Virus record (IMG/VR): IMGVR_UViG_3300027749_002876
Location: 1 to 64,000 of that record
Strand: one strand, 5' to 3'
Length of the DNA: 64,000 bases
Part shown: positions 1-64,000 of the stretch, one piece after another
Numbering within the stretch: position 1 is the stretch's first letter
Layout of the letters: each line of letters opens with the position of its first letter
Notes under the pieces: model-generated
Told to the model about the DNA's origin: nothing
The model's database searches: none
The model's input: the letters and a program-made list of their open reading frames with translations, nothing else
Translations under genes and position numbers: made by a program

Positions 1-14
1 GCTATAATCATTGA

Positions 15-824
15 ATGTCGGACCACTATCAAACGTTGGGTGTAGCTAAAACAGCTACACCTGACGAAATTAAGAAATCGTATAGGAAACTAGCAAGTCA
101 ACATCATCCTGATAAGGGTGGTGATACCGCTACATTTCAAAAGATTGAAGAAGCATATCGTATTCTTTCAGATCCACAACAACGTCAACAATATGATAGA
201 CCTATGCCGCAAGGAAATCCCTTTAAAGGATTTCAGCAAGCTCCGGGGGGATTTAATTTTAACTTCAACGGTGATATGAATGATTTTTTTGGGCAAATGT
301 TTAATCAACATAATCAGCGCCAGCATAATCAGCAGCCGGCATATAGAACATCAATTCATATTACACTGGAACAAAGTTATAGTGGCGGTTCACAATCATT
401 AAGATTACAAACACCTACTAGTGTATATGCAGTTAATGTTGAAATACCAAAAAGTGTAATTGATGGGGGTCAAATGCGTTACGATAATCTTATACCAAAT
501 GCAAGTTTGGTTGTAGAATTTAGAGTAGCACCTCATTTAAGGTTTGACCGCAAAGGAACAGATTTGTATTGTAATCAGCAAGTGTCTGTGTTGGATTTAA
601 TTGTGGGTAGTGATTTTGAATTTACTACCATATCAGGAAAAACATTGATAGTTAGAATCCCACCTAAAACACAGCCTTTTATGCACCTTAAAATAGCAGG
701 CGAAGGAATGCCAATTCCAAATTCTTCTATCTTTGGAGACCAAATAATCTTGTTAAAACCCTTTGTACCTGATATAATTGATGACGATATAACACAAAGT
801 ATATTACGTTTTAAATCCAAATAA
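15..824 (+). CDS. dnaJ: DnaJ/CbpA-like co-chaperone (J domain + C-terminal domain, no Zn finger)
   Basis: N-terminal J domain with HPD motif (HHPDKGG), G/F-rich linker, DnaJ-C-like C-terminus. Confidence 0.9.
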   Translation: MSDHYQTLGVAKTATPDEIKKSYRKLASQHHPDKGGDTATFQKIEEAYRILSDPQQRQQYDRPMPQGNPFKGFQQAPGGFNFNFNGDMNDFFGQMFNQHNQRQHNQQPAYRTSIHITLEQSYSGGSQSLRLQTPTSVYAVNVEIPKSVIDGGQMRYDNLIPNASLVVEFRVAPHLRFDRKGTDLYCNQQVSVLDLIVGSDFEFTTISGKTLIVRIPPKTQPFMHLKIAGEGMPIPNSSIFGDQIILLKPFVPDIIDDDITQSILRFKSK

Positions 825-845
825 ATAATTTTACAAAAGAAAACC

Positions 846-3119
846 ATGACAAATTCACCGGAAATTGAAAGCATTATCGAACAAGCCATTGTTTATGCCA
901 AAGAGCGTAAACACCAATATTGCACCTTAGAACATTTATTACTCGCATTAGTCACACATACCCCATTTAAAAAATGCTTAGACGGTTTTGGAGCAGATTC
1001 TGATTTACTAAGTCAAGAAATTGGTGCATATTTAGATAGCCTACACGCAATTGAACTTAAAGGTGTAGCCGCAGAAGATATTCAACCAAGAAAAACTAAT
1101 AGTCTTGAACGAACCATGAATCGTTCTGTGACACAAGTATTGTTTACCGGTCGCAGACAAGTCACAACTATTGATTTGTACCTATCAATTGCAAGTGAAG
1201 GTAATAGTCATGCACATTATTTCTTATTGAAATACGGTGTCAACAAACAGGAATTTTTAACTCATTGGCAAAAAACTTATAAGGGTGCTGAATTCACATC
1301 TAAATTATCAGAAGGTCAAGCAGAAGAAATTTTAGAAGAATACACAACTAATCTTTCTGACCTTGCACGTAAGGGAAAACTTGAACCACTAATTGGACGT
1401 GTCAAAGAACTTGACGATATTATTAATGTTCTTGCTAAACGATTTAAGTCAAATGTTTTGATGGTAGGTGATCCGGGAGTTGGTAAGACCGCTATTGCTG
1501 AAGGTCTTGCTAATATGATTGCAATGGGAGATTGCCCTGAATTCATTCTAAATCACGAGGTATATTCACTTGAAGTTGGTTCATTACTTGCTGGTAGCAA
1601 ATATAGAGGAGACTTTGAAGAAAAAGTTAAAGCAGTATTAGAAGCGTTAAACACAAAAAAGAAAGCAATTTTGTTTATTGACGAAGCGCACACTATGAGT
1701 GGCAGTGGAAGTGGTAGTGGTGGTAGTGTTGACTTTGCTAACATGATTAAGCCTGCAATTACCAAAGGCACGTTGAAAGTTATTGCTAGTACAACATGGG
1801 AAGAATACTATGACAGTTTTGAAAAAGATCGTGCATTGATGCGTAGATTCTATCGTGTATCAATTGATGAACCCAATCATGATACCACTGTTCGTATTCT
1901 AAGTGGATTGAGTCAACGATTGAGTGACTTTCATAGTGTAAAGATTGGAGAAGATGCTATTACTGCATCAGTTGAGTCAGCCGATCGTTACATTCATGAC
2001 CGCAAAAACCCTGACAAGAGTATTGACTTATTAGATGCAGCCTGTGCTAAACAAAGAGTATTGGGTAACAACGGTGTTGTAATTACCAAAGAATTAATTT
2101 TTGACCAAGTAGAGAAATTCACCGGAGTACCTGCTGATAAACTCAACGGAGATAATATGGATCGTATTCAAACTCTTGAAGTCAATGTCAAGGGTAAATT
2201 ATATGGTCAAGATGAAACTGTTGACAAAGTACTTGAGCGTGTCTATGTTTCATTTGCAGGTATCGGTAGTGAGACTAAACCTACAGCAAGTTTCTTGTTC
2301 TTAGGCCCAACAGGTACAGGCAAAACAGAATTGGCTAAGTTGTTGAGCAAGAACCTTGATATGCCATTACTCAAATATGATATGAGTGAATACGGTGAAC
2401 GACACTCAGTATCAAGTTTGATTGGTCCTCCTCCTGGTTATGTTGGTTTTGGCGATAGTCAAGTAAGCGGTGGACGATTGATTAATGATTTAAGCAAGAA
2501 TCCACACAGCATTTTATTATTTGACGAAGTTGAAAAAGCACACCCAGATATCTTCAACATCTTTTTACAAATGCTAGACGAAGGTCGTGTTACTGGATCG
2601 AATGGTAAAGAAGTTAACTGCAAAAATTCTATCATTATTATGACAAGTAATTTAGGTAGTAGTGATAGTGAACGCAACAACATTGGCTTTGGTAGTCAAG
2701 AGAAATTGGGTGAGGATGACAAAGCACTGAAGGAATTCTTTAAACCAGAATTCAGAAATCGTATTGATTTGGTATGTAAGTTTAATAAACTTGATATGCT
2801 TGCGATTAAGAAGATTGTTGTTAAGTTTTCTGATGAATTGAAAAAACAATTGTTGGATAAACACAACATTACTATTAATTTATCTGAGCCAGTAGTTGAA
2901 TATCTGGCAGAGCAAGGTTACGATAAGAAAATGGGCGCTCGACCGTTAGCACGAAAAATTGACGAATTGATTCGTGTTCCTCTTAGTAAGAAAATTTTAT
3001 TTGAACGAATCAAAAACGCAACCGTAACAGCGGTGATGGGCGATGAGGGCATTGAATATACAGTTGCTCAAAAAGCAACAGCAAGAGTAGGCGAAGATGG
3101 GATTATTGAAATTAGCTGA
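846..3119 (+). CDS. clpA: ATP-dependent Clp protease ATP-binding subunit ClpA
   Basis: Clp N-domain (EHLLLAL), two AAA+ modules (GDPGVGKT, GPTGTGKT, FIDEAH, LFDEVEKAH), GARPL, no ClpB M-domain. Confidence 0.9.
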   Translation: MTNSPEIESIIEQAIVYAKERKHQYCTLEHLLLALVTHTPFKKCLDGFGADSDLLSQEIGAYLDSLHAIELKGVAAEDIQPRKTNSLERTMNRSVTQVLFTGRRQVTTIDLYLSIASEGNSHAHYFLLKYGVNKQEFLTHWQKTYKGAEFTSKLSEGQAEEILEEYTTNLSDLARKGKLEPLIGRVKELDDIINVLAKRFKSNVLMVGDPGVGKTAIAEGLANMIAMGDCPEFILNHEVYSLEVGSLLAGSKYRGDFEEKVKAVLEALNTKKKAILFIDEAHTMSGSGSGSGGSVDFANMIKPAITKGTLKVIASTTWEEYYDSFEKDRALMRRFYRVSIDEPNHDTTVRILSGLSQRLSDFHSVKIGEDAITASVESADRYIHDRKNPDKSIDLLDAACAKQRVLGNNGVVITKELIFDQVEKFTGVPADKLNGDNMDRIQTLEVNVKGKLYGQDETVDKVLERVYVSFAGIGSETKPTASFLFLGPTGTGKTELAKLLSKNLDMPLLKYDMSEYGERHSVSSLIGPPPGYVGFGDSQVSGGRLINDLSKNPHSILLFDEVEKAHPDIFNIFLQMLDEGRVTGSNGKEVNCKNSIIIMTSNLGSSDSERNNIGFGSQEKLGEDDKALKEFFKPEFRNRIDLVCKFNKLDMLAIKKIVVKFSDELKKQLLDKHNITINLSEPVVEYLAEQGYDKKMGARPLARKIDELIRVPLSKKILFERIKNATVTAVMGDEGIEYTVAQKATARVGEDGIIEIS

Positions 3120-3819
3120 AGACAACACCGATGTTGATTTTTACGAATATCGAGACCAACATTACTATAACAAGTACGAATACCGAGCTAGATTTAATCT
3201 AATAGGTGTTCGTTATACATGGTATATTAAAGATGATATTCAAGAATTAATCGAAAGACTAGAAGCACCTGCTACAGCCTATCATCGTTTAGCATATGAA
3301 CGAGAAGAGGTTCGTGAAAATTTAACAGTTCTAGCATCATTTCTTAAATGGCGTAATGAACTGAAAATGAAGAAAAATTCTACAATTAGAATCGAACACA
3401 ATACTGTAGGTGTATTCAGTAATGATTTACAAGAACTAAAGAATATTACAACTAGTATTCCAGGTATTGAAATAGATTTAACACAGGCACAAATATCTAA
3501 TTATATTGGAGTTAAGCATTTTGTGCGTAAGCCCAAACATAAATTTAGAGTTTACCTAAAATCTAGGCGTGTTGAGGGTTCTTTTGCTGAAGACCTACAC
3601 AGTATGTTTAAGAAAAACAAAAAGTTGTATCCTAGCCCTGCTCTTAGACACTGGGCATTAGGATCCAAAAACAATCAAACTAGTTGGAGATACCGTTTCA
3701 GTAATGCCAGTCACTTTATTGATTACGATGATGAAAGCACATTAAGCTATCTAGCGTTAATGCATGGGGACATGCTTGGAAAACGCTATAAATTAGAAAA
3801 ACGCCCAGAAGAAGTTTAA
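3097..3819 (+). CDS. hypothetical protein
   Basis: 240-aa ORF overlapping the clpA end, same strand. Confidence 0.75.
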   Translation: MGLLKLAEDNTDVDFYEYRDQHYYNKYEYRARFNLIGVRYTWYIKDDIQELIERLEAPATAYHRLAYEREEVRENLTVLASFLKWRNELKMKKNSTIRIEHNTVGVFSNDLQELKNITTSIPGIEIDLTQAQISNYIGVKHFVRKPKHKFRVYLKSRRVEGSFAEDLHSMFKKNKKLYPSPALRHWALGSKNNQTSWRYRFSNASHFIDYDDESTLSYLALMHGDMLGKRYKLEKRPEEV

Positions 3820-3820
3820 T

Positions 3821-3854
3821 ATGATAAATACTCTATAATGGAGTATTTTTCATG
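3821..3854 (+). promoter_or_regulatory. late-type promoter (TAAATA 3825-3830) within a hairpin that covers the RBS
   Basis: AAATACTC (3826-33) is complementary to GAGTATTT (3841-48), which overlaps the GGAG SD. Confidence 0.6.
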
Positions 3855-4016
3855 GCAAAAATCGTAACAGAATCAATCGTAATCACTTTTAGTAAGATAG
3901 TAAAAGACAATGAATCAGGTACTAATGTAACCAATCCTGATATTCAATCAGCTTTGGAACAGGTTGCCCAAGAATTAGTAGGGGACGGTGTTGTTGTTGA
4001 GGTTGTCAAAGCATGA
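3852..4016 (+). CDS. small hypothetical protein, 54 aa (MAKIVTESIVITFSK...VVEVVKA), absent from ORF track
   Basis: GGAG SD, ATG at 3852, stop overlaps next ATG (ATGA). Confidence 0.8.
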   Translation: MAKIVTESIVITFSKIVKDNESGTNVTNPDIQSALEQVAQELVGDGVVVEVVKA

Positions 4017-4402
4017 GCCAAACTACAACATTAGTCTTGTTGCCACAAACAACATGGAACGGCAATGTTTCTAACGTGCAAATATATGATGTTGTTGGTT
4101 TAAAGAACCCGGCTGCTTCTTACTATGTTGGTAGCAAAGACCTACAAACTATTAACGTTAATCAAGTTGGATTGACTGGCAACATAATTGTTCAGGCAAC
4201 ACTAGCAACACTTCCTGAGGACACTGACTGGTTTAATGTTTACACATTAGAAGCCAATTCAGGTGCACCTGCAAACAGTGAACCCAATCTTAATTCTTCT
4301 GTTAATGAAGCAATTAATATTGAAGGTAACTTTGTTTGGATGAGAGCAAAAATACAAGACTTTGCTTCAGGTGTGCTACAATATGTTAAATTAAGTTACT
4401 AA
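4013..4402 (+). CDS. hypothetical beta-rich protein, possibly structural
   Basis: 129 aa in a late operon, N/V/T-rich. Confidence 0.7.
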   Translation: MSQTTTLVLLPQTTWNGNVSNVQIYDVVGLKNPAASYYVGSKDLQTINVNQVGLTGNIIVQATLATLPEDTDWFNVYTLEANSGAPANSEPNLNSSVNEAINIEGNFVWMRAKIQDFASGVLQYVKLSY

Positions 4403-4403
4403 T

Positions 4404-5573
4404 ATGAAAAAGATTGTAGTCATGCCGGGAGGATTTCATCCGTTTCATGCAGGTCACGCCGCATTGTACCAAAGTGCATTGAAAGCGTTCCCTGATGCAG
4501 AAGTATATGTTGCCGCTACTAATGACACAAAATCAAGACCTTTTCCGTTTAGTATCAAAGAAAAATTAGCAAAACTTGCAGGCGTAGCTCCTGGACATTT
4601 TATACAAGTTAAAAGTCCATTCAAAGCGGAAGAAATTACAAGTCATTACAATCCTAACGAAGATGTACTAATTTTTGTACGTAGTGAGAAAGATAAAACA
4701 GAACAACCTAAACCAGGCGGCATGAAAAAAGATGGTACGCCTGCTTACTTTCAACCATATACTGGTAAGAATCTACAACCATTCAGTCAACATGCTTATA
4801 TGGCGTATCTACCTACAGTAGAGTTTGGACCTGGCATTACCAGTGCAAGTGAGATTCGTGCGGCCTGGCCTACGTTGAATGATAAGCGTAAAACAGCAAT
4901 GGTTATGAGTTTATATCCCACAACACAAAAGAATCCTAAACTTGCCGCCAACGTAGTTAAGATGTTAGACATGGGTATGGGTAATGAGTTGAACGAAATG
5001 CTTGGCTTCAAAATAGTTAAAACACCGAACAAGACTACTAAGCAGACTACCAGTTTAGCTGATATGAGGAAAGAGTTTGAAAAAGATAAATCCACAAACT
5101 TAAAAAAATATTCTAATAACACTGATACTAAAAATCCTAAATATGTCAGAACGGTTGCCGCAGAAGAAAATGTAGATGAAGGCATTAATTTACATGATAA
5201 CCCTTGGGGAGATCAAGGTAACTTTGTAGGTGACTCACCTCAACCCAACATTGGTGGAGAAACAGTCAAGCAATTACAAGTTGGTGATATTGTAACGTAT
5301 TTAGGACAAAAAGCAAGAATAGATGCTATGTCTAAAACCGGTAATACCTCTCGCATTACTATCGCAAACAAAATGGGCGGTGTAACTAAAGATGTACTCA
5401 CTCGTGATTTAAAACGAACAGGCTTATCAGAAGAAAACGGCGGAGTAGGCGGCGGGTTTGGTACAAACTATCCAGGCACTTACGAAGAGGAAAATGGTCC
5501 GTTTACCCATAAGGGCGGACTACGTATTACATCTCTTACTACAGAGAGCGTAGATTACTTAGACGAAAAATAA
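4404..5573 (+). CDS. HIGH-motif nucleotidyltransferase (cytidylyltransferase-like) with C-terminal xxE-delimited modules
   Basis: PGGFHPFHAGH and SASEIR motifs; LNE/AEE/VDE/LSEE junctions in the C-terminal half. Confidence 0.75.
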   Translation: MKKIVVMPGGFHPFHAGHAALYQSALKAFPDAEVYVAATNDTKSRPFPFSIKEKLAKLAGVAPGHFIQVKSPFKAEEITSHYNPNEDVLIFVRSEKDKTEQPKPGGMKKDGTPAYFQPYTGKNLQPFSQHAYMAYLPTVEFGPGITSASEIRAAWPTLNDKRKTAMVMSLYPTTQKNPKLAANVVKMLDMGMGNELNEMLGFKIVKTPNKTTKQTTSLADMRKEFEKDKSTNLKKYSNNTDTKNPKYVRTVAAEENVDEGINLHDNPWGDQGNFVGDSPQPNIGGETVKQLQVGDIVTYLGQKARIDAMSKTGNTSRITIANKMGGVTKDVLTRDLKRTGLSEENGGVGGGFGTNYPGTYEEENGPFTHKGGLRITSLTTESVDYLDEK

Positions 5574-5586
5574 AAATATTTCGACA

Positions 5587-5629
5587 CCTCTTAACTAGTG
5601 TAAATATTTACATCATTTAAGAGGACCAA
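5587..5629 (+). promoter_or_regulatory. late promoter TAAATA (5601-5606) inside an SD-sequestering hairpin
   Basis: CCTCTTAA (5587-94) pairs with TTAAGAGG (5617-24); inner palindrome TGTAAATATTTACA. Confidence 0.65.
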
Positions 5630-6592
5630 ATGGCAACAAAGAAAACAACTCCAAAAGCAACGACAAAACCTGTAAAACAATCTACAGAACCAAAAACTGT
5701 TCCAGTAGAAAAGGTTTTAGAAATTGCTGACCAAGCCGCTCAAGCTACGCAAGAGCAACCAAAAGAACAAGCACCACAACCAGGTCAAGTTCAAGTCAAT
5801 GTAGATTTTCTACGAACAACCAAAGTACACATAGCAATGCCATGTTATGGTGGTATGTTAACTGAATCAACATTTATGTCATTTATCAAATGGGCTAATA
5901 CAGCCCGTCAACTTGGCATTGATTGGACATTAGAAACAATGGTTAATGAATCATTGATTAGCCGAGCACGTAATACACTAACTGCTAAGTTCTTAGACAT
6001 GCCAGACGCAACACACTTGTTTTTTGTTGATGCTGATATTGGATGGGAACCCTGGCATCTATTAGTTCTATTGAACCGTGACGTAGATGTTTGTGCAGGA
6101 TTATATCCAATGAAGACAATGCCAATCAAGTGGGTAGTTAATGGATTTGAAGGTGCGGAAGAAGGACCAGATGGTTTCCAAGAAGTATCTAAAGCCGGTA
6201 CAGGTTTCCTGTTAATGAAGAAACATGTGTTTGATAAACTCAAATCACATCCAGCTGTTAAGCAGTATAAAAATGACATTGGTCTAGATCCAAAATACGA
6301 CCAACACTTGAAAACATATTTTGACACAGCAGTTCGTCAGAATCGTTACTATTCAGAAGACTGGACATTCTGTGAAAACTGGCGTGATTTAGGTGGTAAG
6401 ATTTGGGTTGACAAACGCATTCTATTGCGTCACAGTGGTAGTTATGTTTTCTGTATGGAAAATCAACAACACTTGATGAGCACAATCGGACCTATGTTTG
6501 TGGCAGAGGAACAAGCAAAGGCAGCGGCTGCTCAGGTTGCGGCACAAGTTGTCCCGGATGCAACCGGAAACGTTACATTAAGCATAACTTAA
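5630..6592 (+). CDS. GT-A fold glycosyltransferase-like protein
   Basis: IAMPCYGG, ESLISRARN, FVDADIGW (DxD), GTGFLL and SEDW motifs. Confidence 0.75.
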   Translation: MATKKTTPKATTKPVKQSTEPKTVPVEKVLEIADQAAQATQEQPKEQAPQPGQVQVNVDFLRTTKVHIAMPCYGGMLTESTFMSFIKWANTARQLGIDWTLETMVNESLISRARNTLTAKFLDMPDATHLFFVDADIGWEPWHLLVLLNRDVDVCAGLYPMKTMPIKWVVNGFEGAEEGPDGFQEVSKAGTGFLLMKKHVFDKLKSHPAVKQYKNDIGLDPKYDQHLKTYFDTAVRQNRYYSEDWTFCENWRDLGGKIWVDKRILLRHSGSYVFCMENQQHLMSTIGPMFVAEEQAKAAAAQVAAQVVPDATGNVTLSIT

Positions 6593-6596
6593 AATT

Positions 6597-6617
6597 AGCC
6601 CCGAAAGGGGCTTTTTT
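6597..6617 (+). terminator. intrinsic terminator
   Basis: AGCCCC-GAAA-GGGGCT followed by a T run. Confidence 0.9.
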
Positions 6618-6654
6618 AATGACTATACTAAATACACTAAAGGGAAATAACAAT

Positions 6655-6747
6655 ATGTCATGGTTTAGACACAGGCCCCCAAAGTATCCACCACACAAAG
6701 AACCCGTTAAAGACCCTATTCCTCAAAACAATAAGCCTACTAAGTAA
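6655..6747 (+). CDS. 30-aa Pro/Lys-rich micropeptide (MSWFRHRPPKYPPHKEPVKDPIPQNNKPTK)
   Basis: own TAAATA upstream, AAGGGA SD-like site, fills the intergenic gap. Confidence 0.55.
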   Translation: MSWFRHRPPKYPPHKEPVKDPIPQNNKPTK

Positions 6748-6764
6748 GTATTGATAAATACTTG

Positions 6765-8807
6765 ATGAACTTAAAAGAGCTTGATTCCTTCAAAATATCT
6801 GACGCCGTCACTTTCCATGACAAGCTTAACCCTGCGTTGTGGGCAGGAAATAAATTGCGTCCTGAAGTTAAAAATCAACTAGAAGAAATAGCAAAAGACT
6901 TCCTAGAAGAAATGGGTATCAATGATTTAGATGTTAGAGATATTACTATCTCTGGGTCTAACGCCGCATACAGTTATACAAAACACAGTGACTTGGATTT
7001 ACATCTCTTAGTCAATATAAATGATTTACCTAATAATGATATATACCGTGAATTCTTTGACGCAAAGAAATCATTATACAACGATAACCATGATATAACT
7101 ATTCATGGGGTTCCCGTAGAGTTATATATACAAGATGCCGCACAACCATCAGTGTCGTTAGGAGAATACAGTTTACAAAATGATAAGTGGTTGCGTATTC
7201 CTACAAAGCGTAGAGCTAACTTTGACCAATCAGCTACAAGATTGAAGTATGAAAAATTACTTGATATTGTAGAAAGAGCATTAGACTCAAAGAACTTAAC
7301 TAAAATTCAAAAAGTATTAAAGAAGATTAAGCAATATCGTCAAGCCGGGTTAGATAAAGGTGGCGAGTTTGGTCCTGAGAATTTAGCATATAAAGCATTG
7401 CGTAGTCAGGGGTATATTACAAAATTACACGATTTAAAAAACAAGTTGCATAGTGAGGTATTAACCATTGAAACTATGTATCAAAACATTGATGAAACCT
7501 TTGACCAACCTTATAAACTTAAATGGGAAAAAAGTGATTACGGTGACGTTGATGCCTATGCTAAAATGGATGATGGTAATTATCTAAGTATTATGTTCAA
7601 CAAAGGATATAATCAAGATAAGGAAGAAGCATGGAGTGTTGAGTTCTACAGAAACAACAGCCAAGAAGTTACCGGTGAGGGTGATGCACAACGTGTATTT
7701 GCTACTGTATTAAGTGCTATTCAAACATTCATTAAAAAATACAAGCCCAACAAAGTAATCTTTTCAGCTAGTAAAGAAGTTGAAGATGGACAAAACTCAG
7801 AAAGTAGAGCAAGACTATATGATAGTTTAGTTCAGCGTTATGCTAGAGCATGGGGATTTAGAGCATTTCGTGCTGATACTGGTAATAAAGTTATATACGA
7901 ATTAAGTAGAAAGCAACCGGTAGATGAAGATATCAGCCGTAGAGGATTCTTAAAAGGCATGGGCGCGGCAGCGGTAACAGGTAGTGCTAAGGCTGGTCAA
8001 TATCAATCTTCTACTGAAATAAGTCCAGAGCAGATGCAACAAATTTGGAAGCCAAGAAAAGGTGAGTTAGAAACTAGATGCTATGCTATATTAAAATCAT
8101 TTGCTAATAGTATAGCCGAATCGCATCCTGATTGGGTTAAAGTAATTCAAAAAATAAAAGTAAACACTACTTTAGGTGATAAAGTATTTCGTCAAGGAAA
8201 TGCCGCAAATTCTAGAGTATCATCTAGGGTAGTAAATGGTAAACCGATAGGTGTACAAGCCGGTCAAATTGGTATCGAAACAACTGTATTTTGGGATGCT
8301 CCTAATGATACGCTTGCTTTTATTTTAGGTCATGAGTGTGGACATATAATTATGAATCATGGGTTTTCTTTGGCATCTGATGCTAGAAATAATGAACAAG
8401 AAGCAGATATTATTGGAGCCTCTCTTGCTAAAAAAATAGGTTATGACAGGGCTAATTTCTTTAATTTTTTATTCAATGCTAAAGCTGAACAATTAAAAAA
8501 TGGATCACCCAATGATCCTCATTTAGAACCAGTTGATAGAGTAAAGTTTTTGAAAAAGAATGCTGATTTTGAATTATCACATAACACTATACAATATATT
8601 GATTCACTTGCTCAACAACTAAAGCAAGGCTTAGCAGAAGCAAGTGGCTATATCCCTAGTGAAAAAGAAAAAAACGATCCACGTTTTAAGACAGCATTAA
8701 CAGTAGATGTAGGACCATATAGCATCAAAAAGAACGCAAAAGCATTTAGCTGGCTTACATCAAGGGCCGGCATTCCACCAACAGCAAGCCCAAATGGTAA
8801 GGTATGA
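6765..8807 (+). CDS. modular polyprotein: Pol-beta-type nucleotidyltransferase + unknown domain + internal Tat signal and M48-like HExxH peptidase + short tail module
   Basis: GSN...SDLDLH...ELY; SRRGFLK at 7935-7955; HECGH at 8331-8345, EQEAD; start moved to the ATG 4 nt after TAAATA. Confidence 0.75.
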   Translation: MNLKELDSFKISDAVTFHDKLNPALWAGNKLRPEVKNQLEEIAKDFLEEMGINDLDVRDITISGSNAAYSYTKHSDLDLHLLVNINDLPNNDIYREFFDAKKSLYNDNHDITIHGVPVELYIQDAAQPSVSLGEYSLQNDKWLRIPTKRRANFDQSATRLKYEKLLDIVERALDSKNLTKIQKVLKKIKQYRQAGLDKGGEFGPENLAYKALRSQGYITKLHDLKNKLHSEVLTIETMYQNIDETFDQPYKLKWEKSDYGDVDAYAKMDDGNYLSIMFNKGYNQDKEEAWSVEFYRNNSQEVTGEGDAQRVFATVLSAIQTFIKKYKPNKVIFSASKEVEDGQNSESRARLYDSLVQRYARAWGFRAFRADTGNKVIYELSRKQPVDEDISRRGFLKGMGAAAVTGSAKAGQYQSSTEISPEQMQQIWKPRKGELETRCYAILKSFANSIAESHPDWVKVIQKIKVNTTLGDKVFRQGNAANSRVSSRVVNGKPIGVQAGQIGIETTVFWDAPNDTLAFILGHECGHIIMNHGFSLASDARNNEQEADIIGASLAKKIGYDRANFFNFLFNAKAEQLKNGSPNDPHLEPVDRVKFLKKNADFELSHNTIQYIDSLAQQLKQGLAEASGYIPSEKEKNDPRFKTALTVDVGPYSIKKNAKAFSWLTSRAGIPPTASPNGKV

Positions 8808-10006
8808 ACGATACTATTTGTAAATATGTATTCAATAGTATCACCATATCAAACAGCGGAACAGTAGACCCTTGTTGTGCACCAAATGGCCCGCATACTA
8901 AAGTATACCATGATAAAATAAAAAATCCTTTAGTTATACATGATGACTTTAATGAGGTATTGAACAACACCCAAATAGTTAATCTTAGAAAATCAATGGT
9001 TGCCGGAGAAAAAAATTCACTATGCGATACATGTTGGCAGAGTGAAAGAATTAATGGTGAGAGTGAGAGAACTTTAGGAAATACAAATTTACGAAATTCT
9101 GATGTATATAACAAAATAATTGATTTTTCAAATATATTTCATATTAACTTATTTTTAGGAAATAAATGTAATTTAGCATGTAGAATGTGTAGTCCTTGGT
9201 GCAGTTCATTAATAGCAAAACAAACTGACATTATTTACCAACGACCACCTACACCAATTATTCAATTTAATGATGATACTCAACAAAGAATCATTGAATT
9301 TATAGACAATAGTGAAAACTTAGAAAAAATTCATATGTATGGTGGTGAACCATTAATAAATGATTTCTATGATTTAATTTGCTCACATTTAATAGCTAAT
9401 GGAAGAGCCTCAAAAATCACATTGGATCTTTCAACTAATCTGCAAGTTGATTTAGAAAGAAAAAATGAATTACATCGTCACTTTAAGAATGTACACATTG
9501 CAGTAAGTGTAGACGGTGAGGGGGATACATATGAGTACATCAGATGGCCCGGTAATTGGAATAAAATACAAAATAACTTAAAAATATTAAGTAATACTAG
9601 GAACGATTTCCATGTCTCATCAGTAGTACAAAATTTAAATATTGATAATCTGTCAAATTTGATGGTATATTTAAGCACCATTGAAAATTTTAAATATCAA
9701 AATAGTACATACCGCAAAGTAACTAGTCACACCAATATAAATGATATTAAAATTATACCAACATGGGTTATAGAGCGTGAAATAGATCGTTTAAAAGCAT
9801 TAAATCAAAACATGAATTATACTATACATGCTTTAGTTAAGATGCTAGAAGCCGAAGTTGAACCATCACGTAACTTAGCATACGAAGAAGTTGCTACTTT
9901 CTTCAAACAACAGAAAGATTGGGATTCTCTTAGAAATCAAAATCTTTTTAAAACAAAGCCTCATTTTTTAGAGTTGGCCAAGCAATTTAACATCGAACCC
10001 TGGTAA
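8804..10006 (+). CDS. radical SAM protein with N-terminal SPASM/twitch-like Cys cluster
   Basis: CNLACRMC, GGEP, N-terminal C...CC...CxxC. Confidence 0.85.
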   Translation: MNDTICKYVFNSITISNSGTVDPCCAPNGPHTKVYHDKIKNPLVIHDDFNEVLNNTQIVNLRKSMVAGEKNSLCDTCWQSERINGESERTLGNTNLRNSDVYNKIIDFSNIFHINLFLGNKCNLACRMCSPWCSSLIAKQTDIIYQRPPTPIIQFNDDTQQRIIEFIDNSENLEKIHMYGGEPLINDFYDLICSHLIANGRASKITLDLSTNLQVDLERKNELHRHFKNVHIAVSVDGEGDTYEYIRWPGNWNKIQNNLKILSNTRNDFHVSSVVQNLNIDNLSNLMVYLSTIENFKYQNSTYRKVTSHTNINDIKIIPTWVIEREIDRLKALNQNMNYTIHALVKMLEAEVEPSRNLAYEEVATFFKQQKDWDSLRNQNLFKTKPHFLELAKQFNIEPW

Positions 10007-10057
10007 GTTCTAATTGATATGGTATTTGATAAATACTACATAACTTTGGAATTCGCT

Positions 10058-10855
10058 ATGAAAATCAATCAAATCGTACAAGAAACTACTACATCGGGAT
10101 CCGTTGCCCCAGTAGAGCATAGTTTTGTCAAAATGCAAACTCGCAGTCCTAGTGTCTATGGAAATACAAAAGCAGGATCACTATTCAAAGGTAAAAAGAC
10201 TAGTAAGCCTTTTGCTAACAGCATCAATGAGGGAGCAATGAACCAACTTTCAATGGACTTGAAAGGTGGAGTTGATGGATTATCTGACGAAGAATTTCAA
10301 AAGAAATATAAGATGACTAAGCAAGAAGCTCGCAAAGAGTTGACCGCTAATAGAAAAGACAACAAGAAGCCTGAAAAAGTTAACGAAGCTGACTTACAAG
10401 AAGATGATATCATAGTAGTTCCTGGTTATGGCCGCACGAGAAAAACTGGATTTACAAAGCATGGTCAAAGTCGTGTTGACCATGAAGTTGAAATGGCACG
10501 TAGTGATGTACTAGCTACAATGAAGAATGCCAGAGTAATCTACGAACTATTAAAAAATAAGTCAGAAGAAGAAGGATTAGAAGGCTGGGTACAAGAAAAA
10601 CTTATCAAAGCAAACGATTATCTAAACGCAGTAAAAGAATACTACGATGAAAAATTAATGCAACGAGAAGGCAAGATTGACTTTGCTAAAAAGATACAAA
10701 AAAACGTAGACAAGAGTAACAAGGCAGTAGTAAAGACTAGTAAAGAAGTTGGCTCAAGAGTTGCTGATATTGGTGCAGGTGGCAAAGAATATAATGTCAA
10801 AACTGACAAAGCATGGGATGATGCACACAAAGCTAAAGAAAGTAAAACAAAATGA
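10058..10855 (+). CDS. modular putative head-internal protein
   Basis: MKINQIVQE N-terminus; INE/VNE/LQE junctions; TAAATA upstream; start refined from 10019. Confidence 0.65.
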   Translation: MKINQIVQETTTSGSVAPVEHSFVKMQTRSPSVYGNTKAGSLFKGKKTSKPFANSINEGAMNQLSMDLKGGVDGLSDEEFQKKYKMTKQEARKELTANRKDNKKPEKVNEADLQEDDIIVVPGYGRTRKTGFTKHGQSRVDHEVEMARSDVLATMKNARVIYELLKNKSEEEGLEGWVQEKLIKANDYLNAVKEYYDEKLMQREGKIDFAKKIQKNVDKSNKAVVKTSKEVGSRVADIGAGGKEYNVKTDKAWDDAHKAKESKTK

Positions 10856-13800
10856 GTAGCATTTTAAAAGGTTTACAACTAAACGAATTATCTAATAAAA
10901 AATTAGGTGACTACAAAACAGCCGCAGGTGCTGATGCTACTGCCGCTGATAAAGAAGGTAACTATAAGCGTGGCGACAAGCGTATGAGTGGTATTATCAA
11001 AGCAACTAAGAAACAGTTTGCTAATGATGAAAGAAAAAAAGATGTGACAGAAACAGGCATTCCATTTCGTGGAGTGGGCGGCGCATTCAATCGCGGTGAT
11101 GATGAGCGACATGATTTAGATGTACCAAAACAAGTAAGACCTCAAGTTTGGGGCTTAAAGATCAATGGCAAAGTATGGAGCAAAGGTGGAAAATCAGTTA
11201 CATTCAATAGTAAAGACGCTGCCTTGAATATAAGAAATTCTATATTAAAGAATCGTCCTGATTTAGAAATTGGTTTAATAACTAAGGGCGGACAACAAGG
11301 TATGGCGGAAGCCACTGGTGATAAACCTTTTGACAATATGATGAAGAACATATCAAAAGGTACTAATAAACAAAAAACCTTAGACCGCAAGGAACAGCAA
11401 AAACAAACTCAACAACGAGCACGTGATGCTTTTGACAATATGTTTGGTGGTGGCAATCCTGCAGACAAATTAAAAATTAGAGAGCAAGGTGTGGCGGAAG
11501 GCTCAACTAACAGTAAATCAATAATTACTGAAACACGCACATACAAGTTATGGGAAAGTGCTGGTAAGAAGTTATATGAAGCACAACTAACAGCCGATCA
11601 AATTAATCAAATTTTTCAACAAGTAGAACAGGGTGCAACAGCGGCTGGCGGTAATCGCACTATGCTTGGCAGAGGCAAAGATGCTACTGCCGCTATAAGT
11701 AAAGCCTGGGAAGAGTTAAAAACTAAAGTACAAAATTCAGGACCTATTAAAGGTGTTGACGCTATGTATGACAAGGCTGCTGAACAATTAAAACAAGCAA
11801 CTGGTGGCGATCAAGGTGTCATGCAGTATGTTCAGAAGTATCGTGATTTTGCTAAAAAACATCCAATTGCACAGAGTTTAATTTATTCAGCATTGATTGC
11901 GGCTGCTGGTATTTCAGGTGCAGGTATTGGTGGTGCAGCCGCATTAGGTCTATTCAAACTAGTAGACAAACTATTGCAAGGCGAAAAGTTCAGTAGTGCC
12001 GCATACGCCGGTGCTAAAACTGGTGGCATGGCTTATGCCGCTGGCCAGATTGGTCAAGCGTTAAAAGGTACGCCTCAACAAGAATTACCCGGAGCACAAG
12101 GAGCACCTGGTCAATCTGAACTAGATCAAATCTATATGAATCGTGCTCAAGGGATGCAAGGCTCGGGTTATACGCAAACTGCAACTGGTCAAACAGGTGA
12201 CTTTGGACAACCAACATATAATATTATACCAGATGGTGGTGGTAGTTCGTATGACCAAGCATTCAAACAAGGTCTTGCAAAGTTTGCTGTCAACCCTAGT
12301 AACCCAAGCGCAAACGATATAATGCGAGCCAAAGACTATGCAGGAAAAGTAGCTTCTGGTATGCTTAAGCCTGTTAAGGAATCAGTAGAACTAACTGAAA
12401 GTCAAATCTTCTTACTGATCGGTAAGATAGTTGAACGTCACCGCAAACTTGATGAAGGGATCATGGACACCATCAAAGGCGCCGCAGGTAAGGCAGTTGA
12501 CTGGGCCAAGACCAAAGGCACTAACTTAACAACTAAAGTTACTGCTGACAAACTATTACAAGCATGGAAGAAAGCAGGTAGCCCAACTGACAGCTTAGAC
12601 ATTGCTAGTATTGTTCAACGAGCTGGCGTGCCAACAGCTACTATTAAACAAGTGTTTACTAACATGAAAATACCAGTGCCAGGTCAACCAGCAGTGGCAG
12701 CAACACCAGGTCAACCAGCAGTGGCAGCAACACCAGGTGCTAAACCAGCAGTGGCAGCAACACCAGGTGCTAAACCAGCAGTGGCAGCAACACCAGGTGC
12801 TAAACCAATTCAGACAACTACACCAGCTATAGTATCAGCACCGGCGGCAGCACCTGCAACCAAAATGGCAGTTCCTGCTCAAAAAACAACTATACCTCAA
12901 GTAGCACCTGTGGCTAAAGCGGCCGGAGCTACAGCACCTCAGGGGTTTAATGCTAGTAATGTAATGAAGATGCCTGGTATGGAAAAGTACGCTAAACCAG
13001 CAGTTGCAAAACCTGCGAATTTCAGCGGTGGCCCAACTGGTTACTCTAGTATGAATACTACATTTAAACAACCAGCAGTAAAACCAGCAATGGCAGCAAC
13101 ACCAGGTGCTAAACCAGCAGTGGCAGCAACACCTGTTGCACGTGTAGCAGAGGAATGGAGTCAAAAATACAAAAGCAGTATCAACTGTAGCCACCCCAAA
13201 GGCTTCTCACAAAAAGCTCACTGTGCTGGCAAGAAAAAGCATAATGAAAGTATTGAGATGGAAATGGTCTGTGAGGATTGCGGAATGTGTCAAACACACG
13301 GAGATCATTCACATGACAACTTAGAAGAAGCCTGTTGGAAAGGTTATCACAAAGAGGGTAACAAAAAGATGTTTGGAAAACAATATCCAGACTGTAGAAA
13401 GAATACAAAGGAAGGTGTGGCGAAGGGCCTATCAGAAATGGACAAATCACAAACTCCGCCAGGACGAGACGGTCACGTAAGTCATGGCACATACGGTTCG
13501 AGAGACAAGAAAGATCCAGATTCTGGTAAGAAGCAATACTACGGCAAAATGGAACGCCCTGAAAAAACAACCAAAACGGCATCGGATATTCTTAACAAAG
13601 CATTTAATAAAGGTGTAGCGGAAGAACAACATAGTTGCCCACATTGCGGTGGCGAGATGGTCAGTGAAGAACTAATGAACGAAAAGAAAGATGCTTGCTA
13701 CTACAAAGTCAAGAGCCGTTATAGTGTATGGCCTAGTGCTTACGCTAGTGGTGCATTAGTCAAGTGTCGTAAAAAAGGCGCAAGCAACTGGGGCAACGGC

Positions 13801-14514
13801 GGCAAGAAGAATGAGAGTTCTATTTTAGAAGGTATTGAACAAGCAGATGAAAGTTTACATGATTGGTTCAATAAAGAAAAATGGGTTCGCATGGATACTA
13901 AAGGAAAGATTAAAGGTCCATGTGCAAGAGAACCAGGAGAAGGTAAACCAAAATGTTTGCCACAAGCAAAAGCGCATAGCCTAGGTAAAAAAGGTCGTGC
14001 AAGTGCCGCACAACGCAAACGCAGAGAAGATCCTAATCCAGACCGGCATGGTTCAGCTATAAATGTCAACACAAAGAAAAAATCTAACGAAAATATAGGC
14101 GAGGGTTGGAGAGAAAAACTAGGCGCAGCCGCATTAGCCGGTTCTATGGCATTAGGCGCAGCCGGTGCACATGCTAGAGTTACCCCTGATGGACAAGGTG
14201 GCTTTACCGGTGGATTAAAACCCACAGCAACCGTGACAGCACCAGATAATACTCCATCTGCTACCGCACCTACTGCTTCATCTGACACATCAGATCCTTT
14301 TAAAGGTTTAGTCCGTGCTGATAGTGCCGATAGACAAGCAAAGACTATAACTGTTGACGGAAAAGAGTATGGACTTGTTGAAATATCCCCAACTGATATT
14401 AGACCACGTGGTGGACAACGAATCGTTGTTCCTCAAGCAGTATTAGGAGAACGAGGTATAGGAAACTATACAGGTATTCTAGTAGGTGATAGAGTATTTG
14501 TTATAAGTAAGTAA
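10852..14514 (+). CDS. 1220-aa modular polyprotein, putative head-internal/ejected cargo
   Basis: many short basic or Cys-containing modules separated by GVAE/LEE/MNE/LDE-type sites; hydrophobic segment; internal signal-like peptide. Confidence 0.7.
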   Translation: MSSILKGLQLNELSNKKLGDYKTAAGADATAADKEGNYKRGDKRMSGIIKATKKQFANDERKKDVTETGIPFRGVGGAFNRGDDERHDLDVPKQVRPQVWGLKINGKVWSKGGKSVTFNSKDAALNIRNSILKNRPDLEIGLITKGGQQGMAEATGDKPFDNMMKNISKGTNKQKTLDRKEQQKQTQQRARDAFDNMFGGGNPADKLKIREQGVAEGSTNSKSIITETRTYKLWESAGKKLYEAQLTADQINQIFQQVEQGATAAGGNRTMLGRGKDATAAISKAWEELKTKVQNSGPIKGVDAMYDKAAEQLKQATGGDQGVMQYVQKYRDFAKKHPIAQSLIYSALIAAAGISGAGIGGAAALGLFKLVDKLLQGEKFSSAAYAGAKTGGMAYAAGQIGQALKGTPQQELPGAQGAPGQSELDQIYMNRAQGMQGSGYTQTATGQTGDFGQPTYNIIPDGGGSSYDQAFKQGLAKFAVNPSNPSANDIMRAKDYAGKVASGMLKPVKESVELTESQIFLLIGKIVERHRKLDEGIMDTIKGAAGKAVDWAKTKGTNLTTKVTADKLLQAWKKAGSPTDSLDIASIVQRAGVPTATIKQVFTNMKIPVPGQPAVAATPGQPAVAATPGAKPAVAATPGAKPAVAATPGAKPIQTTTPAIVSAPAAAPATKMAVPAQKTTIPQVAPVAKAAGATAPQGFNASNVMKMPGMEKYAKPAVAKPANFSGGPTGYSSMNTTFKQPAVKPAMAATPGAKPAVAATPVARVAEEWSQKYKSSINCSHPKGFSQKAHCAGKKKHNESIEMEMVCEDCGMCQTHGDHSHDNLEEACWKGYHKEGNKKMFGKQYPDCRKNTKEGVAKGLSEMDKSQTPPGRDGHVSHGTYGSRDKKDPDSGKKQYYGKMERPEKTTKTASDILNKAFNKGVAEEQHSCPHCGGEMVSEELMNEKKDACYYKVKSRYSVWPSAYASGALVKCRKKGASNWGNGGKKNESSILEGIEQADESLHDWFNKEKWVRMDTKGKIKGPCAREPGEGKPKCLPQAKAHSLGKKGRASAAQRKRREDPNPDRHGSAINVNTKKKSNENIGEGWREKLGAAALAGSMALGAAGAHARVTPDGQGGFTGGLKPTATVTAPDNTPSATAPTASSDTSDPFKGLVRADSADRQAKTITVDGKEYGLVEISPTDIRPRGGQRIVVPQAVLGERGIGNYTGILVGDRVFVISK
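12679..12807 (+). repeat. in-frame tandem repeat, 27/30-nt units encoding PG(Q/AK)PAVAAT; further copies at 13081-13134
   Basis: ccaggtcaaccagcagtggcagcaaca x2 then ccaggtgctaaaccagcagtggcagcaaca x2.5. Confidence 0.95.
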
Positions 14515-14526
14515 TAAGGAATTTAA

Positions 14527-14967
14527 ATGTTATCGGATAACTTAAAAGTACTTCTAGCAAGTACACAGGCGTTTGCTATTAAAACACAAAACTTTCATTG
14601 GAATGTTGAAGGTAGTAACTTCCCACAATATCACGACTTCTTCAATACATTGTACAAAGACGTAAATGAAACCATTGATCCTATTGCTGAATATGTCAGA
14701 GTACTAGGTGCTTATACTCCCGGTAGCTTAACACGTTATGCTGAACTAAGTATCATTCAAGACCAAACTAAAGTGCCAAGAGCAGAACTCATGTTTATGG
14801 AGTTACTACAAGATTGCGAAACACTGGGGCAACTTGTTGTTGCTATGTTTGATGAAGCAACGACTGAACGTCAACAAGGTATTGCTAACTACATGGCTGA
14901 ATTACAAGACTTGTATGGCAAGAAAGCATGGTTCATTCGTGCAACATTAAAGAGAGAGCGTGAGTAA
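14527..14967 (+). CDS. dps: Dps/ferritin-like DNA-protection protein
   Basis: KTQNFHWNVEGSNFPQYHDFF and D.IAE ferroxidase signature. Confidence 0.9.
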   Translation: MLSDNLKVLLASTQAFAIKTQNFHWNVEGSNFPQYHDFFNTLYKDVNETIDPIAEYVRVLGAYTPGSLTRYAELSIIQDQTKVPRAELMFMELLQDCETLGQLVVAMFDEATTERQQGIANYMAELQDLYGKKAWFIRATLKRERE

Positions 14968-15158
14968 TGAAGGCAAAGGAAATATATAAGGGTTTCAAAA
15001 CTTATTCTGCTAAGATATTAGTGAAGAACCCTCACTATTCCGTTCATATGGATGCTATCGTAAACGCCAAAGACGTGGCGCAAGCAAGACAACTTATCAA
15101 ACTACAATACAATGTAGATGATGGCAGAATTGGTACTATTAAAGAAATAAAACAATGA
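14967..15158 (+). CDS. hypothetical protein
   Basis: 63 aa, coupled by TAATG to dps. Confidence 0.7.
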   Translation: MKAKEIYKGFKTYSAKILVKNPHYSVHMDAIVNAKDVAQARQLIKLQYNVDDGRIGTIKEIKQ

Positions 15159-15967
15159 AAAAAATTTTAACAATGATAGTAGCAATACTATCAGCAAATG
15201 CCTTTGCTTGGGAACAACGTCAACCACTACCATTACAACAATGTCAAGTACATAGTCCTTATGGTTTCCCACAAACTATTGATGTAGCACCTATCTGCCG
15301 TCAAGCATACTTAGTAGGCTACGATGCGTCAGCTAAACTACCAAAGTTTGTGACGTATGAGCTATTACCACAAAATGCATTAGGATGTGTAGCAAGAACA
15401 AATGCTTTTGTAGCTGACCAATCAGTACCAAATGGTGCTAGACCAGATGACTATGCTGGTACAGGCTATGACAAGGGACATATGAGTCCAGACGGTGACC
15501 TATCATGGGATACTCAAGTGGAGTTTGAAAGTTTTTTAATGACCAACATGAGTCCACAAGCTGGTTCATTAAATCGTGGAATATGGAAATTACTAGAAAC
15601 TAGTGTACGTGGTTGGGCAGTTCAGCACAATCAAAGTTACATTGTTTATGTAGGTGGAGTATATAATGCACAAGACAAGAAAATCGGCAACGGCGTCGTT
15701 GTTCCTCATGGTTTTTACAAGATTGTTATCAATAATCAAACTAAAGAAATAGCAGGATGGCTATTCCCTCATACTGCCCCTTATCCTAACTTGGGTAATG
15801 ACTTAACTAAGTTTCGTGTTACAGTAGCACAAATTCAGCAACAAGCTGGTGTACAATATGCGTTCCCAAAAAATGCTGTTGAATTGCAACCCGGCAAAGA
15901 GTGGAGTGTGGATTACGGTGCATTAACTAATGCTAAAAGAACTAAATGTAGTAAAAATTTAGAATAA
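15155..15967 (+). CDS. DNA/RNA non-specific endonuclease (NucA/EndoG family) with signal peptide
   Basis: YDKGHM, TNMSPQ, LNRGIW motifs; MKKILTMIVAILSANAFA signal. Confidence 0.9.
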   Translation: MKKILTMIVAILSANAFAWEQRQPLPLQQCQVHSPYGFPQTIDVAPICRQAYLVGYDASAKLPKFVTYELLPQNALGCVARTNAFVADQSVPNGARPDDYAGTGYDKGHMSPDGDLSWDTQVEFESFLMTNMSPQAGSLNRGIWKLLETSVRGWAVQHNQSYIVYVGGVYNAQDKKIGNGVVVPHGFYKIVINNQTKEIAGWLFPHTAPYPNLGNDLTKFRVTVAQIQQQAGVQYAFPKNAVELQPGKEWSVDYGALTNAKRTKCSKNLE

Positions 15968-15998
15968 AGATAAATATAGTATAACAGGAGAAAAAGTT

Positions 15999-16214
15999 AT
16001 GATTACAAAATTAGGCAAAACTGGAAAAACAAATCACGTGTTCACATCGGAAAAAGAATTTACGTTTTTAGAAGATTGGATACTCCAAACTAAAGGAAAA
16101 GATTTCCATGCTAGTTGGAAATTGCTTGAGCCTACTGACATAGAAGCAAGTACTGTATATGAAGAATGGAAAACCGTTAACGGTATTACTCATATTATGA
16201 CAGAAGACGAGTGA
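15999..16214 (+). CDS. hypothetical protein
   Basis: AGGAG SD and TAAATA upstream. Confidence 0.75.
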   Translation: MITKLGKTGKTNHVFTSEKEFTFLEDWILQTKGKDFHASWKLLEPTDIEASTVYEEWKTVNGITHIMTEDE

Positions 16215-16226
16215 TCGTTTAGTTGA

Positions 16227-16802
16227 ATGCGTATTGGGGAAGTTTTATCAGAATCAGCAATAAATAAACTAGCAACAAAATTGCCTAGCTTAGAAAAGCA
16301 CGACTATACTACTCTAGATAAGCTACTACAAACCGTAGCCAAACAACACAATCTTACTGGAAAAGCGTTACATGACTTATTTGTTAAAAAATTTCATACA
16401 ACACCAGATAATTGGATTAAGAACAAAATAGATGAGGATGATGTTGATTCTGATTTGCAAAATGAAGTTGACAAATTCTGTGAGTGGGCTTGTCAACAAC
16501 TTCATGTACAAAATAAACCACATATTGAATTGAGCATGGATACTGAAGAAGCTCAAACAAATCATCACACCGGAGGTCATGTCATGGGAGATGATAATAT
16601 TTGGGTATACGTGAATAATCGCAATCTAGTTGATGTCTTACGCACAGTATTCCATGAATTGGTACATGTTCGTCAGGGTGAGTTGAACATGATATCACCG
16701 GGAGACAGTTATCCCGGTAGCCCGATTGAAGCAATGGCAGATATGCTAGCAGGCAAATATATTAAAATCTATGGTGAAAAGAATCATAAAATTTTTCAAT
16801 AA
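16227..16802 (+). CDS. HExxH metallopeptidase-like protein with capsid-targeting-like N-terminus
   Basis: RTVFHELVH...EAMAD; MRIGEVLSE. Confidence 0.7.
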   Translation: MRIGEVLSESAINKLATKLPSLEKHDYTTLDKLLQTVAKQHNLTGKALHDLFVKKFHTTPDNWIKNKIDEDDVDSDLQNEVDKFCEWACQQLHVQNKPHIELSMDTEEAQTNHHTGGHVMGDDNIWVYVNNRNLVDVLRTVFHELVHVRQGELNMISPGDSYPGSPIEAMADMLAGKYIKIYGEKNHKIFQ

Positions 16803-16829
16803 TACTGATAGTTGTATAAATATTTTGCT

Positions 16830-17777
16830 ATGCTAAGTTATACTTTATCTAAAGATACCACAATCATTCAAGTTAACATTAAATTACTAGATACTAATTT
16901 TGCAAATAAGTGGAAAGATTATTTAACTAGAACTATTAAGCGATTACCTAATCTTGCTTGGAAGCCCGGGTATAATCCTATAGTTAATTATGTACCAATA
17001 AATCCATTAAACACTTTTGAAAAGTTAAAAGAATCATTTGTGTTATTACAAAAACATTATGGAACTGATTATTCATTTGAAATTAATGAACTAGATAACT
17101 TAATTCAGAATCCTAAGGAATTAACACAATCACACTTAAATTTGTGGAACCGTCACTTCACTACAAATGCTAGTGACTTTGTTACAAATATAGAAACAAA
17201 TCATTTAATACCCCATACTGACACGCCGGATCATATTATCTTTGCAACCATACATATGTTAAATCAGTGTACTCACAATTTAGAATCTTTTATATCTTTT
17301 ACACGTAGGGATAGTGTACGCATTGCGCCCCTGAAAAATAAAACATTTTATAGCATCCGATCGGCAGATGCTATAAATTTAAACGACAGCGCATCATTAT
17401 GGGGTAATGGTATGATTGAGGATCCTGAGGAAGATTTTACATTTAACAATGAATATCGTCACACTGTTTGGATGGCAGATGATATTGAAGGCAAGGATCA
17501 CTTCAAATGTTGGTATGACGAAGATGACGCATTAAATGACCATGTACATGGTAATATGTTCATGTCTCCAAATATAATGATTGATCCAGATATGATCTAC
17601 GCCACTATAATGGATGATCCAAAATTTAAGCAATTCGTACTTGATTCTAAAAAACCAATTAATAGATATCCAATTGGAAATATAGTTGATGTTGACACTA
17701 TAAATTGGAATGTTTTTAAAAAAGGTAAACTAATCTCTATCGTCTTAGATGGTGAAACATTATGGGAATCATCATAA
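16830..17777 (+). CDS. hypothetical protein (AT-rich)
   Basis: ATG 7 nt after TATAAATA (16815-22); start refined from 16812. Confidence 0.7.
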   Translation: MLSYTLSKDTTIIQVNIKLLDTNFANKWKDYLTRTIKRLPNLAWKPGYNPIVNYVPINPLNTFEKLKESFVLLQKHYGTDYSFEINELDNLIQNPKELTQSHLNLWNRHFTTNASDFVTNIETNHLIPHTDTPDHIIFATIHMLNQCTHNLESFISFTRRDSVRIAPLKNKTFYSIRSADAINLNDSASLWGNGMIEDPEEDFTFNNEYRHTVWMADDIEGKDHFKCWYDEDDALNDHVHGNMFMSPNIMIDPDMIYATIMDDPKFKQFVLDSKKPINRYPIGNIVDVDTINWNVFKKGKLISIVLDGETLWESS

Positions 17778-17830
17778 AAGGTTTCCTTATTAACTAGGTA
17801 ATTAAAATTGTTTGTGTTATAATAACATAA

Positions 17831-18424
17831 ATGATTAAATTAACAGTTCCATTACCCAAACAATTAACAGTAGCCTTTAGTGGTGGTGTAGACAGTTGTG
17901 CCGCAGTTGATTTTCTAAGTAGAAAGCATGATGTTATTTGTGCTTTCTTTCATCATGATACAGAGAATAGCGAACGGGCATATGAGTTTGTTGCTAACTT
18001 TTGCAATGATAGAAAACTATCATTAATCTTTGCTCGTATTAGTGAACCAGTTGTTCCAAAAGGTATCAGTCAAGAAGAACATTGGCGCGATCAAAGATAT
18101 ACATTTCTACAAACATTAGGTCCCGTCATTACAGCACATCACTTAGATGATTGTGTTGAAACATACATCCATTCGGCACTTAATGGCACACCCAAAGTTA
18201 TCCCTATGATTCGCAACAATGTGTTGCGACCATTCTTAACAACACGCAAGAGTGAATTTATCTCTTGGTGTCAACGACACAATGTACCCTGGATTGAAGA
18301 TTCAAGTAATCAAGATTCTAAATACATGCGTAACTACATTCGCAACGAATTAATGCCACATGCATTGCGAGTTAACCCAGGTTTGCATACTTTGGTAAAA
18401 AAAGTTGTTGAAAAGCAACGATAA
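17831..18424 (+). CDS. tilS: tRNA(Ile)-lysidine synthetase-like PP-loop ATPase, catalytic domain only
   Basis: AFSGGVDS, TAHHLDDCVET, RPFL, DSSN...YMRNYIR. Confidence 0.85.
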   Translation: MIKLTVPLPKQLTVAFSGGVDSCAAVDFLSRKHDVICAFFHHDTENSERAYEFVANFCNDRKLSLIFARISEPVVPKGISQEEHWRDQRYTFLQTLGPVITAHHLDDCVETYIHSALNGTPKVIPMIRNNVLRPFLTTRKSEFISWCQRHNVPWIEDSSNQDSKYMRNYIRNELMPHALRVNPGLHTLVKKVVEKQR

Positions 18425-18436
18425 TTTGTGTATACT
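18408..18436 (+). promoter_or_regulatory. sigma70-type promoter for the DNA polymerase operon
   Basis: TTGAAA-17 nt-TATACT. Confidence 0.6.
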
Positions 18437-18455
18437 AGTATTTCAAGGAGAAATT

Positions 18456-18722
18456 ATGTCAGATTACAACAGAACCTTTAATGGTGACGCAAAGATTAAA
18501 CTAACGCAATTGATTAACGAGGGCATGACAGTCATGCACGAAATTGATACATTGAATGGCGGTTTAACAGATACTATCAAAGCAGTAGCAGAAGAATTGG
18601 AAATCAAAGCCAGTACACTGAAGAAAGCTATTCGTATTGCACACAAAGCAAGTCTCGGTCAGACTACCAAAGACCATGACGAACTTGTGACGATTTTAGA
18701 GACCGTTGGTAAAACCCTTTGA
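18456..18722 (+). CDS. small dsDNA-binding protein (T4 DsbA/GapR-like)
   Basis: AAGGAG SD; helical pattern TDTIKAVAEELEIKASTLKKAIRIA; directly upstream of the polymerase. Confidence 0.55.
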   Translation: MSDYNRTFNGDAKIKLTQLINEGMTVMHEIDTLNGGLTDTIKAVAEELEIKASTLKKAIRIAHKASLGQTTKDHDELVTILETVGKTL

Positions 18723-21436
18723 GTTACGTTGACGCTATTCACAGTAGAGATGAAGATCGTATCTATGTAGTAGAACGGGATAATAACGGCAAGCGTCAAT
18801 ACAAAGAATATCCTACAAACTATGTAATGTATTATCCTGATCCTAAGGGTAAACAGCGTAGTATCTATGGTGATCCAGTGAGTCGTTTCAGTACACGTAA
18901 ACGACAAGAGTTTGAAAAAGAAAAGCGCATCCATTCAGGTAAGAAATTATTTGAAAGTGATGTACCTGTTGTCTTCCGTTGTCTAAGTGAAAACTATCTA
19001 GGTGTTGACGCACCTAAATTACATACTTGTTTCTTTGACATTGAAGTTGACTTTGATCCTGTCAAAGGCTTCAGCCCTACTAGTGACCCATTCAATCCAG
19101 TTACTGCTATCAGTTGTTACTTAGACTGGCTTGACCAATGTATCACATTAGTCATTGCTCCCAAACATATGTCTAGTGAAACAGCTAATGAAATCACTAA
19201 TGAGTTTGGGAACACAATGTTGTTCAAGACTGAGAAAGAAATGTTTGATGTGTTTTTTCAATTGATTGAAGATGCAGATGTATTAACTGGTTGGAACTCA
19301 GAGGGCTATGATATACCTTACATGGTCAATCGTGTTACTAGGGTAATGAGTAAAGATGACACACGCAAGTTTTGCTTGATGGGTCAATTACCTAAAGCTA
19401 GAGAATATGAACGATTTGGTAAATCAGAAACTACATACGACTTAGTTGGTCGTGTACATCTTGACTATTTACAACTCTACAAAAAGTACAACTATGAGTC
19501 TCGCCACTCATATAAGTTAGATTCTATTGGTGAGATGGAAGTAGGCGAGAACAAAACTGTATACGAAGGTACTCTTGACCAGTTGTACAACAAAGACTTC
19601 AAAAAGTTTATCGAGTACAACCGACAAGATACTATGTTGTTGGTGAAGATTCACAACAAACTTAAGTTTTTAGAATTAGCTAATCAACTTGCACATGAGA
19701 ACACTGTACTGTTACCAACAGTTATGGGTTCTGTGGCAATGATTGAGATGGCCATTTTTAATGAGGCCCACGCACGTGGATTGGTAGTTCCTGATAAAAA
19801 ACGAAAGACTGAAAATGATAATGAAATTCAACAAGCGGCAGGTGCCTTCGTTGCTACTCCCAAAAAAGGAATGCACGAATACGTCGGGGCAGTTGACATC
19901 AACTCGCTCTATCCCTCGGTTATTCGTGCCCTCAACATGGCAGGAGAAACAATCGTTGCACAAGTCAGACAGACAATCACAGACCAGTACATGAGCGACA
20001 AGGGCCTTCGACTAGCAAGTGAAAAGAAACGCTATAAAGAAGGTGACGATGATGTGACTGGCGCTGTTCTATGGGAAAACTTGTTTGGTTCACTAGAGTA
20101 CACTGCAATTATAAATCAAGAACGAGGTACCATGCTTACTGTAGACTACGAAGATGGTCGCAGTGTAGAAATGAGTGCGGCAGAGATATGGAAATTAGTA
20201 TTTGATAGTCATAAGCCCTGGATGCTAAGTGCAAACGGCACAATCTTTACTTATGAAAAAGAGGGCGTTGTTCCCGGACTATTAAGTCGCTGGTACTCAG
20301 AACGTAAAGAAACACAGAAGCTAGCAAAAGAAGCGTATGGCACTGACAAATATGATTATTATGATAAGCGTCAACTTGTTCGTAAGATTTTGTTGAACTC
20401 AGCATACGGTGCATTGTTGAATGAACATTGTAGATTCTACGACAAGCGTATAGGTCAGAGTGTTACATTAAGTGGCAGGCAGATTGTTCGTCATATGATG
20501 AGTAACATCAATGAAACGGTTGAAGGTGTTTATTCGCATGAGGGCAATGCCATAGTCTATGGTGACACAGACAGTTGCTACTTTACTGCATACCCTATTC
20601 TCAAATCGCAAATAGCAAATGGTGAGCTTGAATGGAACAAAGAAACTTGCATTGGTCTATATGATAGTATTGCCGATCAAGCTAATGATTCATTTCCGGG
20701 ATTCATGGAGAAAGCATTTCACACACCTCGCAAGAACGGTGAGATTATCAAAGCTGGACGAGAACTAATTGGTGATCGTGCTATCTTTATTGTTAAGAAA
20801 CGATATGCTATCAACATCTTTGACAAAGAAGGTAAGCGTAAGGACAAAGATGGCAGTGCAGGTGACATCAAAGCTATGGGTCTTGACTTGAAACGTGCTG
20901 ACACACCTAAGTATATACAAGAATTCTTAATGAATGTGTTGCAAATGGTCCTTCAACAAGGTAAAGGTCGTGATGAAGTTATTGAAGCAATCAAAGACTT
21001 TAAGCGTATCTTGTCATCACAAGACAGTTGGACTAAGGGTTCACCTAAAGGTGTAAACAAACTTACATACTACGGTGACTTGGAAGCTAAAAGTAAAACT
21101 GGCAGAGCAAACATGCCCGGGCACGTTAGAGCCGCACTTAATTACAACTACTTGCGTAGAGTTAATGGTGATAACTATAGCCAGAGTATCATTGACGGTA
21201 TGAAGGTAGTTGTTTGTAAACTAAAATCTAATGCGTTAGGGTTTACAAGTATTGCTTATCCTGTTGATGAACTACGACTACCTAAATGGTTTACTGAATT
21301 ACCGTTTGATGATGCTGAAATGGAAAAGACATTAGTTGATGAAAAGATTGATAATTTACTAGGTGTGTTGGGTTGGGATATTCGTTCTAATACAGACACA
21401 AAGAGTACATTTGATGATTTGTTCTCATTCGGGTGA
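18719..21436 (+). CDS. polB: family B DNA polymerase (T4 gp43-like)
   Basis: exonuclease FDIE and WNSEGYD; polymerase DINSLYPS, KILLNSAYG, YGDTDS, KKRYA; TTG start. Confidence 0.97.
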   Translation: MSYVDAIHSRDEDRIYVVERDNNGKRQYKEYPTNYVMYYPDPKGKQRSIYGDPVSRFSTRKRQEFEKEKRIHSGKKLFESDVPVVFRCLSENYLGVDAPKLHTCFFDIEVDFDPVKGFSPTSDPFNPVTAISCYLDWLDQCITLVIAPKHMSSETANEITNEFGNTMLFKTEKEMFDVFFQLIEDADVLTGWNSEGYDIPYMVNRVTRVMSKDDTRKFCLMGQLPKAREYERFGKSETTYDLVGRVHLDYLQLYKKYNYESRHSYKLDSIGEMEVGENKTVYEGTLDQLYNKDFKKFIEYNRQDTMLLVKIHNKLKFLELANQLAHENTVLLPTVMGSVAMIEMAIFNEAHARGLVVPDKKRKTENDNEIQQAAGAFVATPKKGMHEYVGAVDINSLYPSVIRALNMAGETIVAQVRQTITDQYMSDKGLRLASEKKRYKEGDDDVTGAVLWENLFGSLEYTAIINQERGTMLTVDYEDGRSVEMSAAEIWKLVFDSHKPWMLSANGTIFTYEKEGVVPGLLSRWYSERKETQKLAKEAYGTDKYDYYDKRQLVRKILLNSAYGALLNEHCRFYDKRIGQSVTLSGRQIVRHMMSNINETVEGVYSHEGNAIVYGDTDSCYFTAYPILKSQIANGELEWNKETCIGLYDSIADQANDSFPGFMEKAFHTPRKNGEIIKAGRELIGDRAIFIVKKRYAINIFDKEGKRKDKDGSAGDIKAMGLDLKRADTPKYIQEFLMNVLQMVLQQGKGRDEVIEAIKDFKRILSSQDSWTKGSPKGVNKLTYYGDLEAKSKTGRANMPGHVRAALNYNYLRRVNGDNYSQSIIDGMKVVVCKLKSNALGFTSIAYPVDELRLPKWFTELPFDDAEMEKTLVDEKIDNLLGVLGWDIRSNTDTKSTFDDLFSFG

Positions 21437-21499
21437 ATTGATGTTGCATTTCGCAATAAAATCCACTATAATACACATATAAACAACCTAAATAATTCT

Positions 21500-22066
21500 A
21501 TGATATCTCAAATTGAATTTGCTAGAAACAATAACTTTCCTTTAAAATTATTTGTTAGGGAAAATGTGTTAAGTGTAGAGATGTGTAATAATATTAAAGA
21601 GTTTACAAAAACTGAACATTCTGGATGGCATCGTTCTATTAATCGTACACCAAAGCATTGGGATATTGAATGTCACACTTGTAGAATCCCACTAGAGTGG
21701 GACAATGGTGAATTGCATAAATTACTATCACCAGTCTGGGAAGAAGCAATTGAATATTACGGTATGAATGTAACTCATGTAGAACATTATGAGGTAAAAA
21801 AATACAGTGAAGGTGATTACGTTACAGAACACGTTGACCAGTTTTACGGTAAAGCAGGAATTGAACGAAAATTAACGATGCTTGTTCAATTAAGTGACGA
21901 GTCTGATTATGTTGATGGTGATTTACATGTGATCAGATATCCAAGAAGCAAAACTATAGGATCATTGGTAATTTTACCTGCATTCTATTTACATGAAGTA
22001 AAAACAATAACATCAGGAGAACGCTGGTCACTGAATTGTTGGGCATGGGGCCCATATTGGAAATGA
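21500..22066 (+). CDS. 2OG-Fe(II) oxygenase (PKHD/prolyl-hydroxylase-like)
   Basis: HVD, RKLT, HEV, GERWSL. Confidence 0.85.
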   Translation: MISQIEFARNNNFPLKLFVRENVLSVEMCNNIKEFTKTEHSGWHRSINRTPKHWDIECHTCRIPLEWDNGELHKLLSPVWEEAIEYYGMNVTHVEHYEVKKYSEGDYVTEHVDQFYGKAGIERKLTMLVQLSDESDYVDGDLHVIRYPRSKTIGSLVILPAFYLHEVKTITSGERWSLNCWAWGPYWK

Positions 22067-22124
22067 CCAGACTAGTTGTATATTCTATAAAAAATGTATA
22101 CAATTCAACATACAAAGGAAAAAC

Positions 22125-22859
22125 ATGAAAGATAATTTACAAGACTTGATTCAACATACACATGGCTTAGGCAATGTTGACTTAATCAAAATCACAGGTA
22201 CAGATCAAGAGACACAAGTTAACGCAGTAGCAGAAGACAAATCTGTTATTGTTAGTGGTTCATTTAAGAATCCAAATGCAGGTTTTATTGGTACGTTTGG
22301 TATGCCTAACTTAGGCAAATTAAAAACAATTTTAGGCTTTGATGACGTTTATGATTCAGATGCTAAAATTAATATTACATATGTAAAAAAAGATGGAGTT
22401 GATGTTCCATCAGCAATTCACTTTGAAACTAAGAACGGTGACTTTGTTAATGACTATAGATTGATGAGTAAAGCAATTGTTGAAGAAAAAGTCAAAACTG
22501 TTACCTTCAAGGGTACTACATGGAATGTTGAATTTGAACCTACAATTGCAGGCATTCAACGACTAAAGAAGCAAGCAAGTGCTAACAGTGAAGAAGATCA
22601 TTTTACATTGACTACAGTTAATGGTGACTTGAAAGCTAACTTTGGTGATCCATCAACTCACAGTGGTAACTTTGTGTTTCAAGCTGGTGTAGGTGGAACA
22701 TTGAACAAAACATGGAACTGGCCTGTTAAGGTATTCTTGGCAATCATGGATCTTCCCGGTGACAAGACAATTCGTGTAGCTGATGCTGGTGCAACTGAGA
22801 TTACAGTTGACAGTGGTTTGGCAACATATCGTTACTTACTTCCAGCAAACGCAAAATGA
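22125..22859 (+). CDS. probable DNA polymerase sliding clamp (gp45-like)
   Basis: 244 aa beta-rich protein near the polymerase, C-terminal Y-x-Y-L-L-P-A. Confidence 0.55.
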   Translation: MKDNLQDLIQHTHGLGNVDLIKITGTDQETQVNAVAEDKSVIVSGSFKNPNAGFIGTFGMPNLGKLKTILGFDDVYDSDAKINITYVKKDGVDVPSAIHFETKNGDFVNDYRLMSKAIVEEKVKTVTFKGTTWNVEFEPTIAGIQRLKKQASANSEEDHFTLTTVNGDLKANFGDPSTHSGNFVFQAGVGGTLNKTWNWPVKVFLAIMDLPGDKTIRVADAGATEITVDSGLATYRYLLPANAK

Positions 22860-23242
22860 TTGACTATGTACACGGCGGTATATTCATGAATGTAACTAGT
22901 ACTAAAGGGGCAACTCCCTACATCAATACTGGTCAACCAATAACAGGCATGGTATCATTTGATGGTGTTAGTCAAACTATGAAAGTTTATGATGGTCATG
23001 GTTGGCAAGCTGTTGGTGGTGGCACTGCTACTGTTAATCTATCGCATGATGCTATCAGTATACTAAAGTGGGCTGAACAGAAAATGCTAGAAGAAGCCGA
23101 GCGCAATAAATTAGCAGAAACAAATCCCGCTATCAAAGACCTTGTTGAACAGATTAAACAAAAAGAAGAACAAATAAATATGGTTCAAACTCTACTTAAT
23201 AGTCCAGGTCATAATGAAATCAAAAATTCTATGGTACCATAA
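22856..23242 (+). CDS. hypothetical protein
   Basis: translationally coupled ORF. Confidence 0.75.
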   Translation: MIDYVHGGIFMNVTSTKGATPYINTGQPITGMVSFDGVSQTMKVYDGHGWQAVGGGTATVNLSHDAISILKWAEQKMLEEAERNKLAETNPAIKDLVEQIKQKEEQINMVQTLLNSPGHNEIKNSMVP

Positions 23243-24795
23243 TGGAACAAGTTAATTTATCAGCAAGTCATAATCCCGATTGGGCATTGTTCTTACCTGC
23301 AGTCAGTAGTTTTTATATTGCTGGCTTGGGTAAGCAACGTGAGGGCGAAGTATACTTTGAACCTCAACGTATACCTGCACAATTCAATGGTGATGTTGAG
23401 AAACTGAACTTTCTTAATAGCAAAGAAGGATTATACTATTACAAGTGGGGTTTGTATAGTGCAGGTCATGCTAACTTAGATACTACCAAAGATGATCCTA
23501 ACGAAAGTATCATTCGCAAACGTGAAAGTGGTACATTCATGTTGGGTGACAGTGGCGGCTTTCAGATTTTAAAGGCTCAGTGGCCAGCAGACTGGAAAGA
23601 TCCTAACTGTCCACGTGCTATGGTAAAACGTAAAGCTGTATTGAACTGGATGGACACATACATGGACTATGGTATGTGTTTAGATATCCCATCACAATCT
23701 CTATCTACATTTCATATCAAAGATCCAAAGACAGGTAAGAGTGCTCATGGAATCAGTACAATTGAAGAAGCTATTAGTGCTACTCATATCAACAATGAAT
23801 ACTTTATTAAACATCGTAATGGTAACTGTAAGTTCTTAAATGTGTTGCAAGGTCGTAATCATACACAGAGTGATGATTGGTATGAAGAAATGAAAAAGTA
23901 TTGTGACCCAAACATCTATCCAGATAATCACTTTAATGGTTGGGCATTCGGGGGTCAGAACAAGATTGATGTACACTTGATGTTGCGTAGACTTGTTAAT
24001 ATCATACATGATGGATTACTAGTAGAAGGTAAACATGATTTGATTCACTGTTTGGGTGTATCAATTTTAGAGTATGCGGTACTCTTCACCGACATTCAAA
24101 AAGCTATTCGTAAGTATCACAACCCTAAACTACAGATTACATTTGACTGTGCAAGCCCATTCTTTAGTGCGGCTAAGGGTCTAGCATATTTTAACACAGC
24201 TATTGAACATAACAAGAAATGGTCTTATCAAATGGAAAAGACTGCTGAGAAAAAGTCTTATGCTAGTGATACCCGTAAGTTTAGAGATGCGGTATTGGCT
24301 GAGGGTATCCATAAAGTGTTTACAGATAGTCCAGTAACTGACCTGTTGACCTTAAAGGACCTTTGCTATCGTGGTCAAGGCTTCATTGGTCAACATGGTA
24401 AAGAAACTAAAACCAGTTGGGACACATTAAGCTATACATTACTGCAAAGTCACAATGTTTATACACACATGGCTGCTGTGCAAGAAGCTAATCGTCAATA
24501 TGAACAAGGTGTAATGCCTAAGATGGTTATGAATCGTTTTGATGATGAACACTTTGGTGAAATTGTTGATAAGATATTTGCACAAAACGATAGACAAAAG
24601 AGTCTAGATATGATAGAATCACATAGTAGCTTCTGGATGCAAATGAAATCAGGTAGTCAAGGTTTCAGTGGTAAGAAAGCAATGAACGCTATGACAATGT
24701 TTGACCAATTGTTTGAAGTAAATAATAGTGAGCCGGAAGTTGATGAAGTCATTGAAGACAGTGATGATGCAATGTCCGAAATCTTAGGAGAATAA
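23242..24795 (+). CDS. dpdA: TGT-fold DNA 7-deazaguanine transglycosylase (DpdA-like)
   Basis: DSGGFQ, MCLDIP, NVLQG, GWAFGG, HCLG, ITFD motifs; clustered with folE/queD/queE. Confidence 0.8.
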   Translation: MEQVNLSASHNPDWALFLPAVSSFYIAGLGKQREGEVYFEPQRIPAQFNGDVEKLNFLNSKEGLYYYKWGLYSAGHANLDTTKDDPNESIIRKRESGTFMLGDSGGFQILKAQWPADWKDPNCPRAMVKRKAVLNWMDTYMDYGMCLDIPSQSLSTFHIKDPKTGKSAHGISTIEEAISATHINNEYFIKHRNGNCKFLNVLQGRNHTQSDDWYEEMKKYCDPNIYPDNHFNGWAFGGQNKIDVHLMLRRLVNIIHDGLLVEGKHDLIHCLGVSILEYAVLFTDIQKAIRKYHNPKLQITFDCASPFFSAAKGLAYFNTAIEHNKKWSYQMEKTAEKKSYASDTRKFRDAVLAEGIHKVFTDSPVTDLLTLKDLCYRGQGFIGQHGKETKTSWDTLSYTLLQSHNVYTHMAAVQEANRQYEQGVMPKMVMNRFDDEHFGEIVDKIFAQNDRQKSLDMIESHSSFWMQMKSGSQGFSGKKAMNAMTMFDQLFEVNNSEPEVDEVIEDSDDAMSEILGE

Positions 24796-24796
24796 T

Positions 24797-25009
24797 ATGC
24801 CATACACAAATCGTATTAAAACACTAGAAGAATCAATTAGATTGCTTGATAACCAAATTTTTCAATTAGAAAAAGAAGGTTCTAGTGATGAGAAAAAATT
24901 GATTCAATTAAAAGAAACTAAAGAAAAATATACCAAAGAAGTACGTGTAATGATTCGTGCTCAATGGGATCATGACCACGAAACAGTAGACTTAGAGGAT
25001 GATAGATGA
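24797..25009 (+). CDS. small coiled-coil hypothetical protein
   Basis: AGGAG SD. Confidence 0.75.
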   Translation: MPYTNRIKTLEESIRLLDNQIFQLEKEGSSDEKKLIQLKETKEKYTKEVRVMIRAQWDHDHETVDLEDDR

Positions 25010-25461
25010 TTGAACAACAAGCACAAGCCTTAACCGAACAGCGTCAACGCATTAAAGATAAAGCAGTGCGTACAATTTTTGTACGTTTTCAAAAAGAAGG
25101 TATTCATAAATACCCAGCGGCAGCAACAGACCCAAGCTTGGCAACAGGTGATGAGTATGATGTTAGCTTTCTAGCAACTCCACATCGTCACATCTTTCAT
25201 TTTGAAGTGACGATTGAAGTATTTCACAACGACCGTGATATCGAGTTTATTCAATTTAAACGATGGTTAGAGAATCAATATTCTCAAAACATTCTTCAAT
25301 TGGATTACAAAAGTTGTGAAATGATTAGTGATGACCTCTATGATGTTATCGCAACTCGATATCCAGATCGTAACATTGTTATTCAAGTATCAGAAGATAA
25401 TGAAAACGGTGCTACGATTGTTTACAATACTTATCAACCTTCTCTTTCAATCGCTATTTAA
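25006..25461 (+). CDS. QueD-paralogue T-fold protein, DpdL-like (candidate CDG decarboxylase)
   Basis: LATPHRHIF = LxxxHRHxF; DRDIEF, SCEM, VSEDNENG; next to dpdA. Confidence 0.65.
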   Translation: MIEQQAQALTEQRQRIKDKAVRTIFVRFQKEGIHKYPAAATDPSLATGDEYDVSFLATPHRHIFHFEVTIEVFHNDRDIEFIQFKRWLENQYSQNILQLDYKSCEMISDDLYDVIATRYPDRNIVIQVSEDNENGATIVYNTYQPSLSIAI

Positions 25462-25474
25462 AGGAATTATTAAA

Positions 25475-25681
25475 ATGGCAAAATCACAATTTCAAACTAA
25501 TCCACGTGTTACACAAATCTTTGAGGACCTAGAAGGTTATCTCATGTTCTGTCAGGACTATGGATACAAATACGATGAGTCAACATTGTATGACATGCGG
25601 AGCTTTGCGTTCCGTCAATATAGCAAAGCCTGTACAGGCAAGTGGGCTAAAGATCAATGGCAAGAGGATATGCGCCCATGA
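25475..25681 (+). CDS. hypothetical protein (68 aa)
   Basis: AAGGA SD before ATG 25475; start refined from 25328. Confidence 0.75.
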   Translation: MAKSQFQTNPRVTQIFEDLEGYLMFCQDYGYKYDESTLYDMRSFAFRQYSKACTGKWAKDQWQEDMRP

Positions 25682-26439
25682 AAGTAGTATTAATTACAGG
25701 TGGCTTTGATCCACTACATAGCGGACATATTGCATATATTAATGCGGCAAAAAAATTAGGAGACATGCTAGTCATCGGACTTAATAGTGATGCTTGGTTA
25801 TCTCGAAAAAAAGGTAGACCTTTCTTGCCATTAGGTGAGCGTGTGGCAGTAACTTCGGCATTAGATACACCCGATGCATTGTTGTTATTCGATGATAGTG
25901 ATGACACTGCTAAAGATGCTATTAAGCAACTTAGAGAAAACTACCCAGAAGCAACTATTGTATTTGCTAACGGTGGTGATAGAACTAGCGACAATATTCC
26001 TGAAATGGATATCAATGATAATAACATTGAATTCGTTTTTGGTGTAGGCGGAGAAGACAAAGTAAATTCTAGTAGTTGGATTCTTGATACTTGGAAAGCA
26101 CCCAAAACAGAACGTGAGTGGGGCTATTATCGTGTGTTGCATGAAGTAGATGGTACTAAGGTAAAAGAACTTACAGTGGAGCCAAAACAATCTCTCAGTA
26201 TGCAAAAACACAGTAAACGCAGTGAGTACTGGATTGTTACTGAAGGTAAATGCAAATTGCGTAAGTATGCTGAAACGGGTGAATTAATTGAGACAATATT
26301 AAGTAAACATGATACAATTACTATTCAACCTGATGAATGGCATCAGTTAGTCAACACATTTACTAAGCCGTGTAAAATTGTAGAGATTCAGTATGGTAAG
26401 AAATGTGTGGAAGAAGATATCAAACGACAAAATGCATAA
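25678..26439 (+). CDS. cytidylyltransferase fused to a mannose-6-phosphate-isomerase-type cupin
   Basis: TGGFDPLHSGH, NGGDR, SSSW; WGYY...LSMQKH..RSEYW...EIQYG. Confidence 0.85.
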   Translation: MKVVLITGGFDPLHSGHIAYINAAKKLGDMLVIGLNSDAWLSRKKGRPFLPLGERVAVTSALDTPDALLLFDDSDDTAKDAIKQLRENYPEATIVFANGGDRTSDNIPEMDINDNNIEFVFGVGGEDKVNSSSWILDTWKAPKTEREWGYYRVLHEVDGTKVKELTVEPKQSLSMQKHSKRSEYWIVTEGKCKLRKYAETGELIETILSKHDTITIQPDEWHQLVNTFTKPCKIVEIQYGKKCVEEDIKRQNA

Positions 26440-27631
26440 ACTATTTTACATGGGCCTAGAGCCTTACAAAGCAAGATACACACTACAGTTACAAGACTGG
26501 AATGAAAGTGTATTTAAACGCAGGGGCATTAACTATGTTATTGTCCCGGGCGAAACATTAAGTAATGACCAGGCTATCGTTACTGGTCAGGTACTAGACG
26601 CACATGGACGCACATACTTCGGTATGAGTCAACTGATGAATCTAGTTAAGATGATGAAGCAAGGTGAGGTAGGCGCAGGTGATATAGTTTATTTTGAAGA
26701 TATGTTTCAGCCGGGCATTGAATCATTGCCCTACATTATGAAACAGATTCCAGTTACGAGTCGTCCTAAGATTTATGTTCGTTGTCTAGCACAAAGTATT
26801 GACCCTGATGATTTTGTACACGTATGGGGTATGAGTGAGTTCATGGGTCACTATGAGAAGATGGTTGATTCATTCGCTGACGGTGTACTCGCTAGTAATG
26901 AAGAAATGGTTATGCATATGAAGATTGCGGGTTGGAAGGCACCAATCTATAATATTTCAGGCTTAGCATTTGGTAAAGAAGAAGTACGTGGTCGTATCAA
27001 TAATAACATCAAGACTTTCAATGATCGTACTATGCGTATTGCATTCAGTGCAAGATGGGATCAAGAAAAGCAACCAGACTTTTATATGGATGTGATTGAA
27101 GAATTCTACAACCGTTATGGTATAAAGGATCGTCACGGTGTATATCGTGGTGTAGAATTCTGCGTATTCAGTGGTAGTAAACTGAAAAGTAACAACGATA
27201 GTTATATGAAGCGTACACAAGATATGCAAAGTCGTGGGTTGCTAAAAGTATACGAAGACCTAGATAAGAATCAATATTACGAATTATTGAATGATACTAG
27301 AGTATTATTTAACTGTGCATTGCAAGATTGGGTAAGTAACACAGTGAGTGAAGCAGACAGTTTAGGTGCTAACGTATTGTATCCAGCATATCGCAGTTTC
27401 CCAGAAACATTTGCAAATGACTATACAAGAATGTATGCGCCCTGGTCAGTTGAAGATGCAACTATTAAGTTGTATAATATGTTACATCAACCGCATGTAA
27501 ATCAAGGTAAGATTAGTGATTGGACTAATGGTACAATCGATAGAATTTGTGATATCCTAGAAGGTAACGGACAACAATGGTTGCGTATGGATAGTGATTA
27601 CCGCAAACACACCCGTGAAGCAAAATATTAA
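26432..27631 (+). CDS. GT-B fold glycosyltransferase-like protein
   Basis: ARWDQEKQP and ALQDWVSNTVSEA...YRSFPE resemble the GT4 donor-binding region. Confidence 0.65.
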   Translation: MHKLFYMGLEPYKARYTLQLQDWNESVFKRRGINYVIVPGETLSNDQAIVTGQVLDAHGRTYFGMSQLMNLVKMMKQGEVGAGDIVYFEDMFQPGIESLPYIMKQIPVTSRPKIYVRCLAQSIDPDDFVHVWGMSEFMGHYEKMVDSFADGVLASNEEMVMHMKIAGWKAPIYNISGLAFGKEEVRGRINNNIKTFNDRTMRIAFSARWDQEKQPDFYMDVIEEFYNRYGIKDRHGVYRGVEFCVFSGSKLKSNNDSYMKRTQDMQSRGLLKVYEDLDKNQYYELLNDTRVLFNCALQDWVSNTVSEADSLGANVLYPAYRSFPETFANDYTRMYAPWSVEDATIKLYNMLHQPHVNQGKISDWTNGTIDRICDILEGNGQQWLRMDSDYRKHTREAKY

Positions 27632-27641
27632 GGAGAAAATT

Positions 27642-27839
27642 ATGAGCGCACAAAATGATATTGAAAGTAGTTTGGCAGCATACAATAGTGAGAATGACAA
27701 GTTTGTCAAAGGTAATGCAGCCGCTGGTACACGTGCCCGCAAAGCATTAGCAGAACTAGCTAAAGCAGTTAAAGCTCGCCGTAATGAAATTACAGCAGAG
27801 AAAACCGCACGTGCTGAAGAAAAAGCAAAAGCTAAGTAA
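27642..27839 (+). CDS. histone H1-like (Hc1-type) nucleoid protein
   Basis: KGNAAAGTRARKALAEL motif; AAGGAG SD. Confidence 0.7.
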   Translation: MSAQNDIESSLAAYNSENDKFVKGNAAAGTRARKALAELAKAVKARRNEITAEKTARAEEKAKAK

Positions 27840-27845
27840 TCGTGA

Positions 27846-27916
27846 TAAATATGTTGTAGGCTACACAACGGTAGCTTACACTTCAAAACAAAAACCATCA
27901 CAAAGGAAGGTTATCT
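27846..27916 (+). promoter_or_regulatory. late promoter plus structured 5' leader of folE
   Basis: TAAATA 27846-51; 10-bp hairpin 27855-80; weak hairpin 27893-912 over the SD. Confidence 0.55.
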
Positions 27917-28597
27917 ATGAGTTATAATAAAACAAAAACAGATCCAGAGTTGGGTCAACAAGTGCATGAACACTTAGTCAAAATGGGTGTTGAAACCCCA
28001 ATCAAACATCGTAATCTAGACCGTAAAGAAAAGATTGATATCATTGCAGGTAACTTCACCGAGATCATGCGTGTTCTCGGTTTAGATTTATCAGATGATA
28101 GTTTAATTGACACACCTAATCGTGTCGCCAAGATGTACGTCAACGAAATCTTTTGGGGACTAGACTATGAAGCATTCCCTAAATGTACAACAGTTAACAA
28201 CAAGATGCAATACAATGAAATGGTTGTAGAGCGTAATGTTAATGTTCAATCTAACTGCGAACATCATTTTGTAGTCATCGATGGGTTGGCTACTGTAGCT
28301 TATGTCCCTAAACAAAAAGTATTAGGGCTTAGTAAGATAAACAGAATTGTAGAATATTTCAGTAAGAGACCTCAGATACAAGAGAGGTTAACAGAGCAAA
28401 TTTTTCACACCTTACAGTTTATCCTTGATACAGAAGATGTTGCAGTTATGATTGATGCACAACACTATTGCGTTAAAAGTCGTGGCGTAGAAGATACGGG
28501 TAGTAGCACAGTTACTTGTCGTTTAGGTGGTGGTTTTAAAACTGATCCTGCCGCGCGTAGCGAGTTTTTACAAATTGCTAACAAAGGTTGTAAATAA
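27917..28597 (+). CDS. folE: GTP cyclohydrolase I
   Basis: TPNRVAKMY, CEHH, GLSKINR, QIQERLT, HYCVKSRG. Confidence 0.97.
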   Translation: MSYNKTKTDPELGQQVHEHLVKMGVETPIKHRNLDRKEKIDIIAGNFTEIMRVLGLDLSDDSLIDTPNRVAKMYVNEIFWGLDYEAFPKCTTVNNKMQYNEMVVERNVNVQSNCEHHFVVIDGLATVAYVPKQKVLGLSKINRIVEYFSKRPQIQERLTEQIFHTLQFILDTEDVAVMIDAQHYCVKSRGVEDTGSSTVTCRLGGGFKTDPAARSEFLQIANKGCK

Positions 28598-28794
28598 TGT
28601 TAAAAGATAGACGAGTTTTACTAGAACAAGAAATTAAAAAAGCACACGATGAGGCTGCAGCCTTATACTTAGATATTGTTACACATGACGGTGATGTTCA
28701 TAGCACTGAGTATAAATCAATTAAAGATAAAATTATGAATCTAGAGTTTGATCTTAATGTCGTAAATCAATTAATACATAAAGGTCACAAATAA
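28597..28794 (+). CDS. hypothetical protein
   Basis: TAATG-coupled ORF. Confidence 0.7.
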   Translation: MLKDRRVLLEQEIKKAHDEAAALYLDIVTHDGDVHSTEYKSIKDKIMNLEFDLNVVNQLIHKGHK

Positions 28795-29030
28795 TGGGCT
28801 ACCGTAAGCAAATAGATTATAATAGTGTACATCATCAAATCTATATGAGTGGAGTTGAACTTCATAGTAACTATAATGACGGTTTCAATCAATTTGAAAT
28901 CAAAAAAGATTTACATAAACTGAAATGGTTGTTAGATGAAATTATAGCTGATGCGCCTACATTTACAGGTGAGGATGAATTTTTAAAAGAGCACGACCAA
29001 ACCAAAATGTGGAAAACACTTTCAAAATGA
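28794..29030 (+). CDS. hypothetical protein
   Basis: TAATG-coupled ORF. Confidence 0.7.
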   Translation: MGYRKQIDYNSVHHQIYMSGVELHSNYNDGFNQFEIKKDLHKLKWLLDEIIADAPTFTGEDEFLKEHDQTKMWKTLSK

Positions 29031-29500
29031 TATTTAATCACATTAAAAAACTTAAAGCAGAAGGTAAACGAATTGGTATTACATTTAGTACTTTTGACAT
29101 GCTACACGCCGGACATGTTGCTATGTTAAGTGAAGCTAAAAATCATTGCGACTACCTTATCTGTGGATTACAAACTGATCCAACAATTGATAGGCCTGAT
29201 ACTAAGAACAAACCTGTACAAAGTATTGTAGAACGACAGATTCAACTTGCGGCTTGTCGCTATGTTGATGAAGTTGTTGTTTATCAAACTGAACAAGACC
29301 TAAGAGACTTGTTACTTATTCTTCCAGTAGATGTACGCATTTTGGGCGTTGAATATAAGGATAAAGACTTCTCAGGCGCAGAAGAATGCTATAATAGAAA
29401 CATTGAAATAGTATTTAATGGTCGTGACCATAGTTTCAGTTCAAGTAGTTTACGGAAACGAGTGGCTGATGCCCAAATCATTAACACTCTTAATAAATAA
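29027..29500 (+). CDS. glycerol-3-phosphate-cytidylyltransferase (TagD)-like protein
   Basis: STFDMLHAGH, RYVDEV, RDHSFSSS. Confidence 0.85.
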   Translation: MIFNHIKKLKAEGKRIGITFSTFDMLHAGHVAMLSEAKNHCDYLICGLQTDPTIDRPDTKNKPVQSIVERQIQLAACRYVDEVVVYQTEQDLRDLLLILPVDVRILGVEYKDKDFSGAEECYNRNIEIVFNGRDHSFSSSSLRKRVADAQIINTLNK

Positions 29501-29504
29501 CTAT

Positions 29505-29570
29505 AGCGGTCTTCGGACATCATCCCGCTTTACAAATTCTGCTGCCTATGCTATAATACAACATAGGAGA
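29505..29570 (+). ncRNA. candidate structured cis-regulatory RNA (preQ1-I-like pseudoknot + anti-SD hairpin) upstream of queD
   Basis: AGCGG/CCGCT stem, UUCG sub-loop, UUACAAA tail, CCTATG/CATAGG hairpin over AGGAG; begins 5 nt after TAAATA. Confidence 0.45.
29529..29557 (+). promoter_or_regulatory. sigma70-type promoter for queD
   Basis: TTTACA-17 nt-TATAAT with extended TG. Confidence 0.65.
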
Positions 29571-29574
29571 AAAC

Positions 29575-30057
29575 ATGGCAAACAAAAAATTCTTTTCAAC
29601 AAAGACATACAGACAAATAGGTCCTGTCGCATATCGTCAATGGCGTGCTGACAGTCATTGTAACTTAATTCATGGTTACGCTATGAGTTTCCACTTTGAG
29701 TTTGAAGCTGACACATTAGATGCTCGTAATTGGGTAACTGACTTTGGCGGTCTAAAGCCACTCAAAGAAGTATTAGAAGAATGGTTTGACCATACTTTAT
29801 TAGTTGCACAAGATGACCCTATGCGTGAACATCTGTTAGAACTAGGTAGATTAAAACTAGCTAAGATTACAGAAGTAGAACGTACTGGTTGTGAAGGTAT
29901 TGCTGACTTCTTATACGAATATATTAACACAATCTTTTTACCCAACTGCGGTAGCGAAGAAGCTAAACGTGTATGGTGCTGTAGAGTAGAGGTACGTGAA
30001 ACTGATAGCAATATGGCAGGACGTGGTGGTCACAGGGAAGATAGAGAGTTTGAATAA
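29575..30057 (+). CDS. queD: 6-carboxytetrahydropterin synthase
   Basis: CNLIHGY, DFGGLK, FDH, E-T motifs. Confidence 0.9.
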   Translation: MANKKFFSTKTYRQIGPVAYRQWRADSHCNLIHGYAMSFHFEFEADTLDARNWVTDFGGLKPLKEVLEEWFDHTLLVAQDDPMREHLLELGRLKLAKITEVERTGCEGIADFLYEYINTIFLPNCGSEEAKRVWCCRVEVRETDSNMAGRGGHREDREFE

Positions 30058-30473
30058 TGTTGAAAACAGAAATGGTAGATAAGGTAGGACATACCTTAGT
30101 AGACATATTTCATAGGCTTGCATTGTTTGCTATTGGTGCCGCAACAGTATGGGCAGCCGGATGTACTTTCGTTGAACTGTTTCAGAAACATCATGCCTCA
30201 GTCGGTGACCTGTTGTTGATGTTTATTTATTTAGAAATGGGTGCAATGGTAGGCATTTATTTCAAGACCAATCATATGCCTGTTAGGTTCTTGCTATACA
30301 TTGCAATCACAGCACTAACACGACATATGGTAGATATAATGAGTCATCAGCCAATTAACATTGTTGAAATGTTATCTGTAGCCGGTTCTACATTTGTTAT
30401 AGCAATAAGCGTATTAGTTATTAGATATACTAGTGCAAAATATCCTAGCAACAATAAAGACGAGGTAGCTTAA
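30057..30473 (+). CDS. psiE: phosphate-starvation-inducible PsiE-family membrane protein
   Basis: DLLLMFIYLE, PVRFLLYIAITALTR, four hydrophobic segments. Confidence 0.85.
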   Translation: MLKTEMVDKVGHTLVDIFHRLALFAIGAATVWAAGCTFVELFQKHHASVGDLLLMFIYLEMGAMVGIYFKTNHMPVRFLLYIAITALTRHMVDIMSHQPINIVEMLSVAGSTFVIAISVLVIRYTSAKYPSNNKDEVA

Positions 30474-30664
30474 TGAATAGTTTAGAAAAAATCTGGGCAA
30501 GAGCGACCGGTCATCTGATGGGTAATACAGATGATGATCGTCCTGACGTTCCCATTCTTACATTGGGTGAAGCAAGAATTGCATTGTTCCTAAAAACTTT
30601 CTGGGTGGTGTTACATGTGATAACATGTTGTTTCATCATAGCAAATACAATCAGACATTGGTAA
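30473..30664 (+). CDS. small membrane protein
   Basis: C-terminal hydrophobic helix, coupled ORF. Confidence 0.7.
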   Translation: MNSLEKIWARATGHLMGNTDDDRPDVPILTLGEARIALFLKTFWVVLHVITCCFIIANTIRHW

Positions 30665-30665
30665 T

Positions 30666-31514
30666 ATGGCACAATTAAAAATTTCAGAATTATTTTATAG
30701 TATTCAGGGTGAAGGTAGATACATGGGTGTTCCCTCTGTGTTCCTACGAACTTATGGATGTAATTTCACATGCGGTGGCTTTGGAATGTCTAAGGGAGAA
30801 ATGAGTAGTGAGAGAGATGTTATTGCAATTAAAGCAGAAGATTATACAGATTATAAATCCCTACCGCTTGTCAGCACAGGATGTGATAGTTATGCATCTT
30901 GGGACCCTCGTTTCAAACATCTTAGTCCTATGCTCACTACCGATAATATTGTTGGTAGTATTATGGATATACTCCCTCATAGTCGTTGGATGGATGAGCA
31001 CCTTGTTATCACGGGCGGTGAACCTCTGCTTGGATGGCAAAGAGCATATCCAGAATTACTTTCACATGAAAAAATGAGAAGTCTCAAAGAGATTACATTT
31101 GAAACTAATGGCACACAAGAACTCAGTCAAGATTTAAAAATATATCTACAACAATGGAAGATTTACAGAGAAAAAAATGCACTTACATTTAGTGTTAGTC
31201 CTAAACTAAGTATCAGCGGTGAAAAGTGGGAAGAAGCAATACTTCCCGATGTTATTACTCAATATGAAGACGTTGGTTTTGTATATCTTAAATTTGTTGT
31301 AGCGACAGAAGATGATGTACTAGAAGCAGAGAAGGCAGTTAAAGAATATCGTGTTGCAGGATTCAGAGGTCCAGTCTACTTGATGCCGTGCGGTGGTGTT
31401 GAAAGTATGTACAGTATGAATGCTAAGAATGTAGCGATTGCGGCAATGAAGCGTGGATGGCGTTATAGTGACAGACTTCAAGTGCCGTTGTTTAAAAACG
31501 AGTGGGGCACATAA
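30666..31514 (+). CDS. queE: 7-carboxy-7-deazaguanine synthase (radical SAM)
   Basis: ELFYSIQGEG, CNFTC...CD with insert, TGGEP, ETNGT, SVSPK. Confidence 0.92.
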   Translation: MAQLKISELFYSIQGEGRYMGVPSVFLRTYGCNFTCGGFGMSKGEMSSERDVIAIKAEDYTDYKSLPLVSTGCDSYASWDPRFKHLSPMLTTDNIVGSIMDILPHSRWMDEHLVITGGEPLLGWQRAYPELLSHEKMRSLKEITFETNGTQELSQDLKIYLQQWKIYREKNALTFSVSPKLSISGEKWEEAILPDVITQYEDVGFVYLKFVVATEDDVLEAEKAVKEYRVAGFRGPVYLMPCGGVESMYSMNAKNVAIAAMKRGWRYSDRLQVPLFKNEWGT

Positions 31515-31732
31515 TGCCACAAACACAATCATACGATCATTTCTATGAAAGAATGATAGGAGCCGAATATAAGTTTGCTTGGTTTCCAGAAACGTGTCAT
31601 TTGTCAGGTAAACGTGTTTGGTTAAAGAAAGGCTACAGATTAACTAGAATTATCACTGGCCCCGGCGATTCAATCTTTGAATATCGTTGGCACGACAAGA
31701 ACGAACATATAATTTGGAAATTAAAACAATGA
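31514..31732 (+). CDS. hypothetical protein
   Basis: TAATG-coupled; start refined from 31502. Confidence 0.7.
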   Translation: MPQTQSYDHFYERMIGAEYKFAWFPETCHLSGKRVWLKKGYRLTRIITGPGDSIFEYRWHDKNEHIIWKLKQ

Positions 31733-33054
31733 GAACATACGACAAACGTATTGGCTTTTTGGTAAGTTATCAAACATTGATACCGCATGGTGGTATAGGA
31801 CAGTTTGCTAAAAGCTTCTGTGAGTTGATGGATAGTCACAATATCAAAGTTGATATCATTACTGACAAAGAACCACAAGATAATGAATTTGTAAAATCAT
31901 TAAAAGCAAACATTATCAGTCCCAAAGAGTCATTGCCTTATACAACACACAGTAACATCTTTATGTATGGTGATACATTCTGTTATGAGCGTATGGCTAA
32001 CTTCCGTAATGCGATTATAGAAGCATTAGAACATAACTTGTACGATGTATTTGTTTGTAACACATATGAAGCAGTTCAGGTTGCTAGTACTATTGGTCTT
32101 GAAGATGTAATTCAAATCATTGCTTATACACATTTAGAAAGTCAAATCTTTAAAGATACTAAGAATCCATTCTTGTACAATACAAATGTGTTGATGCGCC
32201 AGCAGTTAGAAACAGAAAATATTTCTGTAGGTACGCAAAGTGTATTCAACTTGTTACATGTTAACGGAACGGCACATCATCTTCCTATTCCAATAACTGA
32301 ACGTGACTTGTTGACTGAGTATACAGGCGAGCGTGAAGGCATATTGTTTGTTGGTCGATGGGAAGAAGGAAAAAATCCTGAATTGTTTATTGATTTGATT
32401 GAACAAACCAAACTACCTGCTAAAGTAATGACTAGCCCCAATGGCGTAAAGAAGTTTGAAGAACGATTAAAGAAGATTGGTGCAACATACGATGTTCGTG
32501 CCAGCATTGTAGGACAAGATAAAGTAGATTTTATTAAGTCCAGTAGAATTGCATTTAATCCTAGTGTCGTTGAGAGTTATGGTATGGCATTCTATGAACA
32601 ATATATTCAATTACCTACACTTGTATTAGAGAATCAGCGTTGGACTAACAACTTTAATAACAGTTTTTTCTATACTTGTAACAAAAAGAACATGGCTGAG
32701 ACAGCAAAAGAGTTATATGATATCTTTGAAAAGACTGAAAGATGGTATAATCTTGGTTCACTAGAACATGCAAAGCAACAAGAATCTACAGTGTTTCACA
32801 AGTGGAACGAATGTTTTTCTGACTTTTCACCTAGAAATTCTAATACTAATACAGCTAAGATTTGCAATGAAACGACTACAACACATAAAGATTTTATTGA
32901 AAAGCTAGGTCGTAGTGTTATTTGTATTGATGATGTTCGTAGTGTGTTAACTAACAAACACAAGTTTCGTGTAATATATACAGACAATGACACATACTTG
33001 ACCAAAGACCCTAGTTTTGAACCAACAGAGGAAGAAAGTTTATTTTCATGGTAA
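31729..33054 (+). CDS. GT4-like glycosyltransferase
   Basis: HGGIG, FVGRWEEGKNP, PSVVESYGMAFYE. Confidence 0.85.
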   Translation: MRTYDKRIGFLVSYQTLIPHGGIGQFAKSFCELMDSHNIKVDIITDKEPQDNEFVKSLKANIISPKESLPYTTHSNIFMYGDTFCYERMANFRNAIIEALEHNLYDVFVCNTYEAVQVASTIGLEDVIQIIAYTHLESQIFKDTKNPFLYNTNVLMRQQLETENISVGTQSVFNLLHVNGTAHHLPIPITERDLLTEYTGEREGILFVGRWEEGKNPELFIDLIEQTKLPAKVMTSPNGVKKFEERLKKIGATYDVRASIVGQDKVDFIKSSRIAFNPSVVESYGMAFYEQYIQLPTLVLENQRWTNNFNNSFFYTCNKKNMAETAKELYDIFEKTERWYNLGSLEHAKQQESTVFHKWNECFSDFSPRNSNTNTAKICNETTTTHKDFIEKLGRSVICIDDVRSVLTNKHKFRVIYTDNDTYLTKDPSFEPTEEESLFSW

Positions 33055-33872
33055 AGAAAGTTTTAATCACAGGTAGTAGTGGCTACATAGGTAGTCATCT
33101 TGCAAAGATGCTTGAGAAAGAATATGAAGTCTATGGACTGGACGTTCGTCCCCCTCAAGTTGAGATGGAAAGATTCATGCAGGTGAATATCAATCAACCA
33201 TTTACTATTGAAGAAGAATTTGATTGTGTGATTCATTTGGCTGCATTGGTTCGTGTTAGTGAAAGTGAGTTGAAACCTATTCAATATTATATCACTAACT
33301 TGAATGGTACGATGAATGTAGTAAACAAGATTAAAACAAAAAACTTTATCTTTGCTAGCACAGGTCTTGCTGAGTATTGCTATGATCCATATGGTACTAG
33401 TAAGAAAGCCGCAGAAGATGTAGTGAAAGAATTTTGTACTACTCATCGTCCAACACCATATACAATCTTTAGATTTTATAACGTTATAGGAAGCACCGGC
33501 GCATCCCCTACTAACCCCGATGGGTTAATGTATAATTTGTTGAAGGCACGCGAGACAGGTGAGTTTACCGTGCACGGCAATGACTATGATACCCGTGATG
33601 GATCATGTGTGCGTGATTATGTTCATGTGAATGAAATTTGTGATGCATTGCAACATGCTATTGAAAACCCTAGCAATCAAATTGAATGTTTGGGACACGG
33701 TGTTGGTAGAACTGTTACCGAAATTGTAGATATGTTTAAGAAAGTCAACAATGTTGATTTCTCTGTTCAAGTAGGTCAAAGAAGAAAGGGTGATTTACCT
33801 TCAACCGTGTTAGAAGATGTATCACCCTATATGCAGAACTTGTATACGTTAGAAGAATTACTTAAAGTTTAA
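33048..33872 (+). CDS. galE: NAD-dependent epimerase (GalE-like)
   Basis: TGSSGYIGSH, YGTSK, FRFYNV, DGSCVRDYVHV. Confidence 0.85.
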   Translation: MVKKVLITGSSGYIGSHLAKMLEKEYEVYGLDVRPPQVEMERFMQVNINQPFTIEEEFDCVIHLAALVRVSESELKPIQYYITNLNGTMNVVNKIKTKNFIFASTGLAEYCYDPYGTSKKAAEDVVKEFCTTHRPTPYTIFRFYNVIGSTGASPTNPDGLMYNLLKARETGEFTVHGNDYDTRDGSCVRDYVHVNEICDALQHAIENPSNQIECLGHGVGRTVTEIVDMFKKVNNVDFSVQVGQRRKGDLPSTVLEDVSPYMQNLYTLEELLKV

Positions 33873-33874
33873 CT

Positions 33875-34807
33875 TTATAGTCCAATCTTGCCTGGATACA
33901 TTGGACCAGATTTGATTCTTTCACCACCGTCAAAATAAGAAATCTCAATTGGCAATGTGTCCCATCCAAGTTTTGCGGCTGCCATAATTCTATGATTACC
34001 TTCGTTAACCCACGCACTACCATCATATGCTACATTAATGAAGGGTTTATACTCTTCGCCGGTATGTCCGTGTAATGGTAATTTACCGGTGCTGTTCATT
34101 ATTTTCATTATGGCAGCAAGATCATTGTGACGAATATTTGATTGCTCACGGCGCATACCCGGTATTTGTCTTAGTATATTAACTGGAACATTAACATTCC
34201 TAACAGTAGCAGTAGTCTTGCCCATATAGGGTAGACCATTACGGTCAGGACTTTTACTTTTAGCATAATCAATAGCGTCTTGCAACCAATCTTCATTGGG
34301 TACATCTACGCTTAATACACCTTCTGTCATTTTATTCTGGGGTTTGTCATATGCTCTACGGTCAGTTAAATGATATTCCATTCCGTTGTTTTTGCTATAT
34401 TTCTGATATAAATCCCAATCAGGCAACAAGCGTTGAATCATCTTAGCATACAATCCAATACGGCTATCTTCTTTAGCGTTGAATGTAATTTCTTCTACTT
34501 TATCAAGACCATACTCTTTGATAAATTCACGTGTGATATCAACTGCGGTAGATAATACTTGTGCTGAATTGCCTGTGCCAGTACGCCCGAACAAGTCTAA
34601 ATATTCGGGATCAGTATCATTTCTTAACAAACGAAATTGTATTTCCCACTTAGTAGGGTTACTATGTGGATTACTAAAAGCAAGCCATTGATAATCTCTA
34701 TCACCTACTGTAAAATTGGCAGCGGCTTCTTCACCACCGCGAAACTTCCATTCCCAGTTCTTCTTACCCGGCTGAAATATTTCAGTAATGAATTCAGTGG
34801 CTCTCAC
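33875..34807 (-). CDS. two-module protein: domain shared with the 6765 polyprotein + ParB/Srx-like domain
   Basis: MRATEFITE start, MTE junction, EGNHRIMAA (ParB-type GxHR). Confidence 0.7.
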   Translation of the reverse strand: MRATEFITEIFQPGKKNWEWKFRGGEEAAANFTVGDRDYQWLAFSNPHSNPTKWEIQFRLLRNDTDPEYLDLFGRTGTGNSAQVLSTAVDITREFIKEYGLDKVEEITFNAKEDSRIGLYAKMIQRLLPDWDLYQKYSKNNGMEYHLTDRRAYDKPQNKMTEGVLSVDVPNEDWLQDAIDYAKSKSPDRNGLPYMGKTTATVRNVNVPVNILRQIPGMRREQSNIRHNDLAAIMKIMNSTGKLPLHGHTGEEYKPFINVAYDGSAWVNEGNHRIMAAAKLGWDTLPIEISYFDGGERIKSGPMYPGKIGL

Positions 34808-35358
34808 AGACTCTTACCCCAACGAGTGTTGATTACATTCCAGTTGATAATCTTCCACTGTTCTTTTAAGTATTTCTTTTTATCACTACCATAGTCTAGT
34901 ATAAAAGCATGTTCCCACCAGTCAATAAGCAACAGTATGTCATCACGTACTTCATGGTTTTTAATTGTTTTAACTGTGCCATCATATGCAAGATAGACCC
35001 AACCACTACCCTGAATCTTCATAGCAGTTTCTTCAAACTCTTTACAAAATGATTCAAAGCTACCAAACTTTTTATTGATAAATCCAAACATAGGGCCGTT
35101 TGGTTTATTGTTATTTCTTATTTCACGAAATTGCGGAAAGTATGTATTGTGCAAGAATGCACCAGCAAAGTTAAAATCAGGATCGCCTTCACCTTTGTTG
35201 TATCTTTTAGCATAGCCTTTGGCTAGAGTATCATAATGAAAATGAATACTTTCTTTACTAAGTACAGGTGCTAAATCACCCTCTTCAAAGTTAAGTGGAA
35301 TGATTTCTATATCTTGAGACTTTGACTTATCCTCAAGTAACTGAATCAAATCACGCAT
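34804..35358 (-). CDS. sod: Fe/Mn superoxide dismutase with capsid-targeting-like N-terminal extension
   Basis: LAPVLS...HFHY, FNFAGAFLHN, GSGWVYL, DWWEHAF. Confidence 0.9.
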   Translation of the reverse strand: MRDLIQLLEDKSKSQDIEIIPLNFEEGDLAPVLSKESIHFHYDTLAKGYAKRYNKGEGDPDFNFAGAFLHNTYFPQFREIRNNNKPNGPMFGFINKKFGSFESFCKEFEETAMKIQGSGWVYLAYDGTVKTIKNHEVRDDILLLIDWWEHAFILDYGSDKKKYLKEQWKIINWNVINTRWGKSL

Positions 35359-35359
35359 C

Positions 35360-36973
35360 TTAGTGTCTCAATAGCAATGTTGAAATAATGTTGGGATCGT
35401 TAGCACTGATGTCACCTTCACCTGGAGCAACGATAACATTGTACTTCATACCTGCCGGGATAGATTTACGCTTGGCCATGTACTCATCGTATGATAAGAT
35501 ACTGTTAGCACTTAGTCCATACTCACTAGCCAATCTTTGTTTTAGTTCAGGTAACTTGTCAGGTTGTACTTGCCATTGGCCACTTGACCCCTTAACTAGG
35601 TTTTTCTTTTCATCCTTAACTAACAAGTCTTGGAACAAATCATCTGGAACAATACGACTGTTCTTAGTTGTATCTAAGTTAGCGTCTTTAGCTTTAACTT
35701 GTTTCTCTTGACTTGTGTTAGCACCTTCACTCCAATTGATAATGAAGTTTGGTGGTTTCTGTGCAAGTGCGGCACCTGCCATCTTAGTGTAAGCATAGAA
35801 TTTAACGTCAGGATGCTTTGCAGCCATCTTCAATGCCATGTCTAGGTATTCTGGGCTAAAGAAGTCGCCTGCATCATGCCAGCGAATAGTAGTTTGCCAA
35901 CCATTAGGGAATTTCTTGTCACCCTTCTTACCCATTGCTTCTTCTTTAGATATCTCGGCACTTAACTGGTTAAAGAAACCACTTGGATCATTCAATAGAT
36001 ACGTTAATATTCTTCCGTCACTTTGCCAAGCAGCCTTGAACTGTACTTTACCACCCTTCATAGCGAAACAATCTACTTTACATGAGCCAGCACCCGGACA
36101 TGTGTTAACAATGATTAGATTGTTAGTAGATTCATCTACTGCGATACCAGTTAATGCGGCAAAGCCAACATTGAAGAATTGCTCAAACTCTCCATTGCTA
36201 TGCTTCATTTTTTCGTTTTGCTTTAGTAATGATTTTGGGCGTTGTGATAATGATTGTTTAATTTTATCTTCATCATATGTCTTACCATCTGGACCCAAGT
36301 ATTCAATGATACTTGACCGATGGATATAAGGCATCTTGTACTTGTCGCCTTTAGTCTTACCAGAGACATACTTCTCATTACCCTTTTTGTCTAATTTAAC
36401 TTGACCAGTCTTCTTGTCAATGTCATCAGTACCTTTAATACGATTCATATAGTCTTGGAACTCTTGACCTTTCAAATCACGGGTACTTGCTGGTAGTGTA
36501 GTAGCTTCTTCTAGACCAGATAGTTTACGAATTCTATCTAGTGTTTCTGAAATATCTTCTCCAAAACGTTTTTGATATACATTAGAATCCATTGAATTTC
36601 TACTACCAATAGTTTTCATTCCCTCACCGGCTAGCAATAAATCATACATTAATTTAATAACTTTTACAGGAGAAGTCAATGTGTCAACTCTATCATAGAA
36701 ATAAGCAATTTTTTCAGGCTTCATTCTACGAGCAGGCTTGCCTTTAATTAATTCTTTAGCACGTGCCTTAAGAGTGGCAAAATCACGAATTTTTTCTAAT
36801 TCATGTATATCATTTATATCAAAATTATCACCTTCAATATCTTCATCTACTTCTTCTTCCCCGGGCATATCGCCAGCTTTAGCAACAAATTGTTGAGGTG
36901 TCATAACTTGAACACCATTAACTGCTCCGGGTAGCTTTGGCGTCACACCTTCGTATAATTCTTTAAAGTTCAT
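35360..36973 (-). CDS. modular protein with C-terminal phage Gp88-like Cys-cluster domain
   Basis: TCPGAGSCKVDCFA, IRWHDAGDF, FYAYTK; MNFKELYE start; VDE/ISE/LEE junctions. Confidence 0.65.
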   Translation of the reverse strand: MNFKELYEGVTPKLPGAVNGVQVMTPQQFVAKAGDMPGEEEVDEDIEGDNFDINDIHELEKIRDFATLKARAKELIKGKPARRMKPEKIAYFYDRVDTLTSPVKVIKLMYDLLLAGEGMKTIGSRNSMDSNVYQKRFGEDISETLDRIRKLSGLEEATTLPASTRDLKGQEFQDYMNRIKGTDDIDKKTGQVKLDKKGNEKYVSGKTKGDKYKMPYIHRSSIIEYLGPDGKTYDEDKIKQSLSQRPKSLLKQNEKMKHSNGEFEQFFNVGFAALTGIAVDESTNNLIIVNTCPGAGSCKVDCFAMKGGKVQFKAAWQSDGRILTYLLNDPSGFFNQLSAEISKEEAMGKKGDKKFPNGWQTTIRWHDAGDFFSPEYLDMALKMAAKHPDVKFYAYTKMAGAALAQKPPNFIINWSEGANTSQEKQVKAKDANLDTTKNSRIVPDDLFQDLLVKDEKKNLVKGSSGQWQVQPDKLPELKQRLASEYGLSANSILSYDEYMAKRKSIPAGMKYNVIVAPGEGDISANDPNIISTLLLRH

Positions 36974-37866
36974 TTTTTAAGATTCCTAATTTTCTGTTCT
37001 GCCAACATTACCAATTGTTCTAATTGCTCTACACTTTCACAATGCCATCTACGCAAACTCTTATTGATGTTACTGTTTGGATCATTTGCTGTTTTAGCAC
37101 CGGTACGATGTTTCTTCATACCTCGCATTCTAGCACAGAATGATTTGCGACGGGCGGCGGCCTTGCTACCTTTTTTAAGTTTGCTTGGCTTAGTTGTAAC
37201 TGCTGTTTGAATCTTGCTACCAGGATGACTACGGCGATAGCTAGCTACACTCTTTTTACTCATGCCACCCACACGCTTGTGATTGTACTTTGACCAGTTC
37301 TCGCCTTCGTTTAATTCTAAATCACTGTGATTAAACGCAATGTATGTGTCACCATTAACATCACCTGGACGAATTAAGAACACACCTGCATCGTCATCAC
37401 CTGATTCATCTTGACCAATTTCCCAACCCATTGCTTCCAATGTTCTTTGTGCTTTAGCCATTTGTTGTTCTGTGCCCAACCACCATTGTGCGGCAAGTTG
37501 ACGTAATATTTCTTCCTCATCAGGTTCACGGTCATCATCACTACCAAGTGCAAATTCATCTAAGTAACCTTCATCAATATTTGGATTACCAATTTGCTCT
37601 GCTACACTATTTAAACGGTCATTACTAGTTGTGACATAACTATACATCCAACCATCTAAACTAGTACCACTGTCTAGTTTTTCTTTGATTTTTACAGCAT
37701 TTCTAATTATTTCACGAATCTCACCCTGAGCCATGCCATTGACTTGTTCATCTTCCATTGCATAGCCTTCATTTTTAGGCTTTTTACCAGCTTTCTTCAT
37801 GGCAATAGCAATGGCAGCTTGCTGTGCTGGATTGGCTGCTTCATTGATAAATTCTTTTATTCTCAT
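36970..37866 (-). CDS. modular basic putative head-internal protein
   Basis: MRIKEFINE start; RRKSFCARM...LRRWHC module; KNE/IDE/LDE/LNE junctions. Confidence 0.65.
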   Translation of the reverse strand: MRIKEFINEAANPAQQAAIAIAMKKAGKKPKNEGYAMEDEQVNGMAQGEIREIIRNAVKIKEKLDSGTSLDGWMYSYVTTSNDRLNSVAEQIGNPNIDEGYLDEFALGSDDDREPDEEEILRQLAAQWWLGTEQQMAKAQRTLEAMGWEIGQDESGDDDAGVFLIRPGDVNGDTYIAFNHSDLELNEGENWSKYNHKRVGGMSKKSVASYRRSHPGSKIQTAVTTKPSKLKKGSKAAARRKSFCARMRGMKKHRTGAKTANDPNSNINKSLRRWHCESVEQLEQLVMLAEQKIRNLKK

Positions 37867-37884
37867 AGTATTATCCGTAAATAG

Positions 37885-37913
37885 TTGACTTTATTGCGTA
37901 GGTATGTTACACT
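37885..37913 (+). promoter_or_regulatory. sigma70-type promoter for uvsE
   Basis: TTGACT-17 nt-TACACT. Confidence 0.6.
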
Positions 37914-37921
37914 ACATGTAT

Positions 37922-37927
37922 TATTTA
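37922..37927 (-). promoter_or_regulatory. late promoter for the minus-strand operon
   Basis: TGATAAATA on the minus strand upstream of 37866. Confidence 0.55.
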
Positions 37928-37942
37928 TCACTTTGGACTACT

Positions 37943-38974
37943 ATGCACTCTTTTGACATTACTACTAAACGCATTGGCTTTGCTTGTAAATTTGCTGAAA
38001 TCAACAAGAAGGGAGAAATTGCGTCTGTCGAGGGTCTGAATACAGGTGGAACTACACTTGCTTGGGCACAGCGTAACAAGCGTGATGTTGTAGAACAAAA
38101 AATCATTGATGTAGCAAAGAGTAATATTCTTGCTACTCACGCACTAGTTAAAAAGGTAGCAACGCTAGAACCCAGTCTACGTATGGTTCGTCTAACTAGT
38201 GATATGTTCAGCTTCTATACACATGATGATTACAAAGAATTCTGGCACAGTATTGATGTTCAATCTAGCTTAGAACGTTGGATGGCACCTATTGGTGAAA
38301 CTGCACGTGCTAATGATGTTCGGTTGTCATTTCATCCGGATCAGTTTGTAGTTTTAGCAAGTGACCGTGAAGAAGTAGTAAATAAGAGTATAGAAGAATT
38401 TGAATATCATGTTGACATGGCTCGATGGATGAGTTATGGTAAACAGTTTCAGGATATCAAAATCAACGTACACATCAGTGGTCGTAAAGGTCCACAGGGC
38501 ATTCGTGATGTGTATGGTCGACTATCACCCGAAGCCCGCAACACACTAACACTAGAGAATGAAGAATACACACATGGACTATCTGACTGCTTATCGTTAT
38601 CTGACCTCGTCCCTACGGTCATGGACATTCACCATAATTGGATACGTGAGGGAGAATACATTGCCCATAATGATGCGCTTGTACAGCGTGTTATTGACAG
38701 TTGGCGTGGCATTCGCCCTACTTGCCATTACAGTGTTAGCCGCGAAGATGTACTCACAGGCCATTCCACTACACAATTACCCGATCATGGTGCGCTGATT
38801 GAATCGGGATACAGTAAACAGAAACTAAGGGCACATAGTGACTACTATTGGAACGAAGCGGTGAACGATTGGGCATTGACATTCTGTGATAACTTTGATA
38901 TTATGTGTGAGTCTAAGGGTAAAAACTTAGCCAGCTTTAAATTACTTGAAAGATATAAATGTTTAACAAAATAA
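37943..38974 (+). CDS. uvsE: UV-damage endonuclease
   Basis: IGFACK, RLSFHPDQF, LENEE, DIHH, AHSD, ESKGK. Confidence 0.92.
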   Translation: MHSFDITTKRIGFACKFAEINKKGEIASVEGLNTGGTTLAWAQRNKRDVVEQKIIDVAKSNILATHALVKKVATLEPSLRMVRLTSDMFSFYTHDDYKEFWHSIDVQSSLERWMAPIGETARANDVRLSFHPDQFVVLASDREEVVNKSIEEFEYHVDMARWMSYGKQFQDIKINVHISGRKGPQGIRDVYGRLSPEARNTLTLENEEYTHGLSDCLSLSDLVPTVMDIHHNWIREGEYIAHNDALVQRVIDSWRGIRPTCHYSVSREDVLTGHSTTQLPDHGALIESGYSKQKLRAHSDYYWNEAVNDWALTFCDNFDIMCESKGKNLASFKLLERYKCLTK

Positions 38975-39387
38975 AGAATCTATTTAAAAAACCTGAACCC
39001 CCTGCGGTAGTCAAGGAAAAGAAACCACGCAAGGTTAAAGAAAAGAAAGTTGAACCACAACTTACTGCTAAAGAAAAAGCAACAGCGGCAGGAGAACCTT
39101 ATATCAACATCATTAAATTTGAAGTAGATCCTAAGGATATTAACAGTGGTTCAGTTGAATTAGACTTCAACGACAAGTTTGTATTGAATCTGATTCGTGC
39201 AGGTTACAAAATGAAAGATACTGATACAGACAATGACATCGTAGATCGTTACTGGACTAATTTGTGCAGAGCAACAGTACTAGAGACCTTTGAACAAGAG
39301 ATAGCTGATCCGGACAAACGGGCACCCGGAGATGTACGCAATGTAGTCACACGGGATTTAGGTAACGGACGTACTGAGGTAAGTTAA
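38959..39387 (+). CDS. hypothetical protein
   Basis: 142-aa ORF in the operon. Confidence 0.75.
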   Translation: MFNKIKNLFKKPEPPAVVKEKKPRKVKEKKVEPQLTAKEKATAAGEPYINIIKFEVDPKDINSGSVELDFNDKFVLNLIRAGYKMKDTDTDNDIVDRYWTNLCRATVLETFEQEIADPDKRAPGDVRNVVTRDLGNGRTEVS

Positions 39388-39972
39388 ATGCTAAAAAATA
39401 TTGATTTATTCAAACCAGATTTTGTAATTGATTGTTCAAAATTAAAAAATTGTAGAGATATCTATTCAAGTATGCGTAACAATGGAATTGTTAAAGCATA
39501 CGTATATGGTATGTGTTTCAAGCCAGGACCATTGACATATGATTTCTCTAAGGTAGGGATGAGTTGCCCTGAGTTGGGTGAAAAGAGAGAACATCAAGTT
39601 GGTGAGCGTATCACAAGACAGTTAAGTTGGGTTCCTGGTTGGGAAGAGGACCATGTTCGCAGTTCTCATGGTGCTGATTTCTGGGGAGGAATTGAACATT
39701 ACTTAATTCCACAAGGCTTGTTACCCAAATCATTTAATAAGAATGATGTTACTATTGCAGTTTGGGATGTATCTAAACGAATGATTTTTTCAGATGTGCA
39801 TGAAAGTGACGAACTGAAGGCGACTGGTTGGGCTGAAGGTGAATTGGCAAGACAGTATAAAGATACATTTGGTAGATTACCTTATCTTAATGTACAAGAC
39901 CCTACTAACACTAAGCACTATAAGAAGGGTTATATACCTAAAGCGGTGCATGAGTTGTTTGAAATGTTGTAA
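39388..39972 (+). CDS. possible divergent GIY-YIG-like nuclease
   Basis: YVY...KVGMS...ER...E...PYLN ordering. Confidence 0.45.
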   Translation: MLKNIDLFKPDFVIDCSKLKNCRDIYSSMRNNGIVKAYVYGMCFKPGPLTYDFSKVGMSCPELGEKREHQVGERITRQLSWVPGWEEDHVRSSHGADFWGGIEHYLIPQGLLPKSFNKNDVTIAVWDVSKRMIFSDVHESDELKATGWAEGELARQYKDTFGRLPYLNVQDPTNTKHYKKGYIPKAVHELFEML

Positions 39973-39992
39973 AAATACAACATTTGCTACGG

Positions 39993-40021
39993 TTGACAAA
40001 TAATCATTTTGAGTGTATAAT
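39993..40021 (+). promoter_or_regulatory. consensus sigma70 early promoter, preceded by a palindrome at 39962-39985
   Basis: TTGACA-17 nt-TATAAT. Confidence 0.85.
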
Positions 40022-40048
40022 ATGGTTATATTAACTTAGAAAGCGTAT

Positions 40049-40642
40049 ATGACAAGACAAGTTAGCGAGAAAAACAAAGACAAAATTGTTGTACCTTTAA
40101 ACAAACGCCCAATTTGTAAGACTTCTGGTTGCAATAATAAAACGCAACATCTTGGTACATATAAAGCCAATGGATATCCCAATTTTCGTGCATATTGCGT
40201 AACATGCCACGCAGATCGGCGTCTAGCTTTTCAAGCAAATGCATCGTTGGTTGACCGCCGATCTCTTCCTAGTTGCGAAGTTCCTAATTGCCGTAAGCGG
40301 GTAGAAGTATTTGGTAGTGACCATTATGGTAATATAAAATATACTGTATTTTGCAAAGACCATGCATGTACTATTAATGGATATTCATTGTGGCGCAAAA
40401 CATACTGTGAGAACATTGACGGCCGTTTAGGATTTACTTGCACAACTAATATTGTGTGGGAGGGAATGTTAGATGTAGATCACATCAATGGCAATCCAGA
40501 AGATAACAGACCAGAGAATTATCAAACATTATGTAAATGTTGTCATGCATACAAAGGTAACAAGAATGGTGATTATAAAACACCCGGTCGCAAAAAACTC
40601 AAAGAAGCAAAAAAGAACGGAATGTTCACAGCATTGGTTTAA
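40049..40642 (+). CDS. HNH endonuclease with N-terminal Zn-finger-like Cys repeats
   Basis: DVDHINGNPEDNRPENYQTLCKCCH. Confidence 0.85.
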   Translation: MTRQVSEKNKDKIVVPLNKRPICKTSGCNNKTQHLGTYKANGYPNFRAYCVTCHADRRLAFQANASLVDRRSLPSCEVPNCRKRVEVFGSDHYGNIKYTVFCKDHACTINGYSLWRKTYCENIDGRLGFTCTTNIVWEGMLDVDHINGNPEDNRPENYQTLCKCCHAYKGNKNGDYKTPGRKKLKEAKKNGMFTALV

Positions 40643-40645
40643 TCT

Positions 40646-41440
40646 ATGGCTAAAATGATACCATTTACTCTATTCAAAGAATCATGCAACGACCGAGGAT
40701 ATACCGAACGTATATTTGAGGATCGTGGTGTGTATGTGTTATACTCTAATAATGGTATAAAATGTGAAATTAAAAAGAATCATTACACCATCGGTTGGTT
40801 AGCTAGACCAGAAGATGTTAAAGTAATGCGCCAAAAATTTATTGAAGCTGGATTCTCTGAAAAATTTGGAAAACGTTCTGAAAAGCGCAAGGATGAGAAG
40901 GACTTTATCAATGTAAATTTTGATGGCGAGATACTTGAAAACTTTTGGGTACTTGTCGGAATCATCGAATCAATTGAAACTATTGTTAGAAAAGTTCGCG
41001 GTCAAGCAATCAAACCGATACCACGTGAAGTATCCGAACGTAATATATTTGAAAAGATTGCTAAACGTTTTAAGTATTTTATTGATAGTGAAGATGGTTT
41101 TGGTTTAGAGAATACTAGATCATTACTTGAGGGTGATAGTATTGACCACTTGATTACTATAGGTGAATCAGTTAATCGTACCAAAGAAAATACATACAGA
41201 GAACATATTGTCCCTTGTATTATGATTTATAATCAAGCAGTGACAATGACAATGGAAAAAGCTTCAATAACTGAAGTAGCACAAATGATTAAGACCAATC
41301 TTGCAATTGTTTTAATTACCAATGAAGAAGCTAACTTATTAGACAATGAAATGGATATGCAAACTACAATGCCCGAAGGATGGAATTTTGGTGATAGCAT
41401 TTTTGCTAGACTAACTTCTGCCCAAATTCAATTGAAATAA
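40646..41440 (+). CDS. hypothetical protein with His-Me (HNH-like) motif
   Basis: YREHIVP...VLITNEE. Confidence 0.5.
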   Translation: MAKMIPFTLFKESCNDRGYTERIFEDRGVYVLYSNNGIKCEIKKNHYTIGWLARPEDVKVMRQKFIEAGFSEKFGKRSEKRKDEKDFINVNFDGEILENFWVLVGIIESIETIVRKVRGQAIKPIPREVSERNIFEKIAKRFKYFIDSEDGFGLENTRSLLEGDSIDHLITIGESVNRTKENTYREHIVPCIMIYNQAVTMTMEKASITEVAQMIKTNLAIVLITNEEANLLDNEMDMQTTMPEGWNFGDSIFARLTSAQIQLK

Positions 41441-41466
41441 TCTAAATAGTAGTATATAATAAACAC

Positions 41467-42468
41467 ATGACAACATACGCACTTATCGATACTGCAAATA
41501 CTTTCTTCCGTGCTAGACACGTGGCATCACGTTCTAGTACATTGGAAGAAAAGATAGGCATGGCCCTTCACTTAACACTTGCGTCAGTCAATCAAGCTGT
41601 TCGCAAATACGGAATCGATCATGTCGTATTCTGTCTCGAAGGCCGCTCGTTCAGAAAGGATCTCTATGCTCCATATAAAAAGAATCGTGTAGTAGATGCT
41701 ATGTCTATTACTGAGGAAGAAGCCGAAGAGTCAAAAATGTTTTGGGAAACGTATGAAAAATTTACAACTTTCATTAAAGAGCGGACTAACGTGAGTGTCC
41801 TTCGTCACGAACGTGCTGAAGCAGATGACCTCATCGCCCGCTTCATCGCATTGCATCCAGCAGATCGCCACGTAATTTTATCAACGGATGGCGACTACGC
41901 ACAGTTAATTTCTGAAACCGTTTCGCAGTACAACGGCGTGACTAATGAGCTAATCACATTAAAGGGCTACTTGAAAGAAAATGGTAAGCCTGTCATTGAT
42001 AAGAAAACTAAAGAGCCTAAACTACTAGAAGATCCCGAGTACGGATTATTCAAAAAAATTATCAGAGGTGATTCAGGGGACAACGTGTTCAGTGCTTTTC
42101 CGGGCTGTCGTGAGAAAGGTACTAAGAATAAAGTTGGCATTCGTGAAGCATTTGAAGATAGAAACAAACAGGGCTTCAATTACAACAATTTTATGTTGCA
42201 ACGTTACACAGACCATGAGGGTGTTGAAGTACGAGTTAAAGATGCGTTTGAGAGAAATCGTACACTCATCGACTTGACTGCACAACCCCAAGAAATAAAA
42301 GATGCTGTGGATCAACGGATTCGTGAAAGTGTCCGTATTGAAACTATTCCTCAAGTGGGCCTACATTTTCTAAAATTTTGTGGCAAGTATGAATTGACAA
42401 AAATTTCAGAACAAGCAGAAATTTATAGCAAATGGTTAAATACGCCTTATAAAGGAAATTTATTATGA
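41467..42468 (+). CDS. rnh: RNase H / 5'-3' exonuclease (T4 rnh, FEN-like)
   Basis: LIDTAN, YKKNR, EADDLI, STDGD, GDSGDNV; ATG 6 nt after TTGAAA-17-TATAAT. Confidence 0.9.
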   Translation: MTTYALIDTANTFFRARHVASRSSTLEEKIGMALHLTLASVNQAVRKYGIDHVVFCLEGRSFRKDLYAPYKKNRVVDAMSITEEEAEESKMFWETYEKFTTFIKERTNVSVLRHERAEADDLIARFIALHPADRHVILSTDGDYAQLISETVSQYNGVTNELITLKGYLKENGKPVIDKKTKEPKLLEDPEYGLFKKIIRGDSGDNVFSAFPGCREKGTKNKVGIREAFEDRNKQGFNYNNFMLQRYTDHEGVEVRVKDAFERNRTLIDLTAQPQEIKDAVDQRIRESVRIETIPQVGLHFLKFCGKYELTKISEQAEIYSKWLNTPYKGNLL

Positions 42469-42926
42469 AAACAAGTTGGACAGTTGATTTACAAGAAGAC
42501 CCCTCTACCGGGGACACTATATTAGAATTCCCACCAGATATGTTAGAACAAACAGGTTGGGGTGAGGGTGATTCATTAATTTGGAAAGATAATGGAGATG
42601 GAAGTTTTATGTTAACTAAAAAAGAAACACAATGGGTTCTTGTAGAATGTGTCAGTACATTCCGTCAACGGTATATGGTTGAAGTGCCCGTGGGTACTGA
42701 TGACTACGGCAAAGACAAATCATTTTGGGCATTGGATACAGTAACAATGGAAGAAGCCAAAGAATTCAGTCAGGAGCACATTGGTGAACAGATTATCAGT
42801 CACCGTGTTGTTACATATGATGAGGCAATAGCCCTATCTGACAAAGACAATGCTTATGCTGTGTCTTGGGATAATGATATCAAAGTTAAAAACTTCTTTA
42901 CAACATTGGCTGATCAAGAAAAATGA
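42465..42926 (+). CDS. AbrB/MazE-like N-terminal domain protein
   Basis: ILEFPPDMLEQTGWGEGDSLIW. Confidence 0.6.
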   Translation: MKTSWTVDLQEDPSTGDTILEFPPDMLEQTGWGEGDSLIWKDNGDGSFMLTKKETQWVLVECVSTFRQRYMVEVPVGTDDYGKDKSFWALDTVTMEEAKEFSQEHIGEQIISHRVVTYDEAIALSDKDNAYAVSWDNDIKVKNFFTTLADQEK

Positions 42927-43150
42927 CCTTTACTACGCCAGACAAAACTATTAAAACAATACGTCAGGACGACCCTGACTTTCATATTCATAATGGATTT
43001 GTCATGGCGCCACGTGCTGGATTTGAAATTAGCAATGATTGTCCAAGACAATATAAACTTATGATTATGGAAGCTACTAAGAATGGTTGGCTACAACCAG
43101 TTGCATATGTGAAAGAATCAGAATATGTTTGGGAAAAACTAGGAGATTAA
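42923..43150 (+). CDS. hypothetical protein
   Basis: ATGA-coupled ORF. Confidence 0.7.
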   Translation: MTFTTPDKTIKTIRQDDPDFHIHNGFVMAPRAGFEISNDCPRQYKLMIMEATKNGWLQPVAYVKESEYVWEKLGD

Positions 43151-43151
43151 T

Positions 43152-43382
43152 ATGAACGACAAAGACATGAACAACATCTATTACATTCTAAACCGAACCC
43201 CTGAGCAATTAGAAACTTGGTGGAATAGTATGGATCAAGAGGATCAAGAATATGCTATGTGGATTATTAAAGCATATAGACAAGAACTTAACAGGATGCA
43301 AGTTATGTATGATGATTTAGTATCAGAAGGAAGTGATACATCATTGGCTAAAGACTATTTAAAAAAGTTTCAATTACAATGA
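43152..43382 (+). CDS. hypothetical protein
   Basis: AGGAG SD. Confidence 0.7.
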   Translation: MNDKDMNNIYYILNRTPEQLETWWNSMDQEDQEYAMWIIKAYRQELNRMQVMYDDLVSEGSDTSLAKDYLKKFQLQ

Positions 43383-43843
43383 AAAAGATTTACTATGAAA
43401 AAGTTGGTCGTAAATACGTTCCTGTAGCAGAATATGACAATGATTTTTTAGACAGTTTTACCAAAGGTACTCATCTTGTCATGAGTTATCCCGGTGGGAC
43501 TAGTCGCAGGTTTAATATTGATCCAGCACATGCTCCAATGATTGCAGCCGGGCGCGTAGCTGAAGATGCCATCTGTCGTGCTATCAGTAAAGCAAGTGAA
43601 CTACGCCCTCAGCAGACTCCTATTACACTAGGACAAAAGAAAGCATGGGAAAAGTTAGCTAAAGAATTTGGATCTGAGCTTGCTACACTATCTGGTTTAT
43701 GCATCCGTGATTGTGCTGAAGCAGGCGTAAAGGCTATGATGCTAGAAGCCGACAAATTAATGTCAAACCCATCAGTAAAGAAAGCATATGAGCACTTCCA
43801 ATTGGTTTGTGAATTAACCAAGGAACACAATGAATCTAGCTGA
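43379..43843 (+). CDS. hypothetical protein
   Basis: ATGA-coupled ORF. Confidence 0.75.
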   Translation: MKKIYYEKVGRKYVPVAEYDNDFLDSFTKGTHLVMSYPGGTSRRFNIDPAHAPMIAAGRVAEDAICRAISKASELRPQQTPITLGQKKAWEKLAKEFGSELATLSGLCIRDCAEAGVKAMMLEADKLMSNPSVKKAYEHFQLVCELTKEHNESS

Positions 43844-44096
43844 TTACTTTGAAAAAAATCGTTACAAACCTGTCTATGAGTTTATGGCACGTGTAACCGG
43901 TATGCATGGAAAGATTCGTTGGATAGGAAGTGTCGGCAACGATACTGTTATCAGCGACCAAGTAGGACCTATGTTACACATACACCTTGACTTACCATTA
44001 AAGATTGATAGTAAATATACATATCATCTCTTTGTGAAACACAAAGGTGTAAAAAGATTGACAAATTTTAATGACGAAAAAGTTTCCAAACGATAA
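43830..44096 (+). CDS. hypothetical protein
   Basis: AAGGA SD. Confidence 0.7.
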   Translation: MNLADYFEKNRYKPVYEFMARVTGMHGKIRWIGSVGNDTVISDQVGPMLHIHLDLPLKIDSKYTYHLFVKHKGVKRLTNFNDEKVSKR

Positions 44097-45333
44097 TGTA
44101 ACTTGTATATCACCTTGGTATGAATTACGCATTGATGCTAATGGAGCATTAAGATGTTGTCATTCAATTAGACAAGCACAAGCTGAACAAACTAGTCTAA
44201 GTTTCTTGGATTGGTTCAACCACGTCAATAGTACCAGAACTAATATTATTAATGGTGATGAAAGTATTGGTTGTAGTGCCTGTTATTATAATGAAAAGAA
44301 TAATTTAATCAGTCATAGAATGCAACGCAACATGCAGGCTGCAATATATCACGGCGAATACTTTAATGAAAGTTTAGAACAAAGCCCTGCATATAAACGA
44401 ATGAATAGCAATCAAAAGATATATCCAGCATTCATGCATATTACATTAAGTAATCTTTGTAATTTAAAATGTAGAATGTGTTTCCCTCAATATAGTTCTC
44501 AGTTAACAGATGCATATAAGAAAATAAATTGGTTGAATAAAGACGAACCTACATTAGTTGATTGGACTACTAACGATAATAAATGGAATGAGTTTTTAGA
44601 ATTAGTACAACATAATAATCAATTAATGTCATTGCATTTCATGGGCGGGGAACCACTATACCATAAAAGATTTTACGAGTTTATCGACTACTGTATTGAG
44701 AATAACAAAACAGATTTTCACTTGACATTTGTTACCAACGGTACAATATACAAAGAAGAACTATTTGACAAGTTAAAACATTTCAAATCTGTTCAAATAG
44801 AGATTAGCATAGAGAACCTAAACATTACAAATGATTATATCCGTATAGGTTCTGATTTTAGAACAGTACAAAAAAACATATTGAAGTTTATCGATAAACA
44901 AATGCATGTTGTATTACGTACAGTTCCGCAAGCACTAAGTATTAGTAATTACGATACAATATTAGACTTTGCACTGGAACATAATCTAGGACTTGATAGT
45001 AATGTACTTGACAATCCTCAACATTTAAAGTGTTTTGTCCTCCCAAAACAACTAAAAAATGAGATAGCAGATAAAATTAGGTCTAAATATATACATATAT
45101 TATCATCAAATAACAATTTAAATGAGATTGCGTTATTTAGGTCAGCATTGGGAATAAAGAAACATATTGAATCATTACTTGTTAGGTTGGAAGAAGTTGA
45201 ACCGAGTGATATTGAACAATTAAGACAGAAATTTATAAAACACAATATAGAGTTGGATACTGTGAGCGAATTAAAATTTGCTAACATATACCCAGAACTA
45301 TTGAATTTTTATGCAAAATATAGTACTATTTAA
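44071..45333 (+). CDS. radical SAM protein with SPASM/twitch-like N-terminus (paralogue of 8804)
   Basis: CNLKCRMC, GGEP, TNGT. Confidence 0.85.
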   Translation: MTKKFPNDNVTCISPWYELRIDANGALRCCHSIRQAQAEQTSLSFLDWFNHVNSTRTNIINGDESIGCSACYYNEKNNLISHRMQRNMQAAIYHGEYFNESLEQSPAYKRMNSNQKIYPAFMHITLSNLCNLKCRMCFPQYSSQLTDAYKKINWLNKDEPTLVDWTTNDNKWNEFLELVQHNNQLMSLHFMGGEPLYHKRFYEFIDYCIENNKTDFHLTFVTNGTIYKEELFDKLKHFKSVQIEISIENLNITNDYIRIGSDFRTVQKNILKFIDKQMHVVLRTVPQALSISNYDTILDFALEHNLGLDSNVLDNPQHLKCFVLPKQLKNEIADKIRSKYIHILSSNNNLNEIALFRSALGIKKHIESLLVRLEEVEPSDIEQLRQKFIKHNIELDTVSELKFANIYPELLNFYAKYSTI

Positions 45334-45607
45334 CGTAACGCATGATAAACCTATCACTATAAAACATAATGGTGTTATAGTTGATAGTAATGAGTTAGAA
45401 TGTGTATATGGTACAAACGAATTAACCATAGAGGGTATTGACTATGTAGTAAATGACTTGTCAATGTTTAATATGGGTAATGGTGAGATAGTTAAACACG
45501 CAACAAATGAAAAAGGCGTATGGACATTGAAATATGAATATCCCGTGTTCAGTTGGTTGCATAAGATATTACAACATGGATGGTTATTAAAGGAAGATAA
45601 TGGATAA
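45311..45607 (+). CDS. hypothetical protein
   Basis: overlapping ORF in the operon. Confidence 0.65.
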   Translation: MQNIVLFNVTHDKPITIKHNGVIVDSNELECVYGTNELTIEGIDYVVNDLSMFNMGNGEIVKHATNEKGVWTLKYEYPVFSWLHKILQHGWLLKEDNG

Positions 45608-46064
45608 ATCGCTAATTGCAAAACCTGTAGTTAAAAATCAATTTTGGATTGTAACTAATGGAGAAGAAAAAGTAGGTAATGTCCTTGCTGATGGCTCGGG
45701 CTTTGAACTCAAATTAAATGGTAATAAAACTCATTATAAGAATACGAAGGCTATTGAGCGTATTACTAATATTCGTTTTGAGAATGTAACTAAACTCAAG
45801 ACAGTCGAGAAAGACTTACCCTTTAGTGAATATCCTACTACTCCTAAGGTATTCAATAGTATACTAGATGTAAGACGTAAACTACACTTGTTTACAAAAA
45901 CAATAAAAAGTAAGTGTTATTATGCCGCAGGATGGTATGCAGTTACGCAAGGTAGTGAGAGTAAAGCAATTTTCTGCCCTAAATATATCTTTATCCAAAG
46001 ATATGAGTACACGGGTCCATATAAAACTAAAGATGAGGCAGAAAATGTGCTAAATAGCATATGA
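45600..46064 (+). CDS. hypothetical protein
   Basis: AAGGA SD, 154 aa. Confidence 0.75.
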   Translation: MDKSLIAKPVVKNQFWIVTNGEEKVGNVLADGSGFELKLNGNKTHYKNTKAIERITNIRFENVTKLKTVEKDLPFSEYPTTPKVFNSILDVRRKLHLFTKTIKSKCYYAAGWYAVTQGSESKAIFCPKYIFIQRYEYTGPYKTKDEAENVLNSI

Positions 46065-46270
46065 TTATAATAAATCGATTTATTGACAGAGTTTCAGCCA
46101 GTGAAGGGAAAACGGGAACAACCGTAATACTTCCCATGGAAGAAGCAAGAATGTTACGTGATGAAATCGCTAAACTACTGTCAGACAATTACGATTTATT
46201 AAACAAGAAAAAGGAATCCATTGACAATGCAGTTATACAAGTTGAAGTCAATGGTGGTAAATGGTCATGA
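46061..46270 (+). CDS. hypothetical protein
   Basis: ATG 4 nt after TAAATA. Confidence 0.7.
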   Translation: MIIINRFIDRVSASEGKTGTTVILPMEEARMLRDEIAKLLSDNYDLLNKKKESIDNAVIQVEVNGGKWS

Positions 46271-46560
46271 GTAGAACACAACCTAAATTATTATTAGAGA
46301 TTGTAGATAAAGTTACATATAAATGCGACCAAATCGTAGAGGCCGCAGGCATATGGGCAGTATTTTATGATAATCAACCAATCAATCTAAAATCACAGCA
46401 CTATCAGGATCCTGACGCTACGCCTAAATATAAAAAGACTAGCTTCAGTAATCCTGGACATGCTAGAAATCTTTGTCGTAAACTCAACGCACAATTCAAA
46501 ACAGATAAATTTACAGTTGTCTTTATGAATCAAGGCACTTGCGTTTATCCAGATGAGTGA
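46267..46560 (+). CDS. hypothetical protein
   Basis: ATGA-coupled start at 46267. Confidence 0.75.
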   Translation: MSRTQPKLLLEIVDKVTYKCDQIVEAAGIWAVFYDNQPINLKSQHYQDPDATPKYKKTSFSNPGHARNLCRKLNAQFKTDKFTVVFMNQGTCVYPDE

Positions 46561-46960
46561 CAGAAAATCACTAAAGCAAATAATAACTGAAGCAGTAGCA
46601 AACGAACTGCCCGATGAGTTGCGTGAGGAACGTGATTCACCTGTAGATGGATTACTATTTAAATGGTGGCAGACAGGTAGACAGGATGGATTACGATTAA
46701 CCGACTACGGTGATCTAGCATTCAGAATGGCTGAGATTGAATTCTATCAATACGACCTTGCTTCACGATCGGCCGATACATATCATGCATGGGTAATAGA
46801 ACTCAACAAAAAAATCAAATGCCCCTATTACATGGGGGTAAATAAAGATGGAAAGAAAAGTAAACCATTCATTAGATTCTATGATAGCAAGATTGCCATG
46901 ATGGTTAGTCTATATGGAAACGTGAATGAATACTTAGATTCAATAAAGGTAAGAAAATGA
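46553..46960 (+). CDS. hypothetical protein
   Basis: overlapping ORF in the operon. Confidence 0.75.
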   Translation: MSDRKSLKQIITEAVANELPDELREERDSPVDGLLFKWWQTGRQDGLRLTDYGDLAFRMAEIEFYQYDLASRSADTYHAWVIELNKKIKCPYYMGVNKDGKKSKPFIRFYDSKIAMMVSLYGNVNEYLDSIKVRK

Positions 46961-47121
46961 CAGAGAAGAAAAGTTCTAATCCATTTATCAACATGGCTAA
47001 TGAGGCTAAGAAGAATAGTCCTAGATTGCCAGACGCAAAAGCCGCAAAACAAAAAGTCCCTAAACCAAACAAAGGTTTTGGTGGCTCATCAGTAATTCGT
47101 AGAACTGGTCGTGGTGGTTAA
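46957..47121 (+). CDS. 54-aa basic protein ending RRTGRGG, absent from ORF track
   Basis: ATGA coupling, AAGGT SD. Confidence 0.7.
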   Translation: MTEKKSSNPFINMANEAKKNSPRLPDAKAAKQKVPKPNKGFGGSSVIRRTGRGG

Positions 47122-47612
47122 TAGCCCCAAAGACCTTCGTTACGCATACGTCGGATAGTATATAGGTATGTACTACATATAGCATAAGCTTTGACTTTTA
47201 CCATAGTTAATAGACTACGATCATTTATCTCCGGTAAAAACATAACACTATTTGTGTTGATAGGTACAGTACCCGGAGTAATCAATTTACCATTGCTAGC
47301 AGTAGCATACGGCGGGGGCGGCGTAGATGCATCAAAATGAAAATAGTTTGGATATAATTTAGAAGGTTGTGTCGCAATCCAAGTTTGCATATCAGTGTTT
47401 TTAGCATTGATCCAAAATCTATTACCTTGTATGTACTTTTCAGTTACTTCAATTATAGGTTGATTGTTGCCCACATATAATTTATTATCTATTCTCCAAA
47501 CATCAATTAAACAGGAAAAACCCTTTTGTTGGGCTTTGCTTATTTGCGGCGGAGTGTTGGCATCCTCATAGTTTGAACCATCATAGATTCCTTGATAAGA
47601 TATATAGAACAT
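47118..47612 (-). CDS. degenerate glycerophosphodiester-phosphodiesterase-like protein
   Basis: ISYQG...NTP...GFSCLIDVW...WINAKN follows the GDPD-like pattern with His/Glu replaced. Confidence 0.55.
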   Translation of the reverse strand: MFYISYQGIYDGSNYEDANTPPQISKAQQKGFSCLIDVWRIDNKLYVGNNQPIIEVTEKYIQGNRFWINAKNTDMQTWIATQPSKLYPNYFHFDASTPPPPYATASNGKLITPGTVPINTNSVMFLPEINDRSLLTMVKVKAYAICSTYLYTIRRMRNEGLWGY

Positions 47613-47702
47613 ACTATATTTATGTCAACGGAATTAATAGCTGCCGCGTTATATATATGTAGACGCTAAAATCTACTTCATTAACCATAAAGGAAACTTA
47701 AA

Positions 47703-47966
47703 ATGAAATCAGTTGCAACACTTATCGCTACTTTGGTAGCAACAGCATCTTTCGCCGCAGAACCAGCTAAGGCTCCATCGGCACCGGCAGCTCCTGTAGC
47801 AGCCGCACCAGCCCCGGCAGCTCCTGCTAAAGCAGAAGCTCCCAAGACTGAAATGAAGTTGGCTAAGAAGAAAGAAGACAAGGCAGCTCCAAAAGCTGAC
47901 GCACTTAAAGCAGATACTAAAAGTCAAGCTAAGCCTGCCGAAAAAGCCGAAGCTACTAAGAAGTAA
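47703..47966 (+). CDS. secreted Ala/Pro/Lys-rich small protein
   Basis: AAGGA SD; signal MKSVATLIATLVATASFA. Confidence 0.8.
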   Translation: MKSVATLIATLVATASFAAEPAKAPSAPAAPVAAAPAPAAPAKAEAPKTEMKLAKKKEDKAAPKADALKADTKSQAKPAEKAEATKK

Positions 47967-48178
47967 TACAATAAGACTTACATTAATCAGATTTCACGGA
48001 ATCAATCCAATTGATGTTCTGATTGATGATGAGGACATATTAGTAAATTCTAGACGCATTGTTGGGAAGGTTGATAACCCTCCCGATGATGTTGAAGAGG
48101 AACTAAGTGATTATATAGAGTCTAGACTCAACCTTGCTAGGAATTTAGCAATGATGAAGTACAGACATAAATATCAGG

Positions 48179-48934
48179 ATGAAGCTGTATTTTAAATTTA
48201 ATATTCTACCTGAATTCATAATACATTCACGTGTGAATTCTGTAATAGAAGGTTATGGTTTGGATACGGTTTCTGACTGTCTAGACAAAACTCACTTTAA
48301 AAATTACCCATATAAAGTTGAACACAAATTCAATGACAGGGGATTTAGGGACGATGTTTGGCCTGTATCTAACTTAGATGAATGTATATGGTGTGTGGGA
48401 GATAGTTTCACAGTAGGCATAGGATCTCCTAGAGAACATACATGGACTTATCTATTACAAGAAAAAACAAAAATAAGAACAATTAATATTAGTATGGATG
48501 GTGCTAGCAACACATGGATTGCTCGAAAAGCATCAAGCGTTATTGAGTCTATCGTACCAAAAAATTTAATTATCCAATGGTCTTATATACATCGTAGAGA
48601 ACTTTTTGATACTCGATTGTCAGATGAAAACCGAAGACTGTGGTATGATGAAGATTTATTTGACGGTGAAGACAACATTAATTTAACCCTAGATAATATA
48701 GCCCAAGTTGATACTCTTGCAAAAACTCGAGGAGTCAATGTTATTCATACATTTGTACCAGATTGTGTTCCTAAGTGGGATAGAGAATTATTTTATGACA
48801 AAGTGAGACAATTTAAGATAGGTATCGTTGATTATGATGTGTTAGATAAAGCAAGAGACGGGCATCATTACGATATAAAAACGGCAGACTTGTTGACCGA
48901 TAACATTGTCAACTCGGGTCTATTAAATATATAA
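48179..48934 (+). CDS. SGNH/GDSL-hydrolase-like protein
   Basis: GDSFT, GASN, QWS, DGHH. Confidence 0.65.
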   Translation: MKLYFKFNILPEFIIHSRVNSVIEGYGLDTVSDCLDKTHFKNYPYKVEHKFNDRGFRDDVWPVSNLDECIWCVGDSFTVGIGSPREHTWTYLLQEKTKIRTINISMDGASNTWIARKASSVIESIVPKNLIIQWSYIHRRELFDTRLSDENRRLWYDEDLFDGEDNINLTLDNIAQVDTLAKTRGVNVIHTFVPDCVPKWDRELFYDKVRQFKIGIVDYDVLDKARDGHHYDIKTADLLTDNIVNSGLLNI

Positions 48935-49026
48935 TTATATTGCAGGCTACAAGCATATAAATAGTAGTGAAGTTACGAGTTCTTCATAAAAACTCAACAC
49001 TTAAACACACACATAGGAGATATAAA

Positions 49027-49296
49027 ATGTTTAACACAGCAACTTACGCCTTTATTGACGGCGTTTCAGATTTTAAAAAGAAAATCGTAGAACAAACAGT
49101 TCAACACGATGGCATTAAAACAGCATTAAACGGTTTTGTTGATGCACAATCAAAATATACTAAACAAGCCGCAGATGCAGGAATGCAATCTATGATGAGC
49201 TTGGGTATGATTTTCATGAGCAAAGAATATTATACTGGTTTAGCAGATCAATTCAAGACCCTAACACCATCATTCAACGCTACTAAGGCTAAGTAA
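49027..49296 (+). CDS. helical protein, possibly phasin-like
   Basis: AGGAG SD before ATG 49027 (start refined); amphipathic helices. Confidence 0.55.
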   Translation: MFNTATYAFIDGVSDFKKKIVEQTVQHDGIKTALNGFVDAQSKYTKQAADAGMQSMMSLGMIFMSKEYYTGLADQFKTLTPSFNATKAK

Positions 49297-49297
49297 T

Positions 49298-49486
49298 ATG
49301 ATTAGTCTTTTATTAACAGTAGGTGTAATAGCCGGAATAGGCGTTGTATGTCCTTTGGTTATAAAAACAGATACATATGGATCTAGATTAGAGGAATATA
49401 TTATCAGTAAGAATCCCAAGGATACTTCTGATGTAGAACGTCTAACCAGAGAATATGATTTATCAGCAAACAAGAGGTTCCTATGA
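49298..49486 (+). CDS. small membrane-anchored protein
   Basis: N-terminal hydrophobic helix; LEEYI...DVERL. Confidence 0.65.
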   Translation: MISLLLTVGVIAGIGVVCPLVIKTDTYGSRLEEYIISKNPKDTSDVERLTREYDLSANKRFL

Positions 49487-49759
49487 ACAAGATAAAACAA
49501 TTTTTTACAAGTATACTTGAAGCCATCCAGTCTATCAAAGATTACAAAGCGGGTAGAATGAAATGAGATTCATTGATGACCTAATCATGCTACTCAAATG
49601 GGCTAAGGACGGTTGGGAAGTACATCCAATCATTACTGATGAATTCAAAGGTTGGATATGAATCAATGGCAACCAATGACTGACGAAGATTGGGAATGGG
49701 TTAATCATGGCACATTACCAAAACCTGTTGACATTCCAGTCAAAACACAATACAATTAA
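49483..49759 (+). other. three ATGA-coupled micro-ORFs (49483-49566, 49563-49661, 49658-49759; 27, 32 and 33 aa)
   Basis: each stop overlaps the next start. Confidence 0.6.
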
Positions 49760-49787
49760 CACACATACACTTTTTTAAGGAAATAAA

Positions 49788-50057
49788 ATGACAGATTACA
49801 TACCAAAACTGCCAGAAGTTAAATTCAATAAAAATGGCTACGAAATTCGTACCGATATTTTATCAATGGCTAAGGACCTAGTAGGGCAAGAATATCATGC
49901 TAAGTATATGGGCTGGGAAGTCAGTGCTGAACGTGATGAGAAGACCGGACAAATTGTTAACAAAGTAAACATGCCAGAATTTCCAGGACTAGATAAGATC
50001 CTTGAAACCGCTGAAAAGATGTATGGCTTTGTAAATCAAGGTACAAGTAAGAAGTAA
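49788..50057 (+). CDS. hypothetical protein
   Basis: TAAGGA SD. Confidence 0.8.
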   Translation: MTDYIPKLPEVKFNKNGYEIRTDILSMAKDLVGQEYHAKYMGWEVSAERDEKTGQIVNKVNMPEFPGLDKILETAEKMYGFVNQGTSKK

Positions 50058-50067
50058 TTCTTTATGT

Positions 50068-50093
50068 GAGGGCTCTTTTTAGAGCCTTCCTTT
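50068..50093 (+). terminator. probable intrinsic terminator
   Basis: GAGGGCTCT-TTTT-AGAGCCTTC hairpin, short T tail. Confidence 0.6.
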
Positions 50094-50111
50094 ACGGATA
50101 TAAATATCTAC

Positions 50112-51218
50112 ATGAATGTATTAATATTAACTCCCGATCGTGTAGGTAGCACTCTACTACAACGCCTGATAACTGTTTACATGAATGCACATGAATATGA
50201 CAAACCAGTTATTAATTTGCATGAACTCACTAATGGTATAGATTTATATTACAGTGATGTATATAACAGAGAAGTATTAGGTAAGCCTAGAAATGGCAAA
50301 GAATGGGGATACTACCAATCATTGGAAGAAGTAGTAAACAACTTATCAAAAGCTGACCACTATAAAACAGCTAGACTTGCATTATACCATTTAAATAACA
50401 GAAATGATAGTACCGAAGATAAAACTCAATTTTATAATTATATTAATGATAATTTTTATATAATATCCGCACGTAGGAATAATCTATTTGAACACGCTAT
50501 CAGCTGGGGCATTGTTACTGCTAGTAAAAAATTAAATGTGTATACTCATGCTGAAAAAATAGATACCTTCTATAACATATACAAAAATGGCATAACTATT
50601 AATGAGACAACATTGAAAAATTATTTGTATAGTTACAAAGAATATCTTAAATGGTCTGATACTCATTTTAGAGTAGCAAGTTATTTTGACTATGAAAAAG
50701 ACTTAAAAGATATTGAAAAATATATATTGAATTTAGATATATTCCCTAATAAAGAAAAGAAAACATGGAATGATATATTCAATATTGAGTGGAAAGACTG
50801 GAATAAATGCCATAAACTAATTAGTGATGTTGGTTCAATGGATCCCAAGTTATTAGAGTATGCCGGTCCTAAAACTCCTAGCACAGAGTTAGTATTAGAT
50901 AAACTTAAAAACAATTTAAGTTTATTAGATCAAGATTATTTATTAGAACATAGTAAAAAATATATTGCCGCACACAAAGGTATAGGTCAATTAGTACGCA
51001 ATGGTACATTAGTTACCGGCATACCAATTAAATTACAAACTATGGCTGAAAAGAAAAAAGTAATCAAGAACTTTGATGAATGTATTGAAGTATATAATAA
51101 ATGGGTTGATGAAAATAATTTGGGTATTAAATATACCAATGACGAGTTAAAGCAAATTGCCAACGAAGAAGTAAAAAATTGGTACAACGAAGTGCCAAAA
51201 AACTTATTACTAGAATAA
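50112..51218 (+). CDS. sulfotransferase-like P-loop protein
   Basis: TPDRVGSTLL (PAPS-binding-like), RRNNLFEHAISW. Confidence 0.55.
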   Translation: MNVLILTPDRVGSTLLQRLITVYMNAHEYDKPVINLHELTNGIDLYYSDVYNREVLGKPRNGKEWGYYQSLEEVVNNLSKADHYKTARLALYHLNNRNDSTEDKTQFYNYINDNFYIISARRNNLFEHAISWGIVTASKKLNVYTHAEKIDTFYNIYKNGITINETTLKNYLYSYKEYLKWSDTHFRVASYFDYEKDLKDIEKYILNLDIFPNKEKKTWNDIFNIEWKDWNKCHKLISDVGSMDPKLLEYAGPKTPSTELVLDKLKNNLSLLDQDYLLEHSKKYIAAHKGIGQLVRNGTLVTGIPIKLQTMAEKKKVIKNFDECIEVYNKWVDENNLGIKYTNDELKQIANEEVKNWYNEVPKNLLLE

Positions 51219-51278
51219 TTTATTGACTACCTATTCCTAGCATAATTACTAATATACAACTTTATTAAAGGAAACCAA

Positions 51279-51476
51279 ATGTCAGAAAAAACAGAACCAT
51301 TAACATTATCAATGAGCCAAGCTGATTTAAGTGTTATTGCAAGCGCAATGGAAAAAAATGTCACTGGATTACAGGAAGAATTTTCTACATTAGAAAAAAG
51401 AGCCATTATAATCAAACAAGAGATTGACCGTCAGGTAGCTATGCTTTCTATAATGAAATTGAAACTAGCAGAGTAA
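51279..51476 (+). CDS. small coiled-coil protein
   Basis: AAGGA SD. Confidence 0.65.
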   Translation: MSEKTEPLTLSMSQADLSVIASAMEKNVTGLQEEFSTLEKRAIIIKQEIDRQVAMLSIMKLKLAE

Positions 51477-51591
51477 TACTCAAGTATTACATTTTTAGCC
51501 CCTCTTTTGGGGCGATCCCACACCCAAAATTTGACAATAAATGGACATTGTGCTATAATAGAATCTTAAACAGTAAAGAAAAGGAAACGAA

Positions 51592-51864
51592 ATGTCAGCA
51601 CTTACAGAATACACATTGGAAATCTACAAAATAGACAAGCGTACCAAAGAGGGTAAGCGACTGGTTGCAAAACAAGATTTTGCTCCTAGTACTAAAGACT
51701 ACATTTCTTGTGTAGCCGAAGGTAAGCGTAAGTTGGGTTTAGTTGTTGAAGTGTTTGAGACCTTTGTTACCCGCAAAAACTTGATGGGTGGCAAGTCATT
51801 CCAAGAACGCTATGACACTCCTTACTATTGCTCACCCTCAAGCGAATCGTACTGGTCAATGTAA
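51592..51864 (+). CDS. early hypothetical protein
   Basis: AAGGA SD, own promoter. Confidence 0.8.
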   Translation: MSALTEYTLEIYKIDKRTKEGKRLVAKQDFAPSTKDYISCVAEGKRKLGLVVEVFETFVTRKNLMGGKSFQERYDTPYYCSPSSESYWSM

Positions 51865-51926
51865 AGGTTGACAATAAATGGATTTGGGTGTATAATACTT
51901 GTATTGACTTAACTAAAGGACTAAAA

Positions 51927-52193
51927 ATGACTAAGAAAATCTCTATCAAAGTATTCGGTGATCCCGGACACGCTTGGGCACGTTTCCCCAAAGCTAAGTT
52001 GGTTAGTCTTGGTATCGCTGATAAGATCACTCCTTACAGTTACCAAAATGGTACTAATGCTTTCCTTGAGGAAGACTGTGATTTGTCAACACTGATGGCA
52101 GTTCTTAAGGCCAAAGGTTATGAAGTAAAATTTAATGAGAGTTTTACCAACAAACAAAGCAAAATCCGCGGTTATTGCTCATACAAAATTTGA
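51927..52193 (+). CDS. early hypothetical protein (DPGHAW...LEEDCD)
   Basis: AAGGA SD before ATG 51927. Confidence 0.8.
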   Translation: MTKKISIKVFGDPGHAWARFPKAKLVSLGIADKITPYSYQNGTNAFLEEDCDLSTLMAVLKAKGYEVKFNESFTNKQSKIRGYCSYKI

Positions 52194-52224
52194 CAATAAA
52201 TGGGCATTGTGCTATAATTCATTT

Positions 52225-52449
52225 ATGAAATCAAAAATCTTTATTAATCAACGTGACAATGACAAGTATTTCAAACAGAAAATGCCTACATGGCGCAATG
52301 GTTTCTGTGAAATAGTCCGTAATGTCACGATTGAAAAGGACCCGCACGACATTTACCTAGACGGTGAGTGGGGTTACATTACGGTCTATGGCCGTAAGAT
52401 TTATGTCACACGGGCCGGCACTGAATTTGCATTTGAAATTCGTGGCTAA
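52225..52449 (+). CDS. early hypothetical protein, probably leaderless
   Basis: ATG 6 nt after TATAAT. Confidence 0.7.
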   Translation: MKSKIFINQRDNDKYFKQKMPTWRNGFCEIVRNVTIEKDPHDIYLDGEWGYITVYGRKIYVTRAGTEFAFEIRG

Positions 52450-52516
52450 AAGGTTGACAATAAATGGTTTTGGGTGTATAATAGAATCTTAAACAGTTAA
52501 ACAACAGGAGTTAAAA

Positions 52517-52774
52517 ATGTCAGCATTAAACACATATCTGGTACGTAAGAACGCATACGCTACAATCTTTGGTGCTAAAGCACTTACTTTAGACAATGCT
52601 ACTGACCGTCAGAAGATTGCCGATAGTATTGATTCAGATTTGAGTCCCGAGAATCTTACATGCGACGGCGAGTTGCCCCGTAGTTTGGTTCAGAAACGTT
52701 ATAAGGAATTGACAAAGGCGGCACGTGAATTGCAAAAGTTGGACCCATCTGTTAAGTTTTACGAATTTGTTTAA
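52517..52774 (+). CDS. early hypothetical protein (LSPENLTCDGE)
   Basis: AGGAG SD, own promoter. Confidence 0.8.
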   Translation: MSALNTYLVRKNAYATIFGAKALTLDNATDRQKIADSIDSDLSPENLTCDGELPRSLVQKRYKELTKAARELQKLDPSVKFYEFV

Positions 52775-52783
52775 GGAGTAGAC

Positions 52784-53437
52784 ATGGCTCGCTATCAGAA
52801 ACCCGTTCTTAATCTTGTGGCCGACAACGTGTGGGGTGCGGCATGTCAGGCACAACGATTCAATGGCAGTTATGTTAAGTTGAGTGTTTTGACTGAAGAA
52901 GACAAATCCTCTAACAAACTATCCAATAGTCAACTGATAGAAACTTTCATGGTTGATTCTAGTTTGATTACTGAAGAAGACATGGCACAAGGCAAAAAAG
53001 TTCGTGCTTTTTATCAAGCATTCACTTTCAAAATCTTGCAAGGCAAACACCTAAATGATTTTGACAATACTGCAATGGTGATTGCCAATCGTGATGTTAT
53101 CACTAGCAATTATGATGTTGCGGTTATCGCTAGTTTGCCTAGTTGCTATGAACGTGGTGTTAAGCGTCAATCAGTAGACCGGCGTATTAACTTTGCACGT
53201 GGTGGCTTTATAGGTTCTCTTGGTAAGAAGGTTTCAACAAGTGTTGAAGTATTGAGGTCAGTGTACTCACAAACTTACAATGTAAATTTTGTAACCGGTA
53301 TCAATGATGATGACCAAGTTGTATTCTTTGCTTACAAGAAAGAATTGGAAGCAGGAAAGATGTACGACATTTACGGCAATGTGAAAGCACACCGTGATAC
53401 TACAACCCAACTTAATCGTGTAAAGGTGATTGCATGA
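52784..53437 (+). CDS. hypothetical protein, possible C-terminal OB-fold
   Basis: AAGGAG SD; GNVKAH...TQLNRVK. Confidence 0.7.
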   Translation: MARYQKPVLNLVADNVWGAACQAQRFNGSYVKLSVLTEEDKSSNKLSNSQLIETFMVDSSLITEEDMAQGKKVRAFYQAFTFKILQGKHLNDFDNTAMVIANRDVITSNYDVAVIASLPSCYERGVKRQSVDRRINFARGGFIGSLGKKVSTSVEVLRSVYSQTYNVNFVTGINDDDQVVFFAYKKELEAGKMYDIYGNVKAHRDTTTQLNRVKVIA

Positions 53438-53661
53438 ATACAGAATTGATTCAGAAATTAGAGTCGCAATGTATCGTCCGTGAAATGCGAGGTACTAATG
53501 CGTTTGATAATTATATGGTTGATCGGTTCGATACTGAAAAGTTTGCAGAACTGATTGTTAAAGAATGTGACCGATATGCACGTAGTGCATGGGAACATGG
53601 CCCGTTGTTAGGTAGAGATTTACTAATCCATTTTGGAGTTGAGGAGATGAATGATGAATAA
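53434..53661 (+). CDS. KFAELIV-family small protein
   Basis: EKFAELIVKEC...HFGVEE. Confidence 0.75.
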   Translation: MNTELIQKLESQCIVREMRGTNAFDNYMVDRFDTEKFAELIVKECDRYARSAWEHGPLLGRDLLIHFGVEEMNDE

Positions 53662-53884
53662 AGATATGCAAATTTTGTTTAAGCAAGCAGGTGGTTATAT
53701 TGAAACTGATGAAGAGGGTAATATTTTTACCTATGCACATGATTTTGATCCTGAACAATTTGCCCGATCACTAGTTATGGAGTGCTATCAGACATTAATC
53801 AATCATGGTTATACGGATGCGGCACATGTGTTAGAAACAGAGTTTGCTGAAGAATGGCAAAAATATGAATTTCCGGAGATTTGA
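53651..53884 (+). CDS. divergent KFAELIV-family protein
   Basis: EQFARSLVMEC. Confidence 0.7.
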   Translation: MMNKDMQILFKQAGGYIETDEEGNIFTYAHDFDPEQFARSLVMECYQTLINHGYTDAAHVLETEFAEEWQKYEFPEI

Positions 53885-53885
53885 A

Positions 53886-54014
53886 ATGACAAATTTATTA
53901 GTGGGTTTTATTCTTGGTATTGTTGTCTCAACGGTAGGCTTTAGTGGTATCGCTAAGATGGCTGACAGAGGCGTGGACAAGGTTAAAGAAGTAACCATCG
54001 AACAAGCCAAGTGA
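53886..54014 (+). CDS. 42-aa membrane peptide, absent from ORF track
   Basis: GGAG SD; MTNLLVGFILGIVVSTVG. Confidence 0.7.
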   Translation: MTNLLVGFILGIVVSTVGFSGIAKMADRGVDKVKEVTIEQAK

Positions 54015-54043
54015 AATTTAAACGCAAACAACTGGAGGATAAA

Positions 54044-54469
54044 ATGGGTCTAGATATGTATGCTTATGTTGCCGGCCGAAAAGGTCAACAAAGTGAATAT
54101 TATGAAACTGCTGAGTTTGACAAAACCATGAATGAGTTTGTAAGCAATACGGTGAATAAACCATATGAGATTGCTTATTGGCGTAAACATCCTAATCTAC
54201 ATGGTTGGATGGAACGTCTTTGGGAGCGCAAAGGAAAACCCGGTGCAGGAGAAACTGAAACATTCAATGGCATTGAGTTAGAACTAAACTGGGATGACTT
54301 GGATGAGCTTGAACGAGCAGTACGACACGGTCAACTTCCAGACACACAGGGTTTCTTCTTTGGGAATCCTGCAGACAGTCATTACTATGAGCAAGACCTT
54401 GAGTTTGTAAACAACGCTAAGGCAGAAGTGTTCTTAGGATTGAAAGTATTTTACAACAGTAGCTGGTGA
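54044..54469 (+). CDS. hypothetical phage protein (MGLDMY...YWRKH...YNSSW)
   Basis: GGAGG SD before ATG 54044. Confidence 0.8.
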   Translation: MGLDMYAYVAGRKGQQSEYYETAEFDKTMNEFVSNTVNKPYEIAYWRKHPNLHGWMERLWERKGKPGAGETETFNGIELELNWDDLDELERAVRHGQLPDTQGFFFGNPADSHYYEQDLEFVNNAKAEVFLGLKVFYNSSW

Positions 54470-54582
54470 TGTATATCACAAATAAATACGATTCAGTTAG
54501 GTTGCCATATAGCGAAGAAATGTTAGAATGGTTATTGGCAACTTATCCTAAATCACAATATAGAGTAGTAGAAGATGAATGA
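54469..54582 (+). CDS. 37-aa hypothetical protein, absent from ORF track
   Basis: TGATG coupling. Confidence 0.6.
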   Translation: MYITNKYDSVRLPYSEEMLEWLLATYPKSQYRVVEDE

Positions 54583-54904
54583 AAATATCAAAGCAGGTGC
54601 AGATATTCACGCCGGTGACGGTGGATACAGTTTAGGCACACAAGAAAAGCATGACGAGTTTGTCAAAGGTCGTAATCAATCATTAGGTAAGATGCGAATT
54701 CGAGAATTAATGACGCAAGCTGGTACTGACACTAGCGGTAAGTGGATGGGTATTGAACATGCTGAAAAGTTCGCCGAGTTGATTGTTAGGGAATGTGCCA
54801 ATCATTGTGATTTACTATTAGATCATAAGATTAGTTCAGAATGGTCAAGAGGAACACACGATTGTTCCAGAGCGATTAAACAACATTTCGGAGTTAAAGA
54901 ATGA
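54575..54904 (+). CDS. KFAELIV-family protein with N-terminal extension
   Basis: RIREL...KFAELIVREC...HFGVKE. Confidence 0.75.
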   Translation: MNENIKAGADIHAGDGGYSLGTQEKHDEFVKGRNQSLGKMRIRELMTQAGTDTSGKWMGIEHAEKFAELIVRECANHCDLLLDHKISSEWSRGTHDCSRAIKQHFGVKE

Positions 54905-55086
54905 ACGAACGAATTTTAGAATTAGCAAGACAAGTATGGCCTGATCCTAATACCAGCCATGTCAATCACAAAAAGTTCGCCGAGTTGATTGTTAGGGAAT
55001 GTATGGACACGGTGGCTAATTGTAAAGGTACAACCAAATTTGACCATTGGAATACAATCAAAGAACATTTCGGAGTTGAAGAATGA
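54901..55086 (+). CDS. KFAELIV-family small protein
   Basis: MNERI...KFAELIVREC...HFGVEE. Confidence 0.8.
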   Translation: MNERILELARQVWPDPNTSHVNHKKFAELIVRECMDTVANCKGTTKFDHWNTIKEHFGVEE

Positions 55087-55280
55087 ACGAACGAATTCGA
55101 CAACTTGCTGAACAAGTGGATAAAGAGTTCAATAGTCCTTATGACAGGCACAAAGCAATTGAGAAGTTTGCTTTGTTAATTGTGAAAGAATGTCAGAAAT
55201 TAAATTCAAAAGAATTGTCAATCACGGCCATTGAACGGTTGCTACCATTGTATAAAGAACATTTCGGAGTTGAAGAATGA
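55083..55280 (+). CDS. KFAELIV-family small protein
   Basis: MNERI...KFALLIVKEC...HFGVEE. Confidence 0.8.
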   Translation: MNERIRQLAEQVDKEFNSPYDRHKAIEKFALLIVKECQKLNSKELSITAIERLLPLYKEHFGVEE

Positions 55281-55402
55281 TTCCATGGTATAAGAAATTA
55301 TTGCTTATGATTATAGCACCTTTTATTATTGGTGCTTGGTGTGTAATGAATCCCCGTAAAGTATGGGTACAGGCTAAAAAAGATTTTGGAGTTAAAGAAT
55401 GA
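55277..55402 (+). CDS. 41-aa membrane peptide ending DFGVKE, absent from ORF track
   Basis: ATGA-coupled on both sides. Confidence 0.7.
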   Translation: MIPWYKKLLLMIIAPFIIGAWCVMNPRKVWVQAKKDFGVKE

Positions 55403-56745
55403 GTGCAAGTTGGATTAATAAATTAAATGAATCAGATAGCCGTCTTCATAAGGAAGATATTATCAAACAAGCATTAGAGGCAAGTGTCCTCGGTAGCATT
55501 AATAGTCAAGTGTTTTTAGGCTTTCTCAAAGCCTGTTACAATCCCTACGTAACATTTGGTGTCAAACAGATTCCTGACACAGTTGGTATTGTTGATGCAG
55601 AAAATCCCTGGACTGAATTCAATGAATTAATGGTGCAACTTAGTCACCGTAGGTTGACAGGTCATGCCGCACGTGATGCTATTCAAAGTACGGCTGAACG
55701 ATTTGATAGTGATGAATGGAATACATTCTTAGCACCTATATTGCGTAGGGACTTACGTGCAGGTATCAGTGATAAAACAATCAACAAAATTTGTAAGGGC
55801 ACTGACTACGAGATTCCAATCTTTGGTTGCCAACTAGCAACTAACAGTGAAGGTCGTCCTGAGATGAAGGGTACGAAACGTCTTGAGCCTAAGTTGGATG
55901 GTGTTCGTGCATTGTTCACTGTTATCCCCAGTGACTTTGATATCACTGTAGTTTGCTACAGTCGCAACGGTAAAGTGTTTGAGAACTTTGGTCACATCGA
56001 AAATCAGATTCACGACAATTGGACCAAGATGGTTCGTGCGTGTAATGGTGTAGACCAAGGTCGTAGTCTCGTTGATGGTTTTGTACTTGACGGTGAAGTG
56101 ATTGGACATAGTTTCCAAGAACTTATGCGACAAGCACGCCGAAAAACTGACGCACAGGCAGAGGATAGTGTATTAAACATCTTTGACATTATCCCTCTCG
56201 CAGACTTCCGTCGAGGTCATTGGAACGCACAATTGCGTAAGCGTATTGCTTTGCTTGATAGTATGCGCCCAGTTGTTGATACAATGCCCAATGTTGAACT
56301 ACTGCCACACATCATGGTTGACTTAGATACAGCCGCAGGTAAGGATCAACTTGAGCGTTATGCTAAGGACAACGTTAATGCAGGATTTGAAGGCATTATG
56401 ATTAAAGAATTAGAAGCCCCATATCAGTGCAAGCGTAGCACTGATTGGATGAAGTGGAAGCCCACTATTACTGTAGACTTAGAGGTTGTAGGTGTTGAAG
56501 AAGGTACTGGACGTAATCTTGGACGCTTGGGAGCACTTGTTTGTGCAGGTGTAGATGATGGGAAAGAAATTTCAGTCAATGTTGGTAGTGGCTTTAGTGA
56601 CGGTGATAGAGATGATTACTGGAATAATCGCAATCTGGTCATTGGCAGAACTTGTGAGGTACTGTGTGATGTGATTACACAAAACCAAGATGGTACATAC
56701 AGTTTGCGCTTTCCACGCTTTGTTAGATTCCGTGATGACAAATAA
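55399..56745 (+). CDS. lig: ATP-dependent DNA ligase
   Basis: EPKLDGVR, LDGEV, EGIMIK, WMKWK, GSGF, SLRFPRF. Confidence 0.96.
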   Translation: MSASWINKLNESDSRLHKEDIIKQALEASVLGSINSQVFLGFLKACYNPYVTFGVKQIPDTVGIVDAENPWTEFNELMVQLSHRRLTGHAARDAIQSTAERFDSDEWNTFLAPILRRDLRAGISDKTINKICKGTDYEIPIFGCQLATNSEGRPEMKGTKRLEPKLDGVRALFTVIPSDFDITVVCYSRNGKVFENFGHIENQIHDNWTKMVRACNGVDQGRSLVDGFVLDGEVIGHSFQELMRQARRKTDAQAEDSVLNIFDIIPLADFRRGHWNAQLRKRIALLDSMRPVVDTMPNVELLPHIMVDLDTAAGKDQLERYAKDNVNAGFEGIMIKELEAPYQCKRSTDWMKWKPTITVDLEVVGVEEGTGRNLGRLGALVCAGVDDGKEISVNVGSGFSDGDRDDYWNNRNLVIGRTCEVLCDVITQNQDGTYSLRFPRFVRFRDDK

Positions 56746-56753
56746 ATACATGT

Positions 56754-57305
56754 ATGATAATAGAACCTGTATGCCATAAATTGTTTCAAGTAACTGATAT
56801 ATTACCTGAATCAGCATGTGAAGAAATTAAAAATCTTAATTGGTTAAATTTACCGGCTGAAAGTCCTCCCTTACAAGAACTGATGATACGTAAAAGAATC
56901 AAAGATGAAGAAATTCCAACTTTAGTTAAAATAAATCAATTACTTGAAAAGCATGGAAAGGAAATAGGCAAACTGCTAAATCTTAAGTTTAATCACATAC
57001 GCACACTTTGGTGGTTAGACTTACCCGGATTTACATCGGGTATTCATATTGATAGTACAGGTTGCCCTGCATTGCAAGCATATTGGATCGGTCCTAGTAG
57101 TGAGTATGGTACACATTTTTATACTACCGGAGATTACATTCCCAAACCTGCTAATTTAATTAAAGGTTTTGACTTTATTCCAAACACCGGCTATTTAAAT
57201 GATTTAGCAGGGTCTGATTCTGAAAAAATATATCACGGGATGTTAAATCCTGTACCCGAAAATACTTTCAGAATATCTTCCTATACTCAGTTTTGGACTG
57301 AGTAA
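56754..57305 (+). CDS. probable 2OG-Fe(II) oxygenase-like protein
   Basis: HID...GT.FY...HGM...R. Confidence 0.6.
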   Translation: MIIEPVCHKLFQVTDILPESACEEIKNLNWLNLPAESPPLQELMIRKRIKDEEIPTLVKINQLLEKHGKEIGKLLNLKFNHIRTLWWLDLPGFTSGIHIDSTGCPALQAYWIGPSSEYGTHFYTTGDYIPKPANLIKGFDFIPNTGYLNDLAGSDSEKIYHGMLNPVPENTFRISSYTQFWTE

Positions 57306-57380
57306 TTTTACCAATTTAATTTACAACAAGTTATATTGATGTTACAATCGTAGCATCATAAACTAATTACGGAGAACATA

Positions 57381-58676
57381 ATGGTAACAATCGTTAAACA
57401 TGAGTGGCATCAACATGATAGACAATATGCAATTGAAATTGATGAAACACTATTAAGTGAAATCTATTCTGACTTAGATGAAGATGAGATTAAACAAAAA
57501 CTCGCAGAAATTGAATCCGGTGAACTCGACTACGAAGAAGTTTTTAGCGATGCCAGCGAAAATGATGTTGACATTGAATGGGAATTTCAATATGATGATT
57601 GTTGGACTGACCGTAAGGGTGGGTATGATGTTACCTACGAACTAGGTGATGAAGACAGTTGGCACAGTGAACCTGAATCTGATCCGCCAACGCACAAGTG
57701 TACCAACTGTAAATTTGAGGGTACCGAGTATGAGGGACAGTGGACATGGGAAGACAAAGACGGAAATGAATTAGATATAGCAAAGTATGTGTGCAAATAT
57801 TGCGAGAGCGACTTGGCATTGACTGAGTTTGGTATTCAGAAAAAGAAAGAATCTGACGAACGTTCTGCACGTTGGGACACTGAAGCTAGCAATGAAGAAG
57901 ACGAACTAGTTGATGCTGTTGAATTAGAGGAAGCATTAGAAGAACTTAAAACAGAATTTGAAAAATTGTCAACAGAAGATAAAATTCCTGCAAAGTGGCC
58001 CTTTGATAATCTTGTTCTCAAAGAGGATGAAGAAGAAGATTTATTGAAAGAAGTTTATCCAGAAGATACTTACACAATTCGTATCTGGGGTCGTACACGT
58101 GAGATTGGCGTTCACAAGATTAAGAAAGCACAATACGAATACTGGAATGATGAAGACCACGAAAGTGATTTAAGTGATGCACTCAATGAGAATTATGATT
58201 ACGAAGAAAATGGTACTCCCAAAGCGGCACAGTTTGATTTACCTTACTATGAGTACCAAGACAAACATTCATTCTGGGGCTTTGATCAAGATGATACTCA
58301 TATGACTATCACTAATAGTGAAGGTGAAGAAATCTATGAAGGTGACTTAGAATCATTCTTTAGTGAAGCACACGGTGAAGAAGATAGTCGTTGGGAAACA
58401 TCAGAAGAACTTGAAGAACTCTATCCAGAACATCTAGGTAAGGGTTACTGGTTGATGTGGACTCAAGGTGGTAAGGGCAGTTGTATTCAAACAAGTATTG
58501 AAGGTGTGTTCGAACCCAAGAAACTTAAAGCACTTAACTGGGATGTTCAAGGTACAAGCGTTGTTACCCGATTAGTATATGACGGTGATGAACTTGATGA
58601 CGAGGGCATGGATAGTGAACATGACAACTGGCGAGGTCAGTGGTCGCAGTTTGATGTATATCATAACAAGAAATAA
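57381..58676 (+). CDS. highly acidic protein with two CxxC motifs
   Basis: GGAG SD; TTTACA-17-TACAAT promoter at 57320-57348. Confidence 0.8.
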   Translation: MVTIVKHEWHQHDRQYAIEIDETLLSEIYSDLDEDEIKQKLAEIESGELDYEEVFSDASENDVDIEWEFQYDDCWTDRKGGYDVTYELGDEDSWHSEPESDPPTHKCTNCKFEGTEYEGQWTWEDKDGNELDIAKYVCKYCESDLALTEFGIQKKKESDERSARWDTEASNEEDELVDAVELEEALEELKTEFEKLSTEDKIPAKWPFDNLVLKEDEEEDLLKEVYPEDTYTIRIWGRTREIGVHKIKKAQYEYWNDEDHESDLSDALNENYDYEENGTPKAAQFDLPYYEYQDKHSFWGFDQDDTHMTITNSEGEEIYEGDLESFFSEAHGEEDSRWETSEELEELYPEHLGKGYWLMWTQGGKGSCIQTSIEGVFEPKKLKALNWDVQGTSVVTRLVYDGDELDDEGMDSEHDNWRGQWSQFDVYHNKK

Positions 58677-58678
58677 TC

Positions 58679-58909
58679 ATGGCATATAAAACAATTTACA
58701 CAGAGGTTGAAGTTGATGTTGACTTGTCAGAGTTTGACGATAGTGAATTGATTGACGAACTAGAATCACGCGGTATAAGTCAAGTGAGTAATCCATCAGA
58801 CATTAAAAATTTACTAGAAGCAATTTGGTTGAAACGCCGTAATGGCAATACTGATTATCAAAATGAGTTAGAACAACTGATTTGGATGGGACTTGGTAAA
58901 GTTTTATGA
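58679..58909 (+). CDS. hypothetical protein
   Basis: operonic ORF. Confidence 0.75.
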   Translation: MAYKTIYTEVEVDVDLSEFDDSELIDELESRGISQVSNPSDIKNLLEAIWLKRRNGNTDYQNELEQLIWMGLGKVL

Positions 58910-59109
58910 TGACAGAAGAAATGCAACGATGTGTGGGTAAAACTTACACATTTGAAGATGGCAATAGCATTACTGTTATACAAATCAAACGCCGTGATGA
59001 AGAACAACACTGGGTCACGTATTCTGTAAATACTGGTCCGGGTGTTCCTGCTAAATTTGTTTTAGAGTGGGAACAGTTTAAAGAACACTATATTCACCTG
59101 TTTCCATAA
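58906..59109 (+). CDS. hypothetical protein
   Basis: ATGA-coupled ORF. Confidence 0.7.
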   Translation: MMTEEMQRCVGKTYTFEDGNSITVIQIKRRDEEQHWVTYSVNTGPGVPAKFVLEWEQFKEHYIHLFP

Positions 59110-59147
59110 TATGTAGATTAATAGGTTATAATTCAACTAAATATTAG

Positions 59148-60809
59148 ATGCGCTTAAAATTTCTATCCTTCTCAAATCTCACTCTATTAGTAGCACTCTG
59201 TCTTAGTTCAGTGGCTGCCTGGTATAGTATCATCGGCTTAACCGCTATCTTTGCAGGTGCGGTTATCCCTGTTATCATTATGGGTACTATCCTCGAGATA
59301 GGAAAGATTACCACAACTGTTTGGCTACGCAAGTACTGGGGTCGTTGTGGGTTCTTGCTTAAACTATACCTAGTACCTGCTGTGATTGCACTAGCATTAT
59401 TAACTTCTATGGGCATCTTTGGTTTCTTGTCAAAAGCACACATGGAACAAGGCATGATATCAGGTGATGTGCAAAGTAAAATTGCAATATATGATGAAAA
59501 AATCAAAACCGAAAAAGAGAATATTGAAGCAAACCGTAAGGCGCTTAAACAGATGGATGAGGGAGTGGATCAAGTATTGGGACGCTCAACAACAGAAACG
59601 GGTGCTGAAAAAGCTGTGGCTATGCGAAAAACCCAGCAGAAAGAACGTGCTAGACTTCAAAATGAAATACTACAGTCGCAAAAGTCTATCGCGGGACTTA
59701 GTGATGCACGTGCGCCTATTGCCGCCGAGGTACGTAAAGTTGAAGCAGAAGTTGGGCCAATTAAGTATATCGCGGCGTTAATCTACGGAGACAATGCTGA
59801 CCAAAATATGTTGGAAGCGGCAGTACGTTGGGTTATTATACTATTGGTTATTGTATTTGATCCTCTTGCTATTGCATTAGTGTTAGCAGCCAACGCAAGT
59901 AAAGAATGGGATGAGGAGGGTGACAGCCCTCTAGGGGATAAAACACCATTGACCCCCGCTGTCACAGAACCTGCATATGAGCCTGATGATGGTCCTATTA
60001 ACGAAGAAGCATTAGAGGCACTACGTGAACGTGCAAAAGAAGAACTACCGAGCGGTAAAATAATTACTAAATCAGAGTTATTCCCGTCAGACCCTACTAT
60101 AAATTGTTACAAATGTGGTACTGAATTAATAAATGCTCCTGGTATAGGTCTTTTCTGTCCTAATAAAAAATGTGAGGTGTTAGATAGCGTAGACAATTCT
60201 AATATAACATGGGAATATATCTCACCTGCATCAGTGAACGTTGAACCAGAAAAGTCTATATTAGAACAACATCCATACTTAACTAAAGGTTTTGACCATT
60301 TTGAAAATTTAAAGCCAATGGTATATAAACCAGAAGCAGAAGCCGAACCAACCGCAGATACTGAAACTAAAATTGATGACGTAACTAGCATGGAAGTAAA
60401 ACAAGATTTACCCTTTACTGAATTACCGGGTGGATATGTATCATATGAGGGCAAACATATACAGCGAGATGCTTTATTCAGTCAGCATCCAGAATTTTTA
60501 AAATTATCGGCTGATGCAAGCCAACCAGTTAATAGTAGTTTTGGAACTAAGTTCCCTGACATTGCTAATAAAGGTGATGTCTTTACCAGAGTAGATGTAT
60601 TGCCTAATAAAGTATTTAAATATGATAGCAGAAATTGGATTGAGATTAGTAAAGAAACATCCAACACATACCTTTACAATACCAAATACCTTGATTACCT
60701 TGTGGAAATGATTGGTAAAGGTGAATATGATCCTGAATTACTATCAGACAATGAACGTGCTCAAATTGAAGACCATATTAAACTCAACAAACTTAACCAA
60801 AGTCATTGA
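59148..60809 (+). CDS. multi-pass membrane protein with coiled coil and acidic C-terminus
   Basis: three N-terminal TM segments, heptad region, further TM (VIVFDPLA). Confidence 0.8.
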   Translation: MRLKFLSFSNLTLLVALCLSSVAAWYSIIGLTAIFAGAVIPVIIMGTILEIGKITTTVWLRKYWGRCGFLLKLYLVPAVIALALLTSMGIFGFLSKAHMEQGMISGDVQSKIAIYDEKIKTEKENIEANRKALKQMDEGVDQVLGRSTTETGAEKAVAMRKTQQKERARLQNEILQSQKSIAGLSDARAPIAAEVRKVEAEVGPIKYIAALIYGDNADQNMLEAAVRWVIILLVIVFDPLAIALVLAANASKEWDEEGDSPLGDKTPLTPAVTEPAYEPDDGPINEEALEALRERAKEELPSGKIITKSELFPSDPTINCYKCGTELINAPGIGLFCPNKKCEVLDSVDNSNITWEYISPASVNVEPEKSILEQHPYLTKGFDHFENLKPMVYKPEAEAEPTADTETKIDDVTSMEVKQDLPFTELPGGYVSYEGKHIQRDALFSQHPEFLKLSADASQPVNSSFGTKFPDIANKGDVFTRVDVLPNKVFKYDSRNWIEISKETSNTYLYNTKYLDYLVEMIGKGEYDPELLSDNERAQIEDHIKLNKLNQSH

Positions 60810-60865
60810 CAACTAGTTACATTTAGTGTATAATAACTCTATCTGTAACTACAAACGGAGTATAT

Positions 60866-61534
60866 ATGAAACTCAAACTTTTAGCAATCTCAGTAGCACT
60901 AGTGTTAGCTGGGTGTTCATCAACTAGCAAAAATGCAAGTGTAGAGTCTGCGCCCATTACTGCTATAAATTCACAAAAACTTACCTCTAGTTTTAAACGA
61001 CAAGGCATCAAAATTGAATGGTCTTGTTCATGGGGTACAGGCATGTTTGGGTTGACTGATGCACTATGCGTCAAGGGTGAAATTCAATCTATTGAAGTAA
61101 CTGGATATGCAAATAGCTTTGGCAATAGTGAAGCATTGCGTGAACGAGCATTTATTGCCGCAGAGATGGATGCCAAAGCACGATTGATTCGGTTTATGAA
61201 TGAGGGCGTTGGCTCTAATAATTTTGCTAATACTGTCACAAAGAACGTGGAAAAAGCACAAGACCGCATTAAGAATCGTATTAGTGCTGATGAAGCAGTT
61301 GAAATGAGCGATACTGATGCAGGCAAAGACACAAACTTTGCTGTACGTGAAAATACAAACGAGGTTGTTCGTACATTAAGTGAGAGCATTCGTAACAACG
61401 CTGAAGGTAAACTACGCGGTGCTTTGCTTAAAGATGCTGAAATTGTAGATAGACAAACTGTTAAGGCAGTTATTCGTTGGGATCATAATACTGAACGTGC
61501 CGCGATGTATATGCGTAAGCGTTTTGGTAACTGA
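60866..61534 (+). CDS. lipoprotein (LPP20-like)
   Basis: lipobox LAGC; TTGACA-17-TATAAT at 60806-60834. Confidence 0.8.
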   Translation: MKLKLLAISVALVLAGCSSTSKNASVESAPITAINSQKLTSSFKRQGIKIEWSCSWGTGMFGLTDALCVKGEIQSIEVTGYANSFGNSEALRERAFIAAEMDAKARLIRFMNEGVGSNNFANTVTKNVEKAQDRIKNRISADEAVEMSDTDAGKDTNFAVRENTNEVVRTLSESIRNNAEGKLRGALLKDAEIVDRQTVKAVIRWDHNTERAAMYMRKRFGN

Positions 61535-62505
61535 TGAAATACCTAGTAGTACTACTAAGTTTTATTTGCAATATTGTTTTAGCACAGCCAATTCGTGTAG
61601 AAGGTATTGGTAGTACACTACAACAGGCTAAAGATAACGCATTTAAAACTGCGGTAGAATTGCAAATCGGTTTTGTTCTAGTCAATGAACTAGAATCAAA
61701 AGACAACAATCTTATACGCAATTACATTATAAATTATAGTGCGGGATATGTTGATAGTTATAAAATTATCACCACAAACTCATATGATGATAAGGTAATT
61801 ATCATTGTTGATGTTTTGGTATCATCTAGTAAAATTGCAAATAGAATTTTAGGTACTAGTACTAATCCTAAACTGTTTGACAATCAAACACAAAATACAC
61901 GATATGAAACTTATATCCAATCAAAGATCAACGGAGATAAGTTGTTACACAGTGTACTAAATGATTATCCACGTAAGGCATTTATAGTACAACAAGGTCA
62001 ACATAAGTTTGGTGTAGATACAAATCGTAATCCTTTTATTGAAATAGGATTTGTATTTCATTGGAATTATAATTATATTGAATCATTAAATGAAGCACTA
62101 TCTTTGTTAGAAGATGGTAGTAACGGATTGTTTAAAACAAGCCCGGGCAATGTGATAGTTATGGCCAAAGATCCAAAAGATTATGTCTTTGGAAAAAAGA
62201 ATCATTATAAATTTAATGATGTATTGACAATGCATACCATTATTGATAGATTTAACAATCACATGCCTAATATACAATTGGTCATATACAATCAGAATAA
62301 TACAGTTTTTTATAAACAATGCTACACACCAGAGTCATTTACAGGTAGAAAGCCTGGATTATATTCTATAGGGGATACCCTTATACTCTATGGTAATCAA
62401 ACAGAAAACAATATAATAAGAATTCATCTATCAAACATCGGGGATGCATTGAAATTTATAGAACGAATTGAACTTAGTGTTGCCGGTCACGAAAGTTGTA
62501 AGTGA
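61534..62505 (+). CDS. exported protein, probable partner of the lipoprotein
   Basis: signal peptide; G.G...QAKDNAFKTAVE. Confidence 0.7.
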   Translation: MKYLVVLLSFICNIVLAQPIRVEGIGSTLQQAKDNAFKTAVELQIGFVLVNELESKDNNLIRNYIINYSAGYVDSYKIITTNSYDDKVIIIVDVLVSSSKIANRILGTSTNPKLFDNQTQNTRYETYIQSKINGDKLLHSVLNDYPRKAFIVQQGQHKFGVDTNRNPFIEIGFVFHWNYNYIESLNEALSLLEDGSNGLFKTSPGNVIVMAKDPKDYVFGKKNHYKFNDVLTMHTIIDRFNNHMPNIQLVIYNQNNTVFYKQCYTPESFTGRKPGLYSIGDTLILYGNQTENNIIRIHLSNIGDALKFIERIELSVAGHESCK

Positions 62506-62529
62506 ATAATAAAACAGATAAGTAAAACT

Positions 62530-63732
62530 ATGTCAACAGAAACAAAACTAAACCATTGCACATTTTGTGGTGCCCATAAAGAAAAAGTTAAAAAACTCAT
62601 TGTCAGTGAAGAGGTGGCAATTTGCAGTGATTGCGTAGACCTATGCAATAAATTGATGATGGATGATAGCCATGAAAAAATAGAACCAACGGAACACAAT
62701 GTATCCTACGATCCAGAGTCTATCAAAGAATTTTTAGACCAACACATCATAGGACAAGATAGTGCTAAGGGTGTGTTAAGTGTAGCAATTGCTAACCACT
62801 ATAAACGAATCAACAAGCCACCAAAAGATTTAGAAATCTCTAAGGGTAATGTTTTGTTAGTAGGACCCACTGGATCAGGTAAAACATTGCTTGCTAAAAC
62901 AGTAGCAAAATACTTAGAAGTCCCCTTTATTATAGCAGATGCTACAAGTATTACTGAAGCAGGTTATGTAGGTGATGATGTTGAATCAATGATTAGTATG
63001 CTAGTCAATGCCGCCGGCGGCGATCCTAGACTAGCAGAACGCGGTATTGTGTTTGTTGATGAGATTGACAAGATTGCTCGCAGAGGTGAGTCAGCAAGTG
63101 TTACACGTGATGTATCCGGTGAGGGTGTGCAACAAGCATTACTTAAATTAGTTGAAGGTACTATATGTCGTATTCCAGCAAGTGGTGGACGCAAACACCC
63201 CGGTGGTGATATGCTTGAGATTAATACAAAAGACATTCTGTTTATTGCAGGTGGTGCGTTTGTAGGATTAAAAGAAATTATCAACAACCGCGAGAATGGA
63301 ACAAGTATTGGCTTTGGTGCAGAGATTAAAGATAATCGCAAAGAGTCAGAATTGACAAATGTGTCGCCTGATGACTTAGTTAAATTTGGAATGATTCCTG
63401 AGTTTATTGGTCGTTTTACTACTACAGTAAGTGTGAGTGATTTAAATAAAGAAGAATTGATTAAGGTTCTTAAGGAAGTTAAGAACAACTATATCGACCA
63501 ATACAAATATTTGCTCAGTTTAGACAACATTGCAATAGACTTTAATGAAGATGCATTGGATCAACTAGCAGAGAATTGCTTAAAATTAAAGACAGGTGCT
63601 CGTGGATTACATACTGAAATTGAACGCACATTAATGCCACATATGTTTAACACTAAAAAGTACCGTGAAAACAATGTTACCGAGATAAATATAGACAGAG
63701 ATTTAGTTTTGGAGCCAAAATCATTAGCATGA
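62530..63732 (+). CDS. clpX: ATP-dependent Clp protease ATP-binding subunit ClpX
   Basis: CTFC...CSDC Zn domain, GPTGSGKT, EAGYVG, RDVSGEGVQQ, RKH, IGF loop, GARGL. Confidence 0.97.
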   Translation: MSTETKLNHCTFCGAHKEKVKKLIVSEEVAICSDCVDLCNKLMMDDSHEKIEPTEHNVSYDPESIKEFLDQHIIGQDSAKGVLSVAIANHYKRINKPPKDLEISKGNVLLVGPTGSGKTLLAKTVAKYLEVPFIIADATSITEAGYVGDDVESMISMLVNAAGGDPRLAERGIVFVDEIDKIARRGESASVTRDVSGEGVQQALLKLVEGTICRIPASGGRKHPGGDMLEINTKDILFIAGGAFVGLKEIINNRENGTSIGFGAEIKDNRKESELTNVSPDDLVKFGMIPEFIGRFTTTVSVSDLNKEELIKVLKEVKNNYIDQYKYLLSLDNIAIDFNEDALDQLAENCLKLKTGARGLHTEIERTLMPHMFNTKKYRENNVTEINIDRDLVLEPKSLA

Positions 63733-63944
63733 GTGGAAGAAAAGTATTAGTGCAAGACGGCAACACAGAAAAAGCATTACGGAAATTCAAAAAGAAGATT
63801 ACTGATTCTGGGTTACTGCAGGAAGTTAGGGATAGACAAGAATTTGTCAAGCCCACTATCCGTCGTAAACTTGCAAAAAGTCAGGCAAAAAGACGCTGGC
63901 AGAAATACTTGCGTGACCAAAGTCTTCCTAAGAAAGAATTTTAA
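63729..63944 (+). CDS. rpsU: ribosomal protein bS21
   Basis: EKALRKFKKK...GLLQEVRDRQEFVKPT.RRK. Confidence 0.9.
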   Translation: MSGRKVLVQDGNTEKALRKFKKKITDSGLLQEVRDRQEFVKPTIRRKLAKSQAKRRWQKYLRDQSLPKKEF

Positions 63945-64000
63945 GTTCCAAAATAGTAGATTTTTTACGTGTTTTTAGTTATAATAAATACGTGTGTAGA

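Follow-up and report, generated by a model that had tools for sequence, protein, structure and literature searches.

The replacement of guanine by 7-deazaguanine in phage DNA has been described in the Cellulophaga phage phiST, which encodes DpdL and the transglycosylase DpdA3 and whose DNA carries plain dDG (Cui, Hutinet et al. 2023, PMC10516641). The Pseudomonas jumbo phage PA5oct (Wroclawvirus) also encodes DpdA and DpdL, and its DNA, which resists cleavage at G-containing restriction sites, carries an unidentified modified G (PMC12191111). Glycosylated phage DNA is described from other bases: the T4 alpha- and beta-glucosyltransferases and other phage DNA glycosyltransferases acting on 5-hmC, 5-hmU or 5-hydroxycytosine are GT-B enzymes that use UDP-sugars after replication to decorate a non-canonical base for defence evasion, and some phages add a second sugar with a second glycosyltransferase (GT). 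Outside phages, HuiG of huimycin biosynthesis, a glycosyltransferase carrying a GT4-type Pfam domain, glycosylates the 2-amino group of a 7-deazapurine base. We found no report of a glycosylated deazaguanine in DNA. Here we describe a jumbo phage locus, within a window comprising positions 1 to 64,000 (64,000 nucleotides) of the IMG/VR record IMGVR_UViG_3300027749_002876, in which genes for sugar activation and transfer are interleaved with the deazaguanine genes. The whole record is 524 kb and looks like two related genomes joined together.

Gene content of the deazaguanine region

The preliminary description listed the order dpdA, dpdL-like, cytidylyltransferase/cupin, GT-B, Hc1, folE, TagD-like, queD, queE, GT4 and GalE-like with mostly overlapping stops and starts, and this observation is confirmed. 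All the genes lie on the + strand in that order, each was confirmed by family scans, motifs or folds, and stops and starts overlap or abut at most junctions. The interleaving is not chance, as the same order recurs in dozens of related contigs. One gene had not been listed, namely PsiE (30057-30473), which is present in only 7 of 80 related loci.

The first gene (23242-24795) encodes a DpdA-like DNA guanine transglycosylase of 517 aa, a divergent member of the TGT superfamily. It gave no hit to Pfam PF01702 but carries GDSGGFQ at residue 103 and FDC at residue 301, and all top 50 Foldseek PDB hits of its model were tRNA-guanine transglycosylases (E about 1e-5), although the model reached a pLDDT of only 61.5. 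It is 34% identical to EST35_0316 of PA5oct. The next gene (25006-25461) encodes DpdL, a QueD paralogue and proposed CDG decarboxylase, with the motif LATPHRHIF that exactly matches the LxxxHRHxF signature defined previously (PMC10516641); it is 35% identical to CGPG_00067 of phiST and 54-66% identical to the ACP17, PA5oct and Phosso homologues. FolE, GTP cyclohydrolase I (27917-28597), was identified by NCBIfam NF006824 at 2.7e-98 (328 bits against a cut-off of 202). The QueD-like 6-carboxytetrahydropterin synthase (29575-30057; Pfam PTPS, 1e-15) has an HCxxxHGY variant motif, the HGY variant being shared with phiST, ACP17, BCSR5 and BUCT-ZZ01. QueE, 7-carboxy-7-deazaguanine synthase (30666-31514), hit several NCBIfam QueE models at 2.3e-16 to 6e-10, all below their cut-offs, and is 30% identical to the annotated QueE of PA5oct. 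The genome has no QueC.

Among the interleaved genes, 25657-26439 encodes a fusion of a cytidylyl/adenylyl-transferase-like domain with an HSGH motif (Pfam CTP_transf_like, 3.7e-13; best NCBIfam hit rfaE_dom_II, 5.8e-22) to a PMI-type cupin (MannoseP_isomer, 1.9e-20), present in 50 of 80 close loci and 17 of 80 wider loci. A second nucleotidyltransferase, like HldE domain II or TagD and with an HAGH motif (29009-29500), hit rfaE_dom_II at 9.9e-23 and g3p_cytidyltrns at 1.6e-16, both below their NCBIfam cut-offs, and was found in 50 of 80 close and 20 of 80 wider loci. An Hc1 histone-H1-like DNA-binding protein (27594-27839; Pfam Hc1, 1.6e-10, 41 bits against a cut-off of 23.5) occurs in 57 of 80 close loci. 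The second glycosyltransferase, which is GT4-like (31687/31729-33054; 441 aa counted from M15), gave only weak Glycos_transf_1 hits (1.6e-3), its Atlas neighbours being viral and bacterial GT4 clusters. It lies in the order QueE-GT4-GalE in 44 of 44 flanked relatives, and a 39%-identical homologue lies inside the BUCT-ZZ01 deazaguanine cluster. The last gene (33048-33872) encodes a GalE-like SDR epimerase of 274 aa, short at the C-terminus (Pfam Epimerase, 2.6e-29), which scored 161 bits with TIGR01179 galE, below the cut-off of 262, but has the GxxGxxG and YxxxK motifs intact as GSSGYIGS and YGTSK.

The first glycosyltransferase, GT-B (26393/26432-27631), is counted as 399 aa from M14 since all homologues begin at query residue 14-17. 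It had no Pfam hit, but its AF2 model is confident (pLDDT 95.7) and has a GT4-like GT-B fold (Z 26.7-20), with R208, K213 and the D299-x7-E307 motif conserved. A family member, P0164, passes the Pfam Glycos_transf_1 cut-off. These features make it a plausible active glycosyltransferase.

Genomic coupling of GT-B to the deazaguanine genes

The co-occurrence and synteny of this GT with dpdA/dpdL across phages, which had been set beforehand as a test, came out strongly positive. In the 80 closest loci DpdL is present in 78. In a wider set of 80 loci with GT-B 55-72% identical, DpdL is present in 77 and lies upstream in 76 of them with a median gap of 267 nt, the 3 exceptions lacking upstream flank. 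DpdL lies directly upstream in 77 of 77 related contigs that have enough upstream flank. Nine distant relatives from unrelated small phages (29-36% identity) were also looked up, and all 9 lie within about 3.5 kb of 7-deazaguanine genes (DpdL, FolE, QueD or QueE) in backgrounds that include PolA-type and Mu-F/RecT-type phages; seven of the 9 are within a gene of DpdL, and the other two lack a detectable DpdL. Among cultured phages, the only 5 records with a tblastn match (BUCT-ZZ01, ACP17 twice, X1 and BUDD) all carry DpdL, which occurs in only 28 of 50,697 records, and the family HMM also finds the GT next to DpdL or DpdA in PA5oct, Phosso and BCSR5. However, half of the cultured DpdL phage groups lack the GT, so it is an accessory and not a requirement. 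GT-B also appears constrained, as it stays 75% identical where DpdA drops to 35-51% and the DNA polymerase to 58-60%.

The family is large, almost exclusively viral and almost confined to phage 7-deazaguanine clusters, also in lineages unrelated to this phage, so independent occurrence of this enzyme from dpd genes, which would have counted against the proposed link, was not what we found. This bears on the reading that the GTs and sugar-activation genes glycosylate something unrelated to deazaguanine, such as another DNA base (for example a hydroxymethyl-pyrimidine), virion proteins or host envelope, and sit here only because early or DNA-metabolism genes cluster together. In its favour, GT4 homologues occur away from dpd genes elsewhere in the X1 and BUDD genomes and in Erwinia jumbo phages that gave no DpdL hit, the nucleotidyltransferases and cupin resemble LPS or teichoic-acid precursor enzymes, and the genome has one ThyA-family gene (262,963-263,856). 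Against it, the coupling of GT-B survives transfer into unrelated phage types (the 9 remote contexts and the T4-like BUCT-ZZ01), GT-B evolves as slowly as the DNA polymerase, unlike host-surface-modifying genes, and the ThyA-family gene is about 240 kb away and scores as a canonical thymidylate synthase (357 bits). We consider this reading unlikely, as is virion or host-surface glycosylation, the alternative raised in the preliminary description, for this enzyme.

The sugar-nucleotide context adds to this picture. A bona fide GalE (285 bits, above the cut-off) directly follows GT-B in about 70 of 80 wider-clade loci, which points to a UDP-hexose donor, and PA5oct has an SDR fragment nearby. 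In contrast, the two nucleotidyltransferases, the cupin, GT4 and the SDR of this window belong mainly to this lineage and are linked to the pathway mostly by being interleaved with it.

A proposed glycosylation arm and its alternatives

The best explanation, which we hold with moderate confidence, is that the region is a DpdL-type 7-deazaguanine DNA-modification module with a dedicated glycosylation arm. In this view, FolE, QueD and QueE would turn GTP into 7-carboxy-7-deazaguanine (CDG), where the pathway would stop in the absence of QueC, DpdL would process CDG, its proposed activity being a decarboxylation to 7-deazaguanine that has never been shown in vitro, and the divergent DpdA-like transglycosylase would swap the base into phage DNA in place of guanine. 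GT-B would act as a retaining-type GT4-like transferase using an NDP-hexose, in most relatives probably UDP-Gal or UDP-Glc supplied or interconverted by the adjacent GalE, and would attach a sugar to the deazaguanine moiety either in DNA or on the free base before insertion. In this lineage the fusion protein, the second nucleotidyltransferase, GT4 and the SDR would probably supply a special donor sugar, add a second sugar, or both. The expected outcome would be an undescribed, bulkier sugar-bearing base that resists restriction enzymes and DNA-glycosylase or nuclease defences. Our analysis establishes the gene identities, the folds, the lack of QueC and the very tight genomic coupling of GT-B to the deazaguanine genes, while the deazaguanine as acceptor, the atom that carries the sugar, action on DNA or free base, the identity of the sugar and the glycosylated nucleoside itself are inferred from genomic context without chemical data.

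The interpretation in the preliminary description, that the two GT-B enzymes may add sugar or polyol-phosphate to the deazapurine or another base, as T4 glucosyltransferases do for hmC, is therefore only partly supported. Nothing specific supports polyol-phosphate transfer, as no TagF-like enzyme was found and a GalE next to the GT points to a hexose, and GT4, the nucleotidyltransferases and the cupin are lineage-restricted. The structural likeness of GT-B to T4 AGT is generic (Z 20.8, against 26.7 for unrelated GT4 enzymes) and the family is mildly acidic (median pI 5.8), so nothing shows DNA binding. Moreover, 7-deazaguanine offers no hydroxyl group, so the acceptor atom (N2, C7, O6 or the CDG carboxylate) would be unusual for a GT4 enzyme, and an N2 sugar would sit in the minor groove and could hinder polymerases.

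A less likely possibility is that GT-B belongs to the pathway but leaves no sugar in DNA, acting instead on a small-molecule intermediate, for example as a transient glycosyl carrier or protecting group on CDG or DG or in a step needed for DpdL chemistry or base delivery to DpdA, in which case virion DNA would carry a non-glycosylated 7-deazaguanine. The conserved pairing is with DpdL, a base-level enzyme, more than with DpdA, HuiG acts on a free deazapurine base and the family is not basic. Heterologous DpdL plus DpdA from ACP17, whose GT lies between those two genes, gave no dDG, and the authors suggested that further unknown enzymes might be needed. However, phiST makes dDG without any GT-B, so the enzyme is not needed for the core chemistry, and a GalE dedicated to a transient group would be costly. 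A complex prediction of GT-B with DpdL gave no support either way.

It is very unlikely that the module makes a pterin glycoside rather than a modified DNA base, with FolE, a PTPS-like T-fold enzyme and a GT4 enzyme acting as in cyanobacterial biopterin glucoside synthesis. UDP-glucose:tetrahydrobiopterin glucosyltransferase (5zer) is among the structural matches (Z 23.4), DpdL is a T-fold protein whose activity is unproven, and one carrier, BUCT-ZZ01, infects Synechococcus PCC 7942. But the 5zer match is not better than a dozen unrelated GT4 enzymes, QueE and a TGT-fold DpdA are always present, and the dDG of the DpdL phage phiST and the restriction resistance of PA5oct DNA also speak against it.

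Comparison with described systems

The locus shares with phiST the genes for FolE, the HGY-type QueD and QueE without QueC, together with DpdL with its signature motif and a divergent TGT-superfamily transglycosylase that Pfam misses, clustered next to replication genes. It differs in that phiST has no GT-B within 10 kb and no GalE, nucleotidyltransferase or GT4 near the cluster, and that the 517-aa DpdA belongs to the PA5oct/Phosso type, which shows no HMM-level similarity to the 259-aa DpdA3 of phiST. phiST, with plain dDG and no GT, and PA5oct, with the GT and an unidentified modified G, thus form a natural contrast. With PA5oct the backbone order of polymerase, structural gene, DpdA, GT, DpdL and, further on, QueE is the same, the DNA polymerase being 47%, DpdA 34% and DpdL 59% identical, and a remote GT-B homologue lies between DpdA and DpdL. 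This homologue is only 19% identical, and the PA5oct region has no fusion protein of the cytidylyltransferase-cupin type, second nucleotidyltransferase or GT4 but carries a phosphoribosyltransferase and a truncated SDR instead.

Like GT-B, the T4 and other phage DNA glycosyltransferases are phage-encoded and of the GT-B type, but their acceptor is a pyrimidine hydroxyl, whereas the base linked here is a 7-deazapurine with no obvious hydroxyl, and no hydroxymethylase is linked to this cluster. The chemical precedent is provided by HuiG (and the dapiramicin pathways), where a glycosyltransferase with a GT4-type Pfam domain is encoded next to FolE, QueD and QueE homologues and attaches GlcNAc to a 7-deazaguanine-derived base at the 2-amino group. 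HuiG belongs to an actinomycete secondary-metabolite pathway that uses preQ0 (QueC present), acts on a free O-methylated base and has no DpdA.

Gene content and genomic setting of the deazaguanine cluster

The window comprises the first 64 kb of a 524,565-bp IMG/VR virus record; its composition is even, at 36-38% GC, and its genes run on the + strand up to 33.9 kb and are followed by a short block on the - strand. A megablast search of the region against cultured phages returned no near-identical phage, but the backbone resembles Pseudomonas jumbo phage PA5oct and Sinorhizobium phage Phosso, with a family-B DNA polymerase at 18719-21436 that is 47-49% identical to theirs and is followed by a structural protein. 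A 2OG-Fe(II) oxygenase (PF13640) at 21500-22066 lies between the polymerase and the structural gene; it is present in only 6 of 80 relatives and its homologue lies between DpdA and DpdL in one related locus (L006), and although a hydroxylase could create an acceptor hydroxyl, it is not a core gene. Just downstream of the cluster the phage encodes an Fe/Mn superoxide dismutase (34804-35358, - strand), a UvdE UV-damage endonuclease (37904-38974, + strand) and a GP88-family protein (35360-36973, - strand). The 524-kb record looks like two related phage genomes joined in opposite orientation, as 17.8-152 kb matches 512-399 kb at 65-91% nucleotide identity (mostly about 75-80%), a complete second copy of the dpdA to GalE cluster, PsiE included, lies at about 494.4-512.1 kb on the - strand with 73-98% identity at the protein level, and a 4.1-kb direct repeat (172,924-177,012 against 520,477-524,565) is 99.6% identical. 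The true genome is probably far smaller than 524 kb, since related contigs reach 350-367 kb and PA5oct is 287 kb, and the CheckV estimate of 100% completeness should not be read as one genome.

The gene order given in the preliminary description, in which sugar-activation and transfer genes are interleaved with deazaguanine genes, was confirmed by family scans, motifs and folds. The cluster encodes a DpdA-like protein (23242-24795), DpdL (25006-25461), a cytidylyltransferase-like domain fused to a PMI-type cupin (25657-26439), the first glycosyltransferase, GT-B (26432-27631), Hc1 (27594-27839), FolE (27917-28597), a second nucleotidyltransferase like HldE domain II or TagD (29009-29500), a QueD-like protein (29575-30057), PsiE (30057-30473), QueE (30666-31514), a GT4-like transferase (31729-33054) and a GalE-like SDR (33048-33872), and most junctions overlap or abut. 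The PsiE (phosphate-starvation-inducible E) membrane-protein gene, which had not been listed in the preliminary description, is inserted between QueD and QueE in only 7 of 80 related loci and is thus a likely moron and not part of the pathway. The chlamydial-type histone H1-like Hc1 gene is conserved inside the cluster in 57 of 80 close relatives but in only 1 of 80 in the wider clade. The best sigma-70-like promoter match of the region (29529-29557; 11 of 12 positions, with an extended -10 TG) lies in the 74-nt gap before QueD, but the counts of promoter and terminator matches did not exceed those from shuffled sequence. The QueD of DpdL-type phages, phiST included (window 29575-30057 and loci L090, L091, L092, L098 and L100), has HCxxxHGY instead of the canonical CxxxHGH, such that the second zinc-binding His is replaced by Tyr and a His sits just before the Cys, whereas small phages with the other DpdA type keep CxxxHGH.

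Two of the assignments required additional evidence. The DpdA-like protein has no hit to Pfam PF01702, nor was any such match found in the genome, and neither a phmmer search nor a profile search of PDB sequences returned a significant hit; the published DpdA3 and DpdA4 families were likewise found only by HHpred. However, all top 50 Foldseek PDB hits of its model are tRNA-guanine transglycosylases (E 1e-5 to 1e-4, probability 1.0), although the model, built on an alignment without two rows from annotated-record loci, is only moderate (pLDDT 61.5, pTM 0.70). The protein carries GDSGGFQ at residue 103 and TFDCASP at residue 301, both invariant in the family, which would correspond to the catalytic motifs with TGT Asp102 and Asp280, the FDC motif holding the nucleophile Asp. 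In its C-terminal part only one invariant Cys (C375) and the invariant H404 and H409 were observed, and no CxCxxC motif of the TGT zinc site was seen. An HMM of this DpdA family did not connect it to phiST DpdA3 or X1 TGT, and the only near-hit was a weak one to ACP17 (E 0.005). The DpdL-like gene carries the exact published DpdL signature LxxxHRHxF in place of the CxxxHGH of QueD, as LATPHRHIF (PMC10516641), with H60, R61, H62 and F64 invariant in 14 diverse members. It is 35% identical to the founding member phiST CGPG_00067 (E 2e-6) and 54% identical to the ACP17 homologue, though the Pfam PTPS model does not hit it. It occurs with FolE, QueD, QueE and DpdA and no QueC was found in the genome, so the base-level product is CDG or something made from it, as in the published DpdL phages. 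PADLOC models hit none of the unknown proteins tested, including the DpdA-like protein, DpdL, GT-B and GT4, while PHROGs gave no family for GT-B or the DpdA-like protein and only an uncharacterised family for DpdL.

A predicted GT-B glycosyltransferase and its genomic coupling to DpdL

The ORF beginning at 26393 really starts at M14 (26432), because every homologue aligns from residue 14-17. No Pfam, PHROG, PADLOC or NCBIfam model hits this protein and a sequence search of PDB with either GT-B or GT4 gave no significant hits, but an AlphaFold model built from 112 diverse homologues is very confident (pLDDT 95.7, pTM 0.93) and has the two-Rossmann-domain GT-B fold of GT4-like enzymes. It matches sucrose-phosphate synthase (Z 26.7) and BshA (25.7), and then PglA, PimA and glycogen synthase, with VIA Z of 26.7-23 over 320-348 residues for these five, and Foldseek gives E about 1e-11. 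In GT4 enzymes the NDP-sugar is bound by an Arg/Lys pair and an E/D-x7-E motif in the C-domain, and the invariant R208 and K213 together with the D299-x7-E307 motif, at least 90% conserved in 112 sequences, fit such a site. The window protein has no Glycos_transf_1 hit, whereas one family member (P0164) scores 27.7 against the Pfam cut-off of 26.4, the PA5oct homologue scores 19 bits and a minority of members carry PF00534 in precomputed tables. A pterin glucosyltransferase is among the structural matches (Z 23.4) but does not stand out from the generic GT-B cloud, and a pathway to a pterin glycoside is very unlikely because QueE and DpdA are always present. In the viral structure library, the two hits that stand out are an unnamed viral protein and the ACP17 homologue.

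The family is large, with at least 7,983 proteins matching in the word search and 765 clusters at 50% identity, and it is almost exclusively viral, although this does not rest on a survey of bacterial genomes. As co-occurrence with dpdA and dpdL had been put forward beforehand as the test of a link to the modified base, we compared the loci at increasing distance. Among the 80 closest IMG/VR loci, 78 carry DpdL. In a second set of 80 loci retrieved with a profile of more distant members, in which GT-B is 55-72% identical to that of the window, DpdL is present in 77 and lies upstream in 76 with a median gap of 267 nt, and the three exceptions have less than 1.2 kb of upstream sequence. These counts are not corrected for shared ancestry within the jumbo-phage clade, and the independent part of the evidence comes from the remote contexts and the cultured-phage lineages. 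Nine distant relatives of 29-36% identity, which are the most telling, were looked up in their own contigs and all nine sit within about 3.5 kb of 7-deazaguanine genes (DpdL, FolE, QueD or QueE), seven of them with DpdL within a gene. Several also have a different, small DpdA type with the motif FLDSGAHSLY, and their backgrounds are unrelated to jumbo phages and include PolA-type replication modules, a RecT/Mu-F siphovirus-like contig and a resolvase-bearing element. In small metagenomic phages (L085 8958-9998 and 11151-13151; L084 1829-2296; L089 1030-2142) DpdL is fused to, or followed by, an uncharacterised domain of about 150 aa (motif EAEGPxRGRxxLFVPG), and the small-type DpdA of L085 carries a large intein-like insertion; this domain, of 155 aa, accompanies DpdL in some small phages but is absent from this genome. 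Among 50,697 cultured-phage records, tblastn finds the transferase in only five, BUCT-ZZ01, ACP17 (two records), X1 and BUDD, all of which are among the 28 records that carry DpdL, and a family HMM additionally finds it beside DpdL or DpdA in PA5oct, Phosso and BCSR5; at least six cultured phage groups carry the gene.

The reverse does not hold, as phiST, RHph_I1_18, Bakedbeans, Ahp1, D479 and MA9V-3 have DpdL but no GT within 10 kb. In Rhizobium phage RHph_I1_18 (L094 10408-11232) a macro-domain (Appr-1-p processing) protein directly follows DpdL. The transferase therefore depends on the deazaguanine pathway and the pathway does not depend on the transferase, which is the pattern expected of a tailoring step. 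It is also under strong constraint, since in diverged loci it stays about 75% identical while DpdA falls to 35-51% and the polymerase to 58-60%. Given the cross-lineage coupling, an unrelated target such as the virion, the host surface or another base is unlikely for GT-B, though it remains possible for GT4 and the nucleotidyltransferases.

Inferred sugar supply and the second transferase

In the wider clade the commonest order is DpdL - GT-B - SDR - FolE, and the SDR in a representative locus scores 285 bits on the GalE equivalog model TIGR01179, above its cut-off of 262.3, which argues for a UDP-hexose donor and for real glycosyl transfer. At 33048-33872 the window has a short GalE-like SDR, about 50 aa short at the C-terminus, which scores 161 bits on the same model and retains the NAD motif and the S/T-Y-K triad. 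The window lineage is richer, with two HIGH-motif nucleotidyltransferases (HSGH and HAGH), one of them fused to a mannose-6-phosphate-isomerase-type cupin, and a second GT4-like transferase. GT4 has only about 200 IMG/VR relatives, always in the order QueE-GT4-GalE where flanking sequence exists. A 39%-identical homologue sits between FolE and the DpdA-like gene in the T4-like cyanophage BUCT-ZZ01, together with a 63%-identical GT-B, while more distant GT4 homologues lie elsewhere in the X1 and BUDD genomes and also occur in Erwinia jumbo phages that gave no DpdL hit. The case for this second arm is therefore positional and weaker. A xanthine/guanine phosphoribosyltransferase-like gene sits inside the deazaguanine cluster of two unrelated phages, PA5oct (L081 12946-13380) and BUCT-ZZ01 (L092 5447-5908), where it could recycle the guanine released by DpdA into GTP or could make a deazaguanine nucleotide, but this window has no such gene.

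The proposal of the preliminary description, that the two transferases may add a sugar or polyol-phosphate to the deazapurine or another base, was thus supported only in part. TagF-like polyol-phosphate transfer was set aside, as the fold matches are GT4 sugar transferases and a GalE is the conserved neighbour.

Proposed pathway and comparison with known systems

The presence of FolE, QueD, QueE, DpdL and a TGT-fold enzyme and the absence of QueC are findings of this analysis, and together they predict a CDG-derived base inserted into DNA. On comparative evidence alone we infer that GT-B adds a hexose to that base, either in DNA or before insertion, and that in this lineage the extra enzymes would provide a special donor or a second sugar; the CDG decarboxylase activity of DpdL, unproven even for the founding member, is likewise inferred. 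The main difficulty is chemical because 7-deazaguanine has no hydroxyl, and besides an amino group, attachment at C7 or to the CDG carboxylate is also conceivable. The main rival, though unlikely, is a role of GT-B in the pathway that leaves no sugar in DNA. As to the acceptor, the pI of the family, used as a proxy for DNA binding, did not discriminate, and the complex prediction of GT-B with DpdL returned no verdict (score 0.00) and counts neither for nor against binding.

The furthest-reaching possibility, which remains tentative and slightly less likely than not, is that phages carrying this GT-B replace guanine with a glycosylated 7-deazaguanine, which would be the first sugar-bearing purine in natural DNA. 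In this lineage it may carry a two-sugar or otherwise unusual glycan built by the extra nucleotidyltransferases, GT4 and the epimerase, and the attachment chemistry (an N-, C- or acyl-glycoside on a deazapurine) would be unknown among DNA-modifying enzymes. The system is widespread in freshwater jumbo phages and is present in cultured phages such as PA5oct. Full-text library searches returned no paper reporting a glycosylated 7-deazaguanine in phage DNA, and the paper that defines DpdL and DpdA3 (PMC10516641) does not mention glycosyl or sugar at all; what is new here is a DpdA/DpdL system with a putative glycosylation arm. It could also address why DpdL plus DpdA from ACP17 failed in E. coli and what the unidentified modified G of PA5oct is, and it offers a new enzyme and base pair for studying escape from restriction enzymes, CRISPR and DNA glycosylases, and for DNA labelling.

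With respect to known enzymes, no specific structural or sequence kinship to the T4 hmC glucosyltransferases and no linked 5-hydroxymethyl-pyrimidine pathway were found, as AGT (1y6f) ranks 27th with Z 20.8, inside the generic GT-B cloud, BGT is not listed, and the only ThyA-family gene is about 240 kb away and looks canonical. The known precedent is HuiG, a glycosyltransferase with a GT4-type Pfam domain that puts GlcNAc on the 2-amino group of a deazapurine base in huimycin; what is shared with it is only that domain type and the gene neighbourhood, and one actinomycete GT4 cluster among the Atlas neighbours of GT-B is a lead only. Published data offer a natural contrast among DpdL phages, as phiST has no GT and carries plain dDG that fully replaces dG, while PA5oct has the GT and an unidentified modified G. 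Co-expression of ACP17 DpdL and DpdA in E. coli failed and the authors suspected missing enzymes, and in ACP17 the GT gene lies exactly between those two genes. All DNA glycosylations described so far sit on pyrimidine hydroxyls (hmC, hmU/base J, 5-hydroxycytosine) and all eight known 7-deazaguanine DNA bases are sugar-free, and a glycosyltransferase family locked to the DpdL/DpdA genes, with thousands of environmental homologues and as conserved as the DNA polymerase, would join these two branches of phage DNA chemistry.

Follow-up and report, generated by a model that had tools for sequence, protein, structure and literature searches.

A small knotted RNA at the 5' end of the message of a queD-like gene, conserved in hundreds of uncultured freshwater giant phages, was identified as a strong candidate for a new, phage-borne riboswitch class. 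It has the shape of the preQ1-I riboswitch but does not pass the tests for membership of that family. Its 45-nt core precedes about 95% of related T-fold (PTPS/QueD-like) genes in IMG/VR phage contigs, whereas it is essentially absent from cellular genomes, and covariation supports an H-type pseudoknot. Three different expression platforms are joined to this core, and in each of them the 3' strand of the second pseudoknot helix can instead pair with the start codon and Shine-Dalgarno (SD) region, so that a folded knot would mean an open ribosome site (ON logic). A guanine-like or pterin-like metabolite as effector is our inference.

Sequence Features of the Leader

The window analyzed here is the first 64 kb (64,000 nucleotides) of a 524,565-bp IMG/VR virus record, and it carries a T4-like family-B DNA polymerase, a DNA ligase and an ATP-dependent protease. 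The leader lies between a cytidylyltransferase-like ORF (29009-29500) and the gene of a 160-aa T-fold protein (29575-30057). A genuine FolE is encoded upstream at 27917-28597, and a PsiE-like gene, a 63-aa ORF and a divergent QueE-like gene follow downstream without gaps (to 31514). Read directly, the sequence contains the following features:

29493-29499 (+), ATAAATA box resembling a T4-type late promoter (promoter function inferred), ending 5 nt before P1 and overlapping the stop codon (29498-29500) of the upstream ORF
29505-29509 (+), P1 5' strand, AGCGG, pairing with 29525-29529
29510-29514 (+), L1, UCUUC, with C29511 and U29512 invariant; the first base and the U-rich linker vary in sequence and length
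29515-29522 (+), P2 5' strand, GGACAUCA, with A29517 bulged in this copy and U29520 the invariant mismatch base
29523-29524 (+), L2, UC, with C29524 invariant and unpaired, directly 5' of the P1 3' strand
29525-29529 (+), P1 3' strand, CCGCU
29530-29539 (+), L3, the A-rich tail UUACAAAUUC, which together with T29529 also reads as the -35-like hexamer TTTACA (29529-34)
29540-29546 (+), P2 3' strand, UGCUGCC, with C29542 opposite U29520; the shared "switch" strand
29545-29567 (+), P3 hairpin, CCUAUG (29545-50) with CAUAGG (29562-67), its 3' arm covering AGG of the SD and its loop holding the -10 box
29549-29557 (+), extended -10 element, TGcTATAAT, of a nested sigma-70-type promoter signature with its -35 at 29529-34 and a 17-nt spacer
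29565-29580 (+), ribosome site: SD AGGAG at 29565-69, ATG at 29575-77, and second codon GCA at 29578-80, which can pair with UGC at 29540-42
29575-30057 (+), T-fold protein of the PTPS/QueD family, the gene under predicted control, first in a tightly packed run

All motifs listed by a previous sequence-only reading of this DNA were found where it had placed them, and its observation is confirmed, with three corrections. First, the helix between loop and tail, described as an imperfect CAUCA/UGCUG pairing (29518-22 with 29540-44, one U.C mismatch), is longer: it is GG(A)CAUCA with UGCUGCC, and it shares C29545-46 with the SD hairpin. Second, the 15-nt loop had been described as starting with U and ending with C, but its first base is not conserved (U 30, A 30, C 22 of 82), whereas the second and third loop bases (C, U) and the last one (C) are invariant. 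Third, the hairpin proposed to hide the SD hardly varies (CCUAUG/CAUAGG in 133 of 144), so that covariation says little about it.

Taken alone, the leader is not more structured than chance, since its MFE of -11.9 kcal/mol is no better than that of shuffled sequences (z -0.13). Rfam scans at permissive thresholds on the window and on two variant forms of the element gave no real match. The preQ1-I model (RF00522) returned no hit even at E<=10 on 116 nt, and the only preQ1-II (RF01054) hit, of 17.7 bits against a gathering score of 47, fell on the unstructured flanks, i.e. the -10 box and the SD, with the 69-position core skipped. An intrinsic terminator was ruled out because there is no T-run and no terminator call, and a C(UUCG)G mini-hairpin inside the loop of the window's copy is not kept in relatives. 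A leader peptide or other coding reading was also rejected, because indels in L1 are of any length.

Distribution of the Element

In order to find relatives, we performed a protein-guided scan of IMG/VR, which found 297 close relatives of the gene. All 80 loci kept from them carry the leader at 75-100% identity, even where the upstream gene differs, in which case homology often begins exactly at the ATAAATA box or at P1. A 20-nt pattern derived from the core hit at least 120 further viral contigs. To avoid circularity, we then selected 160 loci solely by two other T-fold protein subtypes (C and D). About 148 of the 155 loci with enough upstream sequence carry the element, including forms that the pattern would have missed. 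Each of five relatives of about 290-350 kb, four of them near-complete, has exactly one copy, and the order FolE, element, T-fold gene, QueE-like gene (with other genes between) is conserved.

In 596 Gb of bacterial and archaeal genomes the 20-nt pattern gave 52 hits, near our chance estimate of about 69. The covariance model confirmed only two of them, both in one Haliscomenobacter MAG and probably in binned phage contigs. A BLAST search of the leader and its neighbourhood against 50,697 cultured phage records found no leader match; Sinorhizobium phage Phosso has the same T-fold subfamily but no element. We found no description of this element in Rfam 15 or in the literature searched.

Covariation Supports an H-Type Pseudoknot

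Covariation across relatives, which the sequence-only reading had proposed as a test, was examined in three alignments. In A1, made with MAFFT, the covariation score was 0.202 against 0.086 in shuffles. In A2, which was model-guided, it was 0.272 against 0.087, and 94.7% of cells paired. In A3, whose loci were selected by protein alone, it was 0.514 against 0.148+/-0.012 (0 of 500 shuffles reached it) and at most 0.127 when partners were slid, 96.9% of cells paired and 9 of 11 pairs changed on both sides. Despite the fact that the CM-made alignments lean towards the modelled structure, the three alignments agree that both P1 (29505-09 with 29525-29) and P2 (29515-22 with 29540-46) covary far beyond chance, and the element is therefore an H-type pseudoknot. 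Frequent G.U pairs make the fold specific to the sense strand.

P1 occurs as AGCGG/CCGCU, ACCGG/CCGGU, UGCGG/CCGCA, AGAGG/CCUCU, AGUGG/CCACU, AGUCG/CGACU and AUCGG/CCGAU. In A3, 99.3% of its cells pair and 4 of 5 pairs show changes on both sides (AU/UA, GC/CG/UA, CG/AU/UA). P2 appears in 40 strand combinations, for example GGCG/CGCC, GGUG/CACC, GGGC/GUCC and ACGC/GUGU, and always carries a U.C mismatch at its third position; one P2 position shows four Watson-Crick pair types (UA 31, GC 19, CG 13, AU 4). In the 82 distinct A3 sequences the second and third L1 bases (C and U, each 82 of 82), the U.C mismatch and its neighbouring C-G pair, the L2 cytosine (C29524, 82 of 82), the G-C pair that closes P1, and L3 positions 7 (A), 9 (U) and 10 (C) (82 of 82) are invariant, whereas A at L3 positions 3 and 5 is present in 80 of 82. 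Eleven or twelve unpaired or mismatched bases are thus invariant across T-fold proteins that fall into four subtypes sharing only 38-44% identity, although part of the L3 and P3-loop conservation in the main platform class serves the nested promoter signature.

These data also bear on whether the conservation could be at the DNA level only, as a promoter cassette or recombination module like the promoter-plus-stem-loop cassettes of T4-type phages, with the RNA pairings being incidental. The left edge of the conserved block coincides with synteny breaks, a degenerate second copy flanks an inserted methyltransferase gene in one instance (L088), and promoter motifs overlap L3 and the P3 loop. However, compensatory changes in two interleaved helices, with many G.U pairs on the sense strand only, cannot come from a promoter constraint, classes without the nested promoter keep the core, and the element is single-copy per genome rather than a dispersed repeat. 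The covariation already largely refutes this explanation, which we regard as very unlikely.

Three Expression Platforms Share the P2 3' Strand

Three unrelated architectures follow the same core. The window's class (151 unique forms) has CCUAUG/CAUAGG over the SD and the -10 box in the loop; class alt1 (33 forms) pairs UGUCGUC with GAUGGCA across the start codon, with an inner stem over the SD; and class alt2 (25 forms) pairs GCCAUUG with CAAUGGC. In each class the 5' arm of the closing helix is, or overlaps, the 3' strand of P2, and the helix covers the SD and/or the AUG. In the window, 29540-44 pair in the nested MFE fold with 29576-80, the start codon region, and P3 shares C29545-46 with P2. 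A GCA touches or overlaps the start codon in 134 of 150 element-linked starts, against 80 of 581 other starts.

Over 216 unique platforms, the mean folding energy was -9.1 kcal/mol with the P2 strand free and -4.3 with it blocked, and the number of platforms with at least 3 SD bases paired fell from 183 to 57. The energy of the P2 duplex is of similar strength (median -6.4 kcal/mol), so the switch is balanced, although P2 of the window's own copy is weak (-3.3). The P3 hairpin and the alt2 closing helix are conserved but barely covary, despite rare compensated P3 variants (CCUAUA/UAUAGG and CUCUAUU/AAUAGAG), and the closed state consequently rests mostly on complementarity and energy models.

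Promoter Signatures

A TAA[AG]TA box lies within 30 nt upstream of P1 in 112 of 149 unique contexts, most often 5 nt away. T4-type late promoters carry a TATAAATA-like box about 6 nt upstream of the start and are used throughout the phage genome, and NATAAATA is upstream of 53 of 209 ORF starts in this record, against 3 of 209 coding controls. In the other classes a complete TTGAYN-N16-18-TAnnnT ends most often 7 nt before P1. Both arrangements would put the 5' end of the RNA at P1. Metatranscriptome contigs cover the leader and extend upstream of P1, but they cannot resolve starts or exclude DNA carry-over.

The nested TTTACA-17-TATAAT with an upstream TG (29529-57) is the best sigma-70 match in 8 kb, at 11 of 12 plus TG. 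Across the 151 unique main-class platforms the -10 hexamer is TATAAT in 97 and TAAAAT in 28, and nearly all others also fit TAnnnT; the upstream TG is kept, the -35 is TTTACA or TATACA, and the spacer is 17 or 18 nt. A transcript from this predicted promoter would lack the closing strand.

These signatures could also fit a device without effector, in which the 5' hairpin or pseudoknot stabilises the long (late) mRNA and sets a fixed, lower translation rate while the nested promoter gives a fully open early mRNA, that is, the ligand-independent late shut-off proposed by the sequence-only reading. The nested promoter signature is conserved in the main class, long transcripts can form the closing helix whereas short ones cannot, and 5'-terminal stem-loops are mRNA stabilisers. 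This explanation remains possible but unlikely, since it does not explain why about a dozen unpaired bases and a U.C mismatch are invariant, why P2 and the closing helix are kept mutually exclusive in three different platforms, or why alt1 and alt2 keep the whole device with no nested promoter and a sigma-70-type promoter upstream.

Predicted Mechanism

Our best explanation is that the leader is a cis-acting RNA switch whose 5' end is an aptamer-like H-type pseudoknot made of P1, L1, P2, L2 and L3 (29505-29546). In this view, the 3' strand of P2 has two possible partners, the aptamer loop, which completes the knot, and the start-codon region, whose pairing together with the P3 hairpin over the SD closes the ribosome site. 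When the knot is stabilised, the ribosome site would open and the QueD-like T-fold protein would be made, and the tightly packed downstream genes may follow by coupling. Long transcripts would start at P1, from the ATAAATA box in this phage, whereas short transcripts from the nested sigma-70-type promoter would escape control. The stabiliser would most likely be a small molecule with a guanine-like face, with the invariant unpaired C29524 at the P1/P2 junction and/or the invariant U29520.C29542 pair as candidate readers. With ON logic, our single best guess is a pterin or guanine-type precursor of the pathway, such as the FolE product, rather than preQ1, although the ligand cannot be named from sequence.

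The analysis itself demonstrates the conservation, the two pseudoknot helices, the invariant core, the competing complementarity and the promoter signatures, whereas ligand binding and identity, any docking of L3 along P1, the direction of regulation, promoter activity and the transcript starts are inferred from sequence alone. We are highly confident that the element is a structured cis-regulatory switch of some kind, whereas the small-molecule riboswitch reading is only somewhat more likely than not. A tiny invariant core, two covarying interleaved helices, interchangeable platforms, a position at the 5' end of the mRNA and linkage to one metabolic gene are the marks of a riboswitch, but ON control of a biosynthetic gene by a pathway-related ligand is unusual. 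It is possible, though slightly less likely than not, that this is a new riboswitch class living only in phages, in which a 45-nt pseudoknot aptamer senses a pterin or 7-deazapurine-pathway intermediate and turns ON translation of a QueD-like enzyme, with a promoter built into the expression platform letting early transcripts bypass the sensor. That would make it a convergent or very distant cousin of preQ1-I with opposite logic.

The pseudoknot could alternatively be an operator for a protein, either phage-encoded (possibly the T-fold protein itself) or a conserved host factor, whose binding tips the balance between P2 and the sequestor. There is one copy per genome, always before one gene family, and such a one-gene regulon also fits autoregulation by a protein; phage leader pseudoknots that bind proteins are an established kind, and the structure and switch evidence fits a protein effector equally well. 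Nevertheless, the RNA core stays invariant while the linked T-fold proteins diverge to about 40% identity across four subtypes, which argues against co-evolving self-recognition, and the tiny pocket-like set of invariant unpaired bases and the interchangeable platforms are typical of metabolite aptamers. We therefore consider a protein effector unlikely, but it remains possible. The precedent is the phage T4 gene 32 mRNA leader, where an H-type pseudoknot at the 5' end of a T4-type phage mRNA governs translation of the gene behind it. That element is a nucleation site for autoregulation by the gene's own ssDNA-binding protein and represses, and it is not known to have a competing RBS helix, a set of invariant loop bases shared across divergent proteins or a metabolic gene.

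Comparison With Known Riboswitches

The interpretation given by the sequence-only reading, a preQ1-I-like variant sensing a deazapurine or guanine (CDG or 7-deazaguanine) or a ligand-independent late shut-off, was supported in part. The riboswitch-like character with preQ1-I-like architecture, the conserved nested promoter signature, late-type or sigma-70-type promoter signatures placed so that transcription would start at P1, and the lack of a QueC above cut-off were borne out. In contrast, membership of preQ1-I was not supported, nor was the regulatory direction, since the P2 3' strand competes with the helix that hides the ribosome site and a folded aptamer should open the site rather than hide it. 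The late shut-off was not supported either, as it does not explain the platform classes predicted to be driven by sigma-70-type promoters that have no nested promoter.

Like the preQ1-I riboswitch (RF00522; types I-III), the element is a very small H-type pseudoknot at the 5' end of an mRNA with a 5-bp G/C-rich P1, a conserved unpaired C directly 5' of the P1 3' strand and an A-rich L3 of about 10 nt; it is linked to a 7-deazaguanine pathway gene and is predicted to control translation. In preQ1-I the highly conserved L2 cytosine reads the ligand (PMC10622847), and a similar role for C29524 is inferred by analogy. However, there is no match to the family covariance model at E<=10 on three forms of the element, the conserved L1 uridine that reads the ligand in preQ1-I is not conserved here while the next two bases (C, U) are, L2 is 1-3 nt, and the element is found only in phages. 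P2 is 7-10 bp with a fixed U.C mismatch, against 3-4 bp in preQ1-I, and the SD is not part of it but lies about 20 nt downstream in a separate competing helix, so that the platform logic reads as ON rather than OFF. In addition, the phages lack a QueC over the family cut-off and any TGT/DpdA, so that preQ0 or preQ1 need not be their product. A divergent true preQ1-I member that binds preQ1 or preQ0 and represses queD is thus very unlikely, even though a que-type gene lies downstream.

The THF riboswitches read the pterin ring of the ligand between an opposed conserved U and C, 7-deazaguanine and dihydroneopterin being among the compounds used (PMC9881143). The THF-II riboswitch (folE motif) and the three-way-junction site of THF-I provide a precedent for translational control of a pterin-pathway gene, and the phage element has an invariant opposed U and C inside P2 and precedes a T-fold enzyme, predicted to use a pterin made by the neighbouring FolE, next to folE. 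THF-II is nevertheless a rod-like hairpin with internal loops and not a pseudoknot, it is an OFF switch of bacteria, no Rfam match was obtained, and a 1x1 U.C mismatch may be too tight to hold a ligand, so that the resemblance is a lead only. Translational ON riboswitches such as the add adenine riboswitch share the logic, in that the closing strand of the aptamer is shared with a helix that masks the SD or AUG and ligand binding frees the ribosome site, but there the aptamer fold is different (a three-way junction) and the ligand is known.

Few riboswitch candidates are native to phages. This one is abundant, since it sits before T-fold genes that match in hundreds of IMG/VR contigs from freshwater phages, whose near-complete genomes are about 350 kb, and this supplies rich natural variation for structure work. 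It would add an ON-type relative to the smallest known aptamer fold and would give a compact natural part for engineering, i.e. an aptamer with swappable platforms and a built-in bypass promoter. It also shows that a negative single-sequence fold statistic and a negative Rfam scan can hide a well-supported RNA.

The Downstream T-Fold Gene and Its Pathway

We also analyzed the gene under predicted control and its pathway. No QueC passed its family cut-off and no TGT or DpdA was found in this record or in five near-complete relatives of about 350 kb. If a ligand is found, it would show what these phages make with FolE, a QueD-like enzyme and a QueE-like enzyme in the absence of QueC and DpdA. 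The T-fold protein matched Pfam PTPS at 58 bits, whereas its NCBIfam QueD score of 37 bits was below the 89-bit equivalog cut-off. Its invariant motif is SHC-x3-HGY, which differs from the CxxxHGH motif of QueD. A predicted structural model of the protein (pLDDT 89.7), computed without one row that came from an annotated phage record, matched best 3jyg, an uncharacterised Wolinella protein, followed by E. coli QueD, PTPS and QueD2.

Organization of the 524-kb record and of the leader region

When we compared the whole 524-kb record (G000) with itself, it looked like about 1.5 related genomes joined together. Region 18-152 kb aligned in inverted order with 512-399 kb at 75-88% identity (within the window, 18-64 kb against 512-471 kb), and the segment at 172.9-177.0 kb was repeated at 520.5-524.6 kb at 99.6%, whereas complete relatives are about 350 kb. 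The second copy of the element (500080-500129, minus strand) therefore belongs to the other genome.

Synteny between the window (29493-29505) and the relatives (loci L003-L082) was broken exactly at the late box or at P1. The upstream gene was a cytidylyltransferase in some relatives and unrelated genes in others, so leader and T-fold gene move as one unit. In addition, a degenerate second copy of the aptamer-like core, with the same loop and a damaged P1 and tail, was observed in one locus, L088 (5-55), about 1 kb upstream of the intact one, where it sits before a 309-aa SAM-methyltransferase-like ORF (68-997), which suggests that the leader acts as a recombination boundary for gene insertion. 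At the start of the cytidylyltransferase ORF of the window (29003-29065) we also detected a weak SAM-II-like hit (19.5 bits, E 1.7; gathering score 44), which is most likely due to chance.

Among 185,579 species genomes, the only genuine copies of the element were found on two contigs (183 kb and 39 kb) of one Haliscomenobacter MAG (L215, 4382-4434, and L243, 1260-1310). These are probably phage contigs binned with it, and the presence of SD-led genes and TATAAT promoters argues against a Bacteroidota host.

In a few main-class copies of the element (L269, L278, and L317), L3 reads TTGATA, TCGACA or TAGACA, which is closer to the TTGACA -35 consensus. The same bases seem to be pulled between aptamer and promoter roles.

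The T-fold protein and other encoded proteins

The "QueD" protein (window 29575-30057) represents a distinct T-fold subfamily with four subtypes, whose invariant motif is S-H-C-x3-H-G-Y, plus D72-H73, E107, and E139. Canonical QueD has CxxxHGH, so the metal site may differ. A search of the PDB by sequence gave no hit for this protein, whereas by predicted fold it was nearest to 3jyg, and then to QueD/PTPS/QueD2.

A PsiE-family membrane protein (window 30057-30473) is wedged between the T-fold and the QueE-like genes. Among 120 related loci it was found only once, so it appears to be rare among them. Finally, a PP-loop ATPase of about 300 aa (429037-429225 of G000, minus strand, and relatives) gave weak N-terminal QueC-like matches (14.7-26 bits) in most of these genomes, and it could be either a very divergent QueC or an unrelated ATP pyrophosphatase.

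Follow-up and report, generated by a model that had tools for sequence, protein, structure and literature searches.

In the gp38 tail-fibre adhesins of T-even phages, hypervariable segments are separated by conserved glycine-rich motifs that form the structural core, and genetic exchanges within or near these motifs create chimeras with new combinations of variable segments (PMC3157838, which cites Tetart et al. 1998). In the hyperplastic regions of T4-type phages, short conserved repeats, the PeSL regulatory cassettes, flank small non-essential genes of unknown function, and recombination between the repeats causes insertion, deletion and replacement between close relatives in a plastic setting with strong sigma-70-type promoters (PMC2839356, PMC4122927). 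In Rhs (PMC2935791), CDI and other polymorphic-toxin loci, a conserved coding motif marks the boundary at which variable C-terminal ends are displaced by recombination, and diversity comes from module replacement and not from point mutation. Integrons hold tandem arrays of small, promoterless, exchangeable cassettes that are bounded by conserved sites and expressed from an upstream promoter. Gene-conversion systems of antigenic variation have been reviewed in general (PMC4534519); in the Neisseria pilE/pilS system, short conserved stretches are interspersed with variable mini-cassettes, which allows segmental homologous exchange among many copies. Here we describe a cluster of five small paralogous genes (A to E, 61-109 aa) adjacent to a phage DNA ligase gene, located in a 64,000-nt stretch (the window; positions 1 to 64,000 of the 524-kb IMG/VR record IMGVR_UViG_3300027749_002876). 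The genes follow an architecture of box A, V1, box B, V2 and box C, in which three DNA-conserved coding boxes of about 27-32 nt separate two module slots, with a stop/start overlap (ATGA). The features of the region are as follows.

51531..52482, + strand: four perfect sigma-70 consensus promoter cassettes (51531, 51868, 52190, 52454).
53434..53661, + strand: gene A (75 aa), a family member with drifted boxes (box A 53434-53469, box B 53539-53568, box C core 53629-53645) and a 6-aa extra tail; detected by the family profile, with nine orthologues in ligase-anchored relatives.
53651..53884, + strand: gene B (77 aa), a divergent family member with a degenerate box B at 53756-53785 and no box C, overlapping gene A by 11 nt; its V1 type occurs joined to ordinary box B, V2 and an FGV tail in the sequences L117, L136 and L106.
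53886..54582, + strand: three non-family small ORFs that interrupt the cluster and are part of the syntenic backbone, a 42-aa hydrophobic ORF (53886-54014), a 141/152-aa ORF (54011/54044-54469) and a 38-aa ORF (54466-54582).
54575..54904, + strand: gene C (109 aa), in which a portable 40-aa N-terminal module (54575-54691), found in 233 proteins with many V1/V2 partners, is followed by box A (54692-54727), V1, box B (54767-54796), V2 and box C (54878-54904).
54901..55086, + strand: gene D (61 aa), the minimal unit, with box A 54901-54936, V1, box B 54973-55002, V2 and box C 55060-55086.
55083..55280, + strand: gene E (65 aa), with box A 55083-55118, V1, box B 55164-55193, V2 and box C 55254-55280; its V2 module is nearly invariant in hundreds of proteins.
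55277..55402, + strand: a 41-aa hydrophobic ORF, not a family member, ending in a solo box C (55376-55402) that supplies GGAG, the stop codon and the ligase start; an orthologue with the same tail occurs only in L134.
55399..56745, + strand: ATP-dependent DNA ligase (448 aa; Pfam PF01068/PF14743, PHROG 114), used as the anchor for comparing 80 relatives at 80-93% amino acid identity.

While the locus shares features with each of the described systems, it also departs from each of them. It has no sequence or fold relation to gp38, which is a virion adhesin with four variable loops in a single gene, whereas the unit here is a predicted three-helix non-structural protein of 60-110 aa present in tandem multi-copy arrays, belonging to a family of thousands of clusters, with boxes fixed at synonymous sites and a box C that doubles as a translational-coupling signal. 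PeSLs are non-coding promoter and terminator elements between genes, whereas the recombination handles here are coding and in frame, so that half-genes (V1 or V2) as well as whole genes are shuffled; PeSL-like promoter cassettes do lie just upstream of the cluster, and the mini-circles reported for PeSLs were not examined here. The polymorphic toxins are large bacterial proteins with cognate immunity genes and a single boundary, while these are tiny phage proteins with two slots and no toxin or immunity signature was seen, the five family proteins giving no Pfam match at E<=0.05. An integron would require a tyrosine-recombinase integrase (IntI) next to the array, and a PF00589 search of the record gave 0 matches while all 14 control genomes were positive; there are also no attC-type structured non-coding sites, the boundaries are coding boxes, and exchange also occurs inside the gene. 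The Neisseria system uses one expression locus plus silent donor copies within a single bacterial genome, whereas here all copies appear expressible and the donor pool is spread across a phage metapopulation. The array likewise lacks the non-coding direct repeats of constant length and near-constant spacers of a CRISPR array, as its repeats are in-frame coding boxes of two alternating kinds and its "spacers" encode protein modules of varied length under purifying selection; cas genes were not searched for.

All of the repeats listed in an earlier note, which had described the region 53434-55402 from sequence alone as a coding repeat-spacer array, are present, and the observation is real. Box B (30 nt, KFAELIVREC) is identical at 54767-54796 and 54973-55002 and degenerate at 53539-53568, where 4 of its first 20 nt differ, and at 55164-55193. 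The box C+A junctions at 54884-54915 and 55066-55097 differ at 1 of 32 nt, the 27 nt at 55060-55086 and 55254-55280 are identical, and partial copies lie at 53629-53645 and 55376-55402. A shuffled genome gave 0 hits for any box at the mismatch levels used, and given only the amino acids and the background codon usage of these phages, two genes would by our calculation share all ten box B codons about 1 time in 10,000. Between the boxes, the segments of C, D and E are unalignable and differ in length. The 41-aa hydrophobic ORF ends in a box C copy with 3 mismatches, the only solo box in the record, and the ligase ATG (55399) overlaps its TGA as ATGA, in agreement with the note. Two points require correction: the identical box B of C and D is essentially the family-wide consensus DNA and not necessarily the product of a local C/D exchange, and genes A and B are also members, so that the cluster holds five family genes interrupted by the three unrelated ORFs.

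The genes belong to a very large, uncharacterised family of small acidic proteins (median pI 4.97) found in lake viral metagenomes. A profile of the 11 copies in the record found 7,692 representatives of 50%-identity clusters at E<=1e-3 and 614 at E<=1e-10. The 11 copies should not be read as paralogues of one genome, since the record looks composite and three of the six distant copies lie in the orthologous ligase locus of a second, related genome. No Pfam or PHROG hit below E=0.03 was obtained for A-E. In the phage GenBank collection, blastn of the locus gave one irrelevant 110-nt hit and tblastn with two family members gave nothing significant, although tblastn is weak here because the variable segments break the alignment. 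An exact box B pattern searched in 185,579 species genomes hit only 13 short contigs, all freshwater MAG contigs from mixed phyla, probably mis-binned phage DNA. A full-text search for the box B peptide found 0 papers, and topical literature searches found nothing on this family.

The V1 and V2 segments are discrete modules that recur in different combinations. Among 151 proteins there are 125 V1 and 117 V2 modules, and all 15 recurrent V1 modules and all 16 recurrent V2 modules occur with different partners; no pair shares both modules, which is partly true by construction as the representatives were clustered at 50% identity. One V2 module (92% mean identity) is joined to 39 different V1 modules among the 117 best hits to E that could be segmented. 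The breakpoints map to the boxes. Gene D and its positional counterpart in the relative L162 are identical for 92 nt, from the ATG to the middle of box B, after which V2 is 30% identical, while the adjacent ligases are only 78.7% identical. The last 117 nt of E are 91-97% identical in four contigs that differ in V1 and in the adjoining sequence, and for three contigs, L018, L194 and L195, the neighbouring genes also differ. Gene A and the copy at 481.7 kb are similar from box B onward only. In 25 of 26 pairs that share V1 and 20 of 22 pairs that share V2, nucleotide similarity ends at an edge of box B. Breakpoints were thus found at the ATG/box A, within box B and at the box C ATGA.

The earlier note had named fixation of the array among relatives, together with box conservation explained by protein constraint alone, as what would overturn its reading, and neither was found. 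The backbone is syntenic in the 80 ligase relatives, but 0-5 family genes lie upstream of the ligase, at varying positions, and genes at the same position keep V1 and swap V2; 59 of 80 other loci carry two or more copies, up to 12. The boxes are conserved at the DNA level against the local codon bias. Rare codons are fixed, with CGA at 94% (background 12%), GCC at 86% (18%), TTG at 93% (24%) and CGG at 58% (5%), and Glu is GAG in 89% of genes at one box B position and GAA in 93% five codons later. In 4,814 gene pairs with unrelated V1 and V2, the fractions of identical codons are 0.74, 0.74 and 0.83 in boxes A, B and C, against 0.43-0.45 expected. The exact 32-nt junction occurs in at least 120 IMG/VR contigs, and summed contig depth in four lake metagenomes is 250-500 over the boxes, against about 3-20 over unique parts. 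On the synonymous divergence of boxes and variable parts, a comparison the note had asked for, the nine gene A orthologues give pN/pS of 0.23 for V1 and 0.11 for V2, while box B of this vertically inherited gene accumulates synonymous change as fast as V1 and V2 (pS 0.34 against 0.29-0.43), and the boxes are therefore not under an absolute DNA-level constraint. The term "hypervariable" used in the note is accordingly misleading, since the segments are stable modules under purifying selection that are replaced wholesale.

Structure prediction, likewise suggested beforehand, gave three-helix proteins for both E and D (AlphaFold2 pLDDT 91.7 and 89.4), with V1 and V2 at the two helix connections. 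Box A is the N-terminal helix (consensus MNERIxELAEQAG), box B the centre of helix 2 (EKFAELIVREC), and box C the end of helix 3 plus the tail (IKEHFGVEE). The E homodimer prediction scored 0.56 against a best control of 0.02; that mark was reached by 20 of 30 proteins solved as pairs and 1 of 23 solved as single chains, the runs agree in at least 59% of contacts and partner pLDDT is at least 68. Heterodimers were not modelled. In the predicted dimer the interface is formed by box B, with the invariant Ala and Cys on the two-fold axis, and V1 and V2 would be displayed at opposite poles; that the three boxes meet at the centre of the unit is inferred from helix lengths and topology and not from measured coordinates. 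No structural or sequence relative of known function was found: Foldseek against PDB gave a best E of 1.3, AFDB clusters a best E of 4.6, BFVD and an ESM Atlas shape search returned only uncharacterised viral proteins, and the best VIA-align Z of 5.5 is below the noise level for helical proteins, as is a resemblance to CsoR/FrmR (Z 4.6-5.3), which is kept only as a lead.

Box C also carries a GGAG Shine-Dalgarno sequence, a 7-nt spacer and the ATGA overlap for whatever gene follows, and 85 of 103 family genes end in ATGA. Six perfect sigma-70 promoter matches occur in the window against 0.04 expected, and no terminator-like site lies between the last of the four upstream cassettes and the ligase, so they probably drive early transcription of the cluster.

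Taken together, the interpretation in the earlier note of a recombination-driven cassette array producing a helical scaffold with two variable regions is supported, although the locus is a tandem paralogue cluster in a plastic early-gene region and not a dedicated repeat-spacer machine. What the analysis shows is that V1 and V2 are discrete modules under purifying selection exchanged among family members and among phage genomes by recombination with breakpoints inside the boxes, that whole cassettes are gained and lost at the C+A junctions, and that the boxes are kept nearly identical as DNA across the family; how the exchange is driven and what the proteins do is inferred or predicted. The behaviour places the locus with PeSL-type and gp38-type repeat-mediated modular shuffling, a mechanism class and not a homology family. 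No exchange event was observed directly, as population variation was examined in assembled Logan contigs and not in raw reads; these contigs break at the boxes and so show that the boxes are shared but not which structural variants exist, and recombination products were not assayed. We infer general homologous recombination between 30-50-nt identical boxes during co-infection and within arrays, possibly using the phage's own RecA/UvsX-like enzyme, a RecA-like gene being present in the record. In this view frequent exchange homogenises the boxes, while copies that settle at a fixed position, such as gene A, drift away from the consensus. The proteins are inferred to be early-expressed binders of variable targets, such as host or defence proteins; the support is circumstantial, resting on their small acidic character, the plastic region downstream of strong promoters and the rapid turnover among relatives; the function and the target are unknown, and the anti-defence or host-binding role proposed in the note was not tested. 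This overall explanation is held with fairly high, though not full, confidence.

Other explanations appear considerably less likely. An ordinary tandem paralogue family, with boxes kept only by the needs of the fold and variable parts diverged by point mutation and small indels after duplication, would agree with the mapping of the boxes to helices and to the predicted dimer interface and with the vertical evolution of gene A, but it is contradicted by the fixed rare codons and position-specific Glu codons, by the recurrence of modules in different combinations and by the near-identical runs of 92-117 nt that end at the boxes in genomes otherwise about 79% identical or unrelated, and is considered very unlikely. 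Equally improbable is that the mosaics are largely chimeric assemblies. Metagenome assemblers can join contigs wrongly across shared exact repeats of k-mer size, so some single-contig mosaics could be chimeras, and the record itself looks composite; however, many combinations recur on independent contigs and samples (the window array on 9 or more contigs, the combinations P0105 on 38 and P0116 on 23), L118 and L119 carry the same D-type recombinant independently, Illumina reads span 30-50-nt repeats, and codon fixation and copy-number variation do not depend on assembly joins. Targeted hypermutation by diversity-generating retroelements or a similar mechanism, suggested only by a superficial likeness in the alternation of constant and variable in-frame segments, is all but excluded, as a PF00078 search of the whole record found no reverse transcriptase (the control search detected the family in 3 of the 14 control genomes), V1 is 12-50 aa and V2 17-40 aa with both unalignable between modules, whereas such a target has a variable region of fixed length that differs from a template repeat mainly at adenines, and the modules, which are under purifying selection, recur unchanged in other genes.

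An RNA- or DNA-level function of the boxes, such as translational coupling, mRNA stability or a binding site for a regulator or small RNA, with recombination as a by-product, is unlikely, although the coupling signal explains the GGA and GTT codons of box C and the box A codons lie in the translation-initiation region. Junction RNAs are no more structured than shuffles (z from -0.97 to +1.25), there is no Rfam hit, box B lies mid-gene and uses GC-rich rare codons with no obvious signal, and vertically inherited copies let the boxes drift; moreover, such a function would only re-assign the cause of the codon fixation without explaining the mosaics. It is similarly unlikely that the boxes are recognition sites for a dedicated enzyme, either a homing-type GIY-YIG nuclease that triggers local gene conversion or an unknown recombinase. 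Strict DNA conservation of short boxes is what a site-specific enzyme would require, and a small GIY-YIG ORF lies within 5 kb of family genes in 18 of 80 loci, one of them directly upstream of the family gene at 430,699 in the same record. Yet 62 of 80 loci have none nearby, the nearest to the window's array in this part of the record is at 103 kb, the record has no integrase, the association may be plain synteny among related phages, and unequal-exchange scars, such as a duplicated box B in P0124 and P0165, fit homology-driven exchange.

A further and more speculative possibility, which we regard as rather unlikely but not excluded, is that the boxes are evolved recombination handles. In such a model a phage metapopulation would maintain three nucleotide-identical in-frame sequences so that thousands of V1 and V2 binding modules, plus an optional N-terminal module, can be re-assorted freely among genes and genomes, and box B would in addition let any two family members pair. 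The result would be a combinatorial repertoire of dimeric three-helix binders directed at fast-changing host targets such as defence systems, a phage-carried, recombination-based counterpart of immune-receptor-like diversification working without any dedicated enzyme.

The family is one of the most abundant in these lake phage metagenomes and nevertheless has no name, no Pfam or PHROG entry and no structural relative. On the practical side, its boxes are k-mer-sized exact repeats that will fragment or mis-join phage assemblies, and in-frame repeat arrays of this kind can also mislead repeat finders. The family offers a natural library of small helical scaffolds, predicted to be dimeric, with two exchangeable surfaces, which are candidates for new anti-defence or host-takeover proteins and for binder engineering. 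It shows an unusually clean case of evolution by exchange of sub-genic modules, in which the boundaries can be read off at single-nucleotide resolution and the handles are fixed at synonymous sites, and it makes it possible to ask whether short coding sequences can be maintained because they promote recombination, that is, by second-order selection.

The analyzed region, 53434-55402 of the window on the + strand, carries a chain of translationally coupled small ORFs that ends at an ATP-dependent DNA ligase (PF01068, PHROG 114). The reading frames are arranged as follows.

53434-53661 (+), gene A, 75 aa
53651-53884 (+), gene B, 77 aa
53886-54014 (+), hydrophobic ORF, 42 aa
54011/54044-54469 (+), unnamed ORF, 141/152 aa
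54466-54582 (+), unnamed ORF, 38 aa
54575-54904 (+), gene C, 109 aa
54901-55086 (+), gene D, 61 aa
55083-55280 (+), gene E, 65 aa
55277-55402 (+), hydrophobic ORF, 41 aa
55399-56745 (+), ATP-dependent DNA ligase

The earlier note had described this stretch as an array of small ORFs built from constant DNA boxes and variable in-frame segments, and every repeat that it listed is indeed present. The 30-nt box B is identical at 54767 and 54973, the box C+A junction at 54884 and 55066 differs at 1 of 32 nt, and 27 nt are identical at 55060 and 55254, with weaker copies located at 53539, 53629, 55164 and 55376. A shuffled genome yields none of these, and from the background codon usage, identical codons across the ten residues of box B are expected about once in 10,000 pairs. 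The proteins A, B, C, D and E align as one family with the order box A, first variable segment (V1), box B, second variable segment (V2) and box C. The 41-aa hydrophobic ORF is unrelated to the family but ends in a copy of box C and looks like a chimera left by exchange at that box; the same ORF with the same tail occurs only in one relative, L134.

A profile built from the copies in the record found 7,692 cluster representatives (50% identity) at E<=1e-3 among 1.84 billion proteins, and almost all of the 150 representatives listed have the same architecture, with the three boxes nearly invariant and V1 and V2 unrelated. Searches of Pfam, PHROGs, PDB, AFDB and the ESM Atlas give no annotated relative, BFVD returns only "uncharacterized protein, uncultured Caudovirales phage", and deposited phage genomes gave no significant tblastn hit. 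The sequencing runs that hold the locus are freshwater or lake metagenomes, and an exact box B pattern occurs in only 13 short contigs among 185,579 species genomes, all of them freshwater MAG contigs. Of 80 IMG/VR loci found with the family, 59 carry two or more copies within 10 kb, and up to 12 are found in tandem.

The variable segments are shuffled modules and not hypermutated sequence. At a 60% identity threshold, 125 V1 and 117 V2 modules were found among 151 proteins, and every recurrent module occurs with different partners: 33 pairs share V1 with unrelated V2, whereas 88 pairs share V2 with unrelated V1. No pair shares both modules, although this is partly by construction since the representatives are clustered at 50% identity. 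Among the 117 best hits to E that could be segmented, one V2 module (92% mean identity) is joined to 39 different V1 modules. In nine orthologues of gene A, V1 and V2 have pN/pS of 0.23 and 0.11, respectively, so they are functional and conserved, and the record has no reverse transcriptase. The 40-aa N-terminal extension of gene C (54575-54691) is a third portable module, which occurs at 85-100% identity in 233 proteins with many V1/V2 combinations and once on a MazG-like protein (in the metagenomic proteins P0358 and P0359 it is fused to a MazG-like NTP pyrophosphatase). A similar AGDGGYS motif opens the GTP cyclohydrolase I of contig L018.

The breakpoints lie in the boxes. Gene D and the gene at the same position in relative L162 are identical for 92 nt, from the ATG to the middle of box B, after which V2 is 30% identical and box C is 24/27 identical, while the upstream flank is unrelated (38%) and the adjacent ligase genes are only 78.7% identical. 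Two further relatives, L118 and L119, independently carry the same V1 with a third V2. The last 117 nt of E, from box B to the stop, are 91-97% identical in four contigs that differ in V1 and in the adjoining sequence examined, and for contigs L018, L194 and L195 the neighboring genes also differ. Gene A and the copy at 481.7 kb of the record are similar from box B onward only. Among 226 distinct family gene sequences, similarity stops at the 3′ edge of box B in 25 of 26 pairs that share V1 at >=90% nt, and at the 5′ edge in 20 of 22 pairs that share V2. The longest exact matches between genes of different contigs are mostly the 45-51-nt C+A junction. Finally, some metagenomic relatives carry a duplicated box B inside one gene (P0124, P0165) and others are two-unit fusion proteins (P0122, P0127, P0128, P0135), both of which are expected products of unequal exchange between boxes.

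The boxes are conserved as DNA. In 103 distinct family genes the box codons are fixed against the local codon bias, as listed below.

Codon usage at box positions in 103 distinct family genes, compared with the background.
Codon (position): in boxes; background
CGA: 94%; 12%
AAC: 91%; 39%
CTT: 75%; 18%
GCC: 86%; 18%
TTG: 93%; 24%
CGG: 58%; 5%
GGA: 97%; 20%
GAG (one Glu in box B): 89%; 25%
GAA (Glu five codons later): 93%; 75%

In 4,814 gene pairs with unrelated V1 and V2, the fractions of identical codons at same-residue sites are 0.74, 0.74 and 0.83 for boxes A, B and C, respectively, against an expectation of 0.43-0.45. This comparison bears on a condition that the earlier note had set against its own reading, namely that protein constraint alone might explain the boxes, and the codon identity exceeds what that would predict. 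The exact 32-nt junction is present in at least 120 IMG/VR contigs, and in four lake metagenomes the summed contig depth is 250-500 over the boxes and about 3-20 over the unique parts, with many discordant sequences flanking the boxes. The identical box B of C and D is therefore essentially the family consensus. RNA structure does not explain the conservation, whereas the codons of box C are explained in part by its second job: GGAG, a 7-nt spacer and ATGA couple translation to the next gene, whatever that gene is. Of the 103 genes, 85 end in ATGA, and 65 of those are followed by a non-family gene. In the vertically inherited gene A lineage, however, box B drifts at synonymous sites as fast as V1 and V2, which likely reflects homogenization by ongoing exchange in the mobile pool rather than an absolute constraint.

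A fixed array among relatives had likewise been named beforehand as an outcome that would speak against the cassette reading, and the array is not fixed. In a comparison anchored on the ligase (80 loci, 80-93% aa identity), the backbone of the 217-aa gene, the 42-aa ORF, the 141-aa gene and the ligase is syntenic, but the number of family genes upstream of the ligase ranges from 0 to 5, and their positions vary from after the 217-aa gene to before or after the ligase. Same-position genes keep one module and swap the other. Near-identical contigs from nine samples reproduce the array of the window, which argues against an assembly artefact for this locus. The cassettes also insert far from ligase loci, since in contig L018 (4498-6010) an 88%-identical copy of gene E sits alone between a PTPS (queD-like) gene and a 271-aa gene in a queuosine-type and MazG neighborhood, and a related contig, that of P0016, has two family genes at that spot.

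The 524,565-bp record itself looks composite. Positions 1-172,923, which hold the window, are collinear with part of the rest and 46% alignable to positions >172,923 (mainly ~175-192 kb and ~400-524 kb) at 78.7% identity, 99% of it inverted. Positions 172,924-177,012 recur at the end of the record (520,477-524,565; 99.6% identity, direct), as if 172.9-520.5 kb were one circular genome of about 347.5 kb joined to a 173-kb piece of a relative. Three of the six distant copies of the family (479.7-481.9 kb) are the orthologous ligase locus of a second, related genome, and contig L146, from the same sample, matches that second locus.

AlphaFold2 predicts three helices for E (pLDDT 91.7; H3-15, H19-44, H47-61) and for D (pLDDT 89.4). 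From the helix lengths, boxes A, B and C should meet at the middle of the long central helix with V1 and V2 at opposite ends, although this is inferred from topology and not from coordinates. The E homodimer passed the prediction test with a score of 0.56 against a best control of 0.02, a mark that was reached by 20 of 30 proteins solved as pairs and 1 of 23 solved as single chains; the runs agree in at least 59% of contacts and the partner pLDDT is at least 68. The model supports binding but does not show it. The predicted interface uses box B residues 29-30, 33-34 and 36-38, where Ala30, Ile33 and Cys37 face their own copies, and His60 touches the partner. The invariant Cys of box B and the near-invariant His of box C lie at or next to the predicted two-fold interface, and VIA-align lists CsoR/FrmR-type three-helix metal sensors at non-significant Z of 4.6-5.3. 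An inter-subunit metal site is conceivable, although it was not tested. Members of the family are mostly acidic, with a median pI of 4.97.

The locus sits in a replication and repair region with a family-B DNA polymerase, UvdE, a 5′-3′ exonuclease, the ligase and Clp-type ATPases. The window encodes a ClpB/ClpA-like double AAA+ protein and a ClpX-like protein with a zinc finger (846-3119 and 62530-63732), as well as two radical-SAM proteins (8804-10006, 44071-45333) and the UvdE endonuclease (37904-38974). Six perfect sigma-70 consensus promoters (TTGACA-17-TATAAT) are found in the window on the + strand (39993, 51531, 51868, 52190, 52454 and 60806), where 0.04 are expected. The four at 51.5-52.5 kb, just upstream of the cluster, share a ~30-nt cassette spaced about 260-340 bp apart in front of small ORFs, and one is preceded by a GC-rich stem-loop, an arrangement that resembles the PeSL cassettes of T4-type phages; no terminator-like site lies before the ligase. 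Small size, acidity, early-type promoters and rapid turnover among relatives are what one sees for host-takeover and anti-defence genes, however, no target is known and such a role is inference only.

The interpretation of the locus as a recombination-driven cassette array is supported, while the anti-defence or host-binding role suggested along with it has only the circumstantial basis described. The recurrence of modules with different partners, the position of the breakpoints, the fixation of the box codons and the variation of the array among relatives come directly from the sequence comparisons, whereas the homogenization of the boxes by exchange, the meeting of the boxes in the fold and the role of the proteins are inferred, and the dimer is predicted. 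The array is not a DGR, integron or CRISPR array. A nuclease-driven variant remains possible, as small GIY-YIG-domain ORFs (about 105-180 aa) lie within 5 kb of family genes in 18 of 80 IMG/VR loci (L021-L100), and in the record one (430406-430672, +) lies immediately upstream of the family gene at 430,699. These could be homing-type nucleases that promote local exchange, or the association could be mere synteny.

The behavior of the family matches recombination-mediated modular shuffling in phages. In gp38 adhesins, conserved glycine-rich motifs separate hypervariable segments and exchanges occur at the motifs (PMC3157838), and PeSL cassettes bound exchangeable small genes in T4-type hyperplastic regions (PMC2839356, PMC4122927). 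The present family differs in that its handles are coding and in frame, are fixed at synonymous sites across thousands of genes, and allow sub-genic as well as whole-gene exchange, while one of them doubles as a coupling signal.
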